Part shown: positions 1 through 64,000 of the stretch, in pieces
How positions within the stretch are numbered: the first letter of the stretch is position 1
Layout: each line of letters begins with the position of its first letter
NCBI GenBank assembly: GCA_000091205.1
Contig: AP006493.2
Reading direction: 5' to 3' (one strand)
Length of the DNA stretch: 64,000 bases
Source of the DNA: Cyanidioschyzon merolae
Lineage: Eukaryota
Notes under the pieces: generated by a model
The model's input: the letters and a program-made list of their open reading frames with translations, nothing else
Databases searched by the model: none
Told to the model about the DNA's origin: nothing
Position numbers and translations under genes: made by a program

Positions 1-2
1 AA

Positions 3-2189
3 TTGGAGGCCCCCAAGCGGGATACGAGCCGTTCAAGTCCGGGAACGCAACGCGGAACGCTGAGTGAGCGCACGTTATCTGAACCGGACGCAACCGCGGC
101 GGATCCTGCGCAGCACCATCTGAGAGTATCATCTGATGTAGCTGTAGCAACCACTGCGGTTTCACAGCTATCGCTCAGTGCCGATGCCGACAAGACCCTA
201 ACGAAAGAGATCCCCTTCCATTCCGATTTACGCACGGATGCGCCCGAATTCGTGCCGTTTATATCGTACGGTGGCTTTGGCACATCTGCATTCCCAGTAC
301 CACAGATGAGCCCGACGTTCTTTTCAGCTCCGTACGGCGAGGCGACGCGGTCGGATCTATATCCTTTACCAGCTTATATGCAGCCTGCTGACTGGGGCAC
401 AGCGTCTGCCGGCGATACGATCGACATGCACCATCTCAGTTCTGGTGGCGAGGCGGCTGTACCCACAAGGACAGTGAGGCAGCGTGCGCCCCCAGAGGAC
501 GACGATGAGGATCTCGCAGCGGCGGCGATTTCGTCGGCGCTCGGCGAGCGGCGCCAGCATCGTGGCGGCAAGGGCGTCACCGCAGGGCGACACGCTGGAA
601 CCAGCAGTGCGCCTGGACGAACGCGGCAGCGCCCGACGATTGCGGCCAGCACGGAAGTATTTCGGGCCAACAGGGGGCGTCACCGGACTGGGATGGGTGT
701 GGGCGCTTCTGGCACCGATGGAACGCTTGCCAAGCCACAGCGCTTCGTGTCCGAGGATCGCGAAGCGCCCTCGCACTCGGAAGCTTCAGCAGCATCAGCA
801 TCAGCATCAGCATCACGTCTGGAGCAGGAAGCAACGACTCCGATGGCACGTTCTGGACAGCAACAGCGGACCGCAGATTCAAACACGAGCGCCAGCACGG
901 AGCTGCAAACGAGGCGGCGGTCTCCTGGGCTGCGAACGAGTAGCAACAGCAGCAATGTGCGCTCTGTGCAGGATGTGCGCTGCGAATCCAGGCGTGGTAC
1001 TGCTGCTCCTACTACTACTACTGCAACGCAATCGTCGCCGGGGGAGAATCTGAAAGCTGCGGACGATGAGAGCGCGCAACGTTCGGAACCTGCGCCAGCT
1101 CTTTCAGAACAGCAGAGCGGGGCTGCTGCATCCGATGCAAGAGCCGGTGTGCAAACGCGAAAGGTAACCACAGGCGTGAATAGACTCAAGGCTGTGAAGC
1201 CATCTCGGCCCGCAACCGCGAACAAGTCGGCAGCAAACGCACTAGAACCAACAGCGGGTACCGGAACGGCCGATCGGAACGGCGAAGACGCCCTGGCACC
1301 AGCGACGACGAAGCGCGGCAAGTATTGCGACCGCAACGCTGGTGCCGATGGGAAACGTCGCGAACGATGGACAAGCCGACCGCGTCCACGAAGCATGCGC
1401 GAAGGGCGTTCGCGGAGTACCGCTTCCGTTACGGGTGCTGCTTCTGCAGCGACAACGGAGCCGAAGACGGCTACAGCCTTGGACACCGCAGTCAAGATGT
1501 TGCCGTTCGAGGTCAGTGGAACACGCACACCATCGCCAGTGCAGCGGGAGCAGCAGAAGCAAGAAGCGGTGCCTGAAGCGCCAACTCGAACGTCTCCAGC
1601 GGCGGAGGGCGCTCCCAAGGCGCTTGTCACGCCAGCTGATCCCGCTGAGGATCCGAAAACGCCTGCCAAAGACCAGCGGACTCGTGAGGCAGGCTCATCT
1701 GACGCGAGGGTATCAACGACGACGCCACCATTATCATCATCAGCGTCAGCATCAGCGTCGTTGTCGTCGAAAGAGCAAGGAGCCGCCAATGCGAAAGCAA
1801 CCGCCGCTACGGGCCAAGAAACGAAACACGAGCATTCGGCTTCTCGTCGACACTCGCAACGAAAGCTGCACCCGCGACAACGTCAACAGAAGCATCGCTT
1901 CCGGAACCGGACCAATGCAGGCAGCGAACAAGTCGAAAGCTCAGCGCGCACCATGCAACCCGAGCCTGCACCAACCGGAAACGATCGTTCTTCCGCGAAC
2001 GACGAGCATCGTGCGAGCTTCAAAAACGTCGATGTTGTCCCAGTTGCTGGCGCTTCCCTTGCACAACCAAAGTTCAAGCTGTCAACCGAGAGCGCAGTCG
2101 CTTATCGCCGAGTCGAGGCGAACGCGTCTCCGAGGCGTGCTCTGCGACAATTTCGCGAAAAGGTCAGCGAGGACGCCAAAGACGCATGA
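3..2189 (+). CDS. 5'-truncated at the window edge. Ser/Ala/Thr/Arg/Pro-rich, intrinsically disordered protein carrying a PAM2 (PABP-interacting) motif, LRTDAPEFVPF
   Basis: 728-aa open frame running from the window edge. PAM2 consensus L-x-x-x-A-x-E-F-x-P at nt 223-258. Low-complexity SASASAS runs. The antisense ORFs across it are compositional artefacts. Confidence 0.5.
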   Translation: MEAPKRDTSRSSPGTQRGTLSERTLSEPDATAADPAQHHLRVSSDVAVATTAVSQLSLSADADKTLTKEIPFHSDLRTDAPEFVPFISYGGFGTSAFPVPQMSPTFFSAPYGEATRSDLYPLPAYMQPADWGTASAGDTIDMHHLSSGGEAAVPTRTVRQRAPPEDDDEDLAAAAISSALGERRQHRGGKGVTAGRHAGTSSAPGRTRQRPTIAASTEVFRANRGRHRTGMGVGASGTDGTLAKPQRFVSEDREAPSHSEASAASASASASRLEQEATTPMARSGQQQRTADSNTSASTELQTRRRSPGLRTSSNSSNVRSVQDVRCESRRGTAAPTTTTATQSSPGENLKAADDESAQRSEPAPALSEQQSGAAASDARAGVQTRKVTTGVNRLKAVKPSRPATANKSAANALEPTAGTGTADRNGEDALAPATTKRGKYCDRNAGADGKRRERWTSRPRPRSMREGRSRSTASVTGAASAATTEPKTATALDTAVKMLPFEVSGTRTPSPVQREQQKQEAVPEAPTRTSPAAEGAPKALVTPADPAEDPKTPAKDQRTREAGSSDARVSTTTPPLSSSASASASLSSKEQGAANAKATAATGQETKHEHSASRRHSQRKLHPRQRQQKHRFRNRTNAGSEQVESSARTMQPEPAPTGNDRSSANDEHRASFKNVDVVPVAGASLAQPKFKLSTESAVAYRRVEANASPRRALRQFREKVSEDAKDA
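223..258 (+). other. PAM2 motif (LRTDAPEFVPF), predicted to bind the MLLE domain of poly(A)-binding protein
   Basis: Matches the ataxin-2/Paip2 PAM2 core LNPNAKEFVP position by position. Confidence 0.5.
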
Positions 2190-3387
2190 TCGTCGTTTAT
2201 CTCAATTGCAATGCACCTCCAGATGGGTGTCATCAAATGCCTCTTCGCGGTTTACAGCAGATGCGTTTGAAATGCGTTCATTTTGAAGAATAAAAAGTCC
2301 CATGGAAAGGTATGCACATGGAGGTCGAAGATCCCGGACGACCACGATCGTCGCCTATCAAACGATACCCAAAAGAAATCCTCTTCTCACGGACCATCGA
2401 GCGAAGGAGAAGAAGAAGAACAGGAAGGAGTAAGCGAGAAGAGGTGTTTGTCCGACGGAATGGCAACGAGACCGCGGTGGTACGGAGGGCACGATTTCGA
2501 TGAATGCTCGCATCGGCAAGATCCACCAGCTGCAGATCATACATGGAGTTCGTGAACCGAGACTTGAACGTCCCCATCAATATCAGGAGATGTGCGGTAC
2601 CGAGGACGTGACCTGCGGTGCTGACGCGATCGAATTCTGTGGAGCAGTGTCTCAGACTCGAGGTGCTCAAGGAGAAAAGCACTGGGAGGCGTCTGCGGGT
2701 GGCTATTCATTTACCCGACACGGTCGTAGAACATTTTGGTGTTTCACGTATCGAGTGCGCAGCAAGCAAGTCACGTTCAAAGCACAGACGTTGCAGTCGA
2801 GCGATGCTTCATTCGGCCGCTGAAGCGAATCAGCCTTCAGCAGCTGCCGAGTCCTCAATCCCATACCCGCACACGAGCGACTGCTGCATATGGTGTTTCG
2901 GTGGCGGCGGACAAGCTTCTCGGGCGGGAGTTTCTGTGCACTAGGGCTGCGTGAGTAGCGCCGCCGGGGCGTAAAACCTTTCCGCAGCACCACGTGATGG
3001 GAATCATTTCAAGAATCTGGCTTTCAGGTAACGCTTGATGGGGGTTTCACGAGACCCGCTGCTTTCTTTGTGGGTGCATTATGCCAGTCTGCAGGATGCG
3101 GCTCTATCGGTGTCCCGATGTGCTGCAGTTTTGACCGGCGGTGCCTGCGTTCGGTACGAATATGGGGCGCTGCGTGCCCGGGAGCGCACGAACCTGGACG
3201 CTGTGGGGCTGCTTCCTCGCACGCCGTTGAACAAGCTCGCCGAACACGCCACTGGATACGAAGACGCTGGTGCTGTTGCTGCTGATTGCGTGCGGGGATT
3301 CACCTGATCTTCGTTAGACGCGATCGGAAGGTTACATGCCGATATTCGTGCGGGTGCGACCTCGTATTCCAGTCGTCGTCGTCGTTA

Positions 3388-4738
3388 CGCATATTCTAGA
3401 AAGAAATGCAAAGGGTGCTCCAGGACGAAAACAAAAAAGGATTCTTGGGACAGTTCCTGATGTAATCAGTACTGAGCATTGTGGGCTTTTCATGCGACTG
3501 CTCTCGATCGCTCCCTCTTATCTCCGAGCCTGAAATGGATCGGTCTTCTTTCTCCCGCCAGATATGTTTCAGGACGTCGAGGGGTGTTCATGGCAGCGTC
3601 CTAGGCCGCATGGCGTTGCTCCTGGCTGCTGAACAAACGTTTCACGCGCAGGAAAACGTAACGATCTATGCTTCGCATGCCATTCGCATCTTCTTCGTAT
3701 ACAGTCTCAGTGTGTGACCTTCTTCGTCATGAAATTGGAGGCTATTCACGCATTCTAAGTATTTTGGCCAGTATTCCGCTTCCATCGCGCTGTACTGGAG
3801 CAGGGTAACACCTCCTTCATCGCACGATGCGTACCGTTGACCGGTACAGAAGGCTTCCGCGAATGCACGCCTCCGGGTCCACACCAGGTACCTTGCCTCA
3901 CGAGCATGTGCTCCTTATTTGCGATTCCCGCAGCGACGACGATGTCCGCTGCATAGACAACCGCTCGACGTCATCGTCGGTGAGGGATCTATGGACCGCG
4001 CTCTTGTCCATGATGAGACAAGGAGCGGAACCAAAAAGCAGGCATGTACGCTGGCCGGGAAACTCGGGTGCGTCACTGCACCTGTCGTACTGAGCGGTGA
4101 CGCACGCTCCACTGGAAGCGATCACTGCGATGCTTGACGTCCGCGTCCGAGATCCTTCTGCGTACAGACGGAAGCGACAGGGAGCCTCTAGATGCATATC
4201 CTGCGACAGGTATCATGTTGCACTCGAACGCCGTCTCATGTCTGGCTACAACGAGCAGCGTACTCGAATGTGGAACGGAATCGATCAATGGGCGTGACGA
4301 GTTCACAGCGGTTCCCGTATGAGCTTGTGGAGGAATCGTTGGAGGTCGACCTTGAGGATTCTCGCTTGACCATGCAGCGGTGCGGTTGCGCAGCACCGAC
4401 GATCTGCCGTCAAACAGCATGATCGAAACGGTGAACAGTGCGTGGATTGAGCATGGAAAGCGGAGAGCAGGCACACGAGCGAAGACGCTCTCGTATGGAC
4501 ATGTTATTGATAGGGGCTATGGAGGGAGCTCATGTTGTAAAACGCCGCGATCCATCTGGATTCCAGCGACATAAGAAAGTCCGTCTGCCGAGGATCGCAG
4601 TCGTCATCCCGGGAAACCAACCGAGAATCCTGCAACTGCACACGAAATTCCGTAAGCTCTGATTACAAATTCTGAATAGCACAACGATACATCGAATGAT
4701 ACTTTGGAAGAGAACGCTCAGGGCATGAACAAAGCGTG
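3388..4738. repeat. Left arm of a ~1.35-kb inverted repeat, ~98% identical to its partner at 10993-12336
   Basis: Every short ORF in this arm (for example 4438-4662 +, 4073-4474 -, 3898-4197 -) has a near-identical twin on the opposite strand in 11080-12261. I aligned the boundaries by eye. Confidence 0.85.
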
Positions 4739-5631
4739 AAGTCCGATGTGCCTTTCCATCGATGACCAGCGAAACGATAAATGTTTGGCAACCATTGGGT
4801 ATATTAGCATCGACTCGCAGACGCCTCCTAGCCTTTTTGCCGAGGGATATTGTGTGCTATCTTTTTCAGTTTCCCCTTGTGCTCGCATCCAGGCTTAGCG
4901 TCGTTCCCAGAGTGTTTGGTCGTCTCGGTACCTCGGGTCTCGTGCTTTGCGCAGCAAATCGTCTGATATTGATAGCAGCGCTGGAGCCTCGGTTCACGAA
5001 ATTCTTGCATGCATTTTTCTGGTTGTACGCTCTATTGCAAAGATTCCCAGAACTTGTACCCTCCGCACCACTACAGTCTCATCATCGTCCAGTCGAGCAA
5101 GCACCTCCTCTCGTCCACTTCCCCTTCTTCTTCTTCATGACTTGCTCTACGTGCTGGAACGTCGGCGAGAACAGGATTTTTCGTATCCTTTTGCGACAGC
5201 AGGCGGCACCGGCTTTCCAGGATACTCGACTTCCGCGTCCATCCCATTCCCTCATACTTTTATTTCATCAAATAAATGAACCTGGAACGCATCTATTATA
5301 AACCACGAAAAAGCATTTGATGACTCTATGCCAGAGGTGGATACCATAGACGTGAAAGACTGTCATCTTACGGGGGGTGTCGGCCGCTGCGCTCGATGAC
5401 GGTTACGTGCAAAAGGCTTTTTGTCGCTCTTTTGTGGAATACTCGTTCGCTATGATGAAACCAACGTGATTATGTCAGTTCTGCTGCTGATTCAAGTCTA
5501 CAGGAAGAAACGTTCACGTGGACTGAGCAACAAGAGCGAGTATTCCTAGTTCAAGGGTTTACCTGGTCTCCGTCGCAGACTGATCTCGGGGACGATACAC
5601 TTCGCTAACGAGCAAGCTCTGTAGCGATCTG

Positions 5632-7260
5632 ATGCAGCGCACCCGATCTCTGGCTGCTTCCGTCCAAAGTCTCGCCAGATCTCTTCGAAGTAAGCAACTG
5701 CGTCCCTACCAAAAGGTGACGCAGCACGCAAACCGGGTAGAAACGGTGTCACTCGGGTCACTGAGCTACTGTGCAAGCGTCGTCACGCGATACCTCTGTA
5801 GCGCTGCACAGAAAGCCGCTGGGGCCGCGGGCACGCGGCCAACCATTTACGCCCTGGCGACTGCACCAGGAACAGGCGCTATAGCAGTATTCCGGATCAG
5901 CGGCCCCGAGACCCGACAAGTACTGCAGGCGGTGCTCCATGTGCCTGCGCAAAAACTTCCGCAACCACGGCAGCTCGTTCCGCGGACGCTCTATGATCCG
6001 CAGCGCAACTACGCTTTCGACCGCGGTATGGTCGTCTGGTTTCCGGCACCAGCATCATACACCGGAGAGGATATGGCGGAGTTGCAGGTGCACGGAGCAC
6101 CAGCGGTCATTCGTGCAGCGCTTGTTGCACTGGCGGGATACCCAGGCCTCGTCCCTGCTACAGCGGGCGCTTTCACCAAAAGAGCGCTTACGAATGGCAA
6201 AATGGACCGATCTCAGGTGGAGGCGCTAGCTCATATCATCCAGGCGGATTCTCTCGATGGGCTTGCCCTGGCGGTGAATAACTTGCAAGGAGCGCTTCGC
6301 AGCCAGCATCATTCTTGGCGAGCGCACCTGCACGCAGCGATGGCGATCATGGAGGCGGTGCTTGAATTCGGAGAGGAGCACCTCGCACACGAAATAGACG
6401 CACAACTGGAGCAAGCAGCGCAGCGTATACGGGCTGTGCAGGCAGAGATGCGCATGCAGATTCGTCTCGCGAGTCCCGAAGGTCAACGACCGGAACTGAG
6501 CCTGACGCCACGCATCGTGCTGTACGGGCGAGTGAATGCGGGCAAGAGCAGTCTATTTAACTTGATAGGGCAACGGGAGGCCTCTATTGTGCACGAGACT
6601 CCAGGAACAACTCGAGATGTCGTTGAGCAGAGAGCATACATCGACGGGCTTGCCGCAACCATCATGGACACAGCGGGGCTGCGTGAGACGCCGCAAACCG
6701 CCAGTGCGATTGAAGCCGAGGGCATTCGTCGAGCCCGAAAAGTCATTGAACAGACGCCGCTGCGAGTGCTCGTGGTAGACGCAAGCACAGAGGAAGAATG
6801 TTCATTGGAGCATGACCCAACTGCGGCATGGTTGCCCAGTGCTGTGGTGCTCCACAAAGCAGACCTAGTCCCTGATCATCAACAGCGCGAGGCGTTGAGG
6901 AATCGCTTTTCACGCTGTTACCGAGAGTCTGATCTGTTTTTCGTATCCTCCCGAACAGGCGAAGGGGTCGATGCTTTTCTGAACTGGCTTGGCGAGCGGT
7001 TACGCGCAAGATTCGAATGTGCAAAGGATACAGATCAACGTCGCTGTCTCATTCAGACGCAACGTCAGCATGCACTCCTAAGAGTTGTCCATGATCTGCT
7101 TGACGGTGCTTTGCAGCATCTCATCGTGCCAGAGCTTGCGGTAGAGCATCTTCGTTCGAGTCTACAGCACTTGGCGGAGATATCAGGAGAGGGCGATCGG
7201 CGCTTCGATGCCGAGGATACTCTTGAGCATATCTTTTCGCGCTTCTGTATCGGCAAGTGA
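5632..7260 (+). CDS. Mitochondrial tRNA modification GTPase MnmE/TrmE (MSS1/GTPBP3 family)
   Basis: N-terminal TIYALATAPGTGAIAVFRISG. G-domain GRVNAGKSSLFN...DTAG. C-terminal CIGK tetrapeptide typical of MnmE. N-terminal basic presequence. Confidence 0.85.
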   Translation: MQRTRSLAASVQSLARSLRSKQLRPYQKVTQHANRVETVSLGSLSYCASVVTRYLCSAAQKAAGAAGTRPTIYALATAPGTGAIAVFRISGPETRQVLQAVLHVPAQKLPQPRQLVPRTLYDPQRNYAFDRGMVVWFPAPASYTGEDMAELQVHGAPAVIRAALVALAGYPGLVPATAGAFTKRALTNGKMDRSQVEALAHIIQADSLDGLALAVNNLQGALRSQHHSWRAHLHAAMAIMEAVLEFGEEHLAHEIDAQLEQAAQRIRAVQAEMRMQIRLASPEGQRPELSLTPRIVLYGRVNAGKSSLFNLIGQREASIVHETPGTTRDVVEQRAYIDGLAATIMDTAGLRETPQTASAIEAEGIRRARKVIEQTPLRVLVVDASTEEECSLEHDPTAAWLPSAVVLHKADLVPDHQQREALRNRFSRCYRESDLFFVSSRTGEGVDAFLNWLGERLRARFECAKDTDQRRCLIQTQRQHALLRVVHDLLDGALQHLIVPELAVEHLRSSLQHLAEISGEGDRRFDAEDTLEHIFSRFCIGK

Positions 7261-7431
7261 GCATCAACGATATGGGCTTTCCATCGATTCACCTCGCGCT
7301 TTCTGGACGCCGGGTGCAGTATTCCCGATCCGCTTCGCATCCAGCGTGTTGCCTGATCCGAACAGACACTCCACGCTAGCACTCACACATGAACGGATGG
7401 ATGCATACGAATCCGATTCATGAAGATGATG

Positions 7432-7451
7432 GATAGATAGATAGATAGATG
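7432..7451. repeat. (GATA)5 microsatellite
   Basis: ggatagatagatagatagat. Confidence 0.9.
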
Positions 7452-7728
7452 CAATTCAAGTCGCTTTATCAGAATGGCGCCCATGCGATGCACGGGGCGC
7501 GTTTCCCGTCGAATCCGCTGCCGCCGTATTCACAAGGCATCTCTACGAACGACATAGAGGTGCCTTGCCTCCCCGAAGCGGCCTGTGTTCTCTGTTGACG
7601 GTCGACGTGGCTATCGCCCCGTGTGCCGTTGTGGAGTAACTCGTTCGTAAATGAGCCAAAGCAGAGGCGCGTCCCTGTCTGGGACACCCCGATACTTGAA
7701 CGACATCGCAGTGTCACCTGGAGGTCTG

Positions 7729-7750
7729 TCGCCGCCGCCGCCGCCGCCGA
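7729..7750. repeat. (GCC)~7 microsatellite
   Basis: gtcgccgccgccgccgccgccg. Confidence 0.9.
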
Positions 7751-8294
7751 TGCTGCATTCGAGTCTTTGACAGCCGTCGATTGCTACCGTCTGGCGTGTA
7801 CTATTCGCAGCAGTCCTGATCCCTGTCCATATGAATTACAACAGTGAATGGTGTCAAGAACAATGCTCTACACCCGCTTGCTGATCAATCTGGTTCGCTC
7901 AACACCCTAGCACTGCACCTGGAACCTCGGTTAACGCAAGCTTTGGCGAGCGCCCGAGGCTATACCATTCATGTCTCGCGGGACACTGATGCTCTGGCAA
8001 TGGCCCGCAGCTACCCTGCTACCATCCTATCGTTCTTGTGCATGTGTGCTTGCACGTCGTTCGGATCACGCTGGTCCCACTTGAATACACAGCATCCTTG
8101 GCGCTTGTCCAAGACGCCGAGGCGACTCACTGCACAGCGTCTGGCACCTGCTAGGTGAGCGTGTGTGCGTGTGTGTCCGTAGCGTACGAAAAGCGCCTCG
8201 TTTTGCGCAGCAGCATCGCAATTGGCGACAAGTCCGGTCTGCGTACAAGTTTACGTCGGGATGAAGCAGCATACAATTGATTTTTGAAAATTCA

Positions 8295-9032
8295 CTAGTG
8301 ACGCCGCTGCGTGTCACGACGTTCCTCGTAACGCCATTGCCATGGCCACTCAAATAACAGCGTCTCGTCATTCGTTTCTTGAGAAGCAGCCCAGACCCCG
8401 TGATGCTCTCTGCGAGCCTCCTCTTCGTCCGGGACGTACATGGTACTAAATTTTCGGAACGCTACAGCCCAACCGTCTCGCACCATCGCACGACCGAGGT
8501 CCAGGGTCTCGCCGCTCGCCTCTTCGACTGAACAGATAGCGACAATGCGCTGGAAAGGATCGCGTCCTCGTGGGACACAGGTGACGGGGCGGGCGCCAAT
8601 GAGCGCACGAAGATGCTCCGTCGCCTGCAGGCCACAGCGGTAGGTATCGAACTTCAGCGGGGCAGCGTCTGGAGCCGTGTTGTGGATAGGCCGTCGGCAG
8701 CGCTGGCGCTGTTCAAAAGCATCCATACCGAAGAGCCGCACTCGCGTTGTACCAAACGCCAGGGTGTCGCCGTCCACTATGCGTGGATAGCCATGAATGA
8801 CTGAAGCCGACGCCGGTCTCTCTCGGTTTTCCAAAGTAACTGCGTTAGCGGGCAAAGCGAACGCTGCAGAGCGCGGCACTGATGCTGGAACGGGAGCCGT
8901 CACACCTATCACACTGATGATTCCGATACCTACCAAACAGAGACCGAACACGTCGTCCTTTCGTAGCCGGTGTCCCTTGGAGCCCCACAAGTCCCACAAG
9001 TCCCATAAAGGCACGAAACACGCAAAGGACAT
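8295..9032 (-). CDS. Staphylococcal-nuclease (SNase/thermonuclease)-like protein with an N-terminal transmembrane or signal segment
   Basis: VDGDT motif (IVDGDTLAF). C-terminal LGRAMVRDGWAVAF...HGVWAA resembles the thermonuclease LVRQGLA...GIW signature. Hydrophobic GLCLVGIGIISVIGV near the N-terminus. Confidence 0.6.
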   Translation of the reverse strand: MSFACFVPLWDLWDLWGSKGHRLRKDDVFGLCLVGIGIISVIGVTAPVPASVPRSAAFALPANAVTLENRERPASASVIHGYPRIVDGDTLAFGTTRVRLFGMDAFEQRQRCRRPIHNTAPDAAPLKFDTYRCGLQATEHLRALIGARPVTCVPRGRDPFQRIVAICSVEEASGETLDLGRAMVRDGWAVAFRKFSTMYVPDEEEARREHHGVWAASQETNDETLLFEWPWQWRYEERRDTQRRH

Positions 9033-9284
9033 TCACAGGCAGACGCAGTGCGCCACCGACTGCTGATAGCGCCTTGCTCCGGTGAGGTCCTTTGAGCTGC
9101 ACGGAGGGTGCGTAGCGCCAGACGCCCGCCAGTATGCGAACGATGCTAGAACAAAGACCGTCAACTACACCGCTTGTAAAGACGCTTCTACGTAGCACTG
9201 CACTCAGCGCAGCGTTCTTCACTGGAATCGCTCAAGTACGCTGCTTCAATACCCTCCTCTGTATCCGTTTATGGTTTAGAAACG

Positions 9285-10079
9285 TTGCGAGCAACCAGTG
9301 CGACCGTCGAGCGCACCCCAGGTATCGGCAAATTCGCGTTCGCCTTGCAGCGCTGCAGCGAGGCGATGCCCGCATTCGCGACTCGACAGCAATCGTCACA
9401 CAACGATTCCCAGTTCACCACAGGAACTCGATGCAAAGCGATGCGGTACCCGGCTGTAATTGTCGACACCGTCCGTGGCATGGTATATGGCAAAGTCGCT
9501 GTTACCCGGTGCTGCATCAACGCTGGCACGATCAAGGTTATGGAGCACGTTCGCAGCAGACTCGAGGCACAGTTCAACGTTCGACGTGACGACTATCGCC
9601 AGGATAAAGTATGTCTCATGGAACGTACAGGTAGTTCTGAAACGTACCGTACGGCACGTATCCTGGAGGAAGCGGATACGTCCGTGAACTTGGAAGTAGG
9701 ACAAGACATGCGGATCGCCACTATCGAGCACGAAATCGGGGATTTTCCTCGTCACGGAATTGCTCTGTTGCGTAAAACAATATCCTTTAACTGGCGTTGT
9801 CCAGCGTACATCCCCAAATCACAACCGTATTCTGCACAAGCACGGGAATTATGTTCCCTGCACGATAATGAATTCGATATTTTCGATGATGCTGATGATG
9901 CCGCTTCGATACCGCTGCATGAGACAGCGCGCGGGCTGAAGCGCTCGGCAGCGGCGGCGGCGGCAATGCGAGGCATTTTTCCAGGCGCTATGCTTGGCGC
10001 TGCAAACTTTGTACCCGTTTCTTCTTCAAACTCGGCACCATGTCGAATACCCTCGCAAACCTCATCCAGCAGCGTGTAG
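9285..10079 (+). CDS. Hypothetical protein, no recognisable domain
   Basis: 264-aa ORF. Its 3' end overlaps the next ORF by 40 nt in a different frame. Confidence 0.3.
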   Translation: MRATSATVERTPGIGKFAFALQRCSEAMPAFATRQQSSHNDSQFTTGTRCKAMRYPAVIVDTVRGMVYGKVAVTRCCINAGTIKVMEHVRSRLEAQFNVRRDDYRQDKVCLMERTGSSETYRTARILEEADTSVNLEVGQDMRIATIEHEIGDFPRHGIALLRKTISFNWRCPAYIPKSQPYSAQARELCSLHDNEFDIFDDADDAASIPLHETARGLKRSAAAAAAMRGIFPGAMLGAANFVPVSSSNSAPCRIPSQTSSSSV

Positions 10080-10963
10080 TTGAGAATGCATCTGACCCCT
10101 ATTTTACGCTTCCTTTTTCCATAGATTCAGATGCAGACTTGCTTCCTCGTGAAGGCACGTCACTCGGTATTGGCGGAACTGCGGCGTCACCGAGAGACGT
10201 TACGCCGAGCGCACCACCCTGGGATGCTCTCGCGGAAACGTCTTGGCCGGTGTTTGGTTCCATAAGTTGCTGTACGGATGATAATGATGGGTTACAGTGG
10301 CTTGGGGACGTTTTTCCGAGCCCGCAAAAGCAACCGATACGACGAAAAACACGTTCCCGCGCCCACCTAACTTGGTTTCCGGTGCACGTCGACGGTGCAG
10401 TCGACGCTCCGGACCCACTGACCAAGCGACTTTCCTTCTCGCTGAATGTAGGCCGCCTTCTTCTCCAGAAAGCAAAGGTCCTTTACGCAACCAGCTCCGT
10501 GTCACTGCAAAGCCGCCTTTCCAACCTGGTATGTGTTCATGGCGTTGTCCAGCATTTGCTGAAATGCATTCCGCAAACCGTTGAAGTTTGGTCAGCAGCC
10601 GCACAAGCCCGCTGGCGTCTGCTGCAAGCTCGTGTTCCGCGGTGGCATCAGGTCCGGGAATGTCATCTGGAAGGAAGCCTCACGGGCCTTGTGATCTTCG
10701 TGCGGGAGCCGAGACCCGCCCGAACATCACAACCAAGCATCAGGTACTTGAACGCTTGCGCGCATGATATAGTCGAGCGATGGCGGTCTCTATGGGACGA
10801 CTGGCAAGCTCACTGTTACCAACGACGTGCACTGTATTTTGAACGGTACTGGGAAGCACGTGCTCTTCGATTGGAAGAAGAGAGCGTGCAGGCGCGCCAA
10901 GCGGCCCAGGCCTGGAGACGAGCGCGTGAGCGGCGGCAGCGCTATCGACGTACTGAACGCTAG
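10040..10963 (+). CDS. Hypothetical protein with an Arg/Trp-rich C-terminus. It may be the continuation of 9285-10079.
   Basis: 307-aa ORF on the same strand, abutting and overlapping the upstream ORF. Confidence 0.3.
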   Translation: MSNTLANLIQQRVVENASDPYFTLPFSIDSDADLLPREGTSLGIGGTAASPRDVTPSAPPWDALAETSWPVFGSISCCTDDNDGLQWLGDVFPSPQKQPIRRKTRSRAHLTWFPVHVDGAVDAPDPLTKRLSFSLNVGRLLLQKAKVLYATSSVSLQSRLSNLVCVHGVVQHLLKCIPQTVEVWSAAAQARWRLLQARVPRWHQVRECHLEGSLTGLVIFVREPRPARTSQPSIRYLNACAHDIVERWRSLWDDWQAHCYQRRALYFERYWEARALRLEEESVQARQAAQAWRRARERRQRYRRTER

Positions 10964-10992
10964 CGCTGAGGACAGTGTCAGATGAACATGTG

Positions 10993-12336
10993 ATACTGAG
11001 CTACACGCTTTGTTCATGCCTTGAGCGTTCTCTTCCAAAGTATCATTCGATGTATCGTTGTGCTATTCAGAATTTGTAATCAGAGCTTACGGAATTTCGT
11101 GTGCAGTTGCAGGATTCTCGGTTGGTTTCCCGGGATGACGACTGCGATCCTCGGCAGACGGACTTTCTTATGTCGCTGGAATCCAGATGGATCGCGGCGT
11201 TTTACAAAATGAGCTCCCTCCATAGCCCCTATCAATAACATGTCCATACGAGAGAGTCTTCGCTCGTGTGCCTGCTCTCCGCTTTCCATGCTCAATCCAC
11301 GCACTGTTCACCGTTTCGATCATGCTGTTTGACGGCAGATCGTCGGTGCTGCGCAACCGCACCGCTGCATGGTCAAGCGAGAATCCTCAAGGTCGACCTC
11401 CAACGATTCCTCCACAAGCTCATACGGGAACCGCTGTGAACTCGTCACGCCCATTGATCGATTCCGTTCCACATTCGAGTACGCTGCTCGTTGTAGCCAG
11501 ACATGAGACAACGTTCGAGTGCAACATGATACCTGTCGCAGGATATGCATCTAGAGGCTCCCTGTCGCTTCCGTCTGTACGCAGACGGATCTCGGACTCG
11601 GACGTCAAGCATCGCAGTGATCGCTTCCAGTGGAGCGTGCGTCACCGCTCAGTACGACAGGTGCAGTGACGCACCCGAGTTTCCCGGCCAGCGTACATGC
11701 CTGCTTTTTGGTTCCGCTGCTTGTCTCATCATGGACAAGAGCGCGGTCCATAGATCCCTCATCGACGATGACGTCGAGCGGTTGTCTATGCAGCGGACAT
11801 CGTCGTCGCTGCGGGAATCGCAAATAAGGAGCACATGCTCGTGAGGCAAGGTACCTGGTGTGGACCCGGAGGCGTGCATTCGCGGAAGCCTTCTGTACCG
11901 GTCTACGGTACGCATCGTGCGATGAAGGAGGTGTTACCCTGCTCCAGTACAGCGCGTTGGAAGCGGAATACTGGCCAATATACTTAGAATGCGTGAATAG
12001 CCTCCAATTTCATGACGAAGAAGGTCACACACTGAGACTGTATACGAAGAAGATGCGAATGGCATGCGAAGCATAGATCGTTACGTTTTCCTGTGCGTGA
12101 AACGTTTGTACAGCAGCCAGGAGCAACGCCATGCGGCCTAGGACGCTGCCATGAACACCCCTCGACGTCCTGAAACATATCTGGCGGGAGAAAGAAGACC
12201 GATCCATTTCAGGGTCGGAGATAAGAGGGAGCGATCGAGAGCAGTCGCATGAAAAGCCCACAATGGTCAGTACTGATTACATCAGGAACTGTCCCAAGAA
12301 TCCTTTTTTGTTTTCGTCCTGGAGCACCCGTTGCAT
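10993..12336. repeat. Right arm of the inverted repeat, reverse-complement copy of 3388-4738
   Basis: Reciprocal ORF twins. Only a few substitutions are visible, for example HETAFECNM versus HETTFECNM. Confidence 0.85.
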
Positions 12337-12471
12337 TTTAGTCTGACATATGGTTGCATCAACGCCGAGCCATCTCGCCATGAGACAACTGCGGGCAACC
12401 AGCCGCGGCGTTTTGGCAGTTTGGCGCACTGGGTACGCTCCGCGCAGTCTCCTCGGGAGAAAACTACGGAT

Positions 12472-13983
12472 ATGCTCGTTTCGGAAAGAAACAAGCTTCG
12501 CAACCTTGTGACCCTTCTGGTACTTGTTTATATCATCATCCATGAAATATGCTGTCATAAGCACTGGCAACAAACAGCTGGGATCGCGGGTCCACTGTCG
12601 GAGACAGCTGCACCACTGCGTTGGGAGCATCGTGCCTGGAACGCGATCGCTCGTGCCACCAACCTAGCTGTCGCTCGAACTAGGCGCGGAAGCAGTCGAG
12701 ACCGTTGGTTCCACGAGTATGGAAACTGGTGGGCCTCCTCTGTTCGCTTGGGCAATGTTCTAGGTCGGTCGCCGCGCGAGCCTATAGGCCGCTACACCCT
12801 CCGCCAAGAGTGGTCCTGGTTTGTGGAGTTGCTTGAAGAGAGTCTCGAGGTGGATTCTGTTGCACCAACAGGCCAGTTTGAAGGCACAGGTATTGTGATG
12901 GCGATCGGAAGGCCGCAGCGCTATGCGATTCCAGCACTTGTCACCTTGCGGTTGCTGCGACTGCTCGGCTGTCGCCTGCCTGTCGAGTTCTGGTACTCGA
13001 GCGCCCGTGGCGAGTCGCCGTTCGACAGCGGCCTCGAGGCGGCGCTCCGACGCATGAATCGAGTCCCTGATACCAAAGGTACCGCCAATGAGGCACCCAT
13101 ATATTTTCGTGATCTCGACACCGTGGTGCCTCGCCAACGGGACCTCGGTGGTTGGGAGTCGCTCTTCGCTATCAAACCGCTTGCGATCGCGTTCAGCAGA
13201 TTCGCTCATGTGCTGTACCTGGATGCGGATGCCCACCCGCTACGCGACCCTACCTATCTCTTCTCGCTGTTTGCTCCTGAAGCGGTGTCGGAAACGAGGT
13301 CGAGTCGAATACCGACAGCCGTGTTCTGGCCGGACTACTGGATCATGCCCGTCGATCATCCAGCGTTTTCCATTTTCCGAGTAGTGCCGCGAACATGGCG
13401 CGAACGACGAGAACAGGAGAGCAGTGTCCTGCTCGTTGATAAGAGCGATGTTCATGAATCCTGGATACCTTTGATGCTTTCTGTGATGCTCAACGTGCGA
13501 TCCGATTACACCTACCAGTACTTGCACGGTGATAAGGATACATTCCGATTCGCTTGGATGGCACTGGATGCTCCGTTTGATCGTATAGAGGTACCACCCG
13601 CGGCAGCTGGGCACTGGTCCTCCGAGGGCCTCTTCCACGGTACCACCATGGTCCAGCATGACCCCAACGGGAAGCCTCTCGTCCTCCATCATAATCTGGA
13701 GAAGCTCGATGCCTGCAGCTTGGATCGCAGCGCCCGGTGGTGGCCCTCGGGTCGTCTCTGGGACGCTGTACAGTTTGGTGGCCAAGCGAACTGGACCACC
13801 CAGGGACGCTGGATCGGGCCTTCGTCTCGGATTTGTTTCACCGGCACTCGAGTGAAAACAGTGCCGTTCGAAGAGTACATCGGACAGGATTTCGAAACGC
13901 AATTTTTTCGACCAGCGTTGGACGCAGTCCTCACGGACGCTTTCGCGAAGCGCCACCGATGGAGTCGCTGCCGGGCCGCTTGA
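12472..13983 (+). CDS. Type II membrane glycosyltransferase, GT-A fold with a DXD motif. The longest ORF starts at 12331, inside the repeat arm.
   Basis: N-terminal signal anchor LVTLLVLVYIIIH, then a lumenal domain with VLYLDADAHPL (hydrophobic-YLDxD), typical of GT-A nucleotide-sugar transferases. I preferred the downstream Met at 12472 because 12331 lies inside the inverted repeat. Confidence 0.55.
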   Translation: MLVSERNKLRNLVTLLVLVYIIIHEICCHKHWQQTAGIAGPLSETAAPLRWEHRAWNAIARATNLAVARTRRGSSRDRWFHEYGNWWASSVRLGNVLGRSPREPIGRYTLRQEWSWFVELLEESLEVDSVAPTGQFEGTGIVMAIGRPQRYAIPALVTLRLLRLLGCRLPVEFWYSSARGESPFDSGLEAALRRMNRVPDTKGTANEAPIYFRDLDTVVPRQRDLGGWESLFAIKPLAIAFSRFAHVLYLDADAHPLRDPTYLFSLFAPEAVSETRSSRIPTAVFWPDYWIMPVDHPAFSIFRVVPRTWRERREQESSVLLVDKSDVHESWIPLMLSVMLNVRSDYTYQYLHGDKDTFRFAWMALDAPFDRIEVPPAAAGHWSSEGLFHGTTMVQHDPNGKPLVLHHNLEKLDACSLDRSARWWPSGRLWDAVQFGGQANWTTQGRWIGPSSRICFTGTRVKTVPFEEYIGQDFETQFFRPALDAVLTDAFAKRHRWSRCRAA

Positions 13984-15273
13984 CAGCTCAGCGCTCCGGA
14001 TCCTATAAACAACACAATCATGACAGCAGTTCAATCCGGCTGAGCAGTTCTGATGATTTGCACGTCGCGAAAGCCAACTGTTGGACTTTCAGTCTATGCC
14101 TCCTTCGGACCAAGATGAGCAGCAACGGAATATGCATTTTCGGGGGCGTTTCCAGGTTGCATCCGGTGCAACGCAATGCCGTATTGCTTTTGAGTTGCTG
14201 AAACGAGCAGAGCGCCTCTCTCTCTCTCTAAAGCATCGCGACTGCCGTCTTTTGTTTTATGATCGCGGGTACTCAACACTGGGCAGACGTAACCGATGAC
14301 GTCGCTGGCCCATGAACACGCGAGCGTGGCACCAGTGGAGCCGCCCCGAGCGCCAACTCCAGTGGCACGCGCTCCGGTCCAGCGATGCGTCTCTCGCGTG
14401 GTGTACGGACGATAGACCTAAGGAGGATCCAGCGGATTCGCGCTTGCTATGGGCATTCGGCGTAGACAGGCTGTGATATTCGCCGGTGAATGTAACACGG
14501 ATTCTCGTGCCTGTCGATGCACAGCAGCGCACCCTCCACAGCATACAGAGGCACGCGCCTACGACGCTACGCACAGCGGCCTGCGAGCGGAACAGGCACC
14601 GCGTCCCTGGACATATCCGCCGCGTCGAAGAGTTCCTGATGTGTTCATCCTGTTAGCATGCCTATTCTGGTGGAATCGCGTCTCGATAGACCATAGTTCA
14701 ACGAATGTATGGCGTTGCTATAGAGCAGTTTTGCCGATTGCATGCAGAAAGCGTCATGATTCAGAACTGCTGCCAAAGTAACCAGCGCGTGCGGATTTTG
14801 GCTCCCTTGAACAAGAATGTTTTTCCAGATGGAACATACCGAGCAAGGAACCAGGATCTGCATGTTTCCTTTGTCTCGAATGAGCGTCGACTGTCGGATT
14901 CATGTGGCAGCGAGCGTCGGTACTCGATCGTGCGTGGGTGCAGCGCTTTTTTTCCGGACACGCTCTTCATGCAGCGGGTTTGTGTCACCTGTTACATCCG
15001 AAAAACGACTCGAAACTGGGAGCCAGGTCGCTTTGGGGACGCAGCGAGTGTGCGCGGCCGCTTCGCAAAAGCACATGTCGAAAGGAAAGAGCGTTCTCGG
15101 AGACCCGATGCCATCATGCTGATTTGTAGCCGTTCGCAGCACAACCAACAAGTGCGATCGTCCGGTGATTGCTCGCTGGCGTCTATGCGGACCGGGGCTC
15201 GACCGCAGGACTCGTGCTCTCGCCAATGAAACGACGACTGCTGTACGCGCTCTTTCCGTCTTTCCCACTCTCA

Positions 15274-15292
15274 CTGTGTGTGTGTGTGTGTA
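15274..15292. repeat. (TG)~9 microsatellite
   Basis: ctgtgtgtgtgtgtgtgtgt. Confidence 0.9.
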
Positions 15293-15602
15293 TGAGTGTA
15301 TGTTGAGAGGCGATGCTCCAGGCTCCACAGCGGTAGATGCTGCGCTGTGGGCATGCATCGAATTCAACCGAACAAAATGCCCTGGTGTCCATGAAAACCG
15401 TCCACCATGATCCGTGACTGCGTTTCCAAGCAGCATCCCAAGGCATGGCGGCAGCAGCGAGGCTCCCGTGCCATCCTCCATACCACCCTCAGCGATCAGT
15501 CGCCAGTTCCATGATCACAAGCGGTTCGATACGGGATCATCATCTCGAGCGCAGTCGCCATCATTATCTGGGATGCGAAGCTGCCGGCATAGGCCCGGAC
15601 TT

Positions 15603-17960
15603 TTAGCCGCTGTCGGCTATCCCGATGATTTCATCGTCCACCGCGAATGCAAATCCCTCCACGGCGATACCGCACTCCTGGCCTTTCCGCACCTGGGCAA
15701 CATCTTCGCGATAATGCTTGAGAGAGCTGATACGCGCCTCATGAACACATTGTCCTTGTCGAAGAATCCGCACTGGATGACGCCTGTAGATAACGCCATC
15801 GATCACGCGGCAACCGCCGATAATAAGTGCGTCAGCGACCCGCTTGCCGGCGTTGTATGTGAAGACCTGCTGCACTCGAGCTCTGCCAGTGGCAACCGGA
15901 GCCTGGGGCTCGTCGCTCTGGGCCCGTCGCTGTTGCTGCTGGATGTCGTCGAGGATCTCGTAGATCACCGTGAAGCACTTGACAGGTACATGATGCCTAG
16001 CCGCCAATTCCGCGATTGCCCTCGGTACCTTGGTCTGGAAGGCAATGATTTGCGCCGGACGATCCAGAGAAGACGACGCCAGGAGAATATCGGCCTTGCA
16101 TACCGCTCCAGTTGAAGCAAGCATGATGTGAATGGGGAAATTCGGGGTGCTCATGCGCTGCACCGCTTGCGCTACCGCCTCTACGGTACCTCGATAGGTA
16201 CCACGAATGATCAGCTCGAGACCCGTTGTATGTGCGGTTCCCGAGCGCGTGGCTTCGCTACCGCGTGCAGCGGTGCTCGCTGGGGTCTCCAGCGCCGCAG
16301 TGGATCGCTCAGATCGTACGAAAGCTTTGGCAGCCTCTTCACTATCAACAGTTCGAACAATACTGCCGGGCTCGACGGGGATCTCTGAGTCGTCTTCGTT
16401 GCGACGCACCCCGATGACGGTCACCGGCTGTGTCGGCCATGCCTCTTGGATTTTTCGCCCGTGCTCGTCCAAGAGAAGCCGTACGCGTCCCCAGGCGGCA
16501 GGTGTTGCCAGGATATCTCCGGAACACAATTTCCCGTGTCGGAATAGACAGTCTAGCACGAGACCATAGCCTCGATCCATGCGCGCCTCGAGGCACACGC
16601 CCTCCGCGGCACCTTGTATGCTTGTCGTCCGTTCTGCCTCTAAAACAGCAGCTTGCAGGAGAATCGCCTCCACGAGTCGATCGAGATGTAGTCGCTTCAG
16701 AGCTGAAATCTCTACGCACTGCACATCACCGCCAAGCGCTTCAACACAGAGACCAGCCTGCTCCTCGAGTGCCTTGTAGATCGCCATGCCTCGGCCCTTG
16801 ATCTTGTCGCACTTGTTCAACGCGACGATGATCGGTACTGCAGCTGCACGAGCGTGGTGAATAGCCTCCAGCGTCTGCGGCATCACGCCGTCGTCAGCAG
16901 CAATCACCAGCACGACAATATCCGTCACAGAGGCCCCGCGTGCTCGCATCTCGGTGAACGCCTCATGACCTGGCGTATCCAGAAAGGTTATCCAAGGCAC
17001 CGAGGGTACGTCAGCACTCTGTCCAAGGATGCGCTCCCAGAATACTCGAAATGCGCGAATATTTTGGGTGATTCCACCGGCTTCCTCTCCAGCGAGTTGC
17101 GTCTCGCGTAGCGCATCGAGTAGCGTTGTCTTGCCGTGGTTGACGTGCCCCATAACCGTCACGATGGGTGGACGCAACCATGTATTGGTCGCGGGGGTTT
17201 TCGCAGCATCTACTATGTGTTCCACTGGACCAGCTTTCGTTGCCGATATGCCTAGATGGCGTATGTATCGAGCGCACAGAGCCGTACTGCGGCTGGGTGA
17301 GCGCCACTGGCACTGGGCACGTCTCTGAAGCTGCACTTGCCGCAGGCTCGGTATCCGGGGGCCACGTACCTCTACAGAGCCTTGCGCTCGACTGGATACG
17401 ATTCGCAAACATTTCGAGTCGTCTGTAAAAAGAGACTCCCGCTGGCGACGAGGTTTCTCGTGTGGACGCCCGAGGCGCTGCTGCAACGACCGCAGGGTGC
17501 GGGATGCGCTGCGCTGGAAGGCGCCTCGGCCCACCGCAGTCCCAAAGCTGGTACCGTACCCGTGTTGAAGGATTTTCGCATCAGCGAAGTGACTCGACAC
17601 TCTGGTATGTCGCACTAGGGACGATGCGTAGCTTTCGAATCGTGCAGGCAGTTTGAGTGCTGCTTCAGCTGCGCCTCTAGCTGGAGGAAGCGAGCTGCCA
17701 GCGCTGTTCCCACGCAGAACTTTGTCCAATGCTCCCACGCTTGATCTGCTCCTCCAGCACTGCAGATGTCGCCAACAGACATCACCAAGTCCATTCGCGT
17801 CTATAACTTGCTGTAAAGTGCCTCCCGATTCGCCTCTGCTTAGAGGGCGCTGGTGAAGAACGCGTCCAGTACTGGGCGGCGCCTGCGCTCGCAAAACCTC
17901 TGAAACGTTCTTTAGGTTACCGCACAAAGCGCTGAAACAAGATCGTAGTGGTAAAAACAT
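15603..17960 (-). CDS. Translation initiation factor IF-2, organellar (mitochondrial) type
   Basis: G-domain [19 protein letters not shown]...DTPGHEAF...NKCD. IF2 beta-barrel and C-terminal domains follow. Long N-terminal extension. Confidence 0.85.
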
Positions 17961-18741
17961 GTACCATTCTTCGGAGCGACCAGCGTCAGGCTTGGGTCCT
18001 TAAACGAGACCCCGCCGCTGTGCTGCCTCGGGAAAAACCTATTCGCGTTCAAGTCGAACAAGTTGACGCGGTGGCTTGCGCAGTGCAGAGTACCCGGTAA
18101 AGCTTCTCGTTCTATCAATGCACAACCACCACAACCGTTCACTGCACAGGGCAGTTGCGTTGCAGGACGGAATGAGCACGATTCGCTGTGTCACTGTGAA
18201 GCCGCTTCTGCAGGTCGGAGTCCGGTGCGTTGCAGTCGCTGCTGGCGACGGGGTCTCTTTTCGTCTTCGAGGCAGTGCGTCACCGGTGCGGAGGTGCGCC
18301 TACTCCGAGCTCGTGTCGAGTTGATTGCATCGATGCCCGAGGACCGCAGGAATGCTCCATAATGCGTCAAACGGGCAGTGAAATTGGATGAAATATATTT
18401 GAAACGGTGATACTGGAACCACTTTATCGAACGAGCAGCTGCACACATACGCATACCTCAGCCATCTGTCAAGACCGACACTTCGCTTTCGGTGTGATCT
18501 GGCTGTAAACACGCGTTTCTGAGCCTGTGAGATTCGAGGCAACGCTCTACAGCGCATATCGACGCGATGCGGTACCCAAGGTACGAAAGTTGTTGGCGCT
18601 GTTTGCCCTGGAACACTCGTGTGCCGCAGCGGCAACACCGGGATCACGCGTACCACTACCACATCGGCTATGATTTTGATGCTAATGAGCAGCACTCGAA
18701 TGTTCGGCAAGAGAGCTGATGCTGATCATCGCTTCCATCGT

Positions 18742-19899
18742 TCAGGCGGTTCGGAAGATATTGCCGAAACACTGGGTACAGTACCAGGCACCGGCGCTAT
18801 TCTGGGCAAAAGCTACCGAGCAGAGCTCGTAGTCTCCCAACATGTTCGCTCGATGCGGTGGCGAACTGATAAATAAGTTGATACACTCGTGTGCCACATG
18901 CTCCGCTTCCGTGAAAAACGCGACGTTTTCACCGCTGAACACAATACCTGCAGGTACAGGTACGATCGGATGGCTCAGGTCCTGGTCACGGAAGACGCCT
19001 GTGCGAGCCATGTACTGGGACCAGGCCAGCGCCTCGACGTAGAGGCCCTGGTTGTAGCCGAGAGGTCCGAGTCCGTTCTCAGCCCTGAACTGGTTTGTGT
19101 ACTCGAGGGCTCGCAGGCCAAGTGCTTGGATCGACGAGCTCGGTGACGGCTCTGCGCTGGACGGGCTTGATGTCGGGGGCGCTGCGGTCTCGGGCGGCAC
19201 CGCCGAGGACACAGCAGTAGGCGTCGGCGCTGGTGCTGCCGTTGGTGTAACGAACGGCGGCGGCGGTACCGGCGTCTCCACCACAACGATAACAACAGGT
19301 GTCGCAGGAGCAGCGGTTACCACCGGAGCGCTCGACTGTATCGAAACTGCCGTTGGCGTCGGCGAAGGTGTTGGTGTTGCGATTGGCGTCGTCACGCTTG
19401 TTACTGACGGGCTCGCGACTGCCTCCTGGGACACGCGTTTGCAGTCGAGACCGTCGTCGCAGATGCAACCGACTGCACCAGCCACTAGAAAGTCTCCCGT
19501 GCAGCAATAATAAACACCAGGGCCACCGACAATATTCTCTGAGAGATACGTAGCATGGCATTGGGTGCTCGAGTCACCGCACGCTGCCGCGCAGATGGCG
19601 GTTTGATCCACAGCTGTCTGACGCATCGAGAGCGAGGACAGGGGTAGCACGGCTTCGGCTTCACGTTGTGCAGCTTCCGCCAGCTCCACTAGATACGCAG
19701 CCATTTCAGCGAAACGGAGCTCAAGCTGCTGCTCCTTCAGCTGCATCTGGCGACGGATGGAGAATAGCTCCTGTATGTGGAGCACATCTTCGATGGAAAA
19801 TGCCGTTACGAGGCTCAGAAGCATCATCATAGCTAGAACACTGCACACGGCACGCCGAGGCGATAGCAAACGAACAACGCTGCGGGGAAGGCTCTCCAT
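18742..19899 (-). CDS. Secreted cysteine-rich protein with a Thr/Pro-rich mucin-like linker and a C-terminal CAP/SCP (PR-1-like) domain
   Basis: Signal peptide LAMMMLLSLVTAFS. C-x2-C-x6-C...CC cysteine module. TPTPSPTPT runs. C-terminal FSGENVAFF (CAP4 G-E-N-V), HRANML, and CSVAFAQN...YCTQCFGN. Confidence 0.5.
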   Translation of the reverse strand: MESLPRSVVRLLSPRRAVCSVLAMMMLLSLVTAFSIEDVLHIQELFSIRRQMQLKEQQLELRFAEMAAYLVELAEAAQREAEAVLPLSSLSMRQTAVDQTAICAAACGDSSTQCHATYLSENIVGGPGVYYCCTGDFLVAGAVGCICDDGLDCKRVSQEAVASPSVTSVTTPIATPTPSPTPTAVSIQSSAPVVTAAPATPVVIVVVETPVPPPPFVTPTAAPAPTPTAVSSAVPPETAAPPTSSPSSAEPSPSSSIQALGLRALEYTNQFRAENGLGPLGYNQGLYVEALAWSQYMARTGVFRDQDLSHPIVPVPAGIVFSGENVAFFTEAEHVAHECINLFISSPPHRANMLGDYELCSVAFAQNSAGAWYCTQCFGNIFRTA

Positions 19900-20240
19900 A
19901 TCGTAGAGAACAGTCGCAAATGTTCTGCTTGTTCAGACGTTAGTGTATGCACAGAGACACGCGCTCCCGGCAGCAACAATGCCAGGACTTGGGTGAGACG
20001 TTTCGCTGGTAGACCACCTTTCATATGGAGAGATGGAAGGCACGCGCGTTCCTGGCACGAGCAACGGTGGCAGCTTCGAGGATGGCACCGGCCTGCGGGC
20101 CCCGCAGCGCCACGGCGCGCGGCAGCACCGCGCGATCCGCGTAACGGATGTCCGTTTTGCCAGCGGGCAGCGGCAGCGATGGCATCGTGCGTCGCAGGAT
20201 CGCAAACGCGCATCACCAGCGCGTTCCGCGATTTTGCCGT

Positions 20241-20366
20241 GCGCGTTTGTTGATGTCCGTATTATACATGAATGTCGCTGTTGAGAAGGTCGAATCACGA
20301 TCGGTGCGTTTGTTTATGTCCGTACTATACATGAATGTCGCTATTGAGAAGGTCGAATCACGATTG
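20241..20366. repeat. 63-bp tandem repeat, 2 copies, in the divergent intergenic region between the paralogous secreted-protein genes
   Basis: gcgcgtttgttgatgtccgtattatacatgaatgtcgctgttgagaaggtcgaatcacgat is repeated with 4-5 substitutions. Confidence 0.85.
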
Positions 20367-20552
20367 CTGGTATACGGCTCGTAGCTGGGTGCGCGATCCG
20401 GCATCGAGAAGCGCGCTGGAAGCATCTGCGCGGCCACTGGATGAAACGGAAACTGGTGGGATCGGTCCCGAAGGAGAAACGTTACTCGGGTCTGGTGGTG
20501 CGCATCGCCAGTACGTTGCGTTGCGGAGAGGATGCGGCGCGGGTGAGCTGCA

Positions 20553-20580
20553 CCGAACCGAACCGAACCGAACCGAACCG
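20553..20580. repeat. (CCGAA)5 pentanucleotide microsatellite
   Basis: ccgaaccgaaccgaaccgaaccgaaccg. Confidence 0.9.
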
Positions 20581-20803
20581 AGCTCAACTGAACGCAGGGC
20601 TCTTTTCTTGGAAACCGTTTCATCGCTGCGCTGTGCGCGCTTGGCATCGCGTTGTCCGAGAGCGGTAACGGTTTGTTTCCGGTGAGCCGTGATATATGGT
20701 GTGCATGGTGGTTTTTTGCGAGTGGAGCTTTGGAAAGCGAACAGGTTTCGCCAAGATTGTAGTCTAAACAGCACTAATCACAGAAGTAGCTTATCAAGGC
20801 AAA

Positions 20804-21859
20804 GTGAGGTTCATGAGTTCTTACATGCTGCAGCGCGAACGAGGCTCACGTGCACCATGTTATTCGATGGCGCGCTGCCGAGTTCCTGCGAGAAACCGCC
20901 TTCACCGCTGGGTGCTCCTATTTTTCAGTGTGTTCGTGCTGTGGTTCGCGGCCCAAAGCATGCTTGTTCTGGGACACGCAGAAGAAGAATTTATACCACA
21001 GAGAGCAGTGAATCAACCAGAGCTGGTGCAAGACTCGAGAGCGCTAGCGGCGACTGCGGCAGCGCCGCTGCAAGCAATGCGGCTTGAAGCTGGAACGCCG
21101 GCTCCAACGACGGGTATTCCTTATTCCGCGCTCTCGCCGAGCGTGCTAAGCACCGCCCAACAAGCAGCACTTTGCGCGGAGCTCTGCCCGAATGCAGTCA
21201 CGACCTGCGCAATCAAGTTCATCTACGGCACCGGAACGACCTGTTGTTGCTCGGGGGCGTTCTTTGTCCGTGGCAGCATTGGACACCTTTGTAGCGACCA
21301 ATCCATTCCCAAACTCGTCCCCGAGTCGCTGCTCAACCAAGTCATCACCGCAGCGAATGCATCGAGTACCGGTGTTGAGGATAAGCCGCCCGGAGCGATT
21401 ACCAAGGCGAATGCCAGTGCGCTGCATCTCGCTGGGCGCAGCGGTCTCGACCGGATAAACCAAGTGCGCGCTGCTCAGCGCAGAGAGCCCATTATTTGGA
21501 GTCAAGCGGTCTACGAGAGTGTTTCTTTCTGGCTCTCTTATCTGGATACAACCCATCTCTTCATTACGCAAAACTTGGGCAAACCAGCAAAGCCCTTTCC
21601 GCCCGGTGCACTGTTCCTTGCAGAGGTGGTGCTCGCTCAGCGCCTTCCTGAGAATGTCACCGCAGAGGAGGCTGGCATAGCTTGCGGAAACGCCCTGCTC
21701 AACGGGAACATTTCGGCGGAGATCACACTGGCAAACTATGAATTCGGCGCTGTGGGTACCATGCCGCGTTCCTCAGGTCCCGAGTGGCTATGCTCTATCA
21801 GTCTCGGAAACATGTTTCGATACGGCGGGACAAGTTTCCCCAATGCAACGGGTTCATAG
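20804..21859 (+). CDS. Paralogue of 18742-19899: signal-anchored, cysteine-rich, CAP/SCP-like C-terminal domain
   Basis: Same cysteine module (CAELCPNAVTTC...TCCCSGAFFVRGSIGHLCSD versus CAAACGDSSTQC...YYCCTGDFLVAGAVGCICDD). C-terminal INQVRAAQRREPIIWSQAVYESVSFWLSYL aligns to TNQFRAENGLGPLGYNQGLYVEALAWSQYM. LCSISLGNMF aligns to YCTQCFGNIF. Confidence 0.5.
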   Translation: MRFMSSYMLQRERGSRAPCYSMARCRVPARNRLHRWVLLFFSVFVLWFAAQSMLVLGHAEEEFIPQRAVNQPELVQDSRALAATAAAPLQAMRLEAGTPAPTTGIPYSALSPSVLSTAQQAALCAELCPNAVTTCAIKFIYGTGTTCCCSGAFFVRGSIGHLCSDQSIPKLVPESLLNQVITAANASSTGVEDKPPGAITKANASALHLAGRSGLDRINQVRAAQRREPIIWSQAVYESVSFWLSYLDTTHLFITQNLGKPAKPFPPGALFLAEVVLAQRLPENVTAEEAGIACGNALLNGNISAEITLANYEFGAVGTMPRSSGPEWLCSISLGNMFRYGGTSFPNATGS

Positions 21860-23022
21860 CGTGTCGATCCGGGGCGCCCTGACCACGACATAGTCGCCTC
21901 GTGAATACGATCCGGGTCTGGCCAAAGAAGCCAGGCACGCCTTGCGCTCTATCGCAGGGTGCTTCACCTCAGCTAAAGAGCACGTTTCCTCCAGCTTTGG
22001 CTACGGGTAGATGCCGAATCCGTCTGCTTTTTGAAATATTTCGGCTGGTTCCCTGCCCTTCAGTTGGCCCCGTGCGCCGACAACAGCTTTTGCACCATTC
22101 GCGTCGTAGTCATGAATCCGTTGCCAGGTCGTACGTATGTTCTTGGTACTTTACTTAAGGGCTCTAATGCTTCATGCAATGAGCAGTGCCCTGACGACCT
22201 GTACGTTGCTACGCGCCCGGTCAAATCCGAGGCTCATGGCATTCCGTTCGGCAATGTCCAGACTCCAAACAAACGAAAGACCCCGAGTGCTTCCTCAGTA
22301 TCTGAATAGATACGCTCGATTCGCAGCGCTTGGCACTTTTTCTCGACACAAAATCCACCCTGATCATAGAACAGAAGCAAGCGCAACGATGCTGGCACGC
22401 GAAGACGTGCGTCTCGTGGCAGGTACATCTAAACGTATCCATGTAAACGCAGGCGGATAGTCACAAAGTCCATGCAGATTGGCCATGCCTTGCGCTTCAC
22501 AGATGGACTGCAGTTCCATCCCCCGGGCATCTGCATATAACGCTCCGTAGGAAGCAATGTTGGCTGCTGCGAATGTCACTGGTGCTCGAGGCGCTCGGAC
22601 AGTGGCGTGCTCACAGCTGCGATGATGACCGTTTCAGCCTCAAACAAAACTCTCCCAAGCAGGCAATTATTTTGGACGTCACGGAATCACACCCGCTATC
22701 CTCGACCTTGGAAAGCTGAGTAGTCGCATCTTGGGCAGTACCTGCAAACGTGCGCCTGCCTCTGATGTCACTGTCAGCGTTGTGTGCTACTGGTCTCGGG
22801 AAGGCACACGCGGCTGCATTCGCAAGCAGCCTCGTCACATGAGAATCGTAGTGCTTATCATCGAGAGTTTCACACGAAACGATCGCTGGCTTCCTCGAAA
22901 GACGTTCCCTTCTGAACCGACATGCGCGCTAAACTGCAGTGCGAGACTGCCCCGCAGCTAGTGCCCACTCGAGCCCCACCTGGTCGACAAGAATGTCCAT
23001 ATGCATAGCCAGTACTTTCCGC

Positions 23023-24462
23023 TTAAAACCACGGCTGTCTCTTCCAGAAAGCGACCTGTGAGCGGACCTGCTCAGGCGCAGTACCGCCAAAAATATTACG
23101 CGCTTGCACACTGCGCAACGGATCGAAGAGTTCCAGGCAGTCTGCGGTCGCTTCCGGTACGACACGCTGCATCTCCGTCAGCGTAAGCTCATTCAGACGA
23201 CGGCCTGAGCGAGTGCATTCGCCAACGAGCGCACCCACACGATGATGCGCTTCGCGGAATGGCACGCCGTTCCGAACAAGCCACTCAGCCAGGTCGGTGG
23301 CCATCAGCGACGGATCGCTGGCCGCTGCAAACATTCGCTCCTGGTTCGGCTTCAAAGTGAGGATCATCTCACGGAAAATCTGGAGCAAAGCCTTGTACGT
23401 ATCGAGAGAATCAAAAATTCGCTCCTTATCTTCTTGCATGTCGCGGTTGTAACAGAGTGGCAAACCCTTCATCATGGCGAGCAAGGCAAGCAGATTGCCG
23501 TAGACGCGTCCGGTCTTTCCACGGGTCAGTTCGCAAACATCGGGGTTCTTCTTCTGCGGCATCAGCGAGCTGCCCGTGCAGAAAGCATCACCAAGCTCGA
23601 TCCAACCAGCCTCCTGGCTCATCCAGAAAATCAGGTCCTCACTCATTCTCGACAAATGCATCATCGAGATACTGATTGCAGCGAGTAGCTCGAGTGCAAA
23701 GTCCCGGTCCGACACCGCGTCCATGCTGTTACGGCACGGGCCGTGGCGAAATCCCAGTTGCTCTGCCACGAAGAAGCGATCGATGGGGAGTGTCGTCGTT
23801 GCGATCGCACCGCTCCCCAGCGGACAAAAATCGAGGCGATTGAGCGTATCCTCTAGACGACCTGCATCACGATCGAACATTTCGCAGTAGGCGAGGAAGT
23901 AGTGGCCCAGTACGACCGGCTGTGCGTGCTGCAGATGCGTAAAACCCGGCATAATGACTTGCGCATATTCTTCCGCAAGCGTCACAAGAACCCGCTGGAG
24001 TGACCGGACGAGAGAGATTAGCAGTTGGATCTCATCACGTAGATAAAGCCGCAGATCGGTAGCCACCTGATCGTTGCGAGAGCGCGCTGTGTGCAGCTTC
24101 GAACCGGGCTCCCCGACCAGCCTGGTGAGTCTACTCTCTAGGTTCATGTGGATGTCTTCGAGTTTGATATCGAACGCGCCGAAAGTTCCATTTTCAATTT
24201 GCGAACAAAGTTGGTCAAGTCCAGAAGTGCACTGCGCGGCATCCTCGGCTGTAACGAGACCCTGCTTGGCGAGCATGCGCACGTGGGCCTTCGACTGCGC
24301 TATGTCATGCTTGTAAAGACGGTGATCATAAGAGACCGACTCTGAGATCCTGGCGACAAGCTCATTTGTTTCGGTTGCAAAACGGCCGCCCCAAAGCGCT
24401 CTGTTTTGGCCCTGCTTCGAAGCAGCTGTATCTGCAGGCAACGGGGTTGCGGTTTGATCCAT
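23023..24462 (-). CDS. ASL: Argininosuccinate lyase
   Basis: Fumarate-lyase signature GSSLMPQKKNPD. Full-length colinear similarity to ASL/delta-crystallin (WGGRF...ENGTFG...HLSR). Confidence 0.9.
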   Translation of the reverse strand: MDQTATPLPADTAASKQGQNRALWGGRFATETNELVARISESVSYDHRLYKHDIAQSKAHVRMLAKQGLVTAEDAAQCTSGLDQLCSQIENGTFGAFDIKLEDIHMNLESRLTRLVGEPGSKLHTARSRNDQVATDLRLYLRDEIQLLISLVRSLQRVLVTLAEEYAQVIMPGFTHLQHAQPVVLGHYFLAYCEMFDRDAGRLEDTLNRLDFCPLGSGAIATTTLPIDRFFVAEQLGFRHGPCRNSMDAVSDRDFALELLAAISISMMHLSRMSEDLIFWMSQEAGWIELGDAFCTGSSLMPQKKNPDVCELTRGKTGRVYGNLLALLAMMKGLPLCYNRDMQEDKERIFDSLDTYKALLQIFREMILTLKPNQERMFAAASDPSLMATDLAEWLVRNGVPFREAHHRVGALVGECTRSGRRLNELTLTEMQRVVPEATADCLELFDPLRSVQARNIFGGTAPEQVRSQVAFWKRQPWF

Positions 24463-25465
24463 AGTCTAGGGTACCCACGTGATGCGCTCTTCTCAGTGCA
24501 ACTTGTCCGAAAACTTAGGCCAGTGCAGATGTGTTGCGTTCCCCGCACTCGAATGGGAAAGTACGGAGAACCCGCCTCAAAAATGCTCGATCTTGCTCAA
24601 GTCTCGTTGCACGAACGTAAGCTAAAGCAGCGTGCTGTGGGTTGCCATTGGCCTCCCATCCGCATCGCGTAGGTGGCGGCCCTGCTCGGGGGCCAACGGC
24701 TTCCAGGAACATTATGATATAAACTGGACATGGCGCGCCACCCGCCATTGCCTCCCTTTTTATGTATATCGCTGCACAAACTGGACATTGCGCGATCCCA
24801 ACTGGTGTTGCGCTGATGATCGCCTGCTGGCGCCAGAACCGCGGGCGACTGCCGGTTGCGCCGAAGTACGCCACGGCCGATACTGCTTTGCTGCGAGCGA
24901 CGCTCGGTATCGCAACGTATATTTGTCGCACAGGATGATGTACACGAGCCGTGGAATCCCCGCCTGCAAGATTATAACCCGCTTCCAGGTAGATAATCAT
25001 CCTGCCGCATTGGAGATTCAAGTTCCACCAAACATCACAACAACTCAGAATTCCTTCTAGGAATCAAGGATCATGGATGCGATTCTCCGTGTGCCGAGCC
25101 GGCAGCGAGCACCCGCCACGAAACCTATAGGACTGCTCTGAACGCAGCATGGAAGCAGAACGGCTTTTTCATACCCTTGTGGACGTCCGCTCGAAGCCAA
25201 CACGGACAGCATACCGCCTTTCACAGCATCCATAGCACCCGCTCTTTGCTTGCTATCGTCTCCGACACAGAACCATCCCGATAAGCACTCGGCAATGAGC
25301 GCTGCCGCGTCGCTGTCTCTCGCAACTGGCTGCAGGTGTCACCCCAGAAGGAGTACCTTACCTGGGGACGCCTGCCATGCACGCGCGCGCAGTCCGCCCT
25401 CGCCCGACGATCCGCAGCGCGAGCGCCGCACGGCGTCGTGCCGCAATGCGCAATCGACGCGGCGA

Positions 25466-25475
25466 TTTTCGCGCC
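25466..25475 (+). promoter_or_regulatory. E2F-like site TTTTCGCGCC, ~120 bp upstream of the HEAT-repeat gene ATG
   Basis: Matches the TTTSGCGC consensus. Location-based inference only. Confidence 0.25.
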
Positions 25476-25594
25476 AAACGCTTCACCGGCAACACGCTGC
25501 CTGCAAGGTGCCATGAACCCTGGGTACGCGCGCTCTCTGCAGTGCCAGGGACGCTGTTTTCGGGAACGTTCTTCTGAATCGTCCAATCTACGCT

Positions 25595-28500
25595 ATGGAC
25601 TGGAAGGCGCTTCTGATTTGCTGTGAATCGAGGTGTTCCACAGCGGGTCCCGTGCTGGAACTTGCTCGACTGGTAGCAACCTGGGACGTTGTTCCACAGG
25701 AGCGCTCCGTGCAGGGTGCAGCTACGCTTTCTTTCATCGCTAGGGGCATTGGAACCGGGTTTTTGGACCATGAGGCTTTACGAATCGATCGGGAGAACGC
25801 TTTGCGAACCCTAAACGATATCCTTGTTGACGACCACCACGTTCGAGTCATGGCTGCAGTGGCTGAGCGCGTTTCCGAGAAGTTTGCGACAAGTTGGACG
25901 CCACACGCTTTCTCTACGGTGCCGTTGCCGCCAAGCGAGGCACATACGCCGCGGACCGAAGCTTGCCAAAGCGTCGGCAACGGCTACGAACAATTGCTGC
26001 GTTCCGTGCTGGAACGATTGAAGGCTCAAAACCCGGCGCTCTTCAGTGCCCCAAGGGTACCTTCTGCAGGCTCGCAGCAGGTGCTACGCGCTCCGCCAGC
26101 GGGTACGCATATGGGCAGCTCTCGAAAGCGTCAGCGTTTAGAACACACCAAAGCAAACAGAAATCTAGATTTGCCGAAAGCACAGTCGGTTTGGTCATCG
26201 ACATGCGAGACGGCGACAGCTACAACCGGGAGCGGATTGAATGCTCTCGAGTCGGCGCCAGCACCATCATCCACGTACAACAAACCGGAGCTCCCAGCTG
26301 GACCGCCACTGTTCGATCCAGACCAACAACGCGTTTTGCATGAAACCAGCACGCTACTGACCTCTGCCTTAGAGGCGTTGGATCACTATGGCGAGTTACC
26401 ACCGAGGGCGGCGAATGCAGCCGTCCACCGCGTCTGTGCTGCACTTGGGATCGCTAGCGCCCTTCCAGCTAATGCAGTTGATGAAGCGCCGGCTCTCCGG
26501 TCGCTTTTGCAACGAGGCCTCGATTGGTGTGCGCACTTGTTGGCCGACAATTCGCCAAGCAGCTGGAGCGCACGCGCAGCTGTTAGCGAATGGGTCTTTT
26601 TGGTCGTGGTTAATTCGTCGAGCTCGCTGCGGGAGGCGCTTCATGAAGAGCACCTTGTTCTGGCGATGCAGACACTCCGCGAAGGCCTACATGCCGTAGC
26701 AAAAACTTTCGGTCAGCTGGTCGATTCCGAAAGTGATGAACACCAAGGAACACAGCGAGACGGGATCGACCAAACGCACCGACAGGCGGGATTGCGTCAG
26801 TGGAACAAGTGCGTGCAGCTTGTTGTTCGACTGACAAATTTTGTGCAGTCTTGCCCCGAGATCGCGGAAAGTCAACGTTTCCAGTCGATATCTCTCTCGC
26901 TGTTTGCACTTCATGTCGCCGACACTCTTCTGGACGAGGTGCTCCGGAGCTCAGAATCCCTCAGCCCGGCAGATACGCGCGAGCTCATCCAACGATCCGG
27001 GAGCCTGTGGTCCTCGACGACTCGCCTATTGTGCCAGACATATGCGGCGTATGCTCAATGCCGTCATCTGGTCCTCGAGGAAGTGCAAACGCTGTTGCGG
27101 CGAAGCCGCTGCGGATACCTCAGTGAAGAGAAAACTCGCAACAGCGTTGTTTCGCCAGTAACAGTCGAGACAAGTGCGGAGCGTTGGCCCCCGCTGGAAC
27201 TCGTCCTGGAATTTATCGATGTTGTAGGCCGCATCGAGTTCGCCCCGTTGCTGGTCGGAGACTCGACATGTTCGGATGCGTCCGTCGATCGAGTGAGCGC
27301 TCGCTGTAGCCCGACCGCGCTCAAGAAGCGCGCCGCCGCCACCACCACCACCAACACCACCAAACCCAGCCCGAGAGACCTCCTCGACACCTCGGCACGG
27401 TTTTTCGACACCGTAAGGACGCTCATCGACGCGCTTCTATCAGGCGGCAAAGCTACAGTTTTTGTTGGAGTCAACGACTGCTTTCCGACCATTCTCAGCT
27501 ATCTGCGCAATAGCATGAGAAAGCTGGAAGCAACAACACCCGCACCGCTGATCTTTCTGCAGTTCCTTATACGTCATACGCAAATGATAGCGAGCACCCA
27601 GCAAGCGCTGCAAGCTGAAGACCATCTGCTTCTCGCAGAGCGTTGCCTTCTCCTTGCAAATTTTCTCGACGACTTTTGTGATACGGAATTGCCGCATGAC
27701 TCAGATGCAGCTCCCCGAGAAAGTTTCTCGCATCTAGTGCAAGCGCTCGCGACTCAGCATCCATTGTGGCTGGCGCTGTGGGGATGCCTGCTGCCAATGC
27801 AAACGGACCATGAAACACTAGTTCATACTACAACTGTCCTAGAATCGCCATCATACCACAATGGAATGTTCCGGATTCAGTACTCTGAGTCAATGCTCTC
27901 GAGTGCTTCCCTTCTCTGCCTCGTCAAGCCTGCATTGAAGCGGATTCACGATTTGCTCGAAAGCGTCGCGTGTTTGCGCCTATCTCAAGTGATGCGCTCA
28001 GGCCGCGCAACGCTTCGCGCTCGCGCTATGCGACTCTTTAGCGAGGTGAGAGGTATATTGCAGCCGGCTGCAAACGAGTGTGCTCCAAGTCACGTACAGA
28101 CGCTGGACTCGGTGCGAGGTAGACAGGAAAATACTCCTGAACTTCAGAGTACAACGATGGTTACAGCGTCAAATCCGTTGTGCATTTTAACTGCACATGC
28201 ATTTCGAACCACCACCAGTGCGTGCACACCCTTTACAGCATCCAATGAAACTGCGTTGGAAACCGCCTCTAGTTCCGTTGACGACATGATCAAGTTTGCG
28301 TCTACCTGTTGTCTGGATGTTTCACCCAAAGTCCGTGAAGCCGCTCTCACATGCTATGTATCGTGGATGCGTCGTGCGCGCAGACCCAGCGCTGTATCCG
28401 AAACGCTTCTCGGACGCTTGCGCGATATCTCGGTCGCTGTTCGCCAGAAAGCTCTGGTTTTGCTGGATGCAATTTTTCAGGATCATGAGCAGCTCGACAA

Positions 28501-31189
28501 CCACGCGTGGTCGCCGATGGCAGCGCATATACTCGCACGGCTGGATGATCCGTCACCGAGCGTCCAGCGTCTCGCTCAGCGCGTTCTGCTCAAACATATT
28601 TTTCAACGCCAGCTTGTGTATCGCGAGCGCGCACCGACTTGCCCCGACACATCCGATGACTGCTTCGACCTGAACCTCTCAGATTCTGACGCAGCATCTG
28701 ACCGAGAGCGGACGGTTGTTGGACAGGCCCTGCGTCGGCGCCGTCTCCGCGTGCGTTACCTGGATGAGCAACACTCCTGGCTGGTGAGCTCTGTGTCGCA
28801 TGCGTCTGCGACGTCGGCTTCTATGGACTTGTCCTTCCAGCGGCTGAAACAAATGCTGAACGCTCTGCCGCAAGCGCTGTCGGTATCCAGTTCGTTACCG
28901 ATACCGGTACTCATGGAGCGTCTCCTGCTAGTTGGTGACAAAATCGTGTGCCTCTTTCGCGCGGAGGCGACGGCCTTGGTAGGCCTCGCGATGCGCGACC
29001 AGGCTTACGGCTTGCTCGCCATCTTGGCGCAGCTTGATGCCAACCTGCTGCGTCCTCATCTGCCGCTGCTCATCGACGAGATTCGCCTTCTCGCTGCCGA
29101 ATGTCCAATCGCTCTGCCCTCAGCTACAGAACAAGTTTTCCTATGGATCCTGCGTGCGCTGATGAACTGTACTCGCGTGCTAGGCCAGGCGCGGGCGCAG
29201 GTGCAGCTCTGGTCGACTCTGGAGAGCGCTGTCGTGCGCCTTATTCTTCAACTGCAGTCAGCGAACGATGGACTCGCTGATGAGGCCAACCGTCTTCTAC
29301 GCTTGTTGCACGATCACAACGAACATCTTGCCACAGGAGCACAACGCAGTGCCGCGTACTGGCAGCGTGTCCGGTGGTTGTGGACGTTCGTCGAGCTCCA
29401 TCAGAACGTTGCGGATGGAGAGTCTGGTGTCGAAACCTCAAGCGCACCTTCAGCGGCAGTGGTAGGTCTTGCTTTGCAGCGACTTGGCAGACTCATTCGT
29501 TACGCGCCGAAGGCACCTCCTGATGTGGCCATTCCCTTGAACAATCTGCACGATCGGTTGCTGACATGCTGCGCAACGCTCCCGGCTGCACTGATGTGCC
29601 CAGCGGCCGAGATGACGACGCCTAGGCTAACGGTACTCAGCGGTGCATTTGAATGTCTGCTGCAGCTTTCGCGCTGCGATGGGCATTTCGCCCTGAAACA
29701 ATTACCTCTATGGCAAAAGCTGTTGCAGTCTGGCTGTATCACAAGCGAGACCACATCAGGTTCACAATGCTTGTCACTGCTCCTCGGCATACAGGAACGG
29801 CTTCTGAGACATCTCGTCGAGTTTGTCGAAAGCGAACGCGCCGTTGGCGCTGCGTCCACAGCAACAGCGACGCTCCCGAGCAGCTCCAGCAACGTCATGC
29901 GACCCATCGTAGGCGGCCGGATACGCGTTCAAGCTGAACCCGACCGCGACAACTCGCAAAATGCGACCACATCATCGTGGGAGAACTGTTCCATCGCCGC
30001 CATAGACGAATCAGAAAAGGAATGCAACGTCATGTTTGGGACGATTCAGTCCATCTTGCCGAGTCTCGCGGAGGTGCTGCAAACGTCGTTGCTTGGCAAA
30101 TCGAATTCGGCACTGGTTTCTGCTGCTCGCCTGTGCCAAGTTGCACTCATCGAAGGCATTCTAACTCCAGAGCGTCTACTCAGTCCGTTGTGCTACATCT
30201 TTTGGACATTGTGGGTTCGGAATGAAGCCATAGCGACCACTCCTAAGCGCTGTTTGATGGGCGCAGATCATCCCAGCGCCGTTGCGAAGGGGGCTTTGCT
30301 GCATCTCCTCAGGGATGCGCCACAGCAGGTAGCAGCGGGCCTCGGCGATGGCCTACTAACGGCCTGGCGATCGTGCTATGACGAGCACTGGACTAGGGAG
30401 AGCGTTGGTGCGAGCGCAGCAGTTGGCACCGTGCACGCAGCCTCCGGAAGTCACGTTCACGTAGCGACTGCGAAGACGCAGGTGTCCCTGACGGACGCGT
30501 TTCTCCGCTTGAACCTGGGATACGAGGGCAACGAGCATGTTTGCGGCTTCCTGTTCTCAGCGCTGAAGGGTACCTGCTTTCGTCGGCGAGTCCTTCAGAG
30601 CATCGTGCAGGCGATCACTGCACCAGCGACCGACGAAAGATATCCGCTAAGCGTGCGCTGTGCGGCTGCCTTGTTTCTCGCAACTATCTCCGCTATTGAC
30701 CATACACTGCAGTCACAAAGAAACCTGCACCACGAACTGCACCTGCTTCTAGAAGCCCTGGAACACAGTCTTGATGAGCTCGAAGTCGCTGTAGAGGCTG
30801 TTCTCGGTTCCGCAACACCAAGTGACACGTCTCCGGGTGACGCGAGCCCGCAGCCAACGGAAACCGCTATTTGCTGTGGGTTTGTCCTGCAGCTTCGCCT
30901 ATACCTTCTGCTGCGAGCCCGGTATCACGCACTACGGTCCGTTGCCGCTCGCGAAGCGCTGGCGGGCCTGGCTGCACCGATCGTGCCGATCGCATGGCCC
31001 GAGCTCCGCGCGATAACGAACGCTGCGCTGGCGCAGTGGAGAGACACCACGACGGATGATGTGGCGCTGGACGAAGCGCCCTGCACTCATCCCGAGTCTG
31101 ATCAGGGGTCAGCGGCCGACGCCTCTACCGACAGTGTACCAGACGATGAAACATGGGATACCGAGGAGTCCTGCGGAGACGTGTCGTAG
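25595..31189 (+). CDS. Very large HEAT/ARM-repeat protein (1864 aa), possibly a condensin non-SMC D-subunit or an Scc2/Nipped-B-like loader. Identity is uncertain.
   Basis: Uninterrupted 5.6-kb ORF. Helical-repeat character throughout, with a ...VREAALTCYVSWM...VRQKALVLLDAIF...VQRLAQRVLLKHIF block typical of condensin/cohesin-loader HEAT repeats. Acidic C-terminus. Confidence 0.6.
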   Translation: MDWKALLICCESRCSTAGPVLELARLVATWDVVPQERSVQGAATLSFIARGIGTGFLDHEALRIDRENALRTLNDILVDDHHVRVMAAVAERVSEKFATSWTPHAFSTVPLPPSEAHTPRTEACQSVGNGYEQLLRSVLERLKAQNPALFSAPRVPSAGSQQVLRAPPAGTHMGSSRKRQRLEHTKANRNLDLPKAQSVWSSTCETATATTGSGLNALESAPAPSSTYNKPELPAGPPLFDPDQQRVLHETSTLLTSALEALDHYGELPPRAANAAVHRVCAALGIASALPANAVDEAPALRSLLQRGLDWCAHLLADNSPSSWSARAAVSEWVFLVVVNSSSSLREALHEEHLVLAMQTLREGLHAVAKTFGQLVDSESDEHQGTQRDGIDQTHRQAGLRQWNKCVQLVVRLTNFVQSCPEIAESQRFQSISLSLFALHVADTLLDEVLRSSESLSPADTRELIQRSGSLWSSTTRLLCQTYAAYAQCRHLVLEEVQTLLRRSRCGYLSEEKTRNSVVSPVTVETSAERWPPLELVLEFIDVVGRIEFAPLLVGDSTCSDASVDRVSARCSPTALKKRAAATTTTNTTKPSPRDLLDTSARFFDTVRTLIDALLSGGKATVFVGVNDCFPTILSYLRNSMRKLEATTPAPLIFLQFLIRHTQMIASTQQALQAEDHLLLAERCLLLANFLDDFCDTELPHDSDAAPRESFSHLVQALATQHPLWLALWGCLLPMQTDHETLVHTTTVLESPSYHNGMFRIQYSESMLSSASLLCLVKPALKRIHDLLESVACLRLSQVMRSGRATLRARAMRLFSEVRGILQPAANECAPSHVQTLDSVRGRQENTPELQSTTMVTASNPLCILTAHAFRTTTSACTPFTASNETALETASSSVDDMIKFASTCCLDVSPKVREAALTCYVSWMRRARRPSAVSETLLGRLRDISVAVRQKALVLLDAIFQDHEQLDNHAWSPMAAHILARLDDPSPSVQRLAQRVLLKHIFQRQLVYRERAPTCPDTSDDCFDLNLSDSDAASDRERTVVGQALRRRRLRVRYLDEQHSWLVSSVSHASATSASMDLSFQRLKQMLNALPQALSVSSSLPIPVLMERLLLVGDKIVCLFRAEATALVGLAMRDQAYGLLAILAQLDANLLRPHLPLLIDEIRLLAAECPIALPSATEQVFLWILRALMNCTRVLGQARAQVQLWSTLESAVVRLILQLQSANDGLADEANRLLRLLHDHNEHLATGAQRSAAYWQRVRWLWTFVELHQNVADGESGVETSSAPSAAVVGLALQRLGRLIRYAPKAPPDVAIPLNNLHDRLLTCCATLPAALMCPAAEMTTPRLTVLSGAFECLLQLSRCDGHFALKQLPLWQKLLQSGCITSETTSGSQCLSLLLGIQERLLRHLVEFVESERAVGAASTATATLPSSSSNVMRPIVGGRIRVQAEPDRDNSQNATTSSWENCSIAAIDESEKECNVMFGTIQSILPSLAEVLQTSLLGKSNSALVSAARLCQVALIEGILTPERLLSPLCYIFWTLWVRNEAIATTPKRCLMGADHPSAVAKGALLHLLRDAPQQVAAGLGDGLLTAWRSCYDEHWTRESVGASAAVGTVHAASGSHVHVATAKTQVSLTDAFLRLNLGYEGNEHVCGFLFSALKGTCFRRRVLQSIVQAITAPATDERYPLSVRCAAALFLATISAIDHTLQSQRNLHHELHLLLEALEHSLDELEVAVEAVLGSATPSDTSPGDASPQPTETAICCGFVLQLRLYLLLRARYHALRSVAAREALAGLAAPIVPIAWPELRAITNAALAQWRDTTTDDVALDEAPCTHPESDQGSAADASTDSVPDDETWDTEESCGDVS

Positions 31190-32116
31190 CCAGCAGAACG
31201 CCTAGCGACGCGCGTCATACGTGTACGCACGGGTCCGTGTAAACCGCAACCTGTGCCCCATGTTTCTTCGTTGCAGCGCTTCCCATGCCGCATTCGCAGG
31301 TACTCCAGTTCCGTGCGCAGTCAGCGGTGACGCGGAAACGCGGTTTCCGCTGGCCAATCGTCCAGACCTCCGACCGTACTGCCGCCTGCTCTCTATATTA
31401 GAAGCACATCCTGAATACGGCGTCTGCTCGGCGCGTTCTAACTGTTTTCTCCGAAAGAACTGCAGTACCGCCGCTGAACATGGGTTAGAGCCAGGGAATC
31501 GGGCCCGCATTGGATTATATCCAACTCGAATGCCGTCGTCTCTAGAGTTCAATAATCGGTCGTTGTACACGCTTTGAAAGCATGAGCGCACAGCGTCTCC
31601 ATTGCCCGTACAACAATTCAAAATAGAAACGCATGCATCTATGCGTACGTGCACGCACGCATACACGCGCTTCCCGCGCATTCGTTGCTGTCGCTGCCGC
31701 CAGTGAACCTCTCCATGTCCGATGCCGGGATCCAGGGCATGCCTGGTCGCATGGATTCCGCATCCCTGGAGCGATGTGTGCACTCAGTTCTGCAAGTGAT
31801 CCATGCAGGGCATTTGTATCCCATGCGTCGCCAATGCATGTGGCATGTGATCTGTCAGACGACCACAGCAAAGGTGTCACAATGCTGTATTGTGCTCGTG
31901 CGGCCACCAAGTCGGCAGTGCAGTTGGCGTCTGAAGCAGACACTCGGCGCACGCTAGAACATACAAAACGACCAGTGCATCTGAAACGAAGGAAAAGTAA
32001 TGGAACTTGGAGGTAGAGTGCAGGACAATGGACGCATTTTCGATTACCAAGATACCCATCTATCAAGCAATCTGGGATCTATGGTCAATGGAACCGTGTT
32101 GTGTCATCAGAAAAAA

Positions 32117-32117
<1 letters not shown>

Positions 32118-32211
<94 letters not shown>
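32118..32211. repeat. (GCGT)~23 microsatellite, ~50 bp upstream of the DNA ligase I start codon
   Basis: Perfect tetranucleotide run gcgtgcgtgcgt... Confidence 0.95.
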
Positions 32212-32215
<4 letters not shown>

Positions 32216-32262
32216 GACAAACTCTCTGCTGTCCAAGTCTTGCTATTGAGCCAGTTGCTTTT

Positions 32263-35200
32263 ATGACCTGCAATTGGCAGCTAGCTCACGTACTCTGGCG
32301 TCAAGAGCATCTTCGTTCCATGAAGGTTATCTGCACTGTCGCAAAAAAAGAATTATCTGCCACATTCAAGCGACCTTCGAACGGGTACGAGCTGTCGTTC
32401 GCGCTACCCAGGCCCCGTCCGCCGCAAAAGCACTGCGGGCCCACAGCTCGTCGAACTGCAGCTGCTGCTTCGCGGCGTGAAGTCTCCTGTCCAACTACCC
32501 CGAGCCGATGCCGTTGGAGCGTGCGGACACACAACCTGTCCGCCTGGAACGCCCGAACAGGAACTGACCTCAGCGGGGCGGCGGTGGTGCCTTCGCTGCA
32601 GGCCGCCTCTCAACCAGCATTGGTGTCGGCGCGGTTGGCGCGCTGCGCACCTGCAACTTGCAACGCCGGGCACGGCATAAGCAGCCGCAGAGAACGACGC
32701 CGAGTGAGTGATTTCTTCGGCTACATCCCGTTGGGAAGTTTCGAGGGACCCGGGAGGCTGTTAACAATCTTCGAGAGTGCGGAAGTGAGCTTAGTGAAGG
32801 AGATGCCCCCTCTGCACCGAAAGCAGTCCCGTCGCGTTGTATGTGTTGCGGACACGAGCAGTGATGACAGTTCGTCATCGGCAATGGCTTCAGAAGCCTC
32901 AAAGTTCCCTGGCCCCGATAAGTTTCAAAACGCAGCGCTTACACGCACATCCGAGAATGAGTTGGACGCAAATCAGCCTGGAACTGGCACGCTCGACAGT
33001 GTTGAAGAAACTCCAGTCTACGGAGCGCCAACCACGGACGCTTCGAGCGACGGTTTATCTCCAAGAACGCCTAGGAAACCTTCGGGTACATCTTCATCGT
33101 TGGATCGGGAAGAGGGAGACGCTGGTGGCTCCGAGTTGTTCGGAACCGGACGATTGCGACCAACAGCCTCGGAACAGGTAGCGGAGGTCAAGAGCGATGT
33201 CTCGCCGGCGGACGCGGACAGCAACCACCGGCTCGCATCAACGCTCCAGACCGCTCAGCTTGGTTCAAGCGAAGCGAAGCCGCCCAAGAAACGAGCCCGC
33301 AAAGGAGAGCGCGCCAAACGCACGCTCAGCACCAAGGCGAACGGCGACTCGGATGACGAGGATCGACAGACAGGACTATACGGTGCCCTGGCGGCAGACG
33401 ATTACCTGAAGCTGTTTGAGCCCTGTTGGGAGCCCGGCCAACCCGTCCCATATAGTTTTCTTGCGAATGCGTTTGAAACAATGGCGGGAACAAGCGGACG
33501 CATCGACCTGACCCGCCAACTTGCCTGTGTTCTGTTCCATGTACTGAATCGAACGCCGGTGGATCTATTGCCGACCATTTACCTAGTCATTAACCGGCTA
33601 GCACCAGCGCATGAAGGTCTTGAAATCGGCGTTGGAGACGCTCTGTTGTTGCAAGCGCTTGCCGATGCCACAGGGCGGAGTCTCAGCAAACTCAGAGAAG
33701 ACTATCACCGGACAGGCGACCTGGGAGATGTCGCCGTCCATTCGCGAACGACGCAGCGCACCATGTTCGCCGTGCCTCGCCTGACGATTCGCAATGTCTA
33801 CAATGAGTTGCTGGCCATTGCACGCGCTTCCGGTAAGGCAATGCAGGAAGAAAAACGTCGCCGTATTCAGAAGCTCCTCGTCGCTGCAAAGAATAATGAA
33901 GCGAAGTTTATTGCCAGGGCACTACAAGGAAGATTGCGTATTCGGCTTGCGGAGAAAACCGTTATTCTGGCACTTGCGGCCGCATTTGTACAGAATGCGG
34001 CAGCGAGTCGTGGTACGCACCCGGATGCGGCACGCGTCGAACGGGCTGCGCACCTACTGCGAACATCATCCAATGAATGCCCGTCATGGAATATGATTAC
34101 TGAGGCATTGCTCGAGTTGCAAGATATCGATGAGCGGCTTCTCGAGCGATGTCATTTGACACCAGGCCTCCCAGTGATGCCCATGCTTGCCAAACCCAGT
34201 AGGTCTATAGCGGAAGTCCTCACTCGGTTCGAAGGGATGCGCTTTACCTGCGAATACAAGTATGATGGCGAGCGAGCCCAGATCCACGGCCTCGCAGATG
34301 GATCCATCCGCATATACTCACGGAATGCTGAAGATCATACGCGCAAATATCCGGACGTCATGGAGCAGATACTACAGGCGGTTGGCTCGTCATCCGATCA
34401 GCCTTCTTTTATTCTGGATTCGGAGGTGGTAGCCTTTGATCGAGACGCCCAACGCATTCTACCTTTCCAGTACATTCAGCAGCGCGCGCGCAAACACGTC
34501 TCGCTGGACGACCTCAAAACGAACGTTCTCATCGTGGCGTTCGATATCCTATACTGGAGAGGAGAGCCCCTGACTCGCAAGCCATTGGCAGAACGGCGAG
34601 CGATCCTGCGGGATGCCTTTCAAGAGGTGCCGGGTGGTTTTCGCTTTGCGACGCGACGCGATGTAAGCGACCTGGACGGTATTCAAAAGTTCATGGAGGA
34701 GGCTGTGCGTGATTCGTGTGAGGGCCTCATGGTGAAAGCGCTTGAAGGTCCTCTTTCGACTTATGAACCGGCGAATAGAACACAGCACTGGCTCAAGCTC
34801 AAGAAGGACTACCTCCGGACAATCGGCGATACACTGGATCTGGTTCCGATTGGTGCGTATTACGGTCGCGGCAAGCGAACCGGCTGGTTCGGCTCGTTTT
34901 TGCTCGCCTGCTATAATCCAGAGACGGAACAGTTCGAGGCAGTAACACGAGTCGGCACGGGCTTTTCGGAAGAGCAGATGGCCCAGCTCCACTCGGAGTA
35001 TGCGCAGTACGTGCTGGATAGCCCACGGCCGTATGTGGCCTGCAGCGAGTCCGTGAAACCGGACATTTGGTTGGATCCCCGCCAGGTTTGGGAGGTTCAG
35101 TGCGCTGATTTGAGCATCTCGCCCGCTTACGTGGCAGCCTGTGGGTACATTGCCCCAGACAAGGGCATCTCGGTTCGCTTTCCTCGTCTGCTACGAATCC

Positions 35201-35349
35201 GGAGCGATAAGCGGCCGGAGGATGCTACGACCAGTGCACAGCTCGCTGAAATGTATCGGAATCAGTTCCGGTCTACGGAGAGCTCGTCTGAATCTTCATC
35301 ATCTGCAGCGCCTAGCGATGAAGAGCCAGAAAGAAACGCGGATGACTAG
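32263..35349 (+). CDS. LIG1: ATP-dependent DNA ligase I
   Basis: Adenylation active site CEYKYDGERAQIH. DNA-binding, adenylation and OB domains are colinear. N-terminal PIP-box-like RRRVSDFFGY at nt 32695-32730. Start codon uncertain (32263 or 32320). Confidence 0.9.
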   Translation: MTCNWQLAHVLWRQEHLRSMKVICTVAKKELSATFKRPSNGYELSFALPRPRPPQKHCGPTARRTAAAASRREVSCPTTPSRCRWSVRTHNLSAWNARTGTDLSGAAVVPSLQAASQPALVSARLARCAPATCNAGHGISSRRERRRVSDFFGYIPLGSFEGPGRLLTIFESAEVSLVKEMPPLHRKQSRRVVCVADTSSDDSSSSAMASEASKFPGPDKFQNAALTRTSENELDANQPGTGTLDSVEETPVYGAPTTDASSDGLSPRTPRKPSGTSSSLDREEGDAGGSELFGTGRLRPTASEQVAEVKSDVSPADADSNHRLASTLQTAQLGSSEAKPPKKRARKGERAKRTLSTKANGDSDDEDRQTGLYGALAADDYLKLFEPCWEPGQPVPYSFLANAFETMAGTSGRIDLTRQLACVLFHVLNRTPVDLLPTIYLVINRLAPAHEGLEIGVGDALLLQALADATGRSLSKLREDYHRTGDLGDVAVHSRTTQRTMFAVPRLTIRNVYNELLAIARASGKAMQEEKRRRIQKLLVAAKNNEAKFIARALQGRLRIRLAEKTVILALAAAFVQNAAASRGTHPDAARVERAAHLLRTSSNECPSWNMITEALLELQDIDERLLERCHLTPGLPVMPMLAKPSRSIAEVLTRFEGMRFTCEYKYDGERAQIHGLADGSIRIYSRNAEDHTRKYPDVMEQILQAVGSSSDQPSFILDSEVVAFDRDAQRILPFQYIQQRARKHVSLDDLKTNVLIVAFDILYWRGEPLTRKPLAERRAILRDAFQEVPGGFRFATRRDVSDLDGIQKFMEEAVRDSCEGLMVKALEGPLSTYEPANRTQHWLKLKKDYLRTIGDTLDLVPIGAYYGRGKRTGWFGSFLLACYNPETEQFEAVTRVGTGFSEEQMAQLHSEYAQYVLDSPRPYVACSESVKPDIWLDPRQVWEVQCADLSISPAYVAACGYIAPDKGISVRFPRLLRIRSDKRPEDATTSAQLAEMYRNQFRSTESSSESSSSAAPSDEEPERNADD

Positions 35350-38300
35350 GATTTCGTCTCAAAAAGCGGAACACAAAGGAACCACGCACCCGTGGCATAA
35401 GCTGCGCCCACGCGCTGACGCCCCAACTGCTTGGCACCCACTCGCCACACAAAGTGTTTGACTCGCAAGCCTATTCAAAACTGCGAGCGCTCACAATGCA
35501 GGATCCGTGAATCTCACCGATTGCGCTTGCATCAACCTCAGCGCGCTCGCCGTCGCTTTCCATAACGCGAGCTCCCGAACGGGCGGAAGCGGTCGAAGGT
35601 ATGCCACTCCAGTGGTAGGCTTGGCTTGCAGCCCTGACTACCCAGATGGTTCAGGGCCAGGAATCGGCTGCGGTCTAGCGGTATCAGAATGTGGCATTGG
35701 CGAGTCGTTGCTGACCGAGGACTTGCAGCTTCACGCCGCGATGAGAATGACCTCGGAGCTGTTTGTGGTGTATCCAATATACGACACGTTGACTGAACGG
35801 CACCGTGGCGCGGGTCAACCGGAAACACGAATGGATGCTTTTTGGGACGATGAAGCGTCATCCGAAAGCCGCGTCATCAACGTGTCCTAGAGACCCGTTC
35901 ATTATGATTGGGCCTGTCCGTAGAACGCGTTTACCTGGAGCAAGTCGTTTTGCGCGACCGAAACGGATGCTCTACAAGAATCTACGATGCCATACTTTGA
36001 AAGCTCGTACAGTGAGATCTGCAGTGTCTCTACCACCACAACGTTACTGTTTGTTTTTTCGCAGGTACCTGGCAAAATGTATGTACGCTGCAGACGGGAA
36101 GAGGGTCGCGGAACGCCTTGCTGCGGTCACAGCTAGCTTGGAGGGGAGACCCCACGACCTCTACCTGTCCGTTATATTGCTGTCAAGAGGTGGATGAGTC
36201 ACATTGATGATCACCGTTATCCTGAAAGTCTCGCACCCAAAACAGAGCTTGGTAGACGCTATCCACACGAATCTCCTTTTGCTAATCCATTCGATTCCAT
36301 ACGTTCTATAAGAAATAATACCGAAGAAGCTGCAGGACGTGAAGTTGACTGTTAGTTGATACGAACGGTGATGACGGGATATGCGTGGACAGAAAGAAAC
36401 ACGCTTCCAGTCGAGACCGTTCCGCACTGAACGATACACCATCGATTTCGAACGAAAACGCGAACGCCTGGCACAGCGGGGTCTGGTGTGCTTTCCACTG
36501 AACGACACCTGATTCGGGAGACGCTCTCTACATGAATACGGGTACTCAAGGAGCGGCAGGCTGCTGTTTAAAAACGAGAGACAGGTGAGTATGACGACAG
36601 CTTCGGTATTAGCAGCGAATCAATCATGTGGTCGCCTGTTGATCGTTAACCAGATAGGAGCGTTGCACACCGCATGCTTCATGGAAATTTTCATCGTAAA
36701 TGCTTCTTTCCCGCATTCTTCTATTCTGTTCTTGTTCAGCGCTATATATCATCACTCAAAAACGGTCGACAATTACGCGGCTTTGCGGGGCGTGTAGCAG
36801 CTGCTCGTGCTCGCCTTCTCTCAGCGGTTTATCAAAGTCGAGGGCCTCTTCTCCGTTGTCAAGCGCCATCTGCACGTTCACAAATCCATAGACGAGTCGT
36901 TTGCATCCATACATTGTTCTTCGACAAATCGGTACCTGCTACCGTCAGCATGCTTAAAACGCCGTGTTGCTCTTCGATCCGTACCTGGTAGGGAGCGAGA
37001 AGGCATGTCTCGGTCCGAGTACATGCATAGGATGCAGAGATTGACGAAATGATCGCCAAAGAAAAGTAGATACATTCAGAGAAAGGGCAGGTTCCGGTCT
37101 ATCCATCGATCTTGGGGATCTGAATCCGGCAACCAAATCGGGGATGGAGCCCAGCGACCACATCAATGCCACATCGCCGAGTAAAGGAGAAGCAAATGAA
37201 AGCACCGGGCAAAGAAGAGAAGGATTTTGCTGAATAGAGTACAAGATGGGACAGGAGGGGGAAAGTGTCTCAGCAGCGGGATCGGTAGGGAGCAATTGTA
37301 AAAAAGTGCATTTTCAAACGCTTCCGCGATGAGCATCTTCCATAGAGAATCAAGATTCAGGGCATCATTCGGGATCGTATAGCTTAGTGCTCGATACATG
37401 CTCGCTTGTCCTGCCTCGTTTGGACACATGTCGTCGAGCAACTGCTAGAAGGCGTTCCACGCGCACTACTCTCACGTATACGAATCGATACGGAATTTTT
37501 CAGTCAGGCCTTCGTGTGAAAACACCACCGATGCTCCGAAAAGCAGTTGCAATGAGTCCGGGTCGTAGGGGAAAGGATTTGTACGCGAATCCACGCTTTC
37601 CTGAACATATCAGATAACGCAAAATGTATCTTTGGCGGTCGGAACATTTCCAGCGCAGATACGAAAAACGTATCCAACCAGCCTCAAGAACGTAAAGCGA
37701 ATGCGAATCAATGCCAAGCGTTTGATGACGCGCAGTCTGCGGGCCATCCTTCCCTTGCCTCACATGCTCAGAAAATGGGACGAATGCAAAGCATTCCGGG
37801 GGTCTCGATGGTGACAAATGAGGATTTGGCGCTAGCTGATCAGCTGGACATGGTGGAGAGGGCGGAAGAGCTGTCAGAATGAGAAGGAACGTCGCTTCAG
37901 AGCGTTGAAGCTCATGATGTTGCTGTTGACCTCGGATCGACGACAGGCTGTATTCAAAGTGCGGCTGAAGCTTGATGCTTGGCCTTCCTGCATCTCGCGC
38001 TACTACGTTTCTGAGAACAGCGCCTTGCAGAGCAAAACAGACTACGTGTCCGTATACGAGCGCCCTGACCTCCTCAAGCGTCTATTCAATATTATTCCTA
38101 CGTGGAAAATGAGGGCCCAATATACCACAACAGAGACTTCTTTACTGTATTGCGTGGCCTTCGGTTTGAGTTACGGCTGGTTTCGAGGAGCGAACAACAT
38201 GCATTCGAACAACACCGCGAAGGCTTTTGGTGGAGATCGTTCAATAGTTTTCATTTACGAGGAGGAAATCGAAAGAAATGCGCAAGGACAATGAAGACCA

Positions 38301-39778
38301 ACAAAATATCACTCGGCGTGCTGTTCGCGAATGCCAGGCCTAGTTCGAATAACGAGACCCAGTTTCAACCTCTCGATGTAGATGAGGAGAAAGACTTCTT
38401 GGCGGACGTCGATACCCGGTTGAAAGGAAAAGATAGCCGTCATTGGACCTCTTCATCAAGACGATGGAGCAAATGAGCTGAACGCAGAGCACGTGAAGCC
38501 GTCCAAAATTTCCGCGGGGCTCAGTCTCATCAAGAGTTGGTCACGACGCAGGCCCGGACCGAAAACGGGAACTCGAATGACTGCGTCAGGATCCGTCGCG
38601 ATTCTCTGAGCACACTATCGAGCAGAGCAGGGACGATTTGTTCATTTCATGCTGAGAGGGACATCCATACTCCAAATGGCTCATGCGGGCAATCGTTTTC
38701 AAGAGAAAAAGAGATCACGCTGGGGTCACCAACGGTTTCGATTGCACGAAGGAGGGAGGCGTGCACTCACCAACTTGTTCTATGAGTTGGAAAGGGAAAT
38801 GAACGCAATTCGAGTCGTTCGGCGGAAGCCTATGGCGCTGGACATGCTGTAGCGTACAAATGCTGCACGTTTGCTTCTTCGATGAGAGTGTACAACAAGC
38901 GCAGTTGCCGATTCACCGCGATTCCCATCGATACATCGGGGACCATACACATGTATCCAAAGCACAGATGCACACTGACACCAACAGAGAACAAGAGCGT
39001 GAAACAGAGCCAGATGCTCGACTTGGTCAACGCGAAGTACATTGAACCTCACATCACGAGGCAAGACAGGGTCACAGGCTCGCCATGGACTGATTCCACC
39101 GGCAACCATGCGCCCAAGCAACATGCTCAACGCAACATAAACGTCTCATGCTCTCAGAGCAGCTACCAGCTGCGTGTCGAGGCAGCCTTAGAGCTTCCCT
39201 TTACCTACGCAGTGCGGGCATTGCGCTGAAATGCGGAAGACTTTCGAAAAAGCTCACCAGCTGGGAGTGAAGGAGTCGGATTCCCAGTCGGCGTAAAACA
39301 CTGGTCTGGTACGGTTCAGGAATCCAGCACGCCTGGAGCGCAGTATACACACACACCACGAACGACTGTCTAGGGCAACTGGTGCAGGAGAACAGTGTTC
39401 CATTATTCGCAAGTACAGCGTATACACACGCATATTCGACGGGCCCAGTTGGGTTCTCGCTCGGTCTCTGCCTCAGGGCTGCGCAGAGTATTCCACAGAC
39501 GGCATCACCTGACAGGGATCGATTCGCAAGTGCAGTAGGACGCGCCCTCTAACACTCTGAAAACTCCAAAGATGCTTCCAGACCGAATCGACGAACCGAC
39601 TTCGTCTCCCCGTTGCAAGATGCCACGAGGCAGCTCACCTGGATTTGAATATCTCGCGTTTTTGCGAATGTGCAGAGTTCTATATGCAAGCGTGCCTACA
39701 TTCTCAACTACATGCCTTTGCGCAAGTCTCTAGGTTCATACGTGCTTGCGTGCTCGGGTTCCTTCATTCAGACCAGCG

Positions 39779-41506
39779 TCAATTGGTGCTCTGTGAACTC
39801 GACGCTGACCCTGCCGCCTCCGTAGGTCGCTCCGGTCGAAAAACTCGTGCATGGTACGCGTCTGGCGACGGCAACTGCGCTCCGGTTTCCGCAGCTTTGC
39901 GCACGACCGCAGGATGAGCAATGCCGAGCTGCGCATAAAGATCGCGTCGTCTGATACCGACTTCGCTCTCTCCGAGCTTTTGGTAGCAGGCTCGTCGGAC
40001 AGACTGGATCGCCTCTGGCGATACCATCACGTAGACGGGTACATACAGCGGGACATAAGCGACAGCAGCGCCTTGCGGTGTCCCAGCAGCGACCGGTAGC
40101 TCCATCGCGGCTGCTGCCGCTGCTTCTGCCGCAGCAGCGGAGCGGTTCACGCGCCCGTCCCGATATCGCCAATCGTCGATATTCCACCATAAAGCGAGCA
40201 GCACTGCGATGCACGCGATAAGTACAAATCGACTAAGCACCGCTTCGTAGCCGAACGCATCTACCACGTGACCCACGTAGATGCTCATGAGACTTGTTCC
40301 CAGGTTCTGCAGGGCCTGCGCAATACCGAGCGCCGCTCCCAGGGCCCAGACCGGCGAAATAACCGTCATAGAAGGCCAAACAGAACTGGAAAGACCGCTG
40401 AAAGCCACCCCCATGCAAATCATGCCGTAGACCGGGCGCGGCACCGGTTGCCATGCAGACGTGCGGGTGTGCTCTAGAAGGGCAAAGGATAGCAGATTCA
40501 GCGTGCACGACACAAGAACGAAGATTCCACGCAAACCAACTGCGTCGAATAGACGCCCGAGAAGTGGCGCCAGCACCATGGAAAAATCGTATACGAGCGA
40601 CACCAAGAGGCTGCCTCGCTCGCGTGAAGTGCCGAACGCCTGATGCAGCAAGTCGCTTCCGATTGCGATAAACGAGAATACCAACGCATAGGACACCATG
40701 CTGATCCCAGCGCACAGCCAGAATGAAAGATCAAGGCATCTGGCAACTTGGAGCAAACTCGAGCGTCTGCTCCGGGGCGAGCGTTCCCCAGCAGGAGCCC
40801 GTGTCCGCGTTTTCGTCGGCTGGAGTGCTGCGGCTCCCTCGGCACGCTTGTGCTCTACAGAGAGCTCAATCGAAGCATAGACCAGAGCAGCACATATCGA
40901 GAGCGCACAAATAATGACACCCACTGCGAATGCCGACACAATGCCGGCAACCTGGTCCACAACCGGCAATAACATGAATGAGAGGATACTGCCAATACGT
41001 GAAACAGTCAAGCTCAGTCCGAAAGCAGTAGCGAGTTCATGACCAGCAAACCAACGACTCACGATAATTGACTGGCAAACGCCGAGGGACTCGCCACCCA
41101 TGCCGAAGATGAAACGCCCACTCAGCAGGAGCCAGTAGCGATGTTGCAGAACGCCGATCAGCATGACCACCTGACCGACCAAGACCAGCGTTGCCAAAGC
41201 AAGCGAGGCCCGGCGACTGCCGTACGTGTCGATTACCAGTCCACCGATAAAAACGAGAACGACGTTAGGCCACGAGTAAATTGAGAAGAGAACGTTATAC
41301 TGGAATCCGGTTAACTGGAGCTTTTCTCGCAGCGTAATCACAAGCGCACTAGGTGTGTCGTAGCAGAAGTACGAGCCGAACGTCAACAGACAGGCCGCGG
41401 CGAGTATCAGGGCACGTGTTGAACCCGACGCCTCGATCGCAGCTTGCGCTGAACTAGCGTCTTGTTGGGGTTTCGCGGACTCGATGCTTCCGTAGTCGTC
41501 CTCCAT
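39779..41506 (-). CDS. Major facilitator superfamily (MFS) transporter
   Basis: ~12 predicted transmembrane segments. MFS-like loop FIFGMGGESLGVCQSIIVSRWFAGHELATAFGL. Acidic N-terminus. Confidence 0.75.
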   Translation of the reverse strand: MEDDYGSIESAKPQQDASSAQAAIEASGSTRALILAAACLLTFGSYFCYDTPSALVITLREKLQLTGFQYNVLFSIYSWPNVVLVFIGGLVIDTYGSRRASLALATLVLVGQVVMLIGVLQHRYWLLLSGRFIFGMGGESLGVCQSIIVSRWFAGHELATAFGLSLTVSRIGSILSFMLLPVVDQVAGIVSAFAVGVIICALSICAALVYASIELSVEHKRAEGAAALQPTKTRTRAPAGERSPRSRRSSLLQVARCLDLSFWLCAGISMVSYALVFSFIAIGSDLLHQAFGTSRERGSLLVSLVYDFSMVLAPLLGRLFDAVGLRGIFVLVSCTLNLLSFALLEHTRTSAWQPVPRPVYGMICMGVAFSGLSSSVWPSMTVISPVWALGAALGIAQALQNLGTSLMSIYVGHVVDAFGYEAVLSRFVLIACIAVLLALWWNIDDWRYRDGRVNRSAAAAEAAAAAAMELPVAAGTPQGAAVAYVPLYVPVYVMVSPEAIQSVRRACYQKLGESEVGIRRRDLYAQLGIAHPAVVRKAAETGAQLPSPDAYHARVFRPERPTEAAGSASSSQSTN

Positions 41507-43783
41507 GGGTACGGAGGCGGAAGAGCCTCCGCTTTTGCAACGAGCGACAGCTGAACGCTGTGAAACGTCGCAGTTGTAGCGCTATGAGCTGCTTGCACCA
41601 ACCTCCAGCCTGAAAAATGGAGAAGCCTCAGCAACCAGAACCAGATCAAGCGACTAGTCGATGGAAGACTATGGATATTGCGACACAGACGCCAAGTTCA
41701 TACGGAACGAAGCCGAGCAGCAAGTTGGCGCTGAAACGGTTTGTCGGCGTTTCGTGACGGCCACGTTTCCTCGCCAAGCAGCCGCCTTGATGGATCTACT
41801 GAAACTCCGCGAGGAGCGTGTACGTTATCCTCCTGCGGAATGCGGACTTGACGTTTCCGTTTGGAGATTATAGTATCGCCCACAATTTTCCCCTGTGAAT
41901 ACCAGGGCAATACGTCACGTTGTGGGGTTGGATATCGAGATACCGACCAAAATATCACTGTGTGGATATATAGGCTAGGAGTTCATCTCGCTCGTTCGAA
42001 TTTCATGATGTGGACCGTATTGTTTCCACATGCACACCAGCGTATTTCTTGCAGCTCCTCGGTTTGCATATCAGGGTGCATGGACCTCGTTGTGAGGCCC
42101 CCGCGGACACTACGCCCGTACTGGATTTATGTAGAACATTGGAATGTTGGATGTGTGCCTGCCTTGAGATCTTTTTCTTACTTTTTTTACGTGTACATAC
42201 TTGGTATTCGAAGCACAGCGATATGGACTTTCCCACTTATAGGTAGTTATATGATGCCCGGCCGTCTCCTCGGAGTGACTTCATCGACGCTTTGCTGCTG
42301 AAGCTCGTAACAAGCCCAGGACCCAGATAATGAGCGAAGCTCTCGAGCAGCGCTACGAAAATACCCGATTCCATAATCCAATTCATAACTGCAAGAATCT
42401 GATCTTCTCTGTACCTCATGAGTAGCTTGCCCGAACCATGTATTCATCAACTTTTCGAACTCTGTATTTTAAGGCGACGTGTGAGCGCAGCAATGGGCGT
42501 CGCTGGACTGACGACGAGCATAGCTTGACGTGGTCCCTCGATGGCTGCTTCGCAAGCTCACTCCACAAGTTCACTAATCATCTCACGTTAAGTACTCGAC
42601 ACCACTCGAAAGATAAACCCTAAACCCATTGTGGTCGACGACGAGGCGGCATTCGACGGCAGCATGATACCTGTCCAGGGATACGCTCCAATGGTATCCC
42701 GTCTCTTCTCTTTCCATTGAATCTAGAACGCCATCAGCGCAGTGAATGGAAGCAGATACTGAGTTATTGAATGGAACAGAGTGCGCTCGCGGAGGCACTG
42801 GACAAGGTACTCGCAGATGCGATGTCCCAGAAGAGGCCCATGATCCTGGGGTGCGGCACTAGGCGTAAAAGCCGAAGAGATACCGAATAGATCCATCTGG
42901 ACCCGCGAAGAGCATGTGCCGAGCGGTAAAGGAAGCATTGATGCATCACAGTGCGGTGCTCGGAGAAAGAGGTGTCATGGACATATACGAACAAGTGACC
43001 ACAAAATCCTGTAATCACTGCAAAAAGCGCAACGACGCTATCTTTATACGAAAAACATGGAAAGTGAAGCATTGATACCATTTTCCGCCTGTAACTGAGT
43101 TGCGTCGGCAACAGCCGTAATTGATCTCGTCTGTACTCGGACGGCGCCATCAACATCTTTCAACGGCTGACAAGCGGCCTGAGGGCTACGAGTGCCCCGC
43201 TTAGTCGAATCTGGAGATCACAGAGAGGAAAAGGAAGCAGTCCGACAATCGTCACCATAAAGGCTGGAGTTGATAAGCGTCCAAAGACGCCCAAACGTCG
43301 ACGTGTACATCATGGTGAACCGAGTAGAAAATGTTCCATGGTACTCCGCTAGACGAATCGGTGGAGACAGTTCAGCCGCGGCACCAATACCCCCGATAAT
43401 CGCTTCTTCAACAAAACGTCCAAAACTGCCCCTTCCGGGCGGACGCAATCGCTTTGCAACCCAAGTTCGAGGCGCGAGCCAAGCCATTGCGTTGGCGTGT
43501 GAAGCAGCACCGCATTCTGTTCACCCCGGACAACTATTTTTCTGTCGGCTGGTACGGCTTGACCTCGACCGACTTGCACAGTCCGATCGGGTTCTGTGGG
43601 TTTACTGCTCTACTACCTGACTCTGCGAAGTTGTGCAGAACTGAGAGGAACTGTTGAAGCCACGACGAGCTCGAGGCCCCGCTCGTCACACAGGCGAGCA
43701 TCGCCTTGTGCTTTTTCGTGTAAGATAACTTCACACGGTGTTCCATACTTGTTTGCGTCGAATACGCTCCCAGAAAATATTGC

Positions 43784-45604
43784 ATGATGCGCTCTCGTTT
43801 CTCGCGGCAACAAAAGGTGTACCTTCCGGTTATAGGGGGTATGCTGTGCCTCCTGGCGCTGGCCGGGACTAGCACCACGGCCGCCACCCTCTGTGACTAC
43901 TGTTCTCAAATCGGTCGTGCGTGTAACATCACTTTGGGTCAGTGCGTGCCGTGCACGCCAACGAGCGGTTGCACAGAGCGACAAGTCTGTAACACGAATA
44001 CGGGGATATGTGCGGTGAAGGACTTGTTCCATCCGTTCCTATGGTCAGACGGTGTGCTCATTGTCTTGGTGTTCCTGGCTACGGGTCTCTCGAACGCTGG
44101 TGGTATCGGCGGTGGCATCCTGTTGGTGCCATTGCTTTCCCTATTTGCCGGTTTTACGCTGAAAAACGCGAGTGCGAATGCACAGCCGCTCATTTTCGGG
44201 GCATCTATTGCGAACGCAATGGTGAATGTGCCGCGCCGGCACGCAGCTCGCGATACCCCTCGTATTGACTGGAACCTCGTTGCCTGCACCGTGCCGTTTT
44301 TTCTAATGGGAACCACCCCAGGCACGTTCATGAATCAAGCTTTTCCCAGCTACTTCACAGCGTTTGTACTTGCATTGTTGCTCTCAGTGCTGTCAGTGCA
44401 AAGTGCTCTCTTTGGTCTGCGGTTACTGCGCGAACGCCTTCAGGAGCGCCACAAGAACGCCGCCGATGAGCAGACGTGGAAGGCGGAAGCTGCAGGAAAC
44501 GCCGCCGATGATACATTGAGCTCGCGTGTGTCCTCGCCATCTGTTGCGGAAACCGCGATTCCCGTACAATCTAACGAAGTCGACGACTGCGGGCGCGACG
44601 CCACGGATGCCACGAAGCCGTCTGCAGACCGTGCATCGGCCGAGCGGCCAGATTCTTCGGATCCGCACTTGAATCATGAGTCTAGGGGTAACGGGTGCTG
44701 CTCTGCTGCTAACGCAAGCAACGCAGTCGACAGCAGTGATGTCCATGCGACAGGCAGCGAGACAGCTGCGTCCTCGCCGTCTAACAACGTGCATCCGCTC
44801 CGACCTGGCCGGTCGCGGTTCTTATGCTACCTGGATCCACTTCTGTGTGCGCAATCGCGGGAGGAATTGCTCGCAGCCGAGCGACCCTGGTTCCAGTGGC
44901 GATACATGCTCTTCCTGTTGGCATGTTGGTTGGTTCTTTTCATCATCCAAATATTATCCGGAAGTGCCGAGAAGCATTCGCCAGTGGGTGCGCCTCTTTG
45001 TGGAGCGGTCTACTGGATCCTTTTTGCTATTCAGGAATCGGTGCTTTTTGCTATGGGATGCTTCACCATCTGGCGTAATTTGTCTTTGAATAGATTGCGC
45101 GATCGACTGGGATATCCGTGGTACTCGAAAAACGGTCTCGGTGATATCCGGTGGACCAGGGCGCTGATCTTCGGATATCCCGTATGGGCCTTCATTGCCG
45201 GAGTTTTCGGTTCTTGGGTCGGCATTGGAGGAAGCTCGCTGCTGATTCCGTTTCTGAACCTTGTCGGACGAGCAGATCCGGCTACCGTCCAGTCGAGTAT
45301 GTCGCTCTCGAACCTCTTGGGCAGTGCCTCCGGCGCCTTTGTGTATCTGGCCCAGGGCCGCCTCAATATTTCCTATGGACTCTTCTTCGGCCTGTTCGCT
45401 CTTCTAGGCAGTTACACTGGAGTCTGGATGGTATATTTTCTCGTGGAACGCTATCAAATCCGGGCGCTTTTTGTTTTTGCGCTCACGATCTGTTTCGTAA
45501 CGGCACTTGGAGCGATTCTATACATTGCGATTCGGAATACGCTTGGCGTTGAGGCTGCCGGCGTCGGTTGGGTATTTACGAACATTTGCGCCTATGTCGG
45601 TTAA
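43784..45604 (+). CDS. TauE/SafE (sulfite-exporter-like) family membrane protein with two TauE domains
   Basis: Two TauE-type repeats, each with a G-I-G-G-G/S motif (NAGGIGGGILLVPLLSLFAG and WVGIGGSSLLIPFLNLVG), split by a long hydrophilic loop. Signal peptide and a Cys-rich N-terminus. Confidence 0.75.
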   Translation: MMRSRFSRQQKVYLPVIGGMLCLLALAGTSTTAATLCDYCSQIGRACNITLGQCVPCTPTSGCTERQVCNTNTGICAVKDLFHPFLWSDGVLIVLVFLATGLSNAGGIGGGILLVPLLSLFAGFTLKNASANAQPLIFGASIANAMVNVPRRHAARDTPRIDWNLVACTVPFFLMGTTPGTFMNQAFPSYFTAFVLALLLSVLSVQSALFGLRLLRERLQERHKNAADEQTWKAEAAGNAADDTLSSRVSSPSVAETAIPVQSNEVDDCGRDATDATKPSADRASAERPDSSDPHLNHESRGNGCCSAANASNAVDSSDVHATGSETAASSPSNNVHPLRPGRSRFLCYLDPLLCAQSREELLAAERPWFQWRYMLFLLACWLVLFIIQILSGSAEKHSPVGAPLCGAVYWILFAIQESVLFAMGCFTIWRNLSLNRLRDRLGYPWYSKNGLGDIRWTRALIFGYPVWAFIAGVFGSWVGIGGSSLLIPFLNLVGRADPATVQSSMSLSNLLGSASGAFVYLAQGRLNISYGLFFGLFALLGSYTGVWMVYFLVERYQIRALFVFALTICFVTALGAILYIAIRNTLGVEAAGVGWVFTNICAYVG

Positions 45605-47104
45605 AGACTGGTGCTCAGTTGTTCAAGGCAGCGAGCGCGTACGCCATATCCAGCAGGAAACGAATTGCATGCACAGCGCCTAGGCAAGGTGACGTCTGGT
45701 GCGTGTTTTGCTCCTGACGCCAAGCGCTGACGCGATCTCGAGCCGGCAACGAATCGCTTGCCCAGCGTCTACAGAGGCTGAGCTCTCGAGTTTGTTTTGC
45801 TCATTAGAGAGCCAACGCTTCAGTGATCTGCAGTAGGCAACGAACCAGGTACATAGCGTCCAAAGCCATTGCGTGAAAAACACATTGATGCATTTGCAAG
45901 AAACTGCCGTCGACAAGAGCACTGTCGTCGTGTCCAAGCTTAGCGCCCAGCGCTTTCCCGTAAACCTGCGTCAGGCGTTCAGTCTTTGCTATTATCACTG
46001 TGCAGGGTCAGAGCGGAAGAGAGTAGCCGGACAGCACCTGCTCTGCTGAGCTTATCTGAAGGTATACCTGCTGCCCGAATGCAATAGAACCGGTCCTCGA
46101 ATTCTGATGTATAAACAAAGTTTCGGGTCTCTTGCCAATGCCATCAACTTCGGTCGTTGTGAGCTTTGTTCTCAAACCGCTTGCTTTTCTTTTCCCTGGT
46201 CTTTAGCTTTCAATACTTCTGTTAATTCTTTTCTTCACAGCTCCGTTATCAACAGTTGAAGGATGCTGATGGCAGTGTCAGAGCCCTAATATCGCAGCTT
46301 TCAGCTGTTTTCATTGCACTTGCCGCACAGACTCTAGTTCCGATCGGAGCTCCGCTTGAGATGTTCTTTTTCTTTGTTTACATCGTGAGTGCACCCCTGT
46401 CAGCGGTGGCCTTTGACCATGGTGAGCTGTTCGCGTACCTGCACTACACTTTTTCTGAGCGTCGGCATGTGGCGCGTTAGGGCCTGCTTTATCGTGGAAT
46501 ACATCGCGTTCTCGGTTCCAGAACACTACGCGCCATATCCTACCCCAATTACTTACTGCATTCCGCGTCATATGATCACGGGCTCGCACTGAGCGATGCC
46601 ATCGGCGAGTACGCTGTATCACCGAGGCGCAAGCGCAATCGGCTCCATTTGCCGAAGGATTTGTGGATGACGATGTTGCCCACGGTGAATCAAGCACCGG
46701 TTGGTAAACCCAAGCTCGAGAACAAGTCGAGAAATTTCGATCCGTCTACCCTCTCATCGTAGAAAGCAGAGACGCACTCTCCACGGAAAGCGATCGCGGC
46801 GCTAGCTAAATCCCGAGTCCGGGACCTTTTTCCGTATGAACGGTTGGGACGGTAGCCTCTTCGAAAATAACCCCGTGAGAGGTATCATGCTGGTGTCGAA
46901 ATGTACACCGCCGATGGCAAAAACAAGAGGAGAATTTGGCTTTCGACTGGAATCGATTATTTGAGGTGAAATGTTTAGAGAACTTTCGGCATGCGCCTAT
47001 GAAGATGTCTTCAAGGGACGACGTCTGGTATTGTATCCCGTAAATCCAGCCGCGCACATTGATGCGCTTACGAACTGCCTTGACACCCAAATACCGAAAA
47101 CATG

Positions 47105-47400
47105 ACGAATGAGTGATTTCAGCATGCTGCACATAAGGAACGGAGGAGTGTGGAGGCTTGTACGCATATCATTGGGCAATGGTATCCGATAATTTTGCGA
47201 TCCCTTGTTTAGAGGTGTCGCGCAACATCTTGATTCCGTGGTCGTTACGAATCCAGTCGGCAAAAGGGCAAAGAGGCCTTTCCGAATAGACGAAAGCAAG
47301 TCCTAAAACCAAGTCGGCATCCTTTAGCTGTTAGTGCTCCACCTCGACTGTCGTGGCTGCACATCTGCAAAATTTCTGTTATTCGAAACGCAGGAACAGA
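47105..47400. repeat. Copy A of a ~300-bp dispersed repeat family (~80% identical to 54165-54460)
   Basis: Aligned by eye. Example: gatttcagcatgctgcacataaggaacgg...cccttgtttagaggtgtcgcgcaacatcttgattccgtgg versus gatttgagcatgctgcacctgagggaagg...cccttgttcgagggcgtcgcgaatcatcctgattccggtg. Confidence 0.7.
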
Positions 47401-48623
47401 TTGAGCGGGTCAGTGCTCCGATTGAAGTCCACAGAGGTTTAACGTGGAAAGGCTGCTTGAATCGAATATCCCGGGGCCTTTTTTCGCAAATCCTTTTTTC
47501 ATGTACGCAAGTATCTTGGACGCACCCGTGTTCCAGCAGACCAGCGTCGCAGATGCAGTGGTTGTACTATTCGATAGGAACCAAGCAAGCGCAGGTACCA
47601 TATTCCATAATTGTTTCCTCGGTTCGGGTATCAAGGCCCCTGAGGCCATTTGCAAGGGTTCTGATCTTTGCCAGACAAAACCTTCTATGCCCGCTTGCAG
47701 CGGATACCGTACCTCGGCAGCGCGACGCTCCGGACAGCGCGTCGACTGCATATGTCTTACAGAGACAAGGCCGTCTCGCCACAGTGCTGCGGGTGTCAGT
47801 TGTGGGCCACTAGCCGGCAACGGGGCACGTACGTGTTCGCCTTCCAATTTTCTCCGTTGACAAAACGTTTCCTTCGGCCAGCGTTCTCAGATTACGCGCA
47901 TTTTTTTTCTTGGTTCTTTATGTTTTTTTTTCAGTGCACGGTGCAGTATACATCAAACGCCCTACTTCTAAGTTACATTAGCTATACTTCTTCTCTGATA
48001 TTCTGGTCGTTTCATATGTCCTATCATGTGTGCCTTGTGCCTCCCGAAAGCGACAGCAATGGCGCCTATAGCGCCGGTGCGGTCGCTGCACTTAGACAGA
48101 ACGGCGTTGCCGCACCATACAGAGGGCGTCGGCTCGAGGGTTCGCCTTCCAATGCCCTGCGTGTGGCTCCAGGTTGGAATCCTGCACGCTATGGTAACGC
48201 TCTGCACAGGAGCTCCATAAATGTGCTATCTTGTACATATATAGGTAGTTTCAAGCCAGTGCATGATGCAGATGCCATGGACATACACCGCGCTGCGGTG
48301 TCGGCGCTTTGCGGACACCAGCGGTTCGCGCCAGATTGCAACAGTTGATTTCCCTTCGTTAAGTAAGGGAATTGCCTTATGCGCAGCGTAGATATTTTCG
48401 CCGCCGTTGGCGCACGACGGGCACACGAGACCCTATCCATCTCCCCGCAGAGATTGAGGATTATCGGAGAGGCCTCTCCAGACGTTTTGGATTCTGTTAA
48501 ACAACGAAGCGGCTTGAGCTGCTGGAGCGCTTACTCAACTGACTATTGGTTACTTTCTGGTTAAGTTTGGGTATTATTTAACTTATCTGTGGGAGCAAAC
48601 AAGAGACACGAGTTGCGCGTCGC

Positions 48624-49280
48624 GTGCCAGGCGCTATGAACCAGGGCGGTGCACTCGGAGGGCAGGCGGGCGTTTCACGTACGAACCCTCCCATGAACGG
48701 CGCGACAAGCGATCAAAGCCACCGGCAGGAAGAGAAACTTCTCCACAAATACGGGAACCTTCCGAACCGGCGAGACATTCTTCAACGAAGGCTGCGTGCG
48801 AACCACTTGCACGAACGAAAGTTTTACGACAGCGCGGATGCGACCCTGGCGAAAGCCGGGCGGGAGAGTGTTGACCAGGTTGGCGAGTTTCATCCGTATG
48901 TGCCGCCGGGGCTGACGCCTCTCACTCGTCGTGGACTGAACGGGACCTGCTCCGCCGACCAGAATAGTGGCGGAAGTTCAGCAGACGAGGGCAGCGATTC
49001 AGTGCACGGTCGCCCCAGGCCGGACGCAACAGCTTCGCTTGCTGGTACCGATGAGATCGGATCGAACGGTGACCGAACGCGACTACCCTCTTTTGGTGCT
49101 GAAATACAGCGAGAAGGCTCAATGGCCTCTTCTGGCTCATCCATCGGTTCCGCTGCAGGCTTCGTTCCGCTTCGGAGAAGTGCCGAAGTGCAGCGCAGTG
49201 AGTTGCCACCTGTTGCTGAGCCGGACTCGGTTGTCCTCGGTTTCCCAGAGCGTCAAAATGAGGAGAGTATCGGCGACTAG
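48624..49280 (+). CDS. Endosulfine/ARPP-19/Igo-family protein, a candidate PP2A-B55 inhibitor and Greatwall substrate
   Basis: KLLHKYGNLP...ILQRRLRANHLHERKFYDSADATLAKAG aligns to ENSA KLKAKYPSLG...[23 protein letters not shown]. The phospho-acceptor Ser is conserved, as YDSAD versus FDSGD. Confidence 0.55.
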   Translation: MPGAMNQGGALGGQAGVSRTNPPMNGATSDQSHRQEEKLLHKYGNLPNRRDILQRRLRANHLHERKFYDSADATLAKAGRESVDQVGEFHPYVPPGLTPLTRRGLNGTCSADQNSGGSSADEGSDSVHGRPRPDATASLAGTDEIGSNGDRTRLPSFGAEIQREGSMASSGSSIGSAAGFVPLRRSAEVQRSELPPVAEPDSVVLGFPERQNEESIGD

Positions 49281-49656
49281 GCAACGAGCATATTCTTGCA
49301 GCGATGTCTAATAGCTCCCGTGTAGGAACGTACTTGCGAACGAAACTATAAATCTAACTGGTCAACTCATGAGTCGTCAGGCTGAGCAATGCAGGCAGAT
49401 GCACTAGCACCAGACCCGCACACAACGGTGCTCTCAGAGGCAGGGCGCAACGCCCAACTCAGCGCGGGAGTGTGCGCCCTATGAAGATGGTCCACTGCAA
49501 ACTAGGCTTGTTCGACGCGCGACTTGCGTTCAGAAGACGCTGCTTAGGCCGCACTGGACTGCACCGCCAAGTCGAAAGTCATCGGTAGCTTCGAGCGCTG
49601 CGTACGCTCCCGCTTCAGCACCGCTGAGCAGAGCGGCTCGCAGCAAAAGCGGAATC

Positions 49657-50169
49657 ATGGGTGAAGCACCAGGCACTCCCAGTCGTTCCGAATACGCAAG
49701 TGCGCCCGGTGCCTCTTTTTCCGAGTCGGAAACGGAGCGAGTGCTGCGTGAGCTGCTTCTCGATGGAAGTTTTGATGATCTTAGGAGTCAAATTCTCGAA
49801 AAGCTACGCACGAGCGGCGAACTGGATACTTTAAGAGTGCAGGCGGAGGCGGTCGCTCAGGGCGCTGTCGAGCGGCACGAGGACGAACTGCAGCGAGCGT
49901 TCCTCACTGCACTTGGTCGCATCGAAGACGCGAGACGAAGTGAGCTGCTGGCACAGATTCGTGCCGAACTTTACCGAGGCGAACTCTCCCGTGTGTTTGA
50001 CCGAAAACTTCGCAGGGTACTCAACCGCGGTGAGTTTGCAGAAAAGGTCTGGCAGAGCCTTTCCCGAGCCTACGCTCGAGTGCACGCGGAGCACGTGCAT
50101 CACACCGAGGCGTCTGGCGATGTTAAGGTCGGTGCAGCAAGTGCAACACAGAAACCCTCTGCGCTGTAG
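49657..50169 (+). CDS. Small helical or coiled-coil protein. Weak ENY2/Sus1-like resemblance. Function unknown.
   Basis: 170-aa ORF. ERVLRELLLDGSFDDLRSQILEKLRTSGELD resembles the ENY2 helix-hairpin. Weak. Confidence 0.35.
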   Translation: MGEAPGTPSRSEYASAPGASFSESETERVLRELLLDGSFDDLRSQILEKLRTSGELDTLRVQAEAVAQGAVERHEDELQRAFLTALGRIEDARRSELLAQIRAELYRGELSRVFDRKLRRVLNRGEFAEKVWQSLSRAYARVHAEHVHHTEASGDVKVGAASATQKPSAL

Positions 50170-50842
50170 CCAGGTCGACGTGCGGCGACGAGCGTTGCGA
50201 ATCGTGCGAGTTTTGCGGTTTCCCAGCGAGCTCTTGGTCGTCACGCGGTCGATTGAGGTGTTTCCATGAACAGAATATATCTATGAAATAACGTTTTCGT
50301 CGAGTGTCTATCAAGGAATTGATACTCGTTTCAGGAGACGCATGGAGTTTCATGCGTGTCCCGGAATGAGACGCGTGGCGCCGTACGACGATGGAACCTG
50401 CGCCGCCCGAAAGTCTGTCCCGAGCCCAGCAACAGCTCGGAATGGCGTGGCATTCTCGGAAAACGAGACCAGGAAAGCGCTCATGGGCTTCGAACGTTCC
50501 CCGTGTTTGCTTTGAGATGGATGCAGTCACAGCCACGCCTCGCCCGCGCTACATGCAGTAGGAGAGAGCGCGTTCACGTCATTGAGGCATGGGCAGTCGA
50601 AACGACGCTGGCGTTGCAACGTCAGCGCACACGCTGTATGAACGTGGCCCTCCTGAGGGTACTACATATCTAGTGCTGCAGCTGTCAATACCGGTTCTGC
50701 GACCGCTGCCGCCAGTCGCTGCTCCCAAGCTACACGGGCGCCCCGGATTCTTTCTTCGTCTGCAGCAGCCCTGCAACAGAATCCGCGCTTGGCATTGGAA
50801 CCCATCCACAACGTGCATCGATCACTTATCAGAGTCGCCAAC

Positions 50843-52711
50843 TCAAGAGTCTCCCGCGCCACTGTTTATTACTGGTTCCAGCTGTGAAGCGACCGGTGAG
50901 CTCCCGGGTGTTAGACAGAGCGTCTGGGGTGCACTGCCTGTGAGATAAATCCTGTTCGCAAAGGAAGAAACTCGCGCAAGTTGCACACTGGGCAACGCCA
51001 ACATGCTCGCAAAGACGTAACCGGTGCAGAAAGCGTCATATCCTGCCGAATGGGCTGCCCTGTCCAACGTAGCACTCTGGGCATCGCCCGAAGCAGCGTC
51101 CGCATGCAACGGAGGCATCGACGCGAAGCGCGCTGCCTCTGCGTTATCATCGCCAGCGACAAACATACTGTTACCCAAGGATGATTGACACGCTGCTGTT
51201 GCTGCTGCTCGACAGCCAGAGACTGGATCATTCGACCGTTTGGGGTAAGTTTCAGGAGGTTTCTGTCCAGCAGACCTGTCCTCGAGGTGTTCCGATTCAT
51301 CCGGAGAGAAACTCGTGACAAACGCATCCACCGATGAAGGCTGCTCCGTTGGCCGTTCTGAAACCGGTATCCCCAAAGATTCACTCAAGTCCAGCGATAT
51401 ATGCTGCGACTTCAGGGTCTCGCAGATGGCTGCGGGACTCGTGTCCAGGGTACATGCACTCTCCATCTCTCGCACAGCGTGCCCGCCGTTGGGTTGGCAT
51501 GCCTCTACTGCAACTGCTTCATCGAAGCCGTCACCTGTTTCAGTTTTTGAAGCTTCATCTGCGTCAATGATTTGATCGATGTCGTGAGAGAAACGACAGT
51601 CTCCATCCAAGCGGCAATGTCCTGAACGCGCATACCGCTTGCAGACTCGAGGGATCGCAGCGGGAGAAGCTGCGGCTCGCGACCCATAAATTGTCGCTTT
51701 CTTGGAGACGTAACCGGGCGCTGCGAGCTCCGGAAATTCTATCCGGACACCTCGTTGGGTCCGAAACCATCGACGCTCATATTTGCGAAAGACGTACTCC
51801 AGATATGCGGGACAATCACGTAGACGTGCGGGCACGAACTCTCCCAGCACTCTCGTATCGAAAAAGTAGCCGGGACACCGCGTTGCTAGCTGCGTCCTGA
51901 ATTCTTCGACGCTCGGCGGTAGCGGCGCTTCGAACGCCGCAAACATAAGCAACAGATCATAGAGTCCGTTGTGGAAAATGACGGGTTTACCGCTGCCCAG
52001 GAGGACGCTCAGTACATGCAGCGGCTCGGCCGCGGGCTGCGCTGTCGAGTTGCATCCACGATGCCTCTGGGTCCGGCGACGAAGACGCTTGGGCTCTGGT
52101 GTGCGCTCGGCACCCAAGCCGCGTTCGCGGGCAACGCTGATATGACCGAAACCCGACTGAGACGCTGCATCCTCGGTTGTGCCTCCAGGAGCTGGCACTG
52201 CACGAGCTGCCTCATGGAGCGCGTCTTCAGCAGCAGCGACGCGCCGGTACGGAATCCCGTGTGCGAACACTCTGTTAAAGTCCATACCATGCCGTACCAA
52301 AAAAGCTGCAGTATCACCGGATATCGTAAAAGCATCCTGACAGTGAAAGTAAAACTCCAAGACGTGGGCCTGATAGGCACAGACTGCTGGCACTTGCACC
52401 TGAAGCGCTTCCCGGTCCGCGGTTACCTCACTGAGGCCGCAAATCGCTCTGTGCAGCTCCTCGCACTTGGCGGTGAAGCAAACGATCCCGACTGAGAAAA
52501 TTGCGCTCGTCCCCGCTAAGCGGCGAAGGGCTTCATAGCGTACACTGAGGTCCGCAGAGTGGACCGCGGGATCCTCGCCAGTTCCTGAAAACTCTACGTC
52601 AACAGCCAGGAACGTGCAGTGGCGAAGACATTGGCCAAGCGCTTCGAGACCATCTCGATGATTCCGCCTATCAAAGCGGTAACACCTGCAACCAAAAGAG
52701 TCAGACCGCAT
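50843..52711 (-). CDS. PARN/TOE1-like CAF1-family (DEDD) poly(A) ribonuclease with an internal CCCH zinc finger
   Basis: DEDDh motifs LAVDVEFSGTG, VIFHNGLYDLLLMF and HSAGYDAFCTGYVF. C3H1 finger CKRYARSGHCRLDGDCRFSHD. Acidic and serine-rich tail. Confidence 0.75.
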   Translation of the reverse strand: MRSDSFGCRCYRFDRRNHRDGLEALGQCLRHCTFLAVDVEFSGTGEDPAVHSADLSVRYEALRRLAGTSAIFSVGIVCFTAKCEELHRAICGLSEVTADREALQVQVPAVCAYQAHVLEFYFHCQDAFTISGDTAAFLVRHGMDFNRVFAHGIPYRRVAAAEDALHEAARAVPAPGGTTEDAASQSGFGHISVARERGLGAERTPEPKRLRRRTQRHRGCNSTAQPAAEPLHVLSVLLGSGKPVIFHNGLYDLLLMFAAFEAPLPPSVEEFRTQLATRCPGYFFDTRVLGEFVPARLRDCPAYLEYVFRKYERRWFRTQRGVRIEFPELAAPGYVSKKATIYGSRAAASPAAIPRVCKRYARSGHCRLDGDCRFSHDIDQIIDADEASKTETGDGFDEAVAVEACQPNGGHAVREMESACTLDTSPAAICETLKSQHISLDLSESLGIPVSERPTEQPSSVDAFVTSFSPDESEHLEDRSAGQKPPETYPKRSNDPVSGCRAAATAACQSSLGNSMFVAGDDNAEAARFASMPPLHADAASGDAQSATLDRAAHSAGYDAFCTGYVFASMLALPSVQLARVSSFANRIYLTGSAPQTLCLTPGSSPVASQLEPVINSGAGDS

Positions 52712-54164
52712 ACAGCGGAGGCGCTTGCCCTAGACAATATGCACAACAACGACCTTGACCGAATGCAACTGACGTGCAGCGAATGTGTTGTTGCAGCGCT
52801 GCCTGGTACTCCGCATCTCCACTGGATGCCGTTGCTGTGAGTTGGCGTCTTGGAAGAGCGGATATGAGCTGCTGCATCGAGAAATGTGAGTGTGTGTTTC
52901 AAATCGGTTCGTATTTCAGAGGAAAATCTCGTTCACGTTGCTTGAGGCTTCCATACGGTGATCTCTGTTGGCAGGCTTTAGTTTGCAGGTGCCGCGGAGA
53001 AGAAGTCGTTTGGGAAACGGGAGAATTTGTTCAAACCTCTTCAAAACAGTATTAGGCGCTGCTTTGGAACGAAGCAAGGCCTCATAAGGAAAACAAGAAT
53101 TTCGCTTGAACGCGTTTAGAGAGCACTCCACCGCCGTCTGAATAACATGGATAGCGTCCAATCTGCGAACTCGGGTGTCCCGTCCAGTAGTTTGGGCCAC
53201 TTGCCACTGTCATCAACACCTGCCTTCGCGGACCTTTTAGCGTCTGCTTCCTGTGCCTCTGTCTCATTTCCGGACTTTAATATGTCGGTTTCTCCTGTGC
53301 GTCGAGCGCTGTTTTCAGCAGTCGAAGAATGTTGAGGGCATCGCTAGAGTTTTGATTTCGTTGCTTCCCGTTATAGTCTACCCCTTCCAGGTACAGCGCA
53401 GAGTGCGATCCCGCTTCGTTTGCTGCTCTTGTCTTCTTTCTATACAGGCATGGTGCGCCCTTCGCAGCGGTGACGCTTAACTGTGGTCAGATGTTCGACG
53501 ACGTCCACCATTCTTCTTCCATGAGCCACACTGTCGCGAGTGGATGTTTTCGCCATCGCGCAGTGCATCTTTTTGACGAGTACAGTATCCTGCTCCTGGC
53601 AAACTTCTCCGTTTTGGTGCCCACTGCCTTGAACGCCAATCACGGGCTCCTGATGGATGATGTCCACCCGCAGCGAGAACGCTTTCTGCTGAATGCACCA
53701 GCGCACGCTGTTCCATTCGATAATGGGCTCCTAGAAAGCAATATATTGTCCACGATGACATAACGATCGGAAGGAAAACCCAGGCTGGAGAACAGTTCGT
53801 GACATTTTGAACCGTCGACGCTACACTCACGCAAAACGGTGACGCATTCTGAACTCGTAGCGATCTCTGTGATGACTCAGTTCCGTGTTCAAGACCTTTC
53901 TCCATGCAAACAGTAGAGATGTGAGCACTCAGGGCCGTATTCAGTCGAAAATATTCTGCCGCTGTGAAATCGTGGTTCTTCGCTGGACTCGAAAAAGGCA
54001 GGATTCGTCATTGGAACGGAACATATTATTGAACGAGAGCAGTGCAGCGGGCTTTCGGCATGTGCTTGTGGACGAGTCGTCAAAGGCCGACTCGGAGTCG
54101 TTTTCCCTGTCAACATGGTGGCGCGCGTTGCTGTGCTCGGTAGATTTCCTGAAACAGAAGGATC

Positions 54165-54460
54165 AAAAAGCTAGGAGATTGCTTGATTTGAGCATGCTGC
54201 ACCTGAGGGAAGGAGATATGTGGATGCATGTAGGATAGATCTGGGTAACGATATCGGTTATTTTACGAACCCTTGTTCGAGGGCGTCGCGAATCATCCTG
54301 ATTCCGGTGACGTAGCGAATTTTAGCGGTAAAGACATGAAAGCGTAACACCGAAAAGAAGAATGAGAATCCAAGAGCATTATGAATCCATAAACTCTTAT
54401 TGTTCCACTTCGAATGCTGAGTCTGTACATCTAAAAATAGCTCAGGGAAAAATCAAGGGG
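54165..54460. repeat. Copy B of the ~300-bp dispersed repeat family, in direct orientation with copy A
   Basis: See copy A. It overlaps the implausible ORF 53885-54238. Confidence 0.7.
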
Positions 54461-55404
54461 CAGAAAAAGAGCGTGCATTTCCATACTCTACGGTGTCGTG
54501 ACTAGAGAAGCAATTGCGTTATGCAGTAATTCTAATCTTTCGGAAGGGGAATTCTTCTAAAGCTCCCGTCGATACCTGCAACGGGAAAGCGTTTCGTGAA
54601 CGTGAACCTCATAGATCACCACGGTGCACCGCATGATGCTCTATTTCAACGAAAAGCTCTGTGATCAATGAGCTGAAACCATGAATACCCGTGAGAGTCT
54701 CGAAAAGCTGGCCACGGAAGCCTCTTCTCATATTCTGAAGAATCCTACGAGCAAGCGTCCCGCTCTACTCAAGCAGCCACGGCTCTCTCCGCCACGAACA
54801 TTCGAGGCGTTTTTTCATTGATCAAGGAGCAGCATCTGCACGAGTAACCGGTCAAACGGCAAGCTGGCGTGCACGGGTTCCGCTCTGCCGAAAAAACAAC
54901 AAGCTCCCCAGCAAGCGAACGCTGTGAGCACTCGCAGATCCATCGCATAGCATCTGCTGCGCTTCGGCATGATCCAACCCAAACTCACTTCTCCCTGGCA
55001 AGCTCATCGCTTCTGCAAGGTCGAACGCGTTGCAGCGACGCCGTCCGCAAGAAAACTGTGAGAAAACGAACGGACCACTACGTTTCTCTCGAGAGTTTCA
55101 GGCAGCAAACTGAACCGCACCCTACGTCGCAACAATATTTGCGATAGACGTTCCTGTATGTCATACATCATGCCAAAACTTGCTCTCATTCCGTTTCCTT
55201 GTCCTCGCCAAAGGCCGCCGCAGTCCCCTAGGCTGCTGCTCCCCAGACTCGTGGAGTTGCGTTGCGCTGAAACGTCTGAGGGCGCGGCGGGCGCCGTATG
55301 CAGCAGGCCCGGCATCGAACTCGAAAAAGTCTAGAGTTCAGTGCTTGGGATGCCTGTAGTCGTAGGTTGGTTCTCCAGAACGCCCCACTGTTCAGCAGAG
55401 TGCC

Positions 55405-58400
55405 ATGGCACCAACAACTAAGCGGAAAACCAAGTTTTCTCTGCTGGACTTGCGAGCTGAAGTTTCCGTCCTTCAGGAGCGACTTGGTTCCGGCTCTCGG
55501 GTGCTGAATGTTTACAACCTAGGCCGCAAGACGTACCTGTTAAAGTTATCAGTGCCGCCGTTAAACGCTTCAGGTCGGATACCAGCGACTGAGACTGAAG
55601 AAGCATGGGCAACTGGTGATAGCAGCTGGCGCAGGGAGTACCTGTTGATCGAGTCTGGTGTTCGCCTGCACACCACGAGGTTCACGCGTCAAGCCGCTGC
55701 TGCTGGTACGGCAGCAGCGTCGCTCGTGAGCCGCCAAAAAATTGGTACAGATGAGACTCTGGACAACTCCATCGCTACGGACCTCGCCCACATGGACTTG
55801 GATGAACGGGACCGGGAACTGCAGCTCGTACTCCAGCGACACCGAGCACTTGCAGAGCACGAGCAGCGAGCACAGTCTGGAACGGGTGCAAACGCAGAAC
55901 TTCCATCTGGTTTCACGCTCAAGCTGCGAAAGCATCTGCGAACACGGCGCCTAGCTGAAGTTACCCAACTCGGTATCGATCGCGTCGTAGACTTTCGGTT
56001 CGTGGGTGGGTCCCAATCCGCCTCTGCCTACAAGGCCAGCGCGAACGGGCAGCCTTCGCGGGCTGCGCTCGAGAACCACCTCATCGTTGAGCTGCACTCG
56101 GGCGGCAACATTATCCTCACTGACGGAGACTATCAGATTCTGGCTGTGCTCCGCGTCTTCCGAGCGGAACCAAGGCCGCTTGCAGATTCCGCAGATCAGC
56201 GGGATCCTCCGGCAACGGGACCCGGATCCCGGCGCATGCAACAACAAGACGCTGTCGTTGGTGCGCGCTACGACATCAGTCTAGCACGACAGTTTGCACC
56301 TTTGACGTACGATCGTCTACACGAGATTTTTCAAGAGTGTTACCAAAAGCGTCAGCGAAGCGGCGGAGACCAGCTTCGCGACCTCCAACGCAATCTCGGG
56401 CGAGCGCTAGGCTGGGGTCCTGAACTCATTGAACACGTGCTGCTCGAGGTAGGTGCACCATCGCCTGATCCGCTGCCAGAATACGAGCAACGACTCTATC
56501 GCGTGCTCTGTGAGGCGGCAGCATTTCTATCAGAGTCGCCTCGAGAGGGATATATATTGCTGCGTCCAGTAGCAGAGGGAGCGTCCCAGGCCTCTGGTGC
56601 TGACTCCGAGGATGTTTCAGATCGCTATTGCGAGTTCACGCCTCGTTTACTACGTCAGCACCAGCATCTGGAGCCACGAATGTTTCCGTCCTTCGACGAA
56701 GCGGTAGATGAATATTTTGCTCGAATGGAAGAACTACGGTATCGACAGGAAATTGAGAATCGACAACGGCAGGCACAGGGAACACTGGAGCGCATGCGCC
56801 GTGAGCTCGAAACGCGAGTGCTTACGCTAAAACAGCAGGAAGAGCGCTGTCTGCGAAAGGCTGCACTCATTGAGACGAATTTGGTGGATGTCGACAACGC
56901 GCTGCAGGTCATAAGAGCAGCACTAGCGTCTGGTATCGACTGGAAGGAATTGGACCAAATGCTGGTACTAGAGCGTCGTCGAGGGAACCCCGTCGCGCAG
57001 CTCATTCATTCGCTGCAGCTGCAAGAGAACCAGATGACGCTGATGCTTGCAGATGATAGCGGCAGCGTGGACAACACCGATGCGGAGACGGGGAGCTCAT
57101 CACGGCAGCGGCGTCCTGCCGAGACGCGAGACCTCTCGAACGAGGACTCAGCGAGCTCTGTAGAGAGCGCAAGCGAGGACGAGTCGGGCGACAGTACGTC
57201 CGTGTGCTCCTCCAGAGTGGAGCTCGTCCAAGTGGACCTGAGCCTAAGTGCCTTTGCTAATGCTCGACGTTATTATGAACAGCGAAAGAAAGCAGCGGAG
57301 AAGGGCACCAAAACGATGGAAGCGAGCGCTCAAGCGCTTCGGGCTGCCGAGAAGAAAGCGCTGGAAGTGCTCGCCGGCACTGCCTCGAAAAACAAGCGAA
57401 AGAAAGCAACACCCCTGAATACGTTGAAAGCAATACGGAAACCGCTATGGTTCGAGAAATTTCGCTATTTCATCACTTCAGAGAACTATCTCGTGATTGC
57501 CGGGAAAGACAGTCAACAGAATGAACAGCTCGTGCGTCGATACCTTGAGGAGAACACCGGTGACCTCTACATGCATGCGGACGTTCACGGGGCAGCAAGT
57601 GTCATTATCAAAGGCAAAAAGAATCGTCCGGCGCCCCCGCTATCGATCCAAGAAGCAGCTATCTTTGCGGCCGCCTGTAGTTCCGCATGGGACGCCAAAG
57701 TCGCTGTCAATGCCTATTGGGTATATCCGGAACAAGTTAGCCGCACTGCTCCCAGCGGTATGTATCTGCAGCAGGGTAGTTTTGTGATTCGCGGATCCCG
57801 GAACTACGTACCGGTGACGACGTCTGGATCTGGCCCGTTGGTCATGGGGTTTGGGTTCCTCTTTCGACTGGCTCCGGAGTCTGTGTGGCGTCATATTGGG
57901 GAGCGCCCTGTACGCAGCGGCCCAGACTCGCTGCAAGAGGCGCAAGCTGCTGGAGCGCCTCAAAAACAACAACAGCAAGTCGAGGGTGCTGGCGAGCGAA
58001 TCCTCGAGATCGAGTCGGACACACTGAATGCGACTCTAGGTGAAGATGCGCACATCACAAACGTGAACGGAGCAAGTCGAGCTGGTCAACATTCCGCTGC
58101 AGATACCATTACCACCGAAGCGCGAAGTCCTCTTGGTCATGATGGCGGTATGCAGGCCACCAAGGCCGCAATTGGTGTCAGGAGCCACTCAGAGGCCAAC
58201 GGAGCATGTGTTGATGCGGGCTCAGGTCTTCCAGATGTATCTCCTGATCGGCCGCAAGATACCCATGACAACGTTACGCTTCCGATCGCTAGTGATACTA
58301 CAACGAGAACGGATACGCGTAATGGAAACAGCCCAGGGACGATACCGGGCTCGCATGCTCGCACCACGCTCCAACTACCGTCGTCATCGTCGGAAACGGA

Positions 58401-59520
58401 TCCTAGCAACCAGAGCGTTCACTCTACGCACGCTCCAAAGCAAGTGGGTGTCGCTGAGACGCTTACTACCGGTATCCGCAGTGACGCTGCTGCCAAAGCA
58501 CCAGGTGAGATATCGCTGCAGCGCTCCGTGCAGGCTACAGAGGCGCGCTCCGCTGCAGCCTCTGGTGCCGAGGCATCCCGAGCGAAACCTGTTCGCGGCA
58601 AAAAGTCCAAACTTCGAAAGCTTCGGCTCAAGTATTCCGATCAAACTGAGGAAGAGCGTGAGGCAGCGCTCAGGTTACTCGGCACTACCCGAATGCGTAT
58701 TATGGAAGCACGTGATCGTGAGGGAGCGGCCACTGAGGCGCCTGCATCGAGCAGCGTGAAACAAGCCGCGGGCGTTGACCAGGGTACCAACACGACTGTA
58801 CAGCGAAATGTGAACGCTGAAGAAGCGCCTGCATCGAGCAGCGTGAAACAAGCTGCGGGCGTTGACCAGGGTACCATCGCCTCTGCTCAGGGACAGACAA
58901 GTGCTCAACGGAACGGTACGTCGGCAGCGCCCGCAACACATGCACAGGGGCACGCTTCGACTGGCAGTGCGGCTTCCGAGTTGCCCCTAGAGACGCATCG
59001 CGCTGCACGGGAAGAGACGCACTTTCAGTGGCAAAAAATAGACCAGGTGGAAGTGTCCAAGATTTTGCAAAGTGCGTCTGCCGCATTGGCGGAACACTTG
59101 AGCGAAGCGGAGCTCGCGAATCTCAGTGAGCTGGACCTGTTTACCGGGTGCCCGCACCCGGACGACGTGTTAGAGTACGCGTTACCTGTCTGTGCCCCGT
59201 ATCAGACGCTTGCCAAGTACAAATACAAGGTCAAGTTGGTTCCGGGAACCTTGAAGAAAGGCAAAGCGCTCAAGCAAGTGCTTGGGGTCGTCCAGAGCCA
59301 AGAACGCTCAGGTGCGCGTACCACAAATGCTGCGAATGCCGGGGCAGACGCTTCGGAGGTGGCCCAAGGAGCAGCTGCAACTGCGAGAGAGCTTGAACTT
59401 ATTCAGGCGGTGGATGAGACTGTGCTCGTGCAGCAAATGTTGGGAAATGTCCGTGTGCTTGCTCCTGGTCTCCAGGAGAGTCAACGCAAGAAACGAACGC
59501 AGAAGAAAAGCCGCGGGTAA
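55405..59520 (+). CDS. NEMF/Rqc2/Tae2 ribosome quality control complex subunit (NFACT-N, NFACT-R/DUF814), with a long disordered Ser/Thr/Ala-rich insertion
   Basis: N-terminal FbpA/NFACT-N (YLLKLSVPP...LLIESGVRLHTT). DUF814 core FRYFITSENYLVIAGKDSQQNEQLVRRYLEENTGDLYMHADVHGAASVIIKG. C-terminal NFACT-C with a basic tail. Confidence 0.85.
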   Translation: MAPTTKRKTKFSLLDLRAEVSVLQERLGSGSRVLNVYNLGRKTYLLKLSVPPLNASGRIPATETEEAWATGDSSWRREYLLIESGVRLHTTRFTRQAAAAGTAAASLVSRQKIGTDETLDNSIATDLAHMDLDERDRELQLVLQRHRALAEHEQRAQSGTGANAELPSGFTLKLRKHLRTRRLAEVTQLGIDRVVDFRFVGGSQSASAYKASANGQPSRAALENHLIVELHSGGNIILTDGDYQILAVLRVFRAEPRPLADSADQRDPPATGPGSRRMQQQDAVVGARYDISLARQFAPLTYDRLHEIFQECYQKRQRSGGDQLRDLQRNLGRALGWGPELIEHVLLEVGAPSPDPLPEYEQRLYRVLCEAAAFLSESPREGYILLRPVAEGASQASGADSEDVSDRYCEFTPRLLRQHQHLEPRMFPSFDEAVDEYFARMEELRYRQEIENRQRQAQGTLERMRRELETRVLTLKQQEERCLRKAALIETNLVDVDNALQVIRAALASGIDWKELDQMLVLERRRGNPVAQLIHSLQLQENQMTLMLADDSGSVDNTDAETGSSSRQRRPAETRDLSNEDSASSVESASEDESGDSTSVCSSRVELVQVDLSLSAFANARRYYEQRKKAAEKGTKTMEASAQALRAAEKKALEVLAGTASKNKRKKATPLNTLKAIRKPLWFEKFRYFITSENYLVIAGKDSQQNEQLVRRYLEENTGDLYMHADVHGAASVIIKGKKNRPAPPLSIQEAAIFAAACSSAWDAKVAVNAYWVYPEQVSRTAPSGMYLQQGSFVIRGSRNYVPVTTSGSGPLVMGFGFLFRLAPESVWRHIGERPVRSGPDSLQEAQAAGAPQKQQQQVEGAGERILEIESDTLNATLGEDAHITNVNGASRAGQHSAADTITTEARSPLGHDGGMQATKAAIGVRSHSEANGACVDAGSGLPDVSPDRPQDTHDNVTLPIASDTTTRTDTRNGNSPGTIPGSHARTTLQLPSSSSETDPSNQSVHSTHAPKQVGVAETLTTGIRSDAAAKAPGEISLQRSVQATEARSAAASGAEASRAKPVRGKKSKLRKLRLKYSDQTEEEREAALRLLGTTRMRIMEARDREGAATEAPASSSVKQAAGVDQGTNTTVQRNVNAEEAPASSSVKQAAGVDQGTIASAQGQTSAQRNGTSAAPATHAQGHASTGSAASELPLETHRAAREETHFQWQKIDQVEVSKILQSASAALAEHLSEAELANLSELDLFTGCPHPDDVLEYALPVCAPYQTLAKYKYKVKLVPGTLKKGKALKQVLGVVQSQERSGARTTNAANAGADASEVAQGAAATARELELIQAVDETVLVQQMLGNVRVLAPGLQESQRKKRTQKKSRG
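58735..58908. repeat. In-frame 87-bp tandem duplication inside the NEMF coding sequence (EAPASSSVKQAAGVDQGT... x2)
   Basis: gcgcctgcatcgagcagcgtgaaacaagc(c/t)gcgggcgttgaccagggtacca is repeated with period 87. Confidence 0.85.
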
Positions 59521-60087
59521 AGTTTTTATGCGGAGCACTGCACGAACCTGGTGAGATGCACATCTCGATATGCAGCGTATCACAATCGCGTTCAACTAGC
59601 TCGTCTACGTCAAGGGCTGGATTTCCATAGCGCAGAACGATCCCAGTGATGAACTATAGGCAACGGGAGCCATTTCCCATTTACAGGAACGTACTGGGCG
59701 TGTTGAGAAGAATGCTGTCGATGCGGCTCTTGGTTCAATACTGGTGGCATTCGGCGGCAAGATCCTTTGGAAATGGCACGGGCATTCAAATGCCCAATGA
59801 GCACGGACGTATCGCCTTTACGAGTGCGTCATCCGAGCGAAGCCGCCACCGCTAATCAGTGTCGTTCATGGACTCTAGCTGCACCAGTAGAAGCAGCTGC
59901 CCAGCGCTTCGCAAATTAGCAACGAAATACCTTTGTGCTTTCCGCTCGGAACAGCGCACATTTAAAGACTAGACAAGTCGCATAAACACGAACAATAACG
60001 AGTCATCGCTGAGAAACTGCGGATCGCTCACGAAAAAAAAAACATGAACGCATCGATGTTCCAGTTCAGCTCCTGACTGGTTTCTTG

Positions 60088-61242
60088 TTACGGCGCCCGA
60101 AACAATGCCTCACCCGTACGAACCAAGGCACCGGGTTGCACCAGAAAACCAACATCTCTGCCTGTATGCCCAGACGTGGAATCGTCTCGAACCATTGCCG
60201 CAGCCTCGAAGAGCAACACGATACAAGATCCTTGTCGAAAGCCGCCCATTTCGTCACCTGGTTGCAAGCGGACTGGCCAACGATACGTCATATCGCGCCG
60301 GTAGTTCAGCGGATACTCGTGGCAATTCGTCACCAAGTCCTCGTCAAAGTGCAGATAGATATCGCCGTTTCCAAAAGCCGCAACAGCAACCATGCCGAAA
60401 AAGCCATCAGTCCATTCGCCAACAAGGCAGACGCGCTCGTTCACGGTGAACAACGACCCTAGTCTTCGCAGGATGCGCGGTGTTCCTGGTAAAAGCTGGC
60501 CAACGACGTGCCGCCGCAGCTCAATATCCCACCGTGCAGGTGAATGGAAGCGATGATAGCCACCAGCGGGCAAATGGAAAACTGCATAATAGAGCGCCTT
60601 GGCCTCGGTATCCGGTTGGATTGCGGTATGGTTACTCTTCATGCTCATTGTTTTGCTGTTGAGCTCAGTGCTGCCGCGAGTTCGTGACAAACCTAGGGTT
60701 TCGGTAGTGGCAACCTCTACCATGATGGGTCCTCGTACCAAAGGATCCCGTTCATCCGTGGAGTCCAGCAAGGCTCTCATAGATAGACGAATGCCCTTGA
60801 TGGGTTGAAGCAGAGCCCCGCTCTCTACCTGGCCACAGGAGAGCAAGCGACCATCGCAGGGCGCTACGAGGCTCGCTTTCGAGTCGATAGGTCTCGCTGA
60901 TGGCTTCAGCTGTCGCTGCTGGAAAGCGGCCAGTGTTGGAAACGTCTCCAAGGGATCACGTATGTCATCTAGCTGACAGGCAGGTAAACACGCACAGTAC
61001 GTGGAGAGCAAGGTTCGTCGAGTTGCCTTTGGTAAGTAGACGCGACTCACGGCACCTAGCGCACGGGAGAGAAGACGTAGCGGCAGGGTTTCGAGAGCAG
61101 TGCGAGCCCAAGGCGCAGCCTGCCTGGTAGCAGGCGTTCCGTACAAGTCCGCTGAGCGTTCAAAGGAAACAGTCTGGTGAGCAAGCAAGCCGGTCACTGT
61201 GCCTGAAGCCACTATGGTCCACAGCGTTCGTTGACGGACCAT
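60088..61242 (-). CDS. PSD: Phosphatidylserine decarboxylase proenzyme, mitochondrial type
   Basis: FHLPAGGYHRFHSPARW (the PSD YHRFHSP motif). C-terminal LGSLFTV region that contains the GST autocleavage site. N-terminal presequence and transmembrane segment. Confidence 0.8.
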   Translation of the reverse strand: MVRQRTLWTIVASGTVTGLLAHQTVSFERSADLYGTPATRQAAPWARTALETLPLRLLSRALGAVSRVYLPKATRRTLLSTYCACLPACQLDDIRDPLETFPTLAAFQQRQLKPSARPIDSKASLVAPCDGRLLSCGQVESGALLQPIKGIRLSMRALLDSTDERDPLVRGPIMVEVATTETLGLSRTRGSTELNSKTMSMKSNHTAIQPDTEAKALYYAVFHLPAGGYHRFHSPARWDIELRRHVVGQLLPGTPRILRRLGSLFTVNERVCLVGEWTDGFFGMVAVAAFGNGDIYLHFDEDLVTNCHEYPLNYRRDMTYRWPVRLQPGDEMGGFRQGSCIVLLFEAAAMVRDDSTSGHTGRDVGFLVQPGALVRTGEALFRAP

Positions 61243-61934
61243 GAGTCTAGCGCACTCTTTGTAGCGTGCTCAAACTCCATAGAGCCTGGCTGTTTCAAGA
61301 GCGTCGGCGAGTTCGTATTGGAGCTGCTTCAGGCAACGGAAGCAGGAGCGAATCTATTCTCGCACAGTGCAAAGTGCCGCTTTGTGAGAAGCGTACGAGA
61401 GAATCGTCGACGCTGTGCGCGGTGGGCGCCACTGGATAGGGCGAACAGATGATTTGGTCTTGTCAGAGGCAGTTCTCGAACGTCAAGATCGTCGTCACTG
61501 ATGTAGACGAGCAATATCCCGACAGATACAATACCAGCGCAAGACGATGATGTCTAGTGGGAGACGATATCGGGTGACGTCATCATAAACTTGTTTAAAA
61601 GAGGTTGTCGTGCACGAAGCGTTGTTCATACAGCATCTGTGCGAGACGTCCTACTGTGGCGCTCTGCAGAGCACAGGTGCACTTGTACCGTCGTTGTGTT
61701 TCCAGCAGCGAATTCCGGAGCACTTGTGCCAGCACACTCGTTTTACTTCTTGTTCAGTTCTCCTACCGACATTCAAGAGAAGGAATGTCTCCGATAGATT
61801 GGAGAGAGGTCACGGAAGGATTTGATGCTGTTCGAGTTTGCTTGGGAGAAACGATCACCTCTGTTCAAGTCGGTTATTCTACGTACAACGCATGGTTCCA
61901 TTACCATTCATGAAGTTCTTATGCTGAACCGCGT

Positions 61935-62366
61935 ATGCCCGAGTCAGAACCTATCAAAGACCGTCGACATGGCTGTCTTGTGGTCAATATAATTCGCCGC
62001 ATGCGTTCACTAAGAAATACGATCAAAGAAGGCACAGGATGTGAAGTTTCCGTTCCGTTGATGCAAACGTCGATGAAGAGCCGCGGGTTGTCGACGAATC
62101 AAGCACGATTGTATGAAATACCGTCGCGCGTTGAACAGTACTCTGTCGATCTCGTCATGAGACAGGAACGCTTATTACAGAAGGAACAGCTTCCGTTTCA
62201 CTCGATGGGACTTTATCCAGAAGAAATGGTAGACATGGACATGGGTACTCAAAGAGCGGCAGCACGCTGCTCGAAGAGACGAGGCAATCGAGGATTCCGA
62301 CGACATCTGCACGAGCTGCGATGCGATCGTGTGGTCGCCTCCAAGTCGCCAAAAGAACAGGATTGA
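61935..62366 (+). CDS. Hypothetical small basic protein, doubtful
   Basis: 143-aa ORF in an AT-shifted intergenic block with no recognisable domain. Confidence 0.15.
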   Translation: MPESEPIKDRRHGCLVVNIIRRMRSLRNTIKEGTGCEVSVPLMQTSMKSRGLSTNQARLYEIPSRVEQYSVDLVMRQERLLQKEQLPFHSMGLYPEEMVDMDMGTQRAAARCSKRRGNRGFRRHLHELRCDRVVASKSPKEQD

Positions 62367-64000
62367 TCGAGGCCTTGTCGTTCCTCGAAGAACTCCTCGT
62401 GGCATGCCCTTCCCATATTCTTCCGTCTAGCGCTTAGACATCGTCGCGTTCCATCACTAAAAAACGATAAGAGAGCAAGCGACTGAGATTGACGCTGAGC
62501 TGCGCTTTTTGCTAGTTTATGTTCCCTGGTTTATTCGAGTCGGAGCTTGTTTTAGGTTGCCATTCACCATTTCATGATCATTTTTTGATAACACCTCTAC
62601 GCAGACCAGGGACCGTCGACTGCGCTTTTGATGGCAAAGCGCTGTGAGGCATGCTCACTTGCAACTAGCTTCAGATTCCACCGCCCATACGTGCCCTCGG
62701 AGCATCTAGTTATGCTCCGCGTCCTATCATGCACCTTGCCTGCGGCGAGCGTCCGCAACAGCGCCCACTGCGCCACTGCGGATGCAACACGAAGATAGAA
62801 CGCCTTTGCCATACCACGAAGGGCGTCGACTCGAGTTTTTACGCTCATGGTCGATTAGAAAAGTCGTTCGCATTTGTGACATGGCTCTTCGACAACTCGT
62901 TTCTAAACAATAAAATCGTTCAGTTTTGCTACCAGTGTGCTGCTCTATCGCTCCTTTGTCCGTTACGGGATAGGGCGGAAAGCCACGCTTCAGTACAGGG
63001 GCCTCCTCGCGATGCAGAAGATACAGAAAATATGCGTTAGGGAGCGAAGATCCATGCATAGAAAAGGCGAGTTTTCTTGCCACCGTCCACCGACGTTCGC
63101 CTGAATCACTAGGAAAAACAGTACCTCGTATAGCGACCGTGTTCATGGCATCCTGCTGAGTCAATGAAAAGGCGATAGAGCTGGCCTCTGCGAGCAAGTA
63201 TGAAGCACTCGAGCAAGTTGTGAAGAGCAGTTGTGGCGTTCGTTCAAGTTTCTCACTTATTTTGTATGAACCGATCAACAGGACCTGTTTTCAAACGCTC
63301 AAGGCAATGGAGAGAAGGATTTCGTCGTGAGCATGGATCCCCGTTTGATTGATACCGTGGCAGTTGCCGTCCTTCGAGATCAAGAAGACGGAGTCGCCGG
63401 CCTGAACGGGATGCAGATGAAGCCACTGGAGTTTCCCAAGGCCGGGGATCATCGGGATTCGCGCATCGCCGACTCTATGAAGCATATCCAAACGTCGAAT
63501 GAGGGCGTCAGACCCATGTCGACGCTCCCAACACGATATAGACCAACGGGACACGCTCTGTACGATTCAGAGAGTACGCAAGGGTCCAAAAGCTTCAAGC
63601 GGCCTATCTTTGGCAGGAATGTATCAGAACGTGCTGGGGTTGACAGCGGTTTCGGTCGCGCGTACACAAGAAGCAAGGTGATCGACGACTTGTTTTGCGG
63701 GCTGGATGAGAATATGGCCGAGAATCCGGATCGCTTTGTGGTAGCGTCTGGAGCTGAATGTGCCGCATCCGGCAAATTCTGGCCACTTGCTCTTTCTCGA
63801 AGTGAGTGTAGAAACGTTCTGGTGCCTATGCCGTACAGTTCCCATTGATTAGTCCAAGACGAGATACACGCATCTTGAGCACGTGTCCATTCTGAAACTG
63901 GTAGAAAAGATGAGAATGAAACAGCGACGGATGCACGAGATGATGCAAGGTAAACCCACCGAACGTCATTTAAAGAGACAATGGAAGCCAGGAGGCTCAC

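Follow-up and report, generated by a model that had tools for sequence, protein, structure and literature searches.

A candidate PABP-docked mRNP scaffold with a variant PAM2 motif, restricted to Cyanidiophyceae, in Cyanidioschyzon merolae

Introduction

PAM2 peptides dock proteins on the MLLE domain of the poly(A)-binding protein (PABP). Two kinds of very long disordered protein, GW182/TNRC6 in animals and Upa2 in the endosomal mRNP of Ustilago maydis, combine acidic short motifs containing Trp or Phe with a helical or coiled segment and at least one PAM2. The red alga Cyanidioschyzon merolae is genetically tractable, and its gene set is among the smallest in free-living eukaryotes. Its post-transcriptional machinery serves as a minimal model (e.g. 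PMC5862402). The canonical PAM2 consensus was described as LNxxAxEFxP, in which Leu3 and Phe10 (or Trp) are the anchors in PAM2-MLLE binding while Asn4 confers stability on the beta-turn that the peptide adopts when bound (PMC7356810).

In a window of 64,000 nucleotides of C. merolae 10D, the whole stretch of DNA that was analysed, an earlier sequence-only reading had noticed an open reading frame with the peptide LRTDAPEFVPF and had proposed that it encodes an unannotated PABP-binding mRNA regulator. The reading frame, the motif, its orthologues and the PABP of the same organism are described below, and the proposed role is compared with those of the known PAM2 proteins.

Locus and Gene Model

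The frame was found as claimed, with 728 sense codons running without interruption to a TGA stop at 2187-2189, and LRTDAPEFVPF occupies ORF residues 76-86 (nt 228-260). This translation supplies the last 728 residues (the C-terminal 45%) of BAM80578.1, a protein of 1623 aa with the GenBank name "hypothetical protein, conserved", and the same gene model is listed as XP_005536614.1 and UniProt M1VHW6. Codons 1-895 precede the window; the upstream extension that had been suggested was made by protein-cluster lookup, through which the full-length protein was recovered. The term "unannotated" thus holds for the function but not for the gene model. The gene stands ten protein accessions ahead of the DNA ligase CMK235C, its locus name being roughly CMK22xC, and trmE is a neighbouring gene. 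An Rfam scan of the window gave no match, and a tRNA search of the window found none.

The PARN-like and NEMF genes of the window, whose presence had been called a probable coincidence, are located 48-53 kb from the ORF with unrelated housekeeping genes on both strands in between. The distance and the intervening genes support coincidence, and a functional link of the ORF to these two genes was rejected.

Table 1. Features of the ORF, in window coordinates
Feature	Position (nt)	Strand	Basis or remark
C-terminal gene part, BAM80578.1	3..2189	+	window translation is an exact suffix of BAM80578.1 (P0074)
PAM2-like island EIPFHSDLRTDAPEFVPF	207..260	+	invariance in four orthologues; PDB match to 1JGN_B
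13 conserved residues HSDLRTDAPEFVP	219-257	+	kept across all orthologues
Core LRTDAPEFVP	228-257	+	within the PAM2-like island
Semi-conserved aromatic stretch SAPYGEATRSDLYPLPAYMQPADWG	324..398	+	orthologue alignments
Second invariant island DDDEDLAAAAISSALGERR	498..554	+	acidic run, then short Ala-rich helix
Basic R/S/T/A-rich low-complexity tail	555..2186	+	sequence unconserved, strong positive charge conserved
(GCATCA)n / (SA)n repeat	~783-812	+	in the basic tail

Disordered Sequence with Conserved Islands

Residue counts agree with the S/A/T/R/P-rich, low-complexity character that had been noticed: A makes up 15.8% of the ORF, S 12%, R 10.2%, T 9.9% and P 7.4%. Disorder-promoting residues amount to 82% and hydrophobic ones to only 14%, where folded proteins encoded in the window have 28-31%. 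An AlphaFold2 model, derived from a shallow alignment and weak when taken alone, had a mean pLDDT of 51.8 and a pTM of 0.11, with no fold and with coil at the motif. The N-terminal part of BAM80578.1 contains a short polyQ-like run, QQQHQQQQ. The tail carries a net charge of +34, +39 and +25 in the three orthologues of full length, while the truncated P0001 model has +11; its R+K is 16-21% and its pI 10-11; its (GCATCA)n / (SA)n repeat differs in length between strain variants. This tail may serve as a non-specific RNA-binding or spacer region.

Orthologues were found in Cyanidiophyceae alone (Cyanidiococcus, a second related lineage, and Cyanidium), with an overall identity of 27-39%. A profile scan of a conserved 157-column block against 1.84 billion representative proteins retrieved cyanidiophyte proteins only, plus two repetitive false positives (P0064, P0065). 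A word-indexed protein search missed the query's own cluster, low-complexity words saturating its 8000-candidate list, and its negatives are uninformative on the spread of the family. Pfam recognised no family in the window ORF, in the full-length orthologues or in the islands taken singly; a precomputed weak match of PF27955 "C160412_helical" falls on an E/R-rich helix, and this family was sought in the literature and not found.

The protein is a string of short conserved motifs between fast-evolving low-complexity sequence. About six conserved islands are present in the whole protein, of which the PAM2-like stretch is one. The second island of the ORF, DDDEDLAAAAISSALGERR, is identical across all four orthologues except for I/V and R/H, and it holds the only AlphaFold2 helix of at least 4 residues (model residues 123-129). 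The other conserved motifs are the acidic-aromatic LTDWxEDPDEEMNF, the E/R-rich helix AAERARQRREEEERxExERxERAALKLRxLEERIA, PSFEDISRAFA and the DDDEDLAAAAISSALGE helix. Between the two islands of the ORF, SAPYGEATRSDLYPLPAYMQPADWG retains PYG, LP.Y and DWG in three of the four orthologues and is the sole aromatic-rich part of the ORF (F/W/Y 8.6% vs 3% overall); it may extend the docking site. A tblastn comparison with the Cyanidiococcus locus showed no similarity outside the islands, and the C-terminal 540 residues, sought in the gene downstream of the Cyanidiococcus orthologue, gave no similarity there; the Cyanidiococcus gene model is split upstream by a frame change. Among metagenomic strain variants, with a truncated model set aside, all islands are constant, but with only about 25 variable sites in total the variation is too low to measure constraint.

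PAM2-like Motif

The motif fits the PAM2 core L-x3-A-x-E-F-x-P and occurs once per protein. Thirteen contiguous residues, HSDLRTDAPEF[VI]P, are kept in all four orthologues, so that the conservation among homologues on which the sequence-only reading had staked its proposal was found in every orthologue. The hydrophobic anchors, Leu at PAM2 position 3 and Phe at position 10, are present and invariant in the four, as are Ala7, Glu9 and Pro12. Position 4 is Arg in four of four, in place of the canonical Asn (or Ser). In known PAM2 complexes the positions occupied here by H, S, D, R, T and D point to solvent; these too are invariant, which hints at an additional or different constraint.

Profile and pattern searches reflect this mixture. 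A stricter, ELM-style PAM2 pattern with [NS] at position 4 does not match the motif; the Pfam PAM2 family PF07145, a short model of only 18 positions derived from the C-terminal region of ataxin-2, does not match the C. merolae motif and gives the Cyanidium motif 13.2 bits (E 0.074), below the cut-off of 20. A phmmer search of a 42-residue region against 177,635 PDB sequences returned a single match at a non-significant E of 1.3, the Paip2 PAM2 peptide 1JGN_B, aligned as HSDLRTDAPEFVPFISYGG vs KSNLNPNAKEFVPGVKYGN over 19 residues that include EFVP and a downstream YG. The motif had been called a textbook PAM2; this stands for the core, but not for Arg4 and the sub-threshold PF07145 score.

Six-frame translation of the window yields 128,000 residues, in which L...A.EF.P occurs once. 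Its per-position probability of 1.2e-6 leads to about 0.002 occurrences expected in this protein and about 3 chance matches per proteome of 2.5 million residues, and the match alone is therefore not significant genome-wide. It becomes significant because it lies inside one of the roughly six invariant islands: the chance that the pattern starts at any of about 110 island residues, estimated from the window frequency, is about 1e-4.

MLLE Domain of the C. merolae PABP

A PABP ORF of 999 aa with four RRMs and an MLLE domain was recovered on metagenome contigs that match the published Cme PABP fragment with 100% identity. Its MLLE reaches 101 bits on PF00658 (cut-off 27) with KITGMLLE intact, and it is identical to the human PABPC1 MLLE at 48 of 76 positions (E 1e-24). 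With pocket residues as given in PMC7356810, the pocket for the motif aromatic has six of seven lining residues identical in a hand-mapped alignment, the seventh being F to Y, while the pocket for the motif leucine differs at two of five (T576 to E and L597 to V, human to C. merolae). The alpha2-alpha3 loop carries a 5-residue insertion. A list of ataxin-2 orthologues lacking the PAM2 logo (12 of 216) does not contain the C. merolae orthologue CMK070C (PMC4105795), and its absence from that list indicates a PAM2-MLLE system in C. merolae. C. merolae PABP has a bona fide MLLE, with largely conserved pockets, on which the motif could dock.

Alternative Explanations

An untranslated frame, open by chance in GC-rich sequence, is a scarcely credible reading of the ORF, although the region has 61% GC and contains long spurious ORFs at 680-1789(-) and 1342-2286(+). 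Codon usage, scored as log-odds after training on those genes of the window that Pfam confirmed, places 3-2189(+) at the top of the six frames at each 300-nt step, and the score is positive in each step for this frame alone; protein-level conservation in three other genera is confined to it, and the identical gene model was called in many metagenome assemblies besides GenBank. Identity with ataxin-2 / Pbp1 was also considered, as LSm or Sm-AD domains had been suggested as things to look for. A PAM2-like motif within a long disordered region and the short polyQ-like run would suit an ataxin-2 orthologue, but hmmscan of the full-length P0062, P0063 and P0084 at E<=10 detected neither LSm nor LSmAD in the full-length protein or its orthologues, and the published C. 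merolae ataxin-2 is a separate gene, CMK070C, whereas the present locus is near CMK235C. The assignment was rejected, and this identity is very improbable.

The island could instead be a short linear motif for another partner, either a peptide-binding domain or a kinase or phosphatase acting on its Ser/Thr, with a convergent or accidental PAM2 likeness and no direct link to PABP. Arg at the canonical Asn position, the weak PF07145 and PDB scores, the chance core matches expected per proteome, and an invariance that reaches solvent-facing residues would all fit such a motif; yet the anchoring L3, A7, E9, F10 and P12 are all there and invariant, a chance fit within an island is rare, the sole PDB match is a PAM2 peptide, and the same organism has an MLLE with conserved pockets, which together make another partner rather unlikely. 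A further explanation, that the protein is a very divergent member of PRRC2/BAT2, a family of large disordered proteins of translation initiation and stress granules, and that it gained a PAM2, would be compatible with docking on PABP. It draws on the E/R-rich helix, which hhalign aligned to the PRRC2 'RER' region over 38 columns (probability 93%, identity 55%), scoring above residue shuffles and above almost all block shuffles, on the long disorder with an R/G-containing basic region in both proteins, and on the co-purification of PRRC2B with PABP (PMC12700102). However, that association is RNase-sensitive and a PAM2 is not described there (PMC12700102), E/R-rich helices are common and periodic, and of the PRRC2 comparison sequences the BAT2_N part alone, not RER, was validated by Pfam (168-219 bits on PF07001). 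The BAT2_N domain itself (PF07001) gave no match in any orthologue at E<=10, and in hhalign the first 260 residues reached a probability of 0.2% against the validated BAT2_N sequences. The BAT2_N domain was rejected, the likeness being confined to the E/R helix, and a divergent, PAM2-bearing member of the family is distinctly doubtful.

Proposed Role and Comparison with Known Systems

The ORF protein is probably a Cyanidiophyceae-specific mRNP scaffold docked on PABP through the variant PAM2 HSDLRTDAPEFVP, a reading to which a rough probability of 0.65 is given from comparison of sequences. In the proposed mechanism, Leu3 and Phe10 of the motif would enter two hydrophobic pockets of the C-terminal MLLE of PABP, and the protein would thereby be tethered to mRNPs with poly(A) tails. 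Non-specific RNA contacts would fall to the conserved basic tail, while the acidic-aromatic, E/R-rich, PSFEDISRAFA and DDDEDLAAAAISSALGE islands might recruit further factors or oligomerise with them. The scaffold would then regulate translation or mRNA stability, activation and repression both being compatible. Under PABP docking, the candidate pair is the peptide KEIPFHSDLRTDAPEFVPFISYGG and PABP MLLE residues ~895-975. A literature search on the protein returned no reports on its binding, expression or localisation.

A bolder proposal goes beyond docking: the protein would be a red-algal functional counterpart of GW182, Upa2 and PRRC2, with Arg4 having co-evolved with the leucine pocket of the MLLE (human T576 to Glu) and the E/R helix perhaps recording an ancient link to PRRC2. 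As a whole this is speculative and unlikely. If the co-evolution were true, Arg4 and the Glu would represent a lineage-specific motif-domain pair.

If PABP docking is true, a lineage-specific, conserved PABP-docking scaffold would become a testable addition to the minimal mRNP toolkit, a 1623-aa "hypothetical protein" would receive a function, and a natural Arg4 variant would be available to probe PAM2-MLLE specificity. The understanding of PAM2-MLLE recognition would be unchanged even then, because the repeated emergence of PAM2 among unrelated disordered proteins is already known. What is plausibly new is the candidate PABP partner, PAM2-bearing disordered proteins being a kind already known.

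The closest motifs are those of Paip1 and Paip2, known from the MLLE complexes 1JGN and 3KUS, which likewise present the core L-x3-A-x-E-F-x-P within disordered sequence. The Paip1 PAM2 also has A-P-E-F at positions 7-10, and the Paip2 peptide is the one structure that was matched, through EFVP to the downstream YG. The C. merolae motif differs from both in having Arg for Asn/Ser4 and Asp for Asn6, and its host of 1623 aa shows no other similarity to them and has neither a MIF4G domain nor a PAM1. Ataxin-2, Pbp1 and the plant CID3-4 likewise carry a PAM2 within a long stretch of C-terminal disorder, together with a short run rich in Q, whereas their LSm and LSmAD domains are missing from the C. 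merolae protein. PRRC2/BAT2 proteins are alike in long disorder and in an E/R-rich helix, comparable to the 'RER' region, that is followed by a basic R/G-containing region, but the defining BAT2_N is undetectable in the C. merolae protein and a PAM2 is undescribed in PRRC2. In outline, as a very long disordered protein with acidic aromatic short motifs, a helical region and a PAM2, it resembles GW182/TNRC6 and Upa2; unlike them, it bears only one PAM2, lacks GW repeats, an Argonaute-binding region and a GWW motif, shows no detected sequence homology to either, and belongs to a family restricted to Cyanidiophyceae.

Gene model and orthologues

Translation of the open frame gives 728 stop-free residues closed by a TGA at 2187-2189, with LRTDAPEFVPF at residues 76-86; frame and motif agree with the sequence-only reading. 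The S/A/T/R/P-rich composition was likewise borne out (A, S, R, T and P are abundant), hydrophobic residues making up 14% of the ORF vs 28-31% in folded proteins from the same window. Scored by codon-usage log-odds, with eight Pfam-confirmed genes of the window as the training set, this frame ranked top in every 300-nt step; since it wins throughout, the two overlapping long ORFs are by-products of the 61% GC composition. Cluster lookup gave the full-length protein: the ORF product coincides exactly with the C-terminal end of BAM80578.1 (XP_005536614.1; UniProt M1VHW6; 1623 aa; "hypothetical protein, conserved"), whose first 895 residues are encoded upstream of the window. The protein had been called unannotated, which holds for its function but not for its gene model. 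The DNA ligase of the window is CMK235C (PMC3914683), and the target gene, ten accessions before it, is therefore roughly CMK22xC; a literature search for the target's accessions found no mention. A hexanucleotide repeat, (GCATCA)n, encodes (SA)n; this repeat and a nearby Thr run differ in length between 10D and metagenomic strain variants (719/728 identity), and the indels sit in these repeats.

Relatives were sought by cluster lookups and by running the conserved block as an HMMER query against the full set of 1.84 billion representative proteins; the scan matched cyanidiophyte proteins only. A word-indexed homology search missed the query's own 90% cluster (P0062/P0074), which was recovered by the unindexed HMM scan and an exact-sequence lookup; its negatives with low-complexity queries are untrustworthy. 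The Cyanidiococcus orthologue is annotated as two genes of 350 aa and 779 aa (L001 8851-12340, VWRR01000010.1), split by a frame change near 9908-9915 that reflects an assembly error or else a genuine frameshift, so that its model P0001 is without the N-terminal islands.

The orthologues are 27-39% identical pairwise, much of which is alignment noise, and strict conservation is limited to about six islands, the final two of which lie inside the window. The acidic-aromatic island LTDWSEDPDEEMNFSVPLD and the E/R-rich helix, found outside the window at residues 306-326 and 455-513 of BAM80578.1, are conserved as strictly as the PAM2-like motif. The tail of roughly 540 residues after the last islands is unalignable between orthologues and strongly basic in every full-length one (net +25 to +39). 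A Pfam scan found no family on any full-length member.

Features of the window, conserved islands and orthologues
Feature	Window nt	Strand	Remark
Target ORF	3-2189	+	
LRTDAPEFVPF	228-260	+	
(GCATCA)n repeat	about 783-812	+	
Overlapping ORF, 369 aa	680-1789	-	codon-usage score <=0 in most steps, always below real frame
Overlapping ORF, 314 aa, +2 frame	1342-2286	+	codon-usage score <=0 in most steps, always below real frame
1864-aa ORF	25595-31189	+	
PARN-like gene	50843-52711	-	
NEMF	55405-59520	+	
Island TLGRGGR, and DFPALVR			
Island L[TS]DW[ST]EDPDEEMNF			acidic-aromatic
Island AERARQRREEEERxExERxERAxxKLxxLEER			E/R-rich helix
Island PSFE[DE]ISRAFA			
Island HSDLRTDAPEF[VI]P	219-257	+	PAM2-like
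Island DDEDLAAAA[IV]SSALGE[RH]R	498-554	+	
Orthologue P0074			C. merolae; plus strain variants from hot-spring metagenomes
Orthologue P0063			related lineage; 1573 aa
Orthologue P0001			Cyanidiococcus yangmingshanensis; truncated model
Orthologue P0084			Cyanidium caldarium KAK4535282.1; 1068 aa

The PAM2-like motif

At a per-position probability of 1.2e-6, the core pattern L...A.EF.P is expected by chance about 0.002 times in this protein and about 3 times in a whole proteome, so that its presence alone would prove little. It occurs once per protein and forms one of the few invariant islands in an otherwise freely evolving protein, with 13 contiguous residues identical in four lineages; the probability that any of roughly 110 island residues starts the core pattern is about 1e-4.

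In the canonical consensus LNxxAxEFxP, two hydrophobic pockets of the MLLE domain receive Leu and Phe as anchors, Ala faces the domain surface, and Asn4 stabilises the beta-turn between the anchors (PMC7356810). The algal L-R-T-D-A-P-E-F-V-P keeps every consensus feature save Asn4, replaced by Arg in all orthologues. Pfam PF07145 does not match the motif of C. merolae; that of Cyanidium reaches 13.2 bits, below the cut-off of 20. A phmmer search of the 42-residue region against all PDB sequences returned a single match (E 1.3), the Paip2 PAM2 peptide of the PABC complex 1JGN, spanning 19 residues with the downstream YG included. What had been called a textbook PAM2 has the expected core but departs from the consensus at position 4 and falls short in its Pfam score, so that "textbook" claims too much for what is a good PAM2 of variant form. 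Disorder is predicted for the region (mean pLDDT 51.8, pTM 0.11), its sole short helix falling in the LAAAAIS island.

The MLLE domain of C. merolae PABP

Metagenome contigs with 100% identity to a partial C. merolae PABP sequence (PMC5862402, supplement) were retrieved, and the complete PABP ORF on them, of 999 aa (Ga0080006_1158104, 3470-6469), encodes four RRMs plus an MLLE domain (PF00658, 101 bits vs cut-off 27). This MLLE keeps KITGMLLE and is identical to that of human PABPC1 at 48/76 positions (E 1e-24). The protein is unusually long: about 180 S/A/G-rich residues extend its N-terminus, and an acidic stretch of about 70 is inserted between RRMs.

Pocket residues were taken from PMC7356810 and hand-mapped on the human/C. 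merolae MLLE alignment. The aromatic-residue pocket (Phe10 of the motif) keeps Q560, E564, L566, K580, T582 and L586 and has Tyr for F567; the leucine pocket (Leu3) keeps L569, P600 and L603 and has Val for L597 and Glu for T576. In addition, the alpha2-alpha3 loop has a 5-residue insertion. Since the T576 to Glu change adjoins the expected site of peptide position 4, an Arg4-Glu contact is an attractive, purely conjectural possibility. Independently, a published list names the 12 of 216 ataxin-2 orthologues that yielded no PAM2 logo, and the C. merolae orthologue, CMK070C, is absent from those 12 (PMC4105795), so PAM2-MLLE recognition is probably in use in C. merolae.

Family assignment and neighbourhood

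LSm or Sm-AD-type domains had been suggested as worth seeking, and a Pfam scan showed LSm and LSmAD to be absent from the full-length protein and its orthologues; the gene also differs from CMK070C, and ataxin-2 identity was rejected. For PRRC2/BAT2, the N-termini of PRRC2A and PRRC2C used for comparison could serve as BAT2_N stand-ins because the Pfam model of that domain gives them 219 and 169 bits. Against them, hhalign gave the algal N-terminal 260 residues a probability of 0.2%, and BAT2_N matched none of the algal proteins. Similarity is limited to the E/R-rich helix, aligned with the PRRC2 'RER' region at 93% hhalign probability (55% identity, 38 columns) and scoring above residue shuffles and almost all block shuffles; as the comparison sequences are unvalidated in that part and E/R-rich helices are common, membership is unsupported.

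Four complete proteins of the window matched C. merolae 10D proteins of an 852,849-bp chromosome exactly: trmE (BAM80579), DNA ligase I (BAM80588), the PARN-like protein (BAM80592) and NEMF (BAM80593). The last two genes lie 48-53 kb from the target. The genes in between, which occupy both strands, encode trmE, a mitochondrial-type IF2, a large HEAT-like protein, DNA ligase I and two transporters, with no sign of a functional cluster, in agreement with the earlier view that their co-occurrence is coincidental. Rfam and tRNA scans across the window found nothing. The PARN-like product belongs to the CAF1-family nucleases (PF04857) and carries an inserted CCCH zinc finger at residues 355-377; in the PDB it matches PARN best (2A1R, E 3e-15). 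Its nuclease-plus-C3H layout presumably resembles TOE1/Caf1z more than classical PARN. The 1864-aa ORF has a weak sub-threshold Pfam match to PDS5 (19.4 bits vs cut-off 27) and is probably a HEAT-repeat protein.

Proposed role

The sequence-only observation is borne out, and its interpretation in part. The identity, conservation and disordered context of the motif, together with the presence of a conserved MLLE domain, suggest, with a probability of roughly 0.65, that the target docks on PABP. The main rival, in which the conserved motif serves some partner other than PABP, is considered rather unlikely. In the PABP-docking model, the target would be a lineage-specific disordered scaffold, held on poly(A)-bound PABP through its PAM2, that contacts RNA by the conserved basic tail, brings in or oligomerises further factors through other islands, and may thereby affect translation or decay. 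It would then join, as a previously uncharacterised member, the PABP partners already known to carry PAM2, the Arg4 variant being noteworthy, and would be of interest mainly for C. merolae mRNA biology or PAM2-MLLE specificity. Such docking would parallel the use of PAM2 by GW182, Upa2, ataxin-2 and the Paip proteins.

Follow-up and report, generated by a model that had tools for sequence, protein, structure and literature searches.

A three-gene block on Cyanidioschyzon merolae chromosome 11 lies between inverted copies of a dispersed repeat and occurs in both orientations among environmental contigs

The DNA that we analysed (the window, 64,000 nt) is part of chromosome 11 of Cyanidioschyzon merolae 10D, and four of its proteins match 10D entries exactly. 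An inverted-repeat search of positions 1-20000 reported a single pair, 3390-4741 and 11001-12352 (1352 nt, 98% complementary, spacing 6259 nt), that is, two highly similar repeats, inverted relative to each other, that bracket a 6259-bp segment. BLAST delimited the high-identity core of these arms to 3404-4741 versus 12338-11001, with 18 mismatches and no gaps over 1338 bp (98.66%, E = 0) and identical runs as long as 254 bp, and retrieved no further near-identical copy from within the 64-kb window. These alignments confirm what a first-pass annotation had read from the letters alone, namely arms that are reverse complements at about 98% identity, although the coordinates then given to this real pair (3388-4738 and 10993-12336) were a few bases off and implied two mutually inconsistent lengths. 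Weaker family-level similarity extends from the left arm to approximately 3390 on its outer side and 4758 on its inner side, the adjacent segment 4742-4758 being also present in a third near-identical copy on an environmental contig (L043). The outer 14 bp of the right arm (12339-12352) are diverged in 10D.

The features of the locus are listed in Table 1. The enclosed genes include MnmE and, on the opposite strand, an SNase-like nuclease, as described earlier and here backed by Pfam matches. Pfam searches with ORFs of at least 80 aa in or beside the unit returned MnmE, SNase, Mannosyl_trans3 and IF-2 only, with no recombinase or transposase domain. The gene for the conserved 307-aa protein ends, at its stop codon, 38 bp from the right arm. 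The 179-aa ORF next to the left arm was called at equal length in contigs of 99% identity, a conservation that is not evidence of coding, and it has no counterpart in the 364-bp spacer of the relatives. Outside the block, the large conserved protein referred to here as 'big' reaches a full length of 1620-1624 aa in environmental contigs. The glycosyltransferase ATG lies 134 bp outside the right arm, whose core identity ends at 12338; the claim that this arm supplies the first 140 nt of the glycosyltransferase ORF was therefore wrong, and the mechanical TTG-initiated ORF starts at 12331. Ending at that distance upstream of the ATG, the right arm could nonetheless hold the putative promoter of CMK227C.

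Table 1. Coordinates of genes, repeats and other features at the locus (window positions)
Feature	Position	Strand	Evidence and remarks
Large conserved protein ('big', ~1620 aa), C-terminal part	3..2189	+	Left synteny anchor; 46% identity block to 1634-aa Cyanidiococcus neighbour, E 6e-32
Left arm, near-identical core	3404..4741	+	Complete ~1.3-kb non-coding dispersed-repeat unit; boundaries agree with other family copies
Enclosed block	4742..11000		6259 bp; by gene order, inverted in 10D versus L003 (Cyanidiococcus), L004 and L005 (both other Cyanidiales)
179-aa ORF between left arm and MnmE	4762..5301	+	No Pfam match
Candidate box C/D snoRNA upstream of MnmE	5447..5529	+	Rfam snR61/Z1/Z11, 26.6 bits, E 0.044, under gathering score
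MnmE/TrmE tRNA-modification GTPase, BAM80579.1	5632..7260	+	'similar to mitochondrial GTP binding protein trmE'; Pfam TrmE_N, MnmE_helical, MMR_HSR1
SNase/thermonuclease-like protein, BAM80580.1	8295..9032	-	Pfam PF00565; position same in L003-L005
264-aa ORF, probably not a gene	9285..10079	+	No Pfam match; broken into ORFs of varying length in environmental strains
Conserved 307-aa protein, function unknown	10040..10963	+	33% identity, full length, to syntenic 307-aa Cyanidiococcus protein, E 4e-31
Right arm, reverse-complement copy of left-arm unit	11001..12338	-	Inverted-repeat search, BLAST
Glycosyltransferase CMK227C (Mannosyl_trans3, BAM80582.1, 503 aa)	12472..13983	+	Right synteny anchor; exact match to annotated protein
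Mitochondrial IF-2, BAM80583.1	15603..17960	-	Second right synteny anchor; Pfam, exact protein match
Diverged family copy, matched in two pieces	42152..43280	-	nhmmer E 4.8e-18 and 5e-11
Diverged full-length family copy	46111..47400	+	nhmmer E 6.9e-55
Diverged full-length family copy	53192..54475	+	~58% identity; nhmmer E 2.3e-66, arm positions 42-1335

In agreement with the earlier impression that they contain no convincing genes, the arms are non-coding: 10-15 stop codons interrupt each frame, a six-frame Pfam search gave no match, and the longest arm ORF has no homologue among 5.8 billion proteins. As an inverted pair they stand alone in the window, as had been stated, but their sequence does not. 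With the arm alone as query, nhmmer detected three more near-full-length copies at 42.2-43.3, 46.1-47.4 and 53.2-54.5 kb (E 5e-18, 7e-55 and 2e-66, respectively), which extend over ~1.25-1.35 kb and are ~57% identical to the arm. No family copy was found in 64 kb of outgroup loci. The third near-identical copy (L043; 98.3-98.6%) carries its own SNPs, adjoins unrelated genes and differs from each 10D arm by about the same amount (~1.4-1.7%). By these comparisons, each arm is one whole unit of a dispersed repeat of ~1.3 kb that is specific to C. merolae. Repeats have expanded to 12.7% of the C. merolae genome, versus 0.59% in Cyanidiococcus (Cho et al. 2023, PMC9812998), and a published interspersed element of this alga averages ~3.2 kb and carries a truncated ORF weakly similar to the WSSV protein WSV486 (Nozaki 2007, PMC1955436). 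Like these, the arm repeat is lineage-specific, intergenic and dispersed in many diverged copies without an intact gene, and it accounts for longer intergenic spacers than in Cyanidiococcus. Unlike the 3.2-kb element, its unit measures ~1.3 kb and no protein-level similarity was found, so that its membership of the published family counts as a lead and not as a result.

We compared the gene order of the locus with that of related genomes. The order CAP(+) IF2(+) GT(-) MnmE(+) SNase(-) X(+) big(-), where GT is the glycosyltransferase, is common to three genomes, L003 (Cyanidiococcus), L004 (another related lineage) and L005 (more distantly related), whereas the 10D window reads big(+), arm, MnmE(+) SNase(-) 307(+), arm, GT(+) IF2(-), the flipped part being the block between the arms only. 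Protein comparison of the 307-aa and 'big' products confirmed the orthology of the flanking synteny anchors. Each breakpoint maps to an arm-containing intergenic region, these two regions being the resolution of the mapping. Compared with these three Cyanidiales genomes, 10D carries the MnmE-SNase-307 block inverted, and the candidate snoRNA, 81-90% conserved in L003 and L004, moves together with it.

The two orientations were then looked for in 10D-like metagenome contigs. All four arm/flank junctions recur in these independent environmental assemblies, which rules against the suspicion that the right arm is an assembly artefact. The junction between the right arm and the 307-aa gene was seen independently in L006, L026, L027, L029 and L030, and that between the glycosyltransferase flank and the arm in 13 contigs, each ending inside the arm; L039-L041 end at the inner end of the arm, and none of the environmental contigs spans the glycosyltransferase-side arm. 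Six contigs from six samples (L023, L024, L035, L037, L045, L046), derived from two or more assembly sources (JGI assemblies as well as k141 contigs from ENA), join 'big' through the arm to the 307-aa gene, i.e. the ancestral order with the arm present, versus two contigs (L025, L048), besides the 10D reference, that join it to MnmE as in 10D. The second orientation comes exclusively from short-read metagenome assemblies and stands at contig level, where mis-joins across a 1.3-kb repeat are possible. At that level, orientation is polymorphic in natural 10D-like populations, with the arms retained in both forms. The invertible-segment architecture suggested by the first-pass annotation is borne out by the inversion versus the three relatives and by the armed contigs of either order.

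We consider it likely that ordinary homologous recombination inverted the three-gene block, its substrates being two opposed copies of a ~1.3-kb dispersed repeat that is young and non-coding. After the split from Cyanidiococcus, copies of an active subfamily would have landed, in the C. merolae lineage and in opposite orientation, in both intergenic regions flanking MnmE-SNase-307aa, one where the 'big' and 307-aa genes face each other with their 3' ends and the other where MnmE and the glycosyltransferase diverge from their 5' ends. Such insertions are suggested by the unit boundaries, by the absence of the repeat in the relatives and by the third ~98% copy elsewhere; no target-site duplications that would prove independent arm insertions were found at the arm junctions. 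A crossover between the copies would subsequently have inverted the 6.26-kb block with both copies kept, yielding the 10D order, while natural 10D-like populations, at contig level, retain the un-inverted order with both arms, some of them carrying the 10D order. No dedicated recombinase would be involved. The inversion is observed, as is its coincidence with the arms, and from these we infer the crossover itself. Because exchange inside the arms lets each gene keep its own flanks, the inversion is probably neutral for expression.

An alternative that we regard as unlikely holds that C. merolae has long been fixed for the inversion and that all contigs joining 'big' to the 307-aa gene are assembly chimeras, with no polymorphism. 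The short-read origin of the second orientation speaks for it, as do contigs that often break in or at the arms, identical arm stretches in 10D that exceed typical k-mers in length, and the mosaic look of L039, which combines the outer haplotype of the big-arm-307 type with an MnmE-type inner end and could reflect either genuine recombination or a mosaic path. Against this, the six concordant contigs come from different samples and more than one assembly source, and their orientation is perfectly correlated with the outer haplotype of the big-side arm, which is ATCGTC in 6/6 big-arm-307 contigs and CCTAAC or ACTAAG in L025, L048 and 10D (9/9 matches; Fisher's exact test computed by hand, p = 1/84). 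Random path choice would not yield such a match, which argues against random chimeras. In the near-spanning contig L006 the haplotype linkage is the same, and where this contig overlaps L016, the glycosyltransferase-linked arm from its sample, 4 positions in 210 bp differ. The big-side junction in L025 and the glycosyltransferase-side junction in L013, both from sample 3300050376, have only ~23 identical bases in common, too few for a k-mer-graph mis-join between this pair of contigs. Flank sequences do not group the contigs by orientation, L048 being nearer to L045 and L046, of the big-arm-307 type, than to L025 or 10D; recurrent flipping, between-strain recombination or mosaic contigs are needed to account for this pattern, and the block has perhaps flipped recurrently.

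Less likely again is a single step that produced both the second arm and the inversion, either by intramolecular replicative transposition of one resident element or by staggered double-strand breaks that duplicated breakpoint sequence, the un-inverted armed form being produced by later re-inversion. Replicative intramolecular transposition yields exactly an inverted segment between inverted copies that end at the element termini; the arm boundaries are indeed those of the family unit, and ordinary direct target-site duplications are not seen. However, the form in the majority among the environmental contigs combines the ancestral order with both arms, which would require the extra re-inversion by the homologous recombination that the favoured explanation already invokes, and neither an element-encoded enzyme nor a known transposition mechanism was identified. 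In the staggered-break model, known from Drosophila and Anopheles, inversion breakpoints carry inverted duplications of arbitrary single-copy breakpoint sequence. The C. merolae segment resembles such inversions in being flanked by an inverted duplication, but its arms are complete repeat units present at other loci, with a near-identical (~98%) copy at one of them; the duplicated DNA was not formerly single-copy, and this version is contradicted.

A composite or foldback transposon, as also proposed at first, that has taken up MnmE, the nuclease and their neighbours and can move them would fit the superficial architecture of inverted repeats around cargo. We give it next to no credence, since the enclosed genes occupy their ancestral address, with the neighbours that they have in three related genomes. 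Furthermore, environmental contigs retrieved via these genes place the block at this locus only, Pfam reveals no transposase or recombinase in or near the unit, and the flanking target-site duplications by which a transposon was to be recognised are visible neither around the unit nor at its junctions. Equally improbable is a programmed switch of the FLP/FRT or bacterial-invertase kind, which a site-specific recombinase would flip so as to alter flanking-gene expression: two orientations do appear to coexist and the right arm does end close to the glycosyltransferase ATG, but no ORF in or beside the unit has a recombinase domain, the arms are ordinary dispersed-repeat copies found at other loci, and exchange within them leaves the upstream sequence of each gene unaltered.

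Homologous recombination between opposed repeat copies, the reading that we favour, has known parallels. Ty- and IS-mediated inversions result from ectopic recombination between opposed transposable-element copies, and inversion 2j of Drosophila buzzatii reportedly arose in this way between oppositely oriented Galileo copies. As in those cases, two inverted copies of one dispersed repeat lie exactly at the breakpoints and were both kept afterwards, and the cargo consists of ordinary host genes in their ancestral neighbourhood, without a dedicated recombinase. Unlike them, the C. merolae element is an uncharacterised non-coding 1.3-kb red-alga repeat devoid of recognisable terminal inverted repeats, target-site duplications and transposase, and the inverted block holds only three genes. 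A further counterpart is a 24-kb region of Saccharomyces chromosome XIV termed 'flip/flop', whose 4-kb arms consist of functional sporulation genes and have stayed homogenised over millions of years (Salzberg et al. 2022, PMC9731477). Both are gene blocks of single-celled eukaryotes that lie between near-identical inverted repeats and are found in both orientations within a species; in C. merolae, too, orientation does not follow strain phylogeny and there are signs of sequence exchange between arms. In contrast to yeast, the C. merolae arms are non-coding repeat copies and the polymorphism is known from metagenome contigs only.

The high identity of the arms had been ascribed to recent duplication or to conversion, and each finds some support. 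The 18 differences per 1338 bp between the 10D arms compare with 2-32 differences between big-side arms of different strains (metagenome contigs, unphased by strain). Since this arm divergence (1.35%) equals that to the third copy elsewhere, recency alone is able to explain the identity of the arms. Nuclear genes have been targeted through homologous recombination, and gene conversion has been shown, in C. merolae (PMC3764038). Arm haplotypes are mosaic among the environmental contigs, and a cluster of changes at the edge of the glycosyltransferase-side arm makes this arm resemble the other one in some strains, which may be a sign of gene conversion.

Repeat searching of the window's first 20 kb returned a single long inverted repeat, 3390-4741 against 11001-12352, with a spacing of 6259 nt, and BLAST delimited its high-identity core to 3404-4741 versus 12338-11001 (1338 bp, 18 mismatches, no gaps, E = 0). 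The mismatches are scattered over the whole arm, the longest identical run being 254 bp, and self-comparison of the entire 64-kb window revealed no further near-identical copy. The structure described in the first-pass annotation is thus confirmed, with coordinates corrected by a few bases. The enclosed block encodes MnmE (closest named relative in Cyanidiococcus yangmingshanensis, 64% identity), an SNase-like protein and a 307-aa protein. On the right, the annotated start of the glycosyltransferase CMK227C lies 134 bp beyond the arm edge, which contradicts the earlier proposal that the right arm supplies 140 nt of this ORF. A 264-aa ORF inside the block (9285-10079, plus strand) is unlikely to be a gene; environmental strains of 99% identity have it broken into ORFs that range from 143 to 264 aa.

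Annotated features of the locus, and environmental contigs that fully cross the arm adjoining 'big', the gene of the ~1620-aa left neighbour
Feature	Position	Strand	Evidence or members
MnmE	5632-7260	+	Exact match to BAM80579.1, C. merolae 10D; Pfam agrees
SNase-like protein	8295-9032	-	Exact match to BAM80580.1, C. merolae 10D; Pfam agrees
Glycosyltransferase CMK227C, from first ATG	12472-13983	+	Exact match to BAM80582.1; Pfam agrees
IF-2	15603-17960	-	Exact match to BAM80583.1, C. merolae 10D; Pfam agrees
Candidate box C/D snoRNA	5447-5529	+	~100-185 bp 5' of the MnmE start codon
Repeat copy	42152-43280 (arm alone: 43243-42154, two pieces)	-	nhmmer, E 5e-11 and 4.8e-18
Repeat copy	46111-47308 (to 47400 with iterated profile)	+	nhmmer with arm alone, E 6.9e-55
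Repeat copy	53192-54475	+	nhmmer profile search with arm alone, E 2.3e-66
Contigs, big-arm-307aa			L023 (ERZ27249350), L024 (3300050370), L035 (3300052695), L037 (3300050367), L045 (3300053647), L046 (3300057138)
Contigs, big-arm-MnmE (10D order)			L025 (3300050376), L048 (3300053687)

We compared this arrangement with the loci encoding the three closest non-identical MnmE proteins, namely those of Cyanidiococcus (L003), of a lineage about as distant (L004), and of a farther one (L005, 45% identity). All three share the order CAP(+) IF-2(+) glycosyltransferase(-) MnmE(+) SNase(-) X(+) big(-), which in the window's orientation reads big(+) X(-) SNase(+) MnmE(-) glycosyltransferase(+) IF-2(-). 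The window itself reads big(+) [arm] MnmE(+) SNase(-) 307aa(+) [arm] glycosyltransferase(+) IF-2(-). X is orthologous to the 307-aa protein, to which it is 33% identical from end to end (E 4e-31), and 'big' is represented in the window by its C-terminal part, encoded by the ORF at 3-2189 (E 6e-32). The flipped genes are therefore precisely those between the arms and no others, and the 10D order is derived, since the three relatives have one order in common. Location of the enclosed genes at their ancestral address rules out the composite or foldback transposon with captured host genes that had been suggested from the sequence alone; both a transposase and a target duplication are also absent. 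A recombinase-driven switch was rejected because no recombinase is present, and duplication by staggered breaks because each arm is an entire repeat unit, of which another copy exists at a different locus. No account of this inversion or inverted repeat was found in the literature; the synteny blocks of Cho et al. comprise at least five genes, a size at which this inversion would escape notice.

The arms themselves are non-coding, in agreement with the earlier view that they carry no convincing genes. Each of the six frames contains 10-15 stop codons and yielded no Pfam domain, a search of 5.8 billion proteins found no homologue of the longest arm ORF (133 aa), and no arm ORF occurs as an exact sequence in the protein collection. 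Profile searches uncovered three more copies in the window, diverged but nearly full-length. All copies are ~57-63% identical pairwise, with a common extent of ~1.25-1.35 kb; as this extent matches that of the arms, the arms end where the units of a dispersed repeat end. Past the core, weaker similarity at the family level extends a further ~14 bp outward and ~17 bp inward. Both arms included, the 64-kb window holds five ~1.3-kb family copies, all of them intergenic. The family was not found in 64 kb of outgroup loci, where the Cyanidiococcus spacers corresponding to the arm sites measure just 223-364 bp. When the two expanded spacers were compared with the three outgroup loci (blastn, tblastx), no match placed the origin of the arms in ancestral intergenic DNA, and the sole hit was a small conserved element upstream of MnmE. 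Repeat expansion has enlarged the intergenic regions of C. merolae, repeats making up 12.7% of its genome versus 0.59% in Cyanidiococcus (PMC9812998); were the density of this window typical, the family alone could supply a large share of that fraction. An interspersed element described in 10D (PMC1955436) is likewise many-copy, with hundreds of copies, and might belong to the same family. Comparison of both junction pairings disclosed no convincing target-site duplications or terminal inverted repeats, and for this reason the element was not classed.

A third young copy was reached through a small predicted ORF within the arm. Positions 1-1293 of the environmental contig L043 (ENA ERZ27247235, 19.9 kb) are equivalent to arm positions 3466-4758 at 98.3-98.6% identity; beyond them lies unrelated DNA that bears EF-hand and acyltransferase genes. 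This copy carries private SNPs and differs from the two arms of its own sample at 7 and 5 sites in the last ~260 bp, which identifies it as a genuine third copy and brings the young subfamily to at least three members. It differs from each 10D arm at 18-22 of 1276 positions, a distance equal to that between the arms. A recent burst of this young subfamily would thus account for the high identity of the arms, continuous homogenisation not being required; of the two explanations initially offered, recent duplication gains support and ongoing gene conversion becomes unnecessary. Scanning of metagenome DNA for an arm 24-mer returned one contig, and none among viral contigs, yet 24 further retrieved loci contain this 24-mer unchanged; newer samples are thus missing from the scanned collection, and the scan is silent on copy number. 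In the distant relative L005 (14137-21551), EF-hand and acyltransferase genes lie directly past 'big' (compare L044, 738-6998), the place that PEX11 occupies in C. merolae-like contigs. A second, larger rearrangement breakpoint may thus also adjoin a copy of the arm repeat.

Populations that share 98.5-99.5% identity with 10D are present in public metagenomes from hot springs, and '10D-like' Cyanidioschyzon has been reported from Yellowstone (PMC11662350). All four arm/flank junctions were found again in these environmental contigs. Such independent recurrence means that neither arm is an artefact of the reference assembly, a fate that had been envisaged for the right one. Thirteen contigs entering from the glycosyltransferase side terminate within the arm and three entering from the 'big' side halt at its inner end, as assemblers usually do at repeats. 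Eight contigs fully cross the 'big'-side arm, six of them joining it to the 307-aa gene, that is, in the outgroup gene order yet with an arm, and two to MnmE. Since L023 and other interior contigs place an arm beside MnmE at their start or end, the un-inverted form also has both arms. At the contig level, the two orientations thus both occur, each with its arms.

Contigs of the second orientation can alternatively be viewed as chimeras, because short-read assemblers may mis-join sequences across a 1.3-kb repeat. We therefore examined the association between arm haplotype and orientation, a signal not expected from random path choice. At the first six variable sites of the outer part of the 'big'-side arm, ATCGTC is found in 6/6 big-arm-307 contigs, whereas L025, L048 and 10D carry CCTAAC or ACTAAG, so that haplotype and orientation agree in 9/9 cases (Fisher's exact test by hand, p = 1/84). 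Further, in sample 3300050376, to which the comparison of shared junction length applies (L025 and L013), just ~23 bases are identical between the junctions on the 'big' and glycosyltransferase sides before a first difference appears, so that a k-mer graph cannot have produced the L025 join between the 'big' flank and an arm of non-ATCGTC type as an artefact. In the near-spanning L006, the 307-aa gene adjoins an arm of ATCGTC type, distinct from the arm joined to the glycosyltransferase in the same sample, and we also count as agreeing L026, in which this gene is joined to a TAAC-type arm. On the other hand, in L039 an ATCGTC outer part is joined to an inner end of MnmE type, the contigs do not group by orientation when their flanks are compared, and none of the contigs examined spans the glycosyltransferase-side arm. 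On balance, these sequence data make it likely that both orientations coexist in nature.

The 18 differences between the 10D arms are not fixed between left and right positions. Over all contigs, 58-59 variable arm sites are combined as mosaics, and one inner-end haplotype occurs beside MnmE in some contigs and beside the 307-aa gene in others. The glycosyltransferase-side edge is of two strain types, in which AAATGC is preceded by CATATGTCAGACTA or by CATAAGAGAAAG, separated by a tight cluster of changes; the CATAAGAGAAAG type resembles the 'big'-side edge, CATATTCTAGAAAG before AAATGC. Positions 12339-12352 and their equivalents in L009-L019 take two forms, distinguished by a substitution cluster and a 2-bp indel, one being like the outer edge of the left arm. 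The edge types are most simply read as a conversion tract with different end points. Phasing of the arms within samples was tried from SNP tables; haplotypes are mosaic and one sample may hold several strains. As metagenome contigs cannot be assigned to strains, these haplotypes are unsuited to dating the duplication or to quantifying gene conversion.

Collectively, the inverted repeat and all its junctions are real, the enclosed block alone is inverted with respect to three relatives, and each arm is a full unit of a lineage-specific dispersed repeat, of which a third young copy lies at another locus. The two copies would have arrived by insertion of a then-active element, and a crossover between them would have produced the inversion. 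Homologous recombination and gene conversion occur readily in the C. merolae nuclear genome (PMC3764038). The inversion is expected to be neutral, as every gene retains its own flanks when the exchange takes place inside the arms, i.e., 890 bp with the upstream snoRNA-like element for MnmE, and 134 bp plus an arm for the glycosyltransferase. It works as do classical inversions in which transposable-element copies of opposite orientation recombine ectopically; the block is a further example of this known type and reveals no new mechanism. Its population behaviour, known here from metagenome contigs, is similar to that of the flip/flop region of yeast chromosome XIV (PMC9731477).

C. merolae 10D serves as a reference for a 'minimal' photosynthetic eukaryote; its genome is assembled from telomere to telomere, and the strain is in wide use for gene targeting. 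For the three genes neighbouring CMK227C, its reference orientation is a derived, strain-level state, and most wild 10D-like populations show the other one at the contig level, which bears on mapping, synteny and population genomics. The block provides a concrete, PCR-testable, repeat-mediated structural polymorphism in a lineage long regarded as clonal and structurally simple, and flags a young subfamily of its main repeat that may still be mobile. A bolder reading, which we regard as rather unlikely, is that the ~1.3-kb element is an uncharacterised, recently active mobile element whose young copies are rearrangement hot spots, the block flipping recurrently. If so, natural populations would harbour a true flip-flop with exchanging arms, as at yeast chromosome XIV; a young copy would mark the larger break parting 'big' from its EF-hand/acyltransferase neighbours (L043 versus L005 and L044); and the repeat would be the main reason why the 'simplest' eukaryotic genome differs in structure from that of its sister genus.

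Searches of the whole window returned no tRNA genes and no Rfam family at gathering score. The candidate snoRNA upstream of MnmE contains a C box (ATGATGA) and CTGA boxes, and is conserved at 81% over 79 bp in Cyanidiococcus (L003 9822-9899), at 90% over 50 bp in L004, and partially in L005. Its top Rfam match, snR61/Z1/Z11, scored 26.6 bits (E 0.044) against a gathering score of 45. Window self-comparison further revealed a perfect short-period tandem array at 32117-32212, with self-matches at 8-bp offsets, and two ~60-bp tandem duplications of 95-96% identity at 20243-20364 and 58735-58876.

What the first reader, a model, noticed from the sequence alone, without database searches (positions are those of the whole stretch)
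18742..21859. Divergently transcribed paralogous pair of secreted Cys-rich CAP-like proteins with a repeat-laden shared promoter region
The genes at 18742-19899 (-) and 20804-21859 (+) sit head-to-head. Both carry an N-terminal signal or anchor, a distinctive C-x2-C-x6-C...CC-x-G cysteine module, and an alignable C-terminal domain with CAP/SCP-like motifs (G-E-N-V, C...YC..C.GN). One paralogue has gained a long Thr/Pro-rich mucin-like linker.

The ~900-bp region between them contains a 2-copy 63-bp tandem repeat and a (CCGAA)5 microsatellite. A recent local inverted duplication of a surface or secreted protein gene, with a repeat-rich bidirectional promoter, often marks a rapidly evolving host-interaction or cell-surface locus.
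Basis: partly seen in the sequence, partly recalled or inferred. Interest (0 to 1): 0.55.

Follow-up and report, generated by a model that had tools for sequence, protein, structure and literature searches.

The report
Diploid-phase secreted CAP-domain gene pair
Two neighbouring, oppositely oriented genes of the hot-spring red alga Cyanidioschyzon merolae encode an old pair of related secreted proteins with a CAP/SCP domain (degenerate in one of them), and published RNA-seq shows both switched on together in the walled diploid stage, so this is a real but fairly ordinary lineage-specific locus, not a recent or fast-evolving one.

Summary
The window is C. merolae 10D, and the genes are CMK229C (A, 18742-19899, minus) and CMK230C (B, 20813-21859, plus).

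- **Gene A:** it hits Pfam CAP at E=3e-12.
- **Repeats:** the 63-bp duplication and the CCGAA microsatellite are present.

- **Age:** the head-to-head pair sits in the same gene neighbourhood in Cyanidiococcus, Cyanidium and a further relative, so the duplication is ancient.
- **Rate:** both genes evolve no faster than their housekeeping neighbours.
- **Repeats:** they are species-specific and nearly invariant among strains.

Additional findings:

- The public CMK229C model (294 aa) omits 91 N-terminal residues, including the signal peptide.
- The cysteine module occurs only in this family among 1.84 billion proteins.
- The CAP domain is the compact bacterial type.
- Published RNA-seq (PMC13353863) shows both genes 8-80-fold higher in walled diploids than in wall-less haploids, unlike their neighbours.

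My best reading is a pair of co-regulated extracellular or cell-wall glycoproteins. That function is inferred, not shown.

The parts
18742..19899 (-). Gene A = CMK229C, full ORF of 385 aa. The public model BAM80584.1 is only 294 aa and starts at the internal Met92 (ATG at 19624-19626).
   Evidence: ORF. P0025 (the 10D annotation) equals window residues 92-385. The residues upstream of Met92 are conserved as coding sequence in the orthologues, and those extended ORFs carry signal peptides.
19795..19899 (-). A: predicted signal peptide, aa 1-35, with inferred cleavage at TAFS|IEDV.
   Evidence: The strongest Kyte-Doolittle window starts at aa 18 (score 2.31). The Cyanidium orthologue is scored SP(Sec/SPI) by SignalP-5 in PMC13353863 Data Set S9. 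The cleavage site is inferred from the -3/-1 rule.
19615..19794 (-). A: long helical, possibly coiled-coil, stalk at about aa 36-95. B has no equivalent.
   Evidence: The AF2 model has a single helix over residues 14-113, with pLDDT about 68-92 over residues 21-80. The segment is conserved among A orthologues.
19435..19602 (-). A: lineage-specific Cys module, aa 100-155, with 8 Cys. Pattern: C-x3-C-x6-C-x17-CC-x11-C-x-C-x5-C.
   Evidence: Six Cys columns are invariant between the A and B families. A profile search of 1.84 billion representative proteins found only 5 clusters, all from this family. No Pfam match. AF2 confidence is low here.
19132..19428 (-). A: Pro/Ser/Ala/Thr/Val-rich extended linker, aa 158-256. 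It is a likely O-glycosylation region and has no N-x-S/T sequon.
   Evidence: Composition is P 25%, S 17%, A 16%, T 16%, V 15%. pLDDT is below 50.
18757..19131 (-). A: compact bacterial-type CAP/SCP domain, aa 257-381.
   Evidence: Pfam PF00188 at E=3e-12. AF2 pLDDT is about 85-97. Foldseek hits GAPR-1 (E=3e-7), BB0689, P14a and 4ifa. An A-only profile aligns to B. anthracis 4ifa over most of the domain, E=7e-5.
19900..20812 (.). 913-bp divergent intergenic spacer, the presumed shared regulatory region.
   Evidence: The head-to-head arrangement is conserved in 4-5 lineages, with spacers of about 0.56-1.7 kb. The sequence is not conserved between genera. Both genes are diploid-predominant and the flanking genes are not.
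20243..20364 (.). 63-bp tandem duplication, 1.9 copies, 94% identical.
   Evidence: TRF. Two copies in all five strain sequences. Absent from the other genera and from the rest of the window.
20552..20581 (.). (ACCGA)6 / (CCGAA)5 microsatellite.
   Evidence: TRF and the sequence itself. Strain contigs differ by one unit or one point change.
20813..21859 (+). Gene B = CMK230C, 348 aa from the first ATG. The finding's 20804 start is a GTG. The true start may be Met5 or Met19.
   Evidence: Identical to BAM80585.1 / P0042. Strain variants are called from Met5 as 344 aa. Orthologues are listed.
20813..20980 (+). B: N-terminal basic region plus a 22-aa hydrophobic core (aa 33-55). It is a signal peptide or signal anchor, with inferred cleavage at GHA|EEE after aa 56.
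   Evidence: The Kyte-Doolittle peak starts at aa 34 (score 2.25). The Cyanidium orthologue is scored SP(Sec/SPI). The C. merolae model is not flagged as secretory in Data Set S8.
21164..21298 (+). B: Cys module, aa 118-162. Six Cys are conserved, and C. merolae has a seventh.
   Evidence: Aligned with the A module at 33% identity, E=4e-8. Invariant columns are listed.
21404..21814 (+). B: degenerate CAP-fold domain, aa 198-334. Both CAP histidines are lost, GEN has become AEV, and the domain holds 3 of the protein's 5 N-x-S/T sequons.

Best explanation
**What the genes are.** CMK229C (A) and CMK230C (B) are an ancient head-to-head pair of paralogous secretory-pathway glycoprotein genes. I found the family only in the Cyanidioschyzon/Cyanidiococcus/Cyanidium branch of the Cyanidiophyceae.

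**Protein architecture.**
- Both proteins have an N-terminal signal, a family-specific disulfide-rich module of 6-8 Cys, and a C-terminal compact CAP/SCP domain of the bacterial type.
- A additionally has a helical stalk and a roughly 100-residue Pro/Ser/Thr-rich linker, probably O-glycosylated. It keeps the Glu of 'GEN' and the His of 'SPPHRANML'.
- B has a short linker and five N-glycosylation sequons. Its CAP domain has lost both histidines, so it is more likely a binding or scaffold partner than a metal-dependent site.

**Regulation and function.**
- Shown by published RNA-seq: the two genes are transcribed divergently from one 0.6-1.7 kb spacer. They are switched on together in the cell-walled diploid phase and are low in the wall-less haploid. 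Strain 10D is a haploid.
- Inferred: the products are exported to the cell surface and act as components or assembly factors of the largely proteinaceous diploid wall or extracellular matrix.
- Inferred: co-regulation comes from the shared spacer or a shared chromatin domain. H3K27me3 silencing in haploids is plausible by analogy with Cyanidiococcus.
- I found no evidence that the intergenic repeats have a function.
For: - **Identity and paralogy:**
- **CAP fold in both proteins:**
- **Motif loss in B:**
- **Signal sequences:**, plus SignalP SP(Sec/SPI) for both Cyanidium orthologues in PMC13353863 Data Set S9.
- **Ancient conserved synteny:**
- **Purifying selection:**
- **Cys module restricted to this family:**
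- **Expression in C. merolae (PMC13353863 Data Set S8):**
  - CMK229C is at 361-386 TPM in the diploid and 41-60 TPM in haploids (log2FC 3.39 and 2.97).
  - CMK230C is at 476-509 TPM in the diploid, against 5.7-9.2 TPM (strain Ha3) and 36-39 TPM (10D) (log2FC 6.28 and 3.94).
  - The flanking CMK228C and CMK232C do not follow this pattern.
- **Expression in Cyanidium:** log2FC is 3.56 for the A orthologue and 1.75 for the B orthologue.
- **Context from the same paper:**
  - The cyanidiophycean wall is reported as 50-55% protein.
  - 35-50% of secretory-protein genes are phase-specific.
  - Only about 3.3% of Cyanidiococcus genes are diploid-predominant.
  - 116 of the 126 genes marked by H3K27me3 in haploids are diploid-predominant.
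Against: - No localisation, proteomic or knockout data were available for these two proteins. The stored part of the Cyanidiococcus proteome and ChIP table (Data Set S7) does not reach their orthologues.
- Both genes keep appreciable expression in wall-less haploids, 36-60 TPM in 10D, so they are not strictly wall-specific.
- CAP domains elsewhere are mostly soluble ligand-binding proteins rather than structural ones.
- The signal-peptide call for the C. merolae proteins rests on hydropathy and on the orthologues, not on a dedicated predictor. B could be a type II membrane protein.
- The spacer shows no sequence conservation between genera, so a shared promoter element has not been demonstrated.
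Confidence: 0.6

Rival explanations
1. A recent local inverted duplication produced a rapidly evolving host-interaction or surface locus, and its repeat-rich bidirectional promoter generates expression variation.
For: The genes are head-to-head paralogues. Two of the window's four tandem repeats lie in the spacer. The pentanucleotide differs by one unit between strain contigs.
Against: The paralogues are 28% identical. Orthologous pairs in the same neighbourhood exist in at least three other genera or species. Divergence is comparable to that of the housekeeping neighbours. Non-synonymous polymorphism is almost absent. The 63-bp duplication is fixed at two copies. The repeats are absent from other genera. 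The organism is a free-living alga.
Confidence: 0.03
2. The proteins are soluble secreted CAP proteins that work like PR-1, Pry1 or GAPR-1. They would bind sterols, lipids or other small hydrophobic ligands, or act against co-habiting microbes. They would not be part of the wall itself, and B would be a non-catalytic partner or decoy.
For: The CAP fold matches Pry1, P14a/PR-1 and GAPR-1. Both proteins have secretion signals. A keeps one tetrad Glu and one tetrad His.
Against: The domain is the compact bacterial type. It lacks the eukaryotic insertion and neither PROSITE CRISP pattern matches. The caveolin-binding-motif loop that Pry1 uses for sterol binding could not be identified. Tight coupling to the walled diploid phase in two genera fits an architectural role better than a general defence role. 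No binding data exist.
Confidence: 0.2
3. The pair acts in the sexual cycle, in adhesion or recognition at mating or zygote formation, as CRISP-type CAP proteins do in animals. It would not act in the vegetative diploid wall.
For: Expression is phase-specific. The proteins have extracellular Cys-rich, glycosylated architecture.
Against: The high expression was measured in asexually proliferating diploid cultures, not during mating. Haploids, which are the mating cells, have the lower expression. The locus was not reported as part of the candidate mating-type region (abstract).
Confidence: 0.07

Closest known systems
Bacterial CAP/SCP-domain extracellular proteins (YkwD-like). Examples are the B. 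anthracis SCP protein 4ifa, S. aureus SAV1118 (4h0a), Borrelia BB0689 (4d53), and cyanobacterial multidomain CAP proteins.
   Same: - The domain is compact, about 120-130 aa, with the motifs LTNxFRAxNGL, GENIA, SPGHRxNxL and YWTQxFG.
- An A-only profile aligns over most or all of the domain with bacterial proteins. Local hmmsearch gives 45-67 bits, and 4ifa scores E=7e-5.
- Many bacterial relatives also have an N-terminal signal followed by a Pro/Thr-rich linker before the CAP domain.
- 33 of the 41 prokaryotic loci found by the motif scan are cyanobacterial.
   Different: - The host is a eukaryote.
- A family-specific Cys module and, in A, a helical stalk are fused upstream.
- The first tetrad His is replaced by Asp in A.
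- The score against TIGR02909 (YkwD) is 28.5 bits, far below its cut-off of 171.
- The function of the bacterial proteins is itself mostly unknown.
Eukaryotic CAP superfamily: PR-1/P14a, yeast Pry1, GAPR-1/GLIPR2, CRISPs and venom allergens.
   Different: - The profile aligns to GAPR-1 over the first helix only, at about 23-25 bits.
- The insertion that carries the second tetrad Glu is missing.
- There is no CRISP/ICR or hinge domain.
Diploid-phase secretory wall proteins of Cyanidiophyceae described by Hirooka et al. 2026 (FAS1-domain proteins, lysyl oxidase, TFF-like proteins).
   Same: These are also secreted, diploid-predominant and lineage-restricted, and lysyl oxidase has a suspected foreign origin. 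CMK229C and CMK230C show the same expression pattern in the paper's own tables.
   Different: The paper's text does not mention CAP/SCP domains or these two genes. The C. merolae models were not flagged as secretory in Data Set S8. The domain family is different.

Membership tests
CAP/SCP superfamily (Pfam PF00188) | Sequence match to the family profile above the curated threshold | tested here: met
   Gene A scores 47.8 bits against a cut-off of 21.1, E=3e-12, over aa 265-376.
CAP/SCP superfamily (Pfam PF00188) | Sequence match to the family profile above the curated threshold (gene B) | tested here: not met
   The C. merolae B protein has no hit even at E<=10. Three of four orthologues hit only weakly, best E=0.0039. 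Homology to A is nevertheless secure.
CAP/SCP superfamily (Pfam PF00188) | Alpha-beta-alpha sandwich CAP fold | tested here: met
CAP/SCP superfamily (Pfam PF00188) | Conserved His/Glu/Glu/His tetrad (GAPR-1 H54, E65, E86, H103) | tested here: not met
   - **A:** His1 is replaced by Asp (FRDQ), although His is kept in the divergent relative P0050. Glu (GENV) and His2 (PPHRANML) are kept.
- **B:** His1 is Thr, Glu is kept (AEVV), and His2 is Ala inside an N-I-S sequon.
- **Second Glu:** it lies in an insertion that is absent from this compact domain type.
- The GAPR-1 residue numbering comes from my own knowledge. Its N-terminal sequence was confirmed by the PDB alignment.
CAP/SCP superfamily (Pfam PF00188) | PROSITE CRISP family signatures 1 and 2 | tested here: not met
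   Neither pattern matches A or B. As a partial control on the remembered GAPR-1 sequence, pattern 1 matched but pattern 2 did not.
YkwD family (NCBIfam TIGR02909) | Score above the curated family cut-off | tested here: not met
   A scores 28.5 bits against a cut-off of 171, although it aligns over profile positions 7-125 of 127. B has no hit. The domain is therefore YkwD-like in type, but the protein is not a member of that subfamily.
Secreted or cell-wall proteins of the diploid phase (functional class, Hirooka et al. 2026) | Signal peptide | tested here: inconclusive
   The hydropathy profile and -3/-1 residues fit a cleavable signal in both proteins. SignalP-5 calls SP for both Cyanidium orthologues. 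No dedicated predictor could be run on the corrected C. merolae sequences. B has a long basic N-region and could be a signal anchor.
Secreted or cell-wall proteins of the diploid phase (functional class, Hirooka et al. 2026) | Diploid-predominant expression (FDR<0.01, log2FC>2) | tested here: met
   From the paper's tables, CMK229C has log2FC 3.39 and 2.97, and CMK230C has 6.28 and 3.94. In Cyanidium the A orthologue has 3.56. The B orthologue has 1.75, which is below the paper's threshold of 2.
Secreted or cell-wall proteins of the diploid phase (functional class, Hirooka et al. 2026) | Physical presence in the wall or extracellular fraction | not testable with these tools
   This needs proteomics or immuno-localisation. 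The stored copy of Data Set S7 (Cyanidiococcus proteome) is cut off before these orthologues.

The most novel reading that the evidence does not exclude
The pair originated from a bacterial, possibly cyanobacterial, extracellular CAP-domain gene acquired by an ancestor of the Cyanidioschyzon/Cyanidiococcus/Cyanidium lineage. That gene was fused to a newly invented disulfide module and duplicated head-to-head. It now supplies a CAP/pseudo-CAP heteromeric building block, or assembly factor, of the unusual protein-rich, acid-tight wall made only by the diploid phase. In haploids the whole divergent unit would be silenced by H3K27me3.
Probability: 0.2. Interest if true: 0.55.

Novelty: new member of a known kind. 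Interest (0 to 1): 0.3.

Why it matters
- **Gene models:** CMK229C lacks its first 91 codons in the public annotation, and the start of CMK230C is uncertain. As annotated, neither C. merolae protein was flagged as secretory in Data Set S8 of the recent life-cycle study, whereas both Cyanidium orthologues were.
- **Candidates for the wall:** the composition of the acid-proof, largely proteinaceous cyanidiophycean wall is unknown. This work adds two co-regulated, diploid-phase, probably extracellular proteins to the short list of candidates. Genetic tools to test them now exist in these algae.
- **Protein evolution:** the pair is a clean example of a CAP domain and a degenerate CAP paralogue kept side by side for a very long time. 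It also shows a bacterial-type CAP domain in a eukaryote.
- **Limits:** none of this overturns current views. CAP-domain secreted proteins and divergently transcribed paralogues are both common.

Tried and rejected
- **PDB sequence searches.** The A CAP domain alone, and a mixed A+B profile, found nothing even at E<=10 and E<=1 respectively. An A-only profile did work.
- **Third homologue search.** The mixed A+B CAP alignment returned only one protein. The A and B families together dilute the profile.
- **First homologue search.** The full-length search was probably biased towards proteins with Pro/Thr-rich linkers. I therefore do not use its taxonomic make-up as evidence of origin.
- **AFDB structure search.** The afdb50 library was unavailable, so I could not make a structural census by taxon.
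- **HGT literature.** The supplements of Rossoni et al. 2019 are not held, and the main text mentions neither these genes nor CAP/SCP.
- **H3K27me3 targets in 10D.** The supplements of Mikulski et al. 2017 list genes only under GO terms, and these genes have none. This was uninformative.
- **Literature by gene name.** Full-text searches for CMK229C and CMK230C, and for CAP plus Cyanidioschyzon, returned nothing.
- **Cross-genus comparison of the spacer.** BLASTN found no significant match. 7-mers shared by all four spacers exceed a mononucleotide shuffle (13 against 2.4 +/- 1.7). That control is too weak, so I draw nothing from it.
- **Bacterial promoter, tRNA and Rfam scans.** These do not apply to a eukaryotic locus, or found nothing.
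- **Cys module structure.** AF2 confidence is too low to compare folds. By eye the cysteine spacing does not fit trefoil or hydrophobin patterns, and Pfam finds nothing.


Full report
**Where the window comes from.** The window has about 55% G+C and long intron-free ORFs on both strands, separated by roughly kilobase spacers. It has no tRNA or Rfam hits. Exact-sequence look-ups place it in Cyanidioschyzon merolae. The 348-aa product of 20813-21859 is identical to CMK230C (BAM80585.1) of strain 10D. Residues 92-385 of the 18742-19899 ORF equal the protein BAM80584.1, which PMC13353863 lists as CMK229C. The neighbouring genes are mitochondrial IF-2 (CMK228C) and argininosuccinate lyase (CMK232C).

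**Checking the observation.**
- Gene A hits Pfam CAP well above threshold (E=3e-12, aa 265-376). Gene B hits nothing in Pfam or NCBIfam.
- The two proteins are homologous outside low-complexity sequence. BLASTP gives E=2e-14 over the C-terminal 144 aa and E=4e-8 over the Cys module. A family-to-family profile comparison gives 99.65% probability, E=5e-25, over 301 columns.
- The 63-bp unit (x1.9 copies) and the (CCGAA)5-6 tract are at 20243-20364 and 20552-20581. They are two of only four tandem repeats in the 64-kb window.
- Small corrections: the module begins C-x3-C, not C-x2-C. GENV is present only in A, and B has AEVV. The 20804 start is a GTG artefact of bacterial-code ORF calling.

**Anatomy.** The A protein has five parts:
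- a hydrophobic N-terminus with an A-F-S cleavage context (aa 1-35);
- a long predicted helix;
- an 8-Cys module (aa 100-155);
- a 99-residue linker that is 25% Pro, 17% Ser, 16% Ala, 16% Thr and 15% Val (aa 158-256), with no N-glycosylation sequon anywhere in the protein;
- a confidently modelled CAP domain (aa 257-381).

B has a basic N-region followed by a 22-residue hydrophobic core. It then has a 6-7-Cys version of the same module, a short linker and five N-x-S/T sequons. Its C-terminal domain is confidently modelled (pLDDT mostly 84-98).

In the alignment, A has Asp in place of the first tetrad His, although a divergent relative keeps His. A keeps the Glu of GEN and the second His (SPPHRANML). 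B keeps only the Glu, and its second His position now lies inside an N-I-S glycosylation sequon.

**Gene models.** The public CMK229C model starts at Met92 and therefore lacks the signal peptide. The region upstream of Met92 is conserved as protein in the orthologues. Extending the orthologous ORFs in Cyanidiococcus and a third species reveals proper signal peptides, and the Cyanidium protein has one as annotated. The new Cyanidium annotations are scored SP(Sec/SPI) by SignalP-5. The C. merolae entries are not flagged as secretory in Data Set S8.

**Age and rate.** The order ASL / B(-) / A(+) / mtIF-2 / GT71 mannosyltransferase / TrmE is conserved in three places. These are Cyanidiococcus yangmingshanensis, a third metagenomic species and Cyanidium caldarium.

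A contig with 69% G+C from an unidentified relative carries a B-like gene head-to-head with an A-like gene. It also carries a third CAP paralogue with a Gly/Asn/Asp/Ser-rich linker. The duplication therefore predates these splits and is not recent.

Amino-acid identity between C. merolae and Cyanidiococcus, and between C. merolae and Cyanidium, is as follows:

| Gene | vs Cyanidiococcus | vs Cyanidium |
|---|---|---|
| A | 77% | 62% |
| B | 71% | 50% |
| mtIF-2 | 70% | 45% |
| ASL | 85% | 73% |

Across four other strain contigs, A has no non-synonymous changes and B has one or two. The adjacent IF-2 segment has four to nine. Neither gene shows any sign of fast evolution.

**The spacer.** In five strain sequences the 63-bp duplication is always two copies. 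The pentanucleotide tract differs by one unit or one point change, and the rest of the spacer is about 98% identical. Nothing in the spacer, repeats included, is detectably conserved in the other genera. The repeats are best read as young, species-specific and probably neutral.

**Distribution of the parts.** A profile of the Cys module was searched exhaustively against 1.84 billion representative proteins. It found only five clusters, all belonging to the A and B families. The module is a lineage-specific invention with no Pfam match, and I could not obtain a usable model of it.

The CAP domain is of the compact bacterial type.
- An A-only profile aligns over most of the domain to the B. anthracis SCP protein 4ifa (E=7e-5). 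It aligns to GAPR-1 only over the first helix.
- In a local search it scores 45-67 bits, full length, on proteins from several bacterial phyla, against 23 bits (partial) on GAPR-1.
- A motif-based scan of 185,579 prokaryotic species genomes returned 41 loci, and 33 of them are cyanobacterial. These are mostly large extracellular multidomain proteins with Pro/Thr-rich linkers.
- That scan is biased by the motifs it used, and bit scores do not single out one donor phylum. A bacterial origin, possibly cyanobacterial, is a lead and not a result.

**Function.** The decisive outside evidence is Hirooka et al. 2026 (PMC13353863). They show that C. merolae 10D is a wall-less haploid. The walled form is the diploid, and they provide phase-specific transcriptomes.

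| Gene | Diploid (TPM) | Haploid (TPM) | log2FC (2n/n) |
|---|---|---|---|
| CMK229C (C. merolae) | 361-386 | 41-60 | 3.39 and 2.97 |
| CMK230C (C. merolae) | 476-509 | 5.7-9.2 (Ha3); 36-39 (10D) | 6.28 and 3.94 |
| A orthologue (Cyanidium) | 382-400 | 36-43 | 3.56 |
| B orthologue (Cyanidium) | 495-534 | 174-201 | 1.75 |

The flanking CMK228C and CMK232C go slightly the other way. In Cyanidiococcus only about 3.3% of genes are diploid-predominant, and most of those carry H3K27me3 in haploids. The wall is reported to be about half protein, and secretory proteins dominate the phase-specific set. The paper's text does not mention these two genes or CAP domains.

Putting this together, I think the pair most likely encodes co-regulated extracellular or wall-associated glycoproteins of the diploid phase.
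- **Shown:** homology, fold, conservation and co-expression.
- **Inferred:** secretion in C. merolae, wall localisation, any A-B interaction, and the mechanism of co-regulation.
- **Main alternative:** a soluble ligand-binding or defensive role like that of PR-1 and Pry proteins.

**Verdict.** The 'paralogous secreted CAP-like pair' reading is right. The 'recent, rapidly evolving, repeat-driven host-interaction locus' reading is wrong. This is a new, architecturally distinctive member of a well-known superfamily. It comes with useful annotation corrections and a testable link to the diploid cell wall. Interest is modest.

Noticed in passing
window 32117-32212: A perfect (TGCG)24 microsatellite lies about 50 bp upstream of the ATG of the 1028-aa ORF at 32263-35349 (+). 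It is the longest simple repeat in the window.
   Followed up: no
window 19624-19899: The public CMK229C model (BAM80584.1, 294 aa) starts at the internal Met92. The 385-aa ORF adds a signal peptide and a conserved helical segment. The annotated Cyanidiococcus model (361 aa) is also cut short at its N-terminus.
   Followed up: yes
L009:1-4087 (Logan SRR31152685, 69% G+C, organism not identified): This contig carries a three-gene cluster of the same family. A B-like gene is head-to-head with an A-like gene (P0050, which keeps the first tetrad His). A third CAP paralogue follows, whose linker is Gly/Asn/Asp/Ser-rich instead of Pro/Thr-rich.
   Followed up: partly
L010-L050 (prokaryotic genome contigs): 33 of the 41 prokaryotic loci that share the LTN[EQ]FRA[EQ]N and AW[SA]xxM motifs with the algal CAP domain are cyanobacterial (Leptolyngbya, Lyngbya, Adonisia, Pseudanabaena and others). 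Many are large extracellular proteins with Ca-binding GGxGxD-type repeats. The scan is motif-biased, and bit scores do not favour cyanobacteria over other phyla.
   Followed up: partly
window 1-2300: This stretch has unusual composition, with G+C 0.61 and AT skew +0.23. It also has three overlapping long ORFs in different frames and strands (3-2189 +, 680-1789 -, 1342-2286 +) and a (CAGCAT)4 repeat at 790-815. It is probably a compositionally biased coding region that runs off the window edge.
   Followed up: no
window 40001-46000: Strong strand-asymmetric AT skew of opposite sign lies over the ORFs at 39779-41506 (-) and 43784-45604 (+). The values are +0.20 and -0.16. I did not examine this further.
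   Followed up: no
C. merolae gene CMK227C (GT71 mannosyltransferase), two genes beyond gene A past mtIF-2 in the conserved gene order; I did not map it to window coordinates.: In the tables of PMC13353863 this glycosyltransferase is mildly diploid-up in both C. merolae (log2FC about 0.9-1.2) and Cyanidium (0.9). Its position near the pair is conserved in all genera examined.
   Followed up: no

Follow-up and report, generated by a model that had tools for sequence, protein, structure and literature searches.

The window analyzed here, a stretch of 64 kb, is part of chromosome 11 of Cyanidioschyzon merolae 10D; two of its ORFs are exact matches to the 10D proteins BAM80593.1 and BAM80590.1. 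The genome of C. merolae serves as a "minimal" model among eukaryotes and is often quoted as containing about 0.7% transposons, only eight class II elements and one enigmatic interspersed repeat. In this window alone, five copies of one ~1.38-kb family (A, B, R1, R2 and R3) account for about 10% of the sequence. Copies A and B lie in blocks that a first-pass annotation had described as gene-free and AT-shifted, in agreement with a GC content of 0.46-0.52 there versus 0.55-0.60 in adjacent genes. The features discussed below are as follows.

3388-4772, minus strand: copy R1, an arm of what had been called the "first" repeat family; 68% identical to the family consensus
10971-12354, plus strand: copy R2; interior 98.65% identical to R1 and inverted, with diverged TIRs and flanks
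42113-43357, plus strand: copy R3; 73% identical to the consensus
46067-47439, minus strand: copy A, a full-length but dead element; identity to the consensus 73%; 14 in-frame stops, 5 frameshifting indels
46067-46091, minus strand: 3' TIR of A, with TA outside it at 46065-46066
46116-46659, minus strand: Fanzor1 C-terminal remnant in A, placed by mapping consensus landmarks
46660-47364, minus strand: transposase remnant in A, placed by mapping consensus landmarks; ATG-equivalent at 47364-47362
47412-47439, minus strand: 5' TIR of A, AACCTCTGTGGACTTCAATCGGAGCACT on the minus strand, with TA outside it at 47440-47441
47856-48193, plus strand: CMe-1A (TE-N2_CMe-like) fragment, positions 2-315 of the published consensus (nhmmer, E = 1e-27)
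53129-54509, minus strand: copy B, a full-length but dead element; identity to the consensus 75%; 7 stops, 10 frameshifting indels
53184-53727, minus strand: Fanzor1 C-terminal remnant in B; its conceptual translation retains ..VEHLTTVKRHRCEGRT..
53728-54430, minus strand: transposase remnant in B; ATG-equivalent at 54430-54428; segment 54165-54460 falls here

Related segments had been proposed at 47105-47400 and 54165-54460, and both are found there with a similarity far above chance. The top local BLASTN match pairs 47114-47252 with 54184-54320 (73.4% over 139 bp, E about 1e-16). Over the whole 296-bp segments, identity is 67-68% (191/284 and 197/290), against 55 +/- 2.7% for shuffled controls with the same aligner; the similarity is real, and the proposed figure of ~80% over at least 250 bp was an overestimate. 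The core motif that had been singled out is present in both A and B. The positions given for two ~300-bp copies were likewise correct but incomplete, as the homology extends to ~1.37 kb: 46067-47439 and 53129-54509 match at 840 of 1347 positions (62%) and are collinear. Within A, the segment 47105-47400 corresponds to the 5' UTR and about codons 1-86 of the transposase remnant.

A and B had also been assigned to a separate "second" family, a division removed by an nhmmer profile that joins them to the "first" repeat pair and a third copy, with matches at 3364-4746 (R1), 10996-12370 (R2) and 42139-43380 (R3); R3 scores at E = 9e-62 and 9e-46 while outside the model. The profile matches copy A from 47410 to 46078 (profile positions 2-1336) and copy B from 54481 to 53141 (positions 1-1336), and end alignments pushed the termini of A beyond this match. 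In R3, about 175 profile positions (583-758) are deleted, covering the second-Asp motif and the transposase/Fanzor junction. Ectopic gene conversion between R1 and R2 is active in this genome.

A scan of C. merolae-like metagenome contigs returned 46 loci with 15 further distinct copies sharing the same boundaries, nearly all of which cover profile positions ~20-1371. The unit (~1.35-1.38 kb) occurs in both orientations at at least 15 loci besides A and B. One extra partial copy was found in ~67 kb of unrelated flanks; extrapolating from this and from the five copies per 64 kb, we estimate a genome-wide copy number of the order of 10^2. All copies are 68-76% identical to the consensus, and pairwise identity among copies is 49-58%, the level expected from independent divergence of copies that are each ~74% identical to the consensus.

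The family begins with TA followed by GACTTGTGTCAGATTAAAATGGAAC and ends with GTTCCATTTTATTCTGACATGGGTG followed by TA, the reverse complement of the 3' end being CACCCATGTCAGAATAAAATGGAAC. These ends form consensus TIRs of ~25 bp, in which 20 of 25 positions match. Of 16 copies, 6 have TA at the inferred flank on either side, compared with a background of 3.1% (P about 5e-6 per side); it is found on both sides of A and has been lost from both sides of B. We regard these flanks as a putative target-site duplication that is enriched statistically and not exact; the outer TIR bases are poorly conserved, which leaves the ends uncertain by a few bases.

The coding content becomes visible only when the copies are combined. 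No copy contains a long ORF, and single copies have on average 6.1 stops and 8.6 frameshifting indels. Despite this decay, a consensus of 19 copies regains two reading frames on what is the minus strand of A and B, the first spanning 234 codons and interrupted by a single stop, the second 181 codons long and free of stops (chance probabilities of about 2.7e-4 and 2.6e-4, respectively). The plus-strand ORF 53885-54238, rightly described earlier as not protein-like, is meaningless, the ancestral coding strand being the minus strand.

The transposase part of the consensus matches Pfam DDE_3 (E = 6e-10; 39.6 bits, cut-off 28.6; profile 3-113 of 146) and the NCBIfam IS630 transposase (E = 5.9e-18; profile 20-238 of 299). 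It reads ..FVAIDETAF..GYAPRGSR.. and ..FIMDNIAFHK; the first and second Asp motifs are present, and the third acidic DDE residue is missing because the ORF is truncated at position 113 of the 146-position DDE_3 profile. Sub-threshold HTH matches were obtained to HTH_33 (E = 4e-4), HTH_Tnp_Tc3_2 (E = 9e-4) and HTH_32 (E = 0.018). For an intact relative, P0037, an AF2 model contains two three-helix bundles that Foldseek relates to the Pax paired domain and Mos1. The transposase remnant in A itself includes two candidate HTH motifs together with the first two catalytic Asp motifs. This part of the consensus also aligns to the mariner transposase of PUl-1 (sequence from PMC3627910).

The second part belongs to Fanzor1. 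It matches Pfam PF07282, the TnpB zinc-ribbon "TNB" domain (E = 1.8e-7; 31.6 bits, cut-off 26.3), and the very end of NCBIfam guided_TnpB (E = 0.002; profile 329-388 of 389), and it reads ..PVIVGYGTG.., ..WEHLTTVKCHRCEG..CMKC.. and ..NRDFNAAINIL. The Fanzor1 C-terminal motif of Bao & Jurka, [TS][TS]xx-C4 zinc ribbon-x(5,50)-RD, is present as TTVKCHRCEG...CMKC...NRDFNAAINIL, and the region aligns to the published Fanzor1 C-termini of CRe-1, PUl-1, CVu-1 and CMe-1 (sequences from PMC3627910). Copy A still shows decayed forms of three motifs: the alternative RuvC-II Glu, the zinc ribbon and RuvC-III RD..NAA..NI. Homology to full-length Fanzor1 proteins begins ~205 residues before their C-termini; a complete split RuvC with the RuvC-I Asp (..DPG..), WED and REC is absent. 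Because only the last ~180 residues are represented, the element is a carrier of a Fanzor fragment and not of a Fanzor gene.

Raw-sequence tblastn searches give the same picture. For instance, the full-length DDE_3 transposase P0076 (itself matching Pfam DDE_3 at E = 3e-29) matches A at 47167-46603 on the minus strand (E = 7e-12), the Fanzor1 proteins P0065, P0039 and P0043 match B at 53722-53241 on the minus strand (E = 1.5e-7 to 1.4e-6), and P0103 matches R3 (E = 4e-8). The closest intact Fanzor1 relatives of the family are located on contigs resembling giant-virus DNA. Pfam searches of single copies gave nothing significant, the best being HTH_Tnp_Tc3_2 in A (E = 0.099) and DDE_3 in R1 (E = 0.14), which is why the classification rests on the consensus and tblastn.

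These termini, shared boundaries and coding remnants bear out the broader proposal that the repeats stem from a mobile element, old and diverged, and allow the proposed classes to be sorted. The SINE and solo LTR candidates are ruled out by the inverted, TA-flanked termini and the coding interior. A SINE would not account for a 1.38-kb unit with TIRs and protein-coding remnants and without poly-A or A/B-box logic, and ARAGORN detected no tRNA-like sequence. A solo LTR calls for direct TG..CA termini with a 4-6-bp TSD, in place of which we find inverted termini, TA flanks and a transposase remnant; no LTR retrotransposons have been reported in the C. merolae genome (PMC1955436). The MITE suggestion came closest: a non-autonomous DNA transposon with TIRs is what the copies represent, although they are not miniature but a full-length, presumed internal-deletion derivative.

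Explanations that do without independent insertion fare poorly. A and B share the same orientation, and their aligned blocks keep a constant ~7070-bp offset, as might be expected of a ~7-kb tandem segmental duplication that left paralogous intergenic DNA; we nevertheless discount this reading almost entirely, since the homology stops abruptly at the element termini on both sides, the flanks are ~30% identical, the genes between and beside A and B are unrelated to each other, and the unit recurs with the same boundaries at 15 or more other loci in both orientations. Comparisons of 45.6-46.0 with 52.7-53.1 kb and of 47.5-48.6 with 54.5-55.4 kb revealed no significant similarity. The suggestion that A and B flank the endosulfine, 170-aa and CAF1 (PARN-like) block as a unit found no support for related reasons, namely that homology ends at the element termini and that the element is present at many unlinked loci. 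It is also very unlikely that use has conserved the copies as functional non-coding elements, whether lncRNA genes, promoters or chromatin boundary modules. The interspersed repeats of C. merolae are transcribed according to Nozaki et al. (PMC1955436), H3K27me3 covers many of its TEs (bioRxiv 10.1101/2022.10.24.513474), and the copies align with few gaps, but their pairwise identity is only 49-58%, the window contains no match to an Rfam family, and the consensus restores ORFs, which would be unexpected for a functional RNA. Seven close-strain contigs match the window at 99.3-99.5% identity and give, per kb, 25 variable sites in A, 13 in B and 21 in R3, compared with 2.6-6.4 in coding and 7-45 in other intergenic DNA; the elements thus vary at the level of other intergenic DNA, 3-6 times that of coding sequence. 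Copy-copy mismatches display neither 3-base periodicity nor a constraint pattern, and the absence of purifying selection on the copies between strains is thereby shown; the non-coding RNA or regulatory module proposed by the first-pass annotation is unsupported on the same grounds. No copy is differentially present among the seven contigs. At L054, the locus of the intact relative, folding of the 3' 277 nt does not exceed that of shuffled sequence (z = -0.32), and with no Rfam match in the window there is no sign of a structured omega-RNA, a weak test given that omega-RNAs are poorly modelled.

A further possibility is that A and B belong to CMe-1A, the known C. merolae Fanzor1 family and probably the ~3.2-kb "novel interspersed repetitive element" for which 253 or ~150 copies and a WSV486-related ORF have been reported. 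A dominant interspersed repeat is on record for this genome (PMC1955436, PMC3627910), CMe-1A and the A/B family both have Fanzor1-like sequence with the NRDFNAAINI motif, and CMe-1A fragments occur in the same gene-free blocks, such as 47856-48193 beside A. Against this, BLASTN between the 19-copy consensus and the 3,169-bp CMe-1A consensus aligns only 29 bp at the RD..NAA motif; CMe-1A reportedly has no TIRs and has no transposase part; its protein has lost the zinc-ribbon cysteines that the A/B family keeps; and the units differ in length (3.17 versus 1.38 kb). Membership in CMe-1A is consequently highly improbable. The fragment at 47856-48193 shares the gene-free block of copy A, at a distance of 417 bp, and is separate from A's element.

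We conclude that A and B very probably arose independently, as ancient insertions of a Tc1/mariner-IS630-type cut-and-paste transposon ~1.38 kb long, and that both are now inactive. In the founder, the first ~235 codons of a DDE transposase would have been joined directly to the last ~180 codons of a Fanzor1 nuclease, and the element may be an internal-deletion derivative of a ~3.2-kb composite arranged as TIR-transposase-Fanzor1-TIR. This parental architecture exists on a 3,273-bp contig, where a 307-aa transposase (P0047), whose start MYSLDLRNTAIRLY is the start of the consensus, is followed directly by a 636-aa PF07282 protein; both this composite and P0037 come from metagenome or SRA samples, and the C. 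merolae genome itself yielded no full-length autonomous partner. A one-base shift separates the frames of the transposase and Fanzor parts in the main C. merolae family, so that the element was most probably unable to make a working enzyme; a full-length relative recognizing its TIRs would then have mobilized it in trans. The similar distance of all copies from the consensus (68-76%) suggests a single old amplification burst, presumably followed by neutral decay.

The intact relative P0037 is a 449-aa ORF on Logan contig SRR33769809_43855 (locus L054) which, like the A/B consensus, fuses HTH-HTH and DDE_3 (profile 3-93 of 146) to a PF07282 zinc-ribbon domain; the two are 30% identical over 96% of its length. 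Its transposase breaks at the same point, just after DNxxxHK[ST], and its 5' TIR (TA followed by CACCTCCCTGACTTTAGAATGGAAC) is homologous to that of the C. merolae family. In contrast to the main family, P0037 is intact and in frame, with ~25 more residues at the junction; the L030 subfamily has 119 extra bases there, in frame. The halves of P0037 are 46-50% identical to unfused proteins versus 29% to the C. merolae consensus, and each half of each fusion is nearer to unfused genes than to the other fusion. Because P0037 is intact, both breakpoints are common to the two fusions and the halves have unfused affinities, we keep open the idea that the fusion is a functional protein and not an accidental deletion product, but consider it unlikely. 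Its N-terminal part might supply RNase-H beta1-beta4 with two Asp, and its C-terminal part the second RuvC half with Glu, zinc ribbon and Asp. The shared breakpoints and unfused affinities could then reflect recurrent selection for the exact chimera, or a mechanism that regularly produces it, for example the copying of a spliced transposase-Fanzor transcript back into DNA. If so, the C. merolae family could have been founded by a 1.4-kb element that was autonomous and relied on a hybrid nuclease. Arguing against a functional fusion, a search covering 1.84 billion representative proteins yielded a single intact example, the junction is not in frame in the main C. merolae family, and the domain packing of P0037 in the AF2 model is uncertain (pTM 0.49).

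A and B are ordinary dead transposons, genomic fossils, and they identify the AT-shifted gene-free blocks of this region as transposon graveyards. They also add to these blocks a second C. merolae family, of Tc1/mariner-IS630 type with a Fanzor1 fragment, which represents a second, older Fanzor1-linked invasion of Cyanidiales. Single copies are too decayed for domain searches, which would account for the family having been missed or mislabelled by homology-based and automated annotation. It should be masked before these gene-free blocks are mined for promoters or non-coding RNAs. The family is undescribed in the literature searched and may already exist in Repbase.

Among known systems, the closest architecture is that of PUl-1, PUl-2 and PGv-1, mariner/Tc1 transposons with a captured Fanzor1 gene (Bao & Jurka 2013, PMC3627910). 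Like them, the A/B family has TIRs of about 24-33 bp, TA flanks and a DDE transposase of IS630/mariner type, with a putative paired-like HTH at its N-terminus and with Fanzor1 after it on the same strand; PUl-1 aligns with the consensus across both Asp motifs of the transposase and across the Fanzor1 C-terminus, and the 3,273-bp contig holds a two-gene relative of the A/B family. Unlike them, the A/B family lacks ~1.8 kb, namely the C-terminal end of the transposase, where the third catalytic residue lies, and ~450-500 residues at the N-terminus of Fanzor1, RuvC-I among them; all copies examined are dead, and copies are many in C. merolae compared with 1-8 for the PUl and PGv elements. With CMe-1A (TE-N2_CMe), the family shares its host, TE-rich gene-free blocks, a Fanzor1-derived C-terminal motif and old, diverged copies, whereas some CMe-1A copies are still intact. 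CMe-1A itself probably corresponds to the WSV486-like element for which Nozaki 2007 gives 253 copies (PMC1955436), since WSSV carries the Fanzor1 element SWv-1 and the sizes agree at ~3.2 kb. Finally, the eight "class II elements" of C. merolae are reported to have weak BLASTX matches to bacterial transposases (E = 0.07 to 6e-7; PMC1955436), the kind of match that an IS630-like remnant would yield. We suspect that these eight are the best-preserved members of the A/B family, which is larger, with 5 copies in the window and 15 elsewhere.

The two similar intergenic segments at 47105-47400 and 54165-54460 are parts of two copies, A and B, of a dead DNA transposon whose family includes the window's other repeat pair, R1 and R2. 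The finding holds up but is an ordinary one. Of modest interest are the family as a whole and the recurrent fusion of transposase and Fanzor, neither of which is described in the literature that we searched. Introns are almost absent from C. merolae, a red alga, and its gene-free blocks of 2-4 kb are conspicuous for that reason. The two copies and two long ORFs near them are as follows:

43784-45604: TauE protein, 606 aa, exact match to C. merolae 10D BAM80590.1
46067-47439: copy A, coding on the minus strand
53129-54509: copy B, coding on the minus strand
55405-59520: NFACT protein, 1371 aa, exact match to C. merolae 10D BAM80593.1

The first-pass annotation had estimated roughly 80% identity over at least 250 bp. 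The relatedness is confirmed by the strongest local BLASTN alignment (47114-47252 versus 54184-54320; 73.4% over 139 bp, E ~1e-16), but the figure was too high, since identity across the 296 bp is 67-68%, against 55 ± 2.7% for a shuffled control with the same aligner. Leftward of this match lie more collinear blocks at a constant offset of ~7070 bp, and an alignment of A, B and a third sequence runs for ~1,350 bp almost without gaps, with background identity (~30%) beyond either side. Both copies also match an inverted repeat of 1.35 kb whose arms, 3390-4741 and 11001-12352, are 98% identical, as well as sequence near 42.6-42.8 kb. A profile trained on R1, A and B detects a fifth copy, R3 (42139-43352), with E = 9e-62 and 9e-46, R3 being absent from the model. 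The first and the supposed second dispersed repeat family are therefore one and the same. Independent copies in the window share 49-58% pairwise identity. Scanning metagenome contigs with the four-copy-consensus alignment returned 46 loci, representing 15 distinct copies besides those of the window, and nearly all of these loci cover the same profile positions (~20-1371). In one metagenome copy (L012 / L014, about 3538-3823), the element's final ~160 bp (profile 1150-1311) occur in tandem, two to three times over.

When the ends of 16 copies were aligned with their flanks, conservation extended past the profile by 28 nt on the 5' side and by 12 nt on the 3' side, giving a full element length of ~1.38 kb. 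The ends are inverted repeats matching at 20 of 25 positions, GACTTGTGTCAGATTAAAATGGAAC directly following a TA and GTTCCATTTTATTCTGACATGGGTG directly preceding one; TA occurs at each inferred flank in 6 of the 16 copies, compared with a background of 3.1%. The 300-bp segments noticed initially cover the 5' UTR and the beginning of the coding part, from the start codon to about codon 86; the conserved core motif quoted for them is the SRRPRTRVR linker between two putative HTH motifs.

The coding capacity emerged from consensus sequences. In a four-copy majority consensus, a long minus-strand frame of 398 codons was opened, but this apparent ORF, whose translation looked odd, was rejected as a frame-hopping artefact. 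As a protein it matched the TnpB zinc-ribbon domain and IS630 only weakly and no PDB sequence at all, and it seeded protein searches leading to related ORFs in hot-spring metagenomes. A pure TnpB/IS605-type element was the hypothesis at first and was dropped after a DDE_3 frame emerged in the 19-copy consensus (1,336 nt). Frame 1 of this consensus starts at an ATG and reads MYSLDIRSAAIRAYGF..APSTLCRW..SRRPRTRVRKIT..LFVAIDETAFDSSMIPLTGYAPRGSR..VIAAIASSG..CFIMDNIAFHK, with one stop; frame 2 reads ..RMEQRALACAADSVLAEGIAQKKPVIVGYGTGRGNGGGHRGEPSVPVKGMYRAMKQ..VVDIWEHLTTVKCHRCEG..FRLCMKCVDNSRKQRNRDFNAAINILRL.. and stops ~40 nt ahead of the profile end, the chance probability of such open frame lengths being near 3e-4 each. 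Two matches exceed the Pfam gathering score: DDE_3 in the first part (E = 6e-10, profile 3-113 of 146) and PF07282, the TnpB zinc-ribbon "TNB" domain, in the second (E = 1.8e-7). From NCBIfam, the IS630 transposase matches the first part (E = 5.9e-18, profile 20-238 of 299) and guided_TnpB, by its final 60 profile positions, the second (E = 0.002). Database proteins also match the raw window sequence by tblastn: the 322-aa DDE_3 transposase P0076 matches A on the minus strand (E = 7e-12), the Fanzor1 proteins P0065, P0039 and P0043 match B on the minus strand (E = 1.5e-7 to 1.4e-6), and P0103 matches R3 (E = 4e-8). Frame-corrected translations of the single copies A, B and R1 gave nothing significant in Pfam, and the family has probably been overlooked so far because single copies are too decayed for such detection.

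The repeat was first judged non-coding because an initial tblastx of A versus B scored equally on both strands and ORF scans of individual copies returned only short, non-protein-like ORFs, none of them convincing. Codon periodicity of mismatches was not detected among R1, A and B, owing to neutral decay after insertion. On average, each of the 19 copies carries 6.1 stops and 8.6 frameshifting indels, and identity to the consensus is 68-76%; this narrow divergence spread would fit one old burst. The suggestion of a conserved non-coding RNA found no support in tRNA and Rfam scans, neither of which returned a match, or in strain variability. Polymorphism was counted across seven metagenome contigs, 99.3-99.5% identical and from very close strains, in all of which the copies are fixed: variable sites per kb number 25 in A, 13 in B and 21 in R3, compared with 2.6-6.4 in coding sequence and 7-45 in other intergenic DNA, so that purifying selection on the copies is undetectable. 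The top density within the 28 kb compared, 45 variable sites per kb, falls in intergenic DNA at 52712-53132, directly beyond copy B on its 3' side.

R1 (3388-4772, minus strand) and R2 (10971-12354, plus strand) share 98.65% identity over an interior of ~1,340 bp, but in TIRs and flanks they differ as much as unrelated members of the family do. Recent transposition is rejected as the source of this identity, which ends within the TIRs; what the pattern suggests instead is ectopic gene conversion between two old copies lying inverted at a distance of 6.2 kb.

An interspersed element of 3.2 kb, present in 253 copies and with an ORF weakly similar to WSSV WSV486, was reported by Nozaki et al. 2007 (PMC1955436). 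The Fanzor1 family CMe-1A was described by Bao & Jurka 2013 as 3,169 bp long, with about 150 copies and without TIRs, and the same paper lists a Fanzor1 in WSSV (PMC3627910); we infer that the 253-copy element is CMe-1A. Identity of our family with this element was rejected by direct comparison with the published CMe-1A consensus: the two consensuses have only 29 bp in common, and the families are therefore separate. CMe-1A fragments are abundant across the window, one lying 417 bp from copy A. Inverted arms around R1 (2229-2642 and 4907-5324) were considered as long TIRs and rejected, being internally deleted CMe-1A copies. These extend over 2101-2706 (plus) and 4811-5364 (minus), are ~65% identical to each other, and join consensus positions ~700-1050 to ~2830-3060. 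A decayed CMe-1A copy at 37494-38943 (plus), within the 4.4-kb gene-free block 35350-39778, covers consensus 1249-2722 by DNA and matches the CMe-1 Fanzor1 protein by tblastn (E = 3e-7); further pieces lie at 9462-9636, 24943-25196, 31841-32102, 62586-62838 and 63311-63986. We also observed another, unassigned short dispersed repeat (36530-36637 and 62233-62340; 69% over 108 bp, ~400 bp by profile search), a (TGCG)n microsatellite (32117-32212), a 63-bp tandem duplication with 92% identity (20243-20368) and, within the NFACT gene, an 87-bp in-frame repeat (58735-58893) duplicating the peptide EAPASSSVKQAAGVDQGT.

The same fused architecture occurs in P0037, an intact 449-aa ORF with DDE_3 (profile 3-93) and PF07282 that aligns with the consensus along 96% of its length at 30% identity; its 2,090-bp contig carries a homologous 5' TIR. 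In a HMMER search of 1.84 billion representative proteins, transposases of ~300-330 aa matched residues 1-239 of P0037 and Fanzor1 proteins of 500-850 aa matched residues ~236-434, with no second intact fusion within the best 150 hits. The transposase breakpoint, right after DNxxxHK[ST], is common to P0037 and the C. merolae family, and the Fanzor breakpoint is approximately common too, by way of the L030 subfamily; each half of either fusion resembles unfused proteins more closely than it does the other fusion. AF2 modelling of P0037 was unusable with a 9-sequence alignment (pLDDT 50) and reached a mean pLDDT of 85, but a pTM of 0.49, with 76 sequences. Foldseek matches of the predicted model to the SpuFz Fanzor (E = 2.5e-5) and the Mos1 transposase (E = 1.5e-4) confirm, at the level of the model, both parentages, not the formation of one active site. 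A test for an omega-RNA-like fold was negative.

The simplest reading of the family's origin is internal deletion of a composite element, which would have cost the transposase its C-terminus and Fanzor1 its N-terminal two-thirds while keeping both TIRs. Since the two parts of the main family are one base out of frame, with a compensating junction indel in none of the 19 copies, the founder probably coded at most a truncated transposase, its mobility relying on a full-length relative. The L030 / L050 subfamily keeps 119 extra bases at the junction (about 3070-3190 in L030), with the parts in frame, and is likely the original in-frame fusion and source of the main family.

P0044 and P0038, which among full-length Fanzor1 proteins come nearest to the C-terminal part of the element, are carried by L055 (JGI 3300028372, a 32.7-kb contig) and L056 (JGI 3300035702). 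Their neighbours are Peptidase_S74, RNA ligase, 2OG-Fe(II) oxygenase, ATG8 and UvrD genes, a context that looks giant-virus-like and suggests a viral route into Cyanidiales. Tc1/mariner does not figure among the elements that an automated re-annotation gives for C. merolae, which are Mutator, Helitron, CACTA and "unknown". A two-gene relative of the family sits on a 3,273-bp contig, where a 636-aa PF07282 protein comes after transposase P0047. The nearest known architecture is the mariner-plus-Fanzor1 composite represented by PUl-1 and PGv-1 (Bao & Jurka 2013, PMC3627910): the N-terminal part of the family aligns with the PUl-1 transposase, and its C-terminal part with four published Fanzor1 C-termini.
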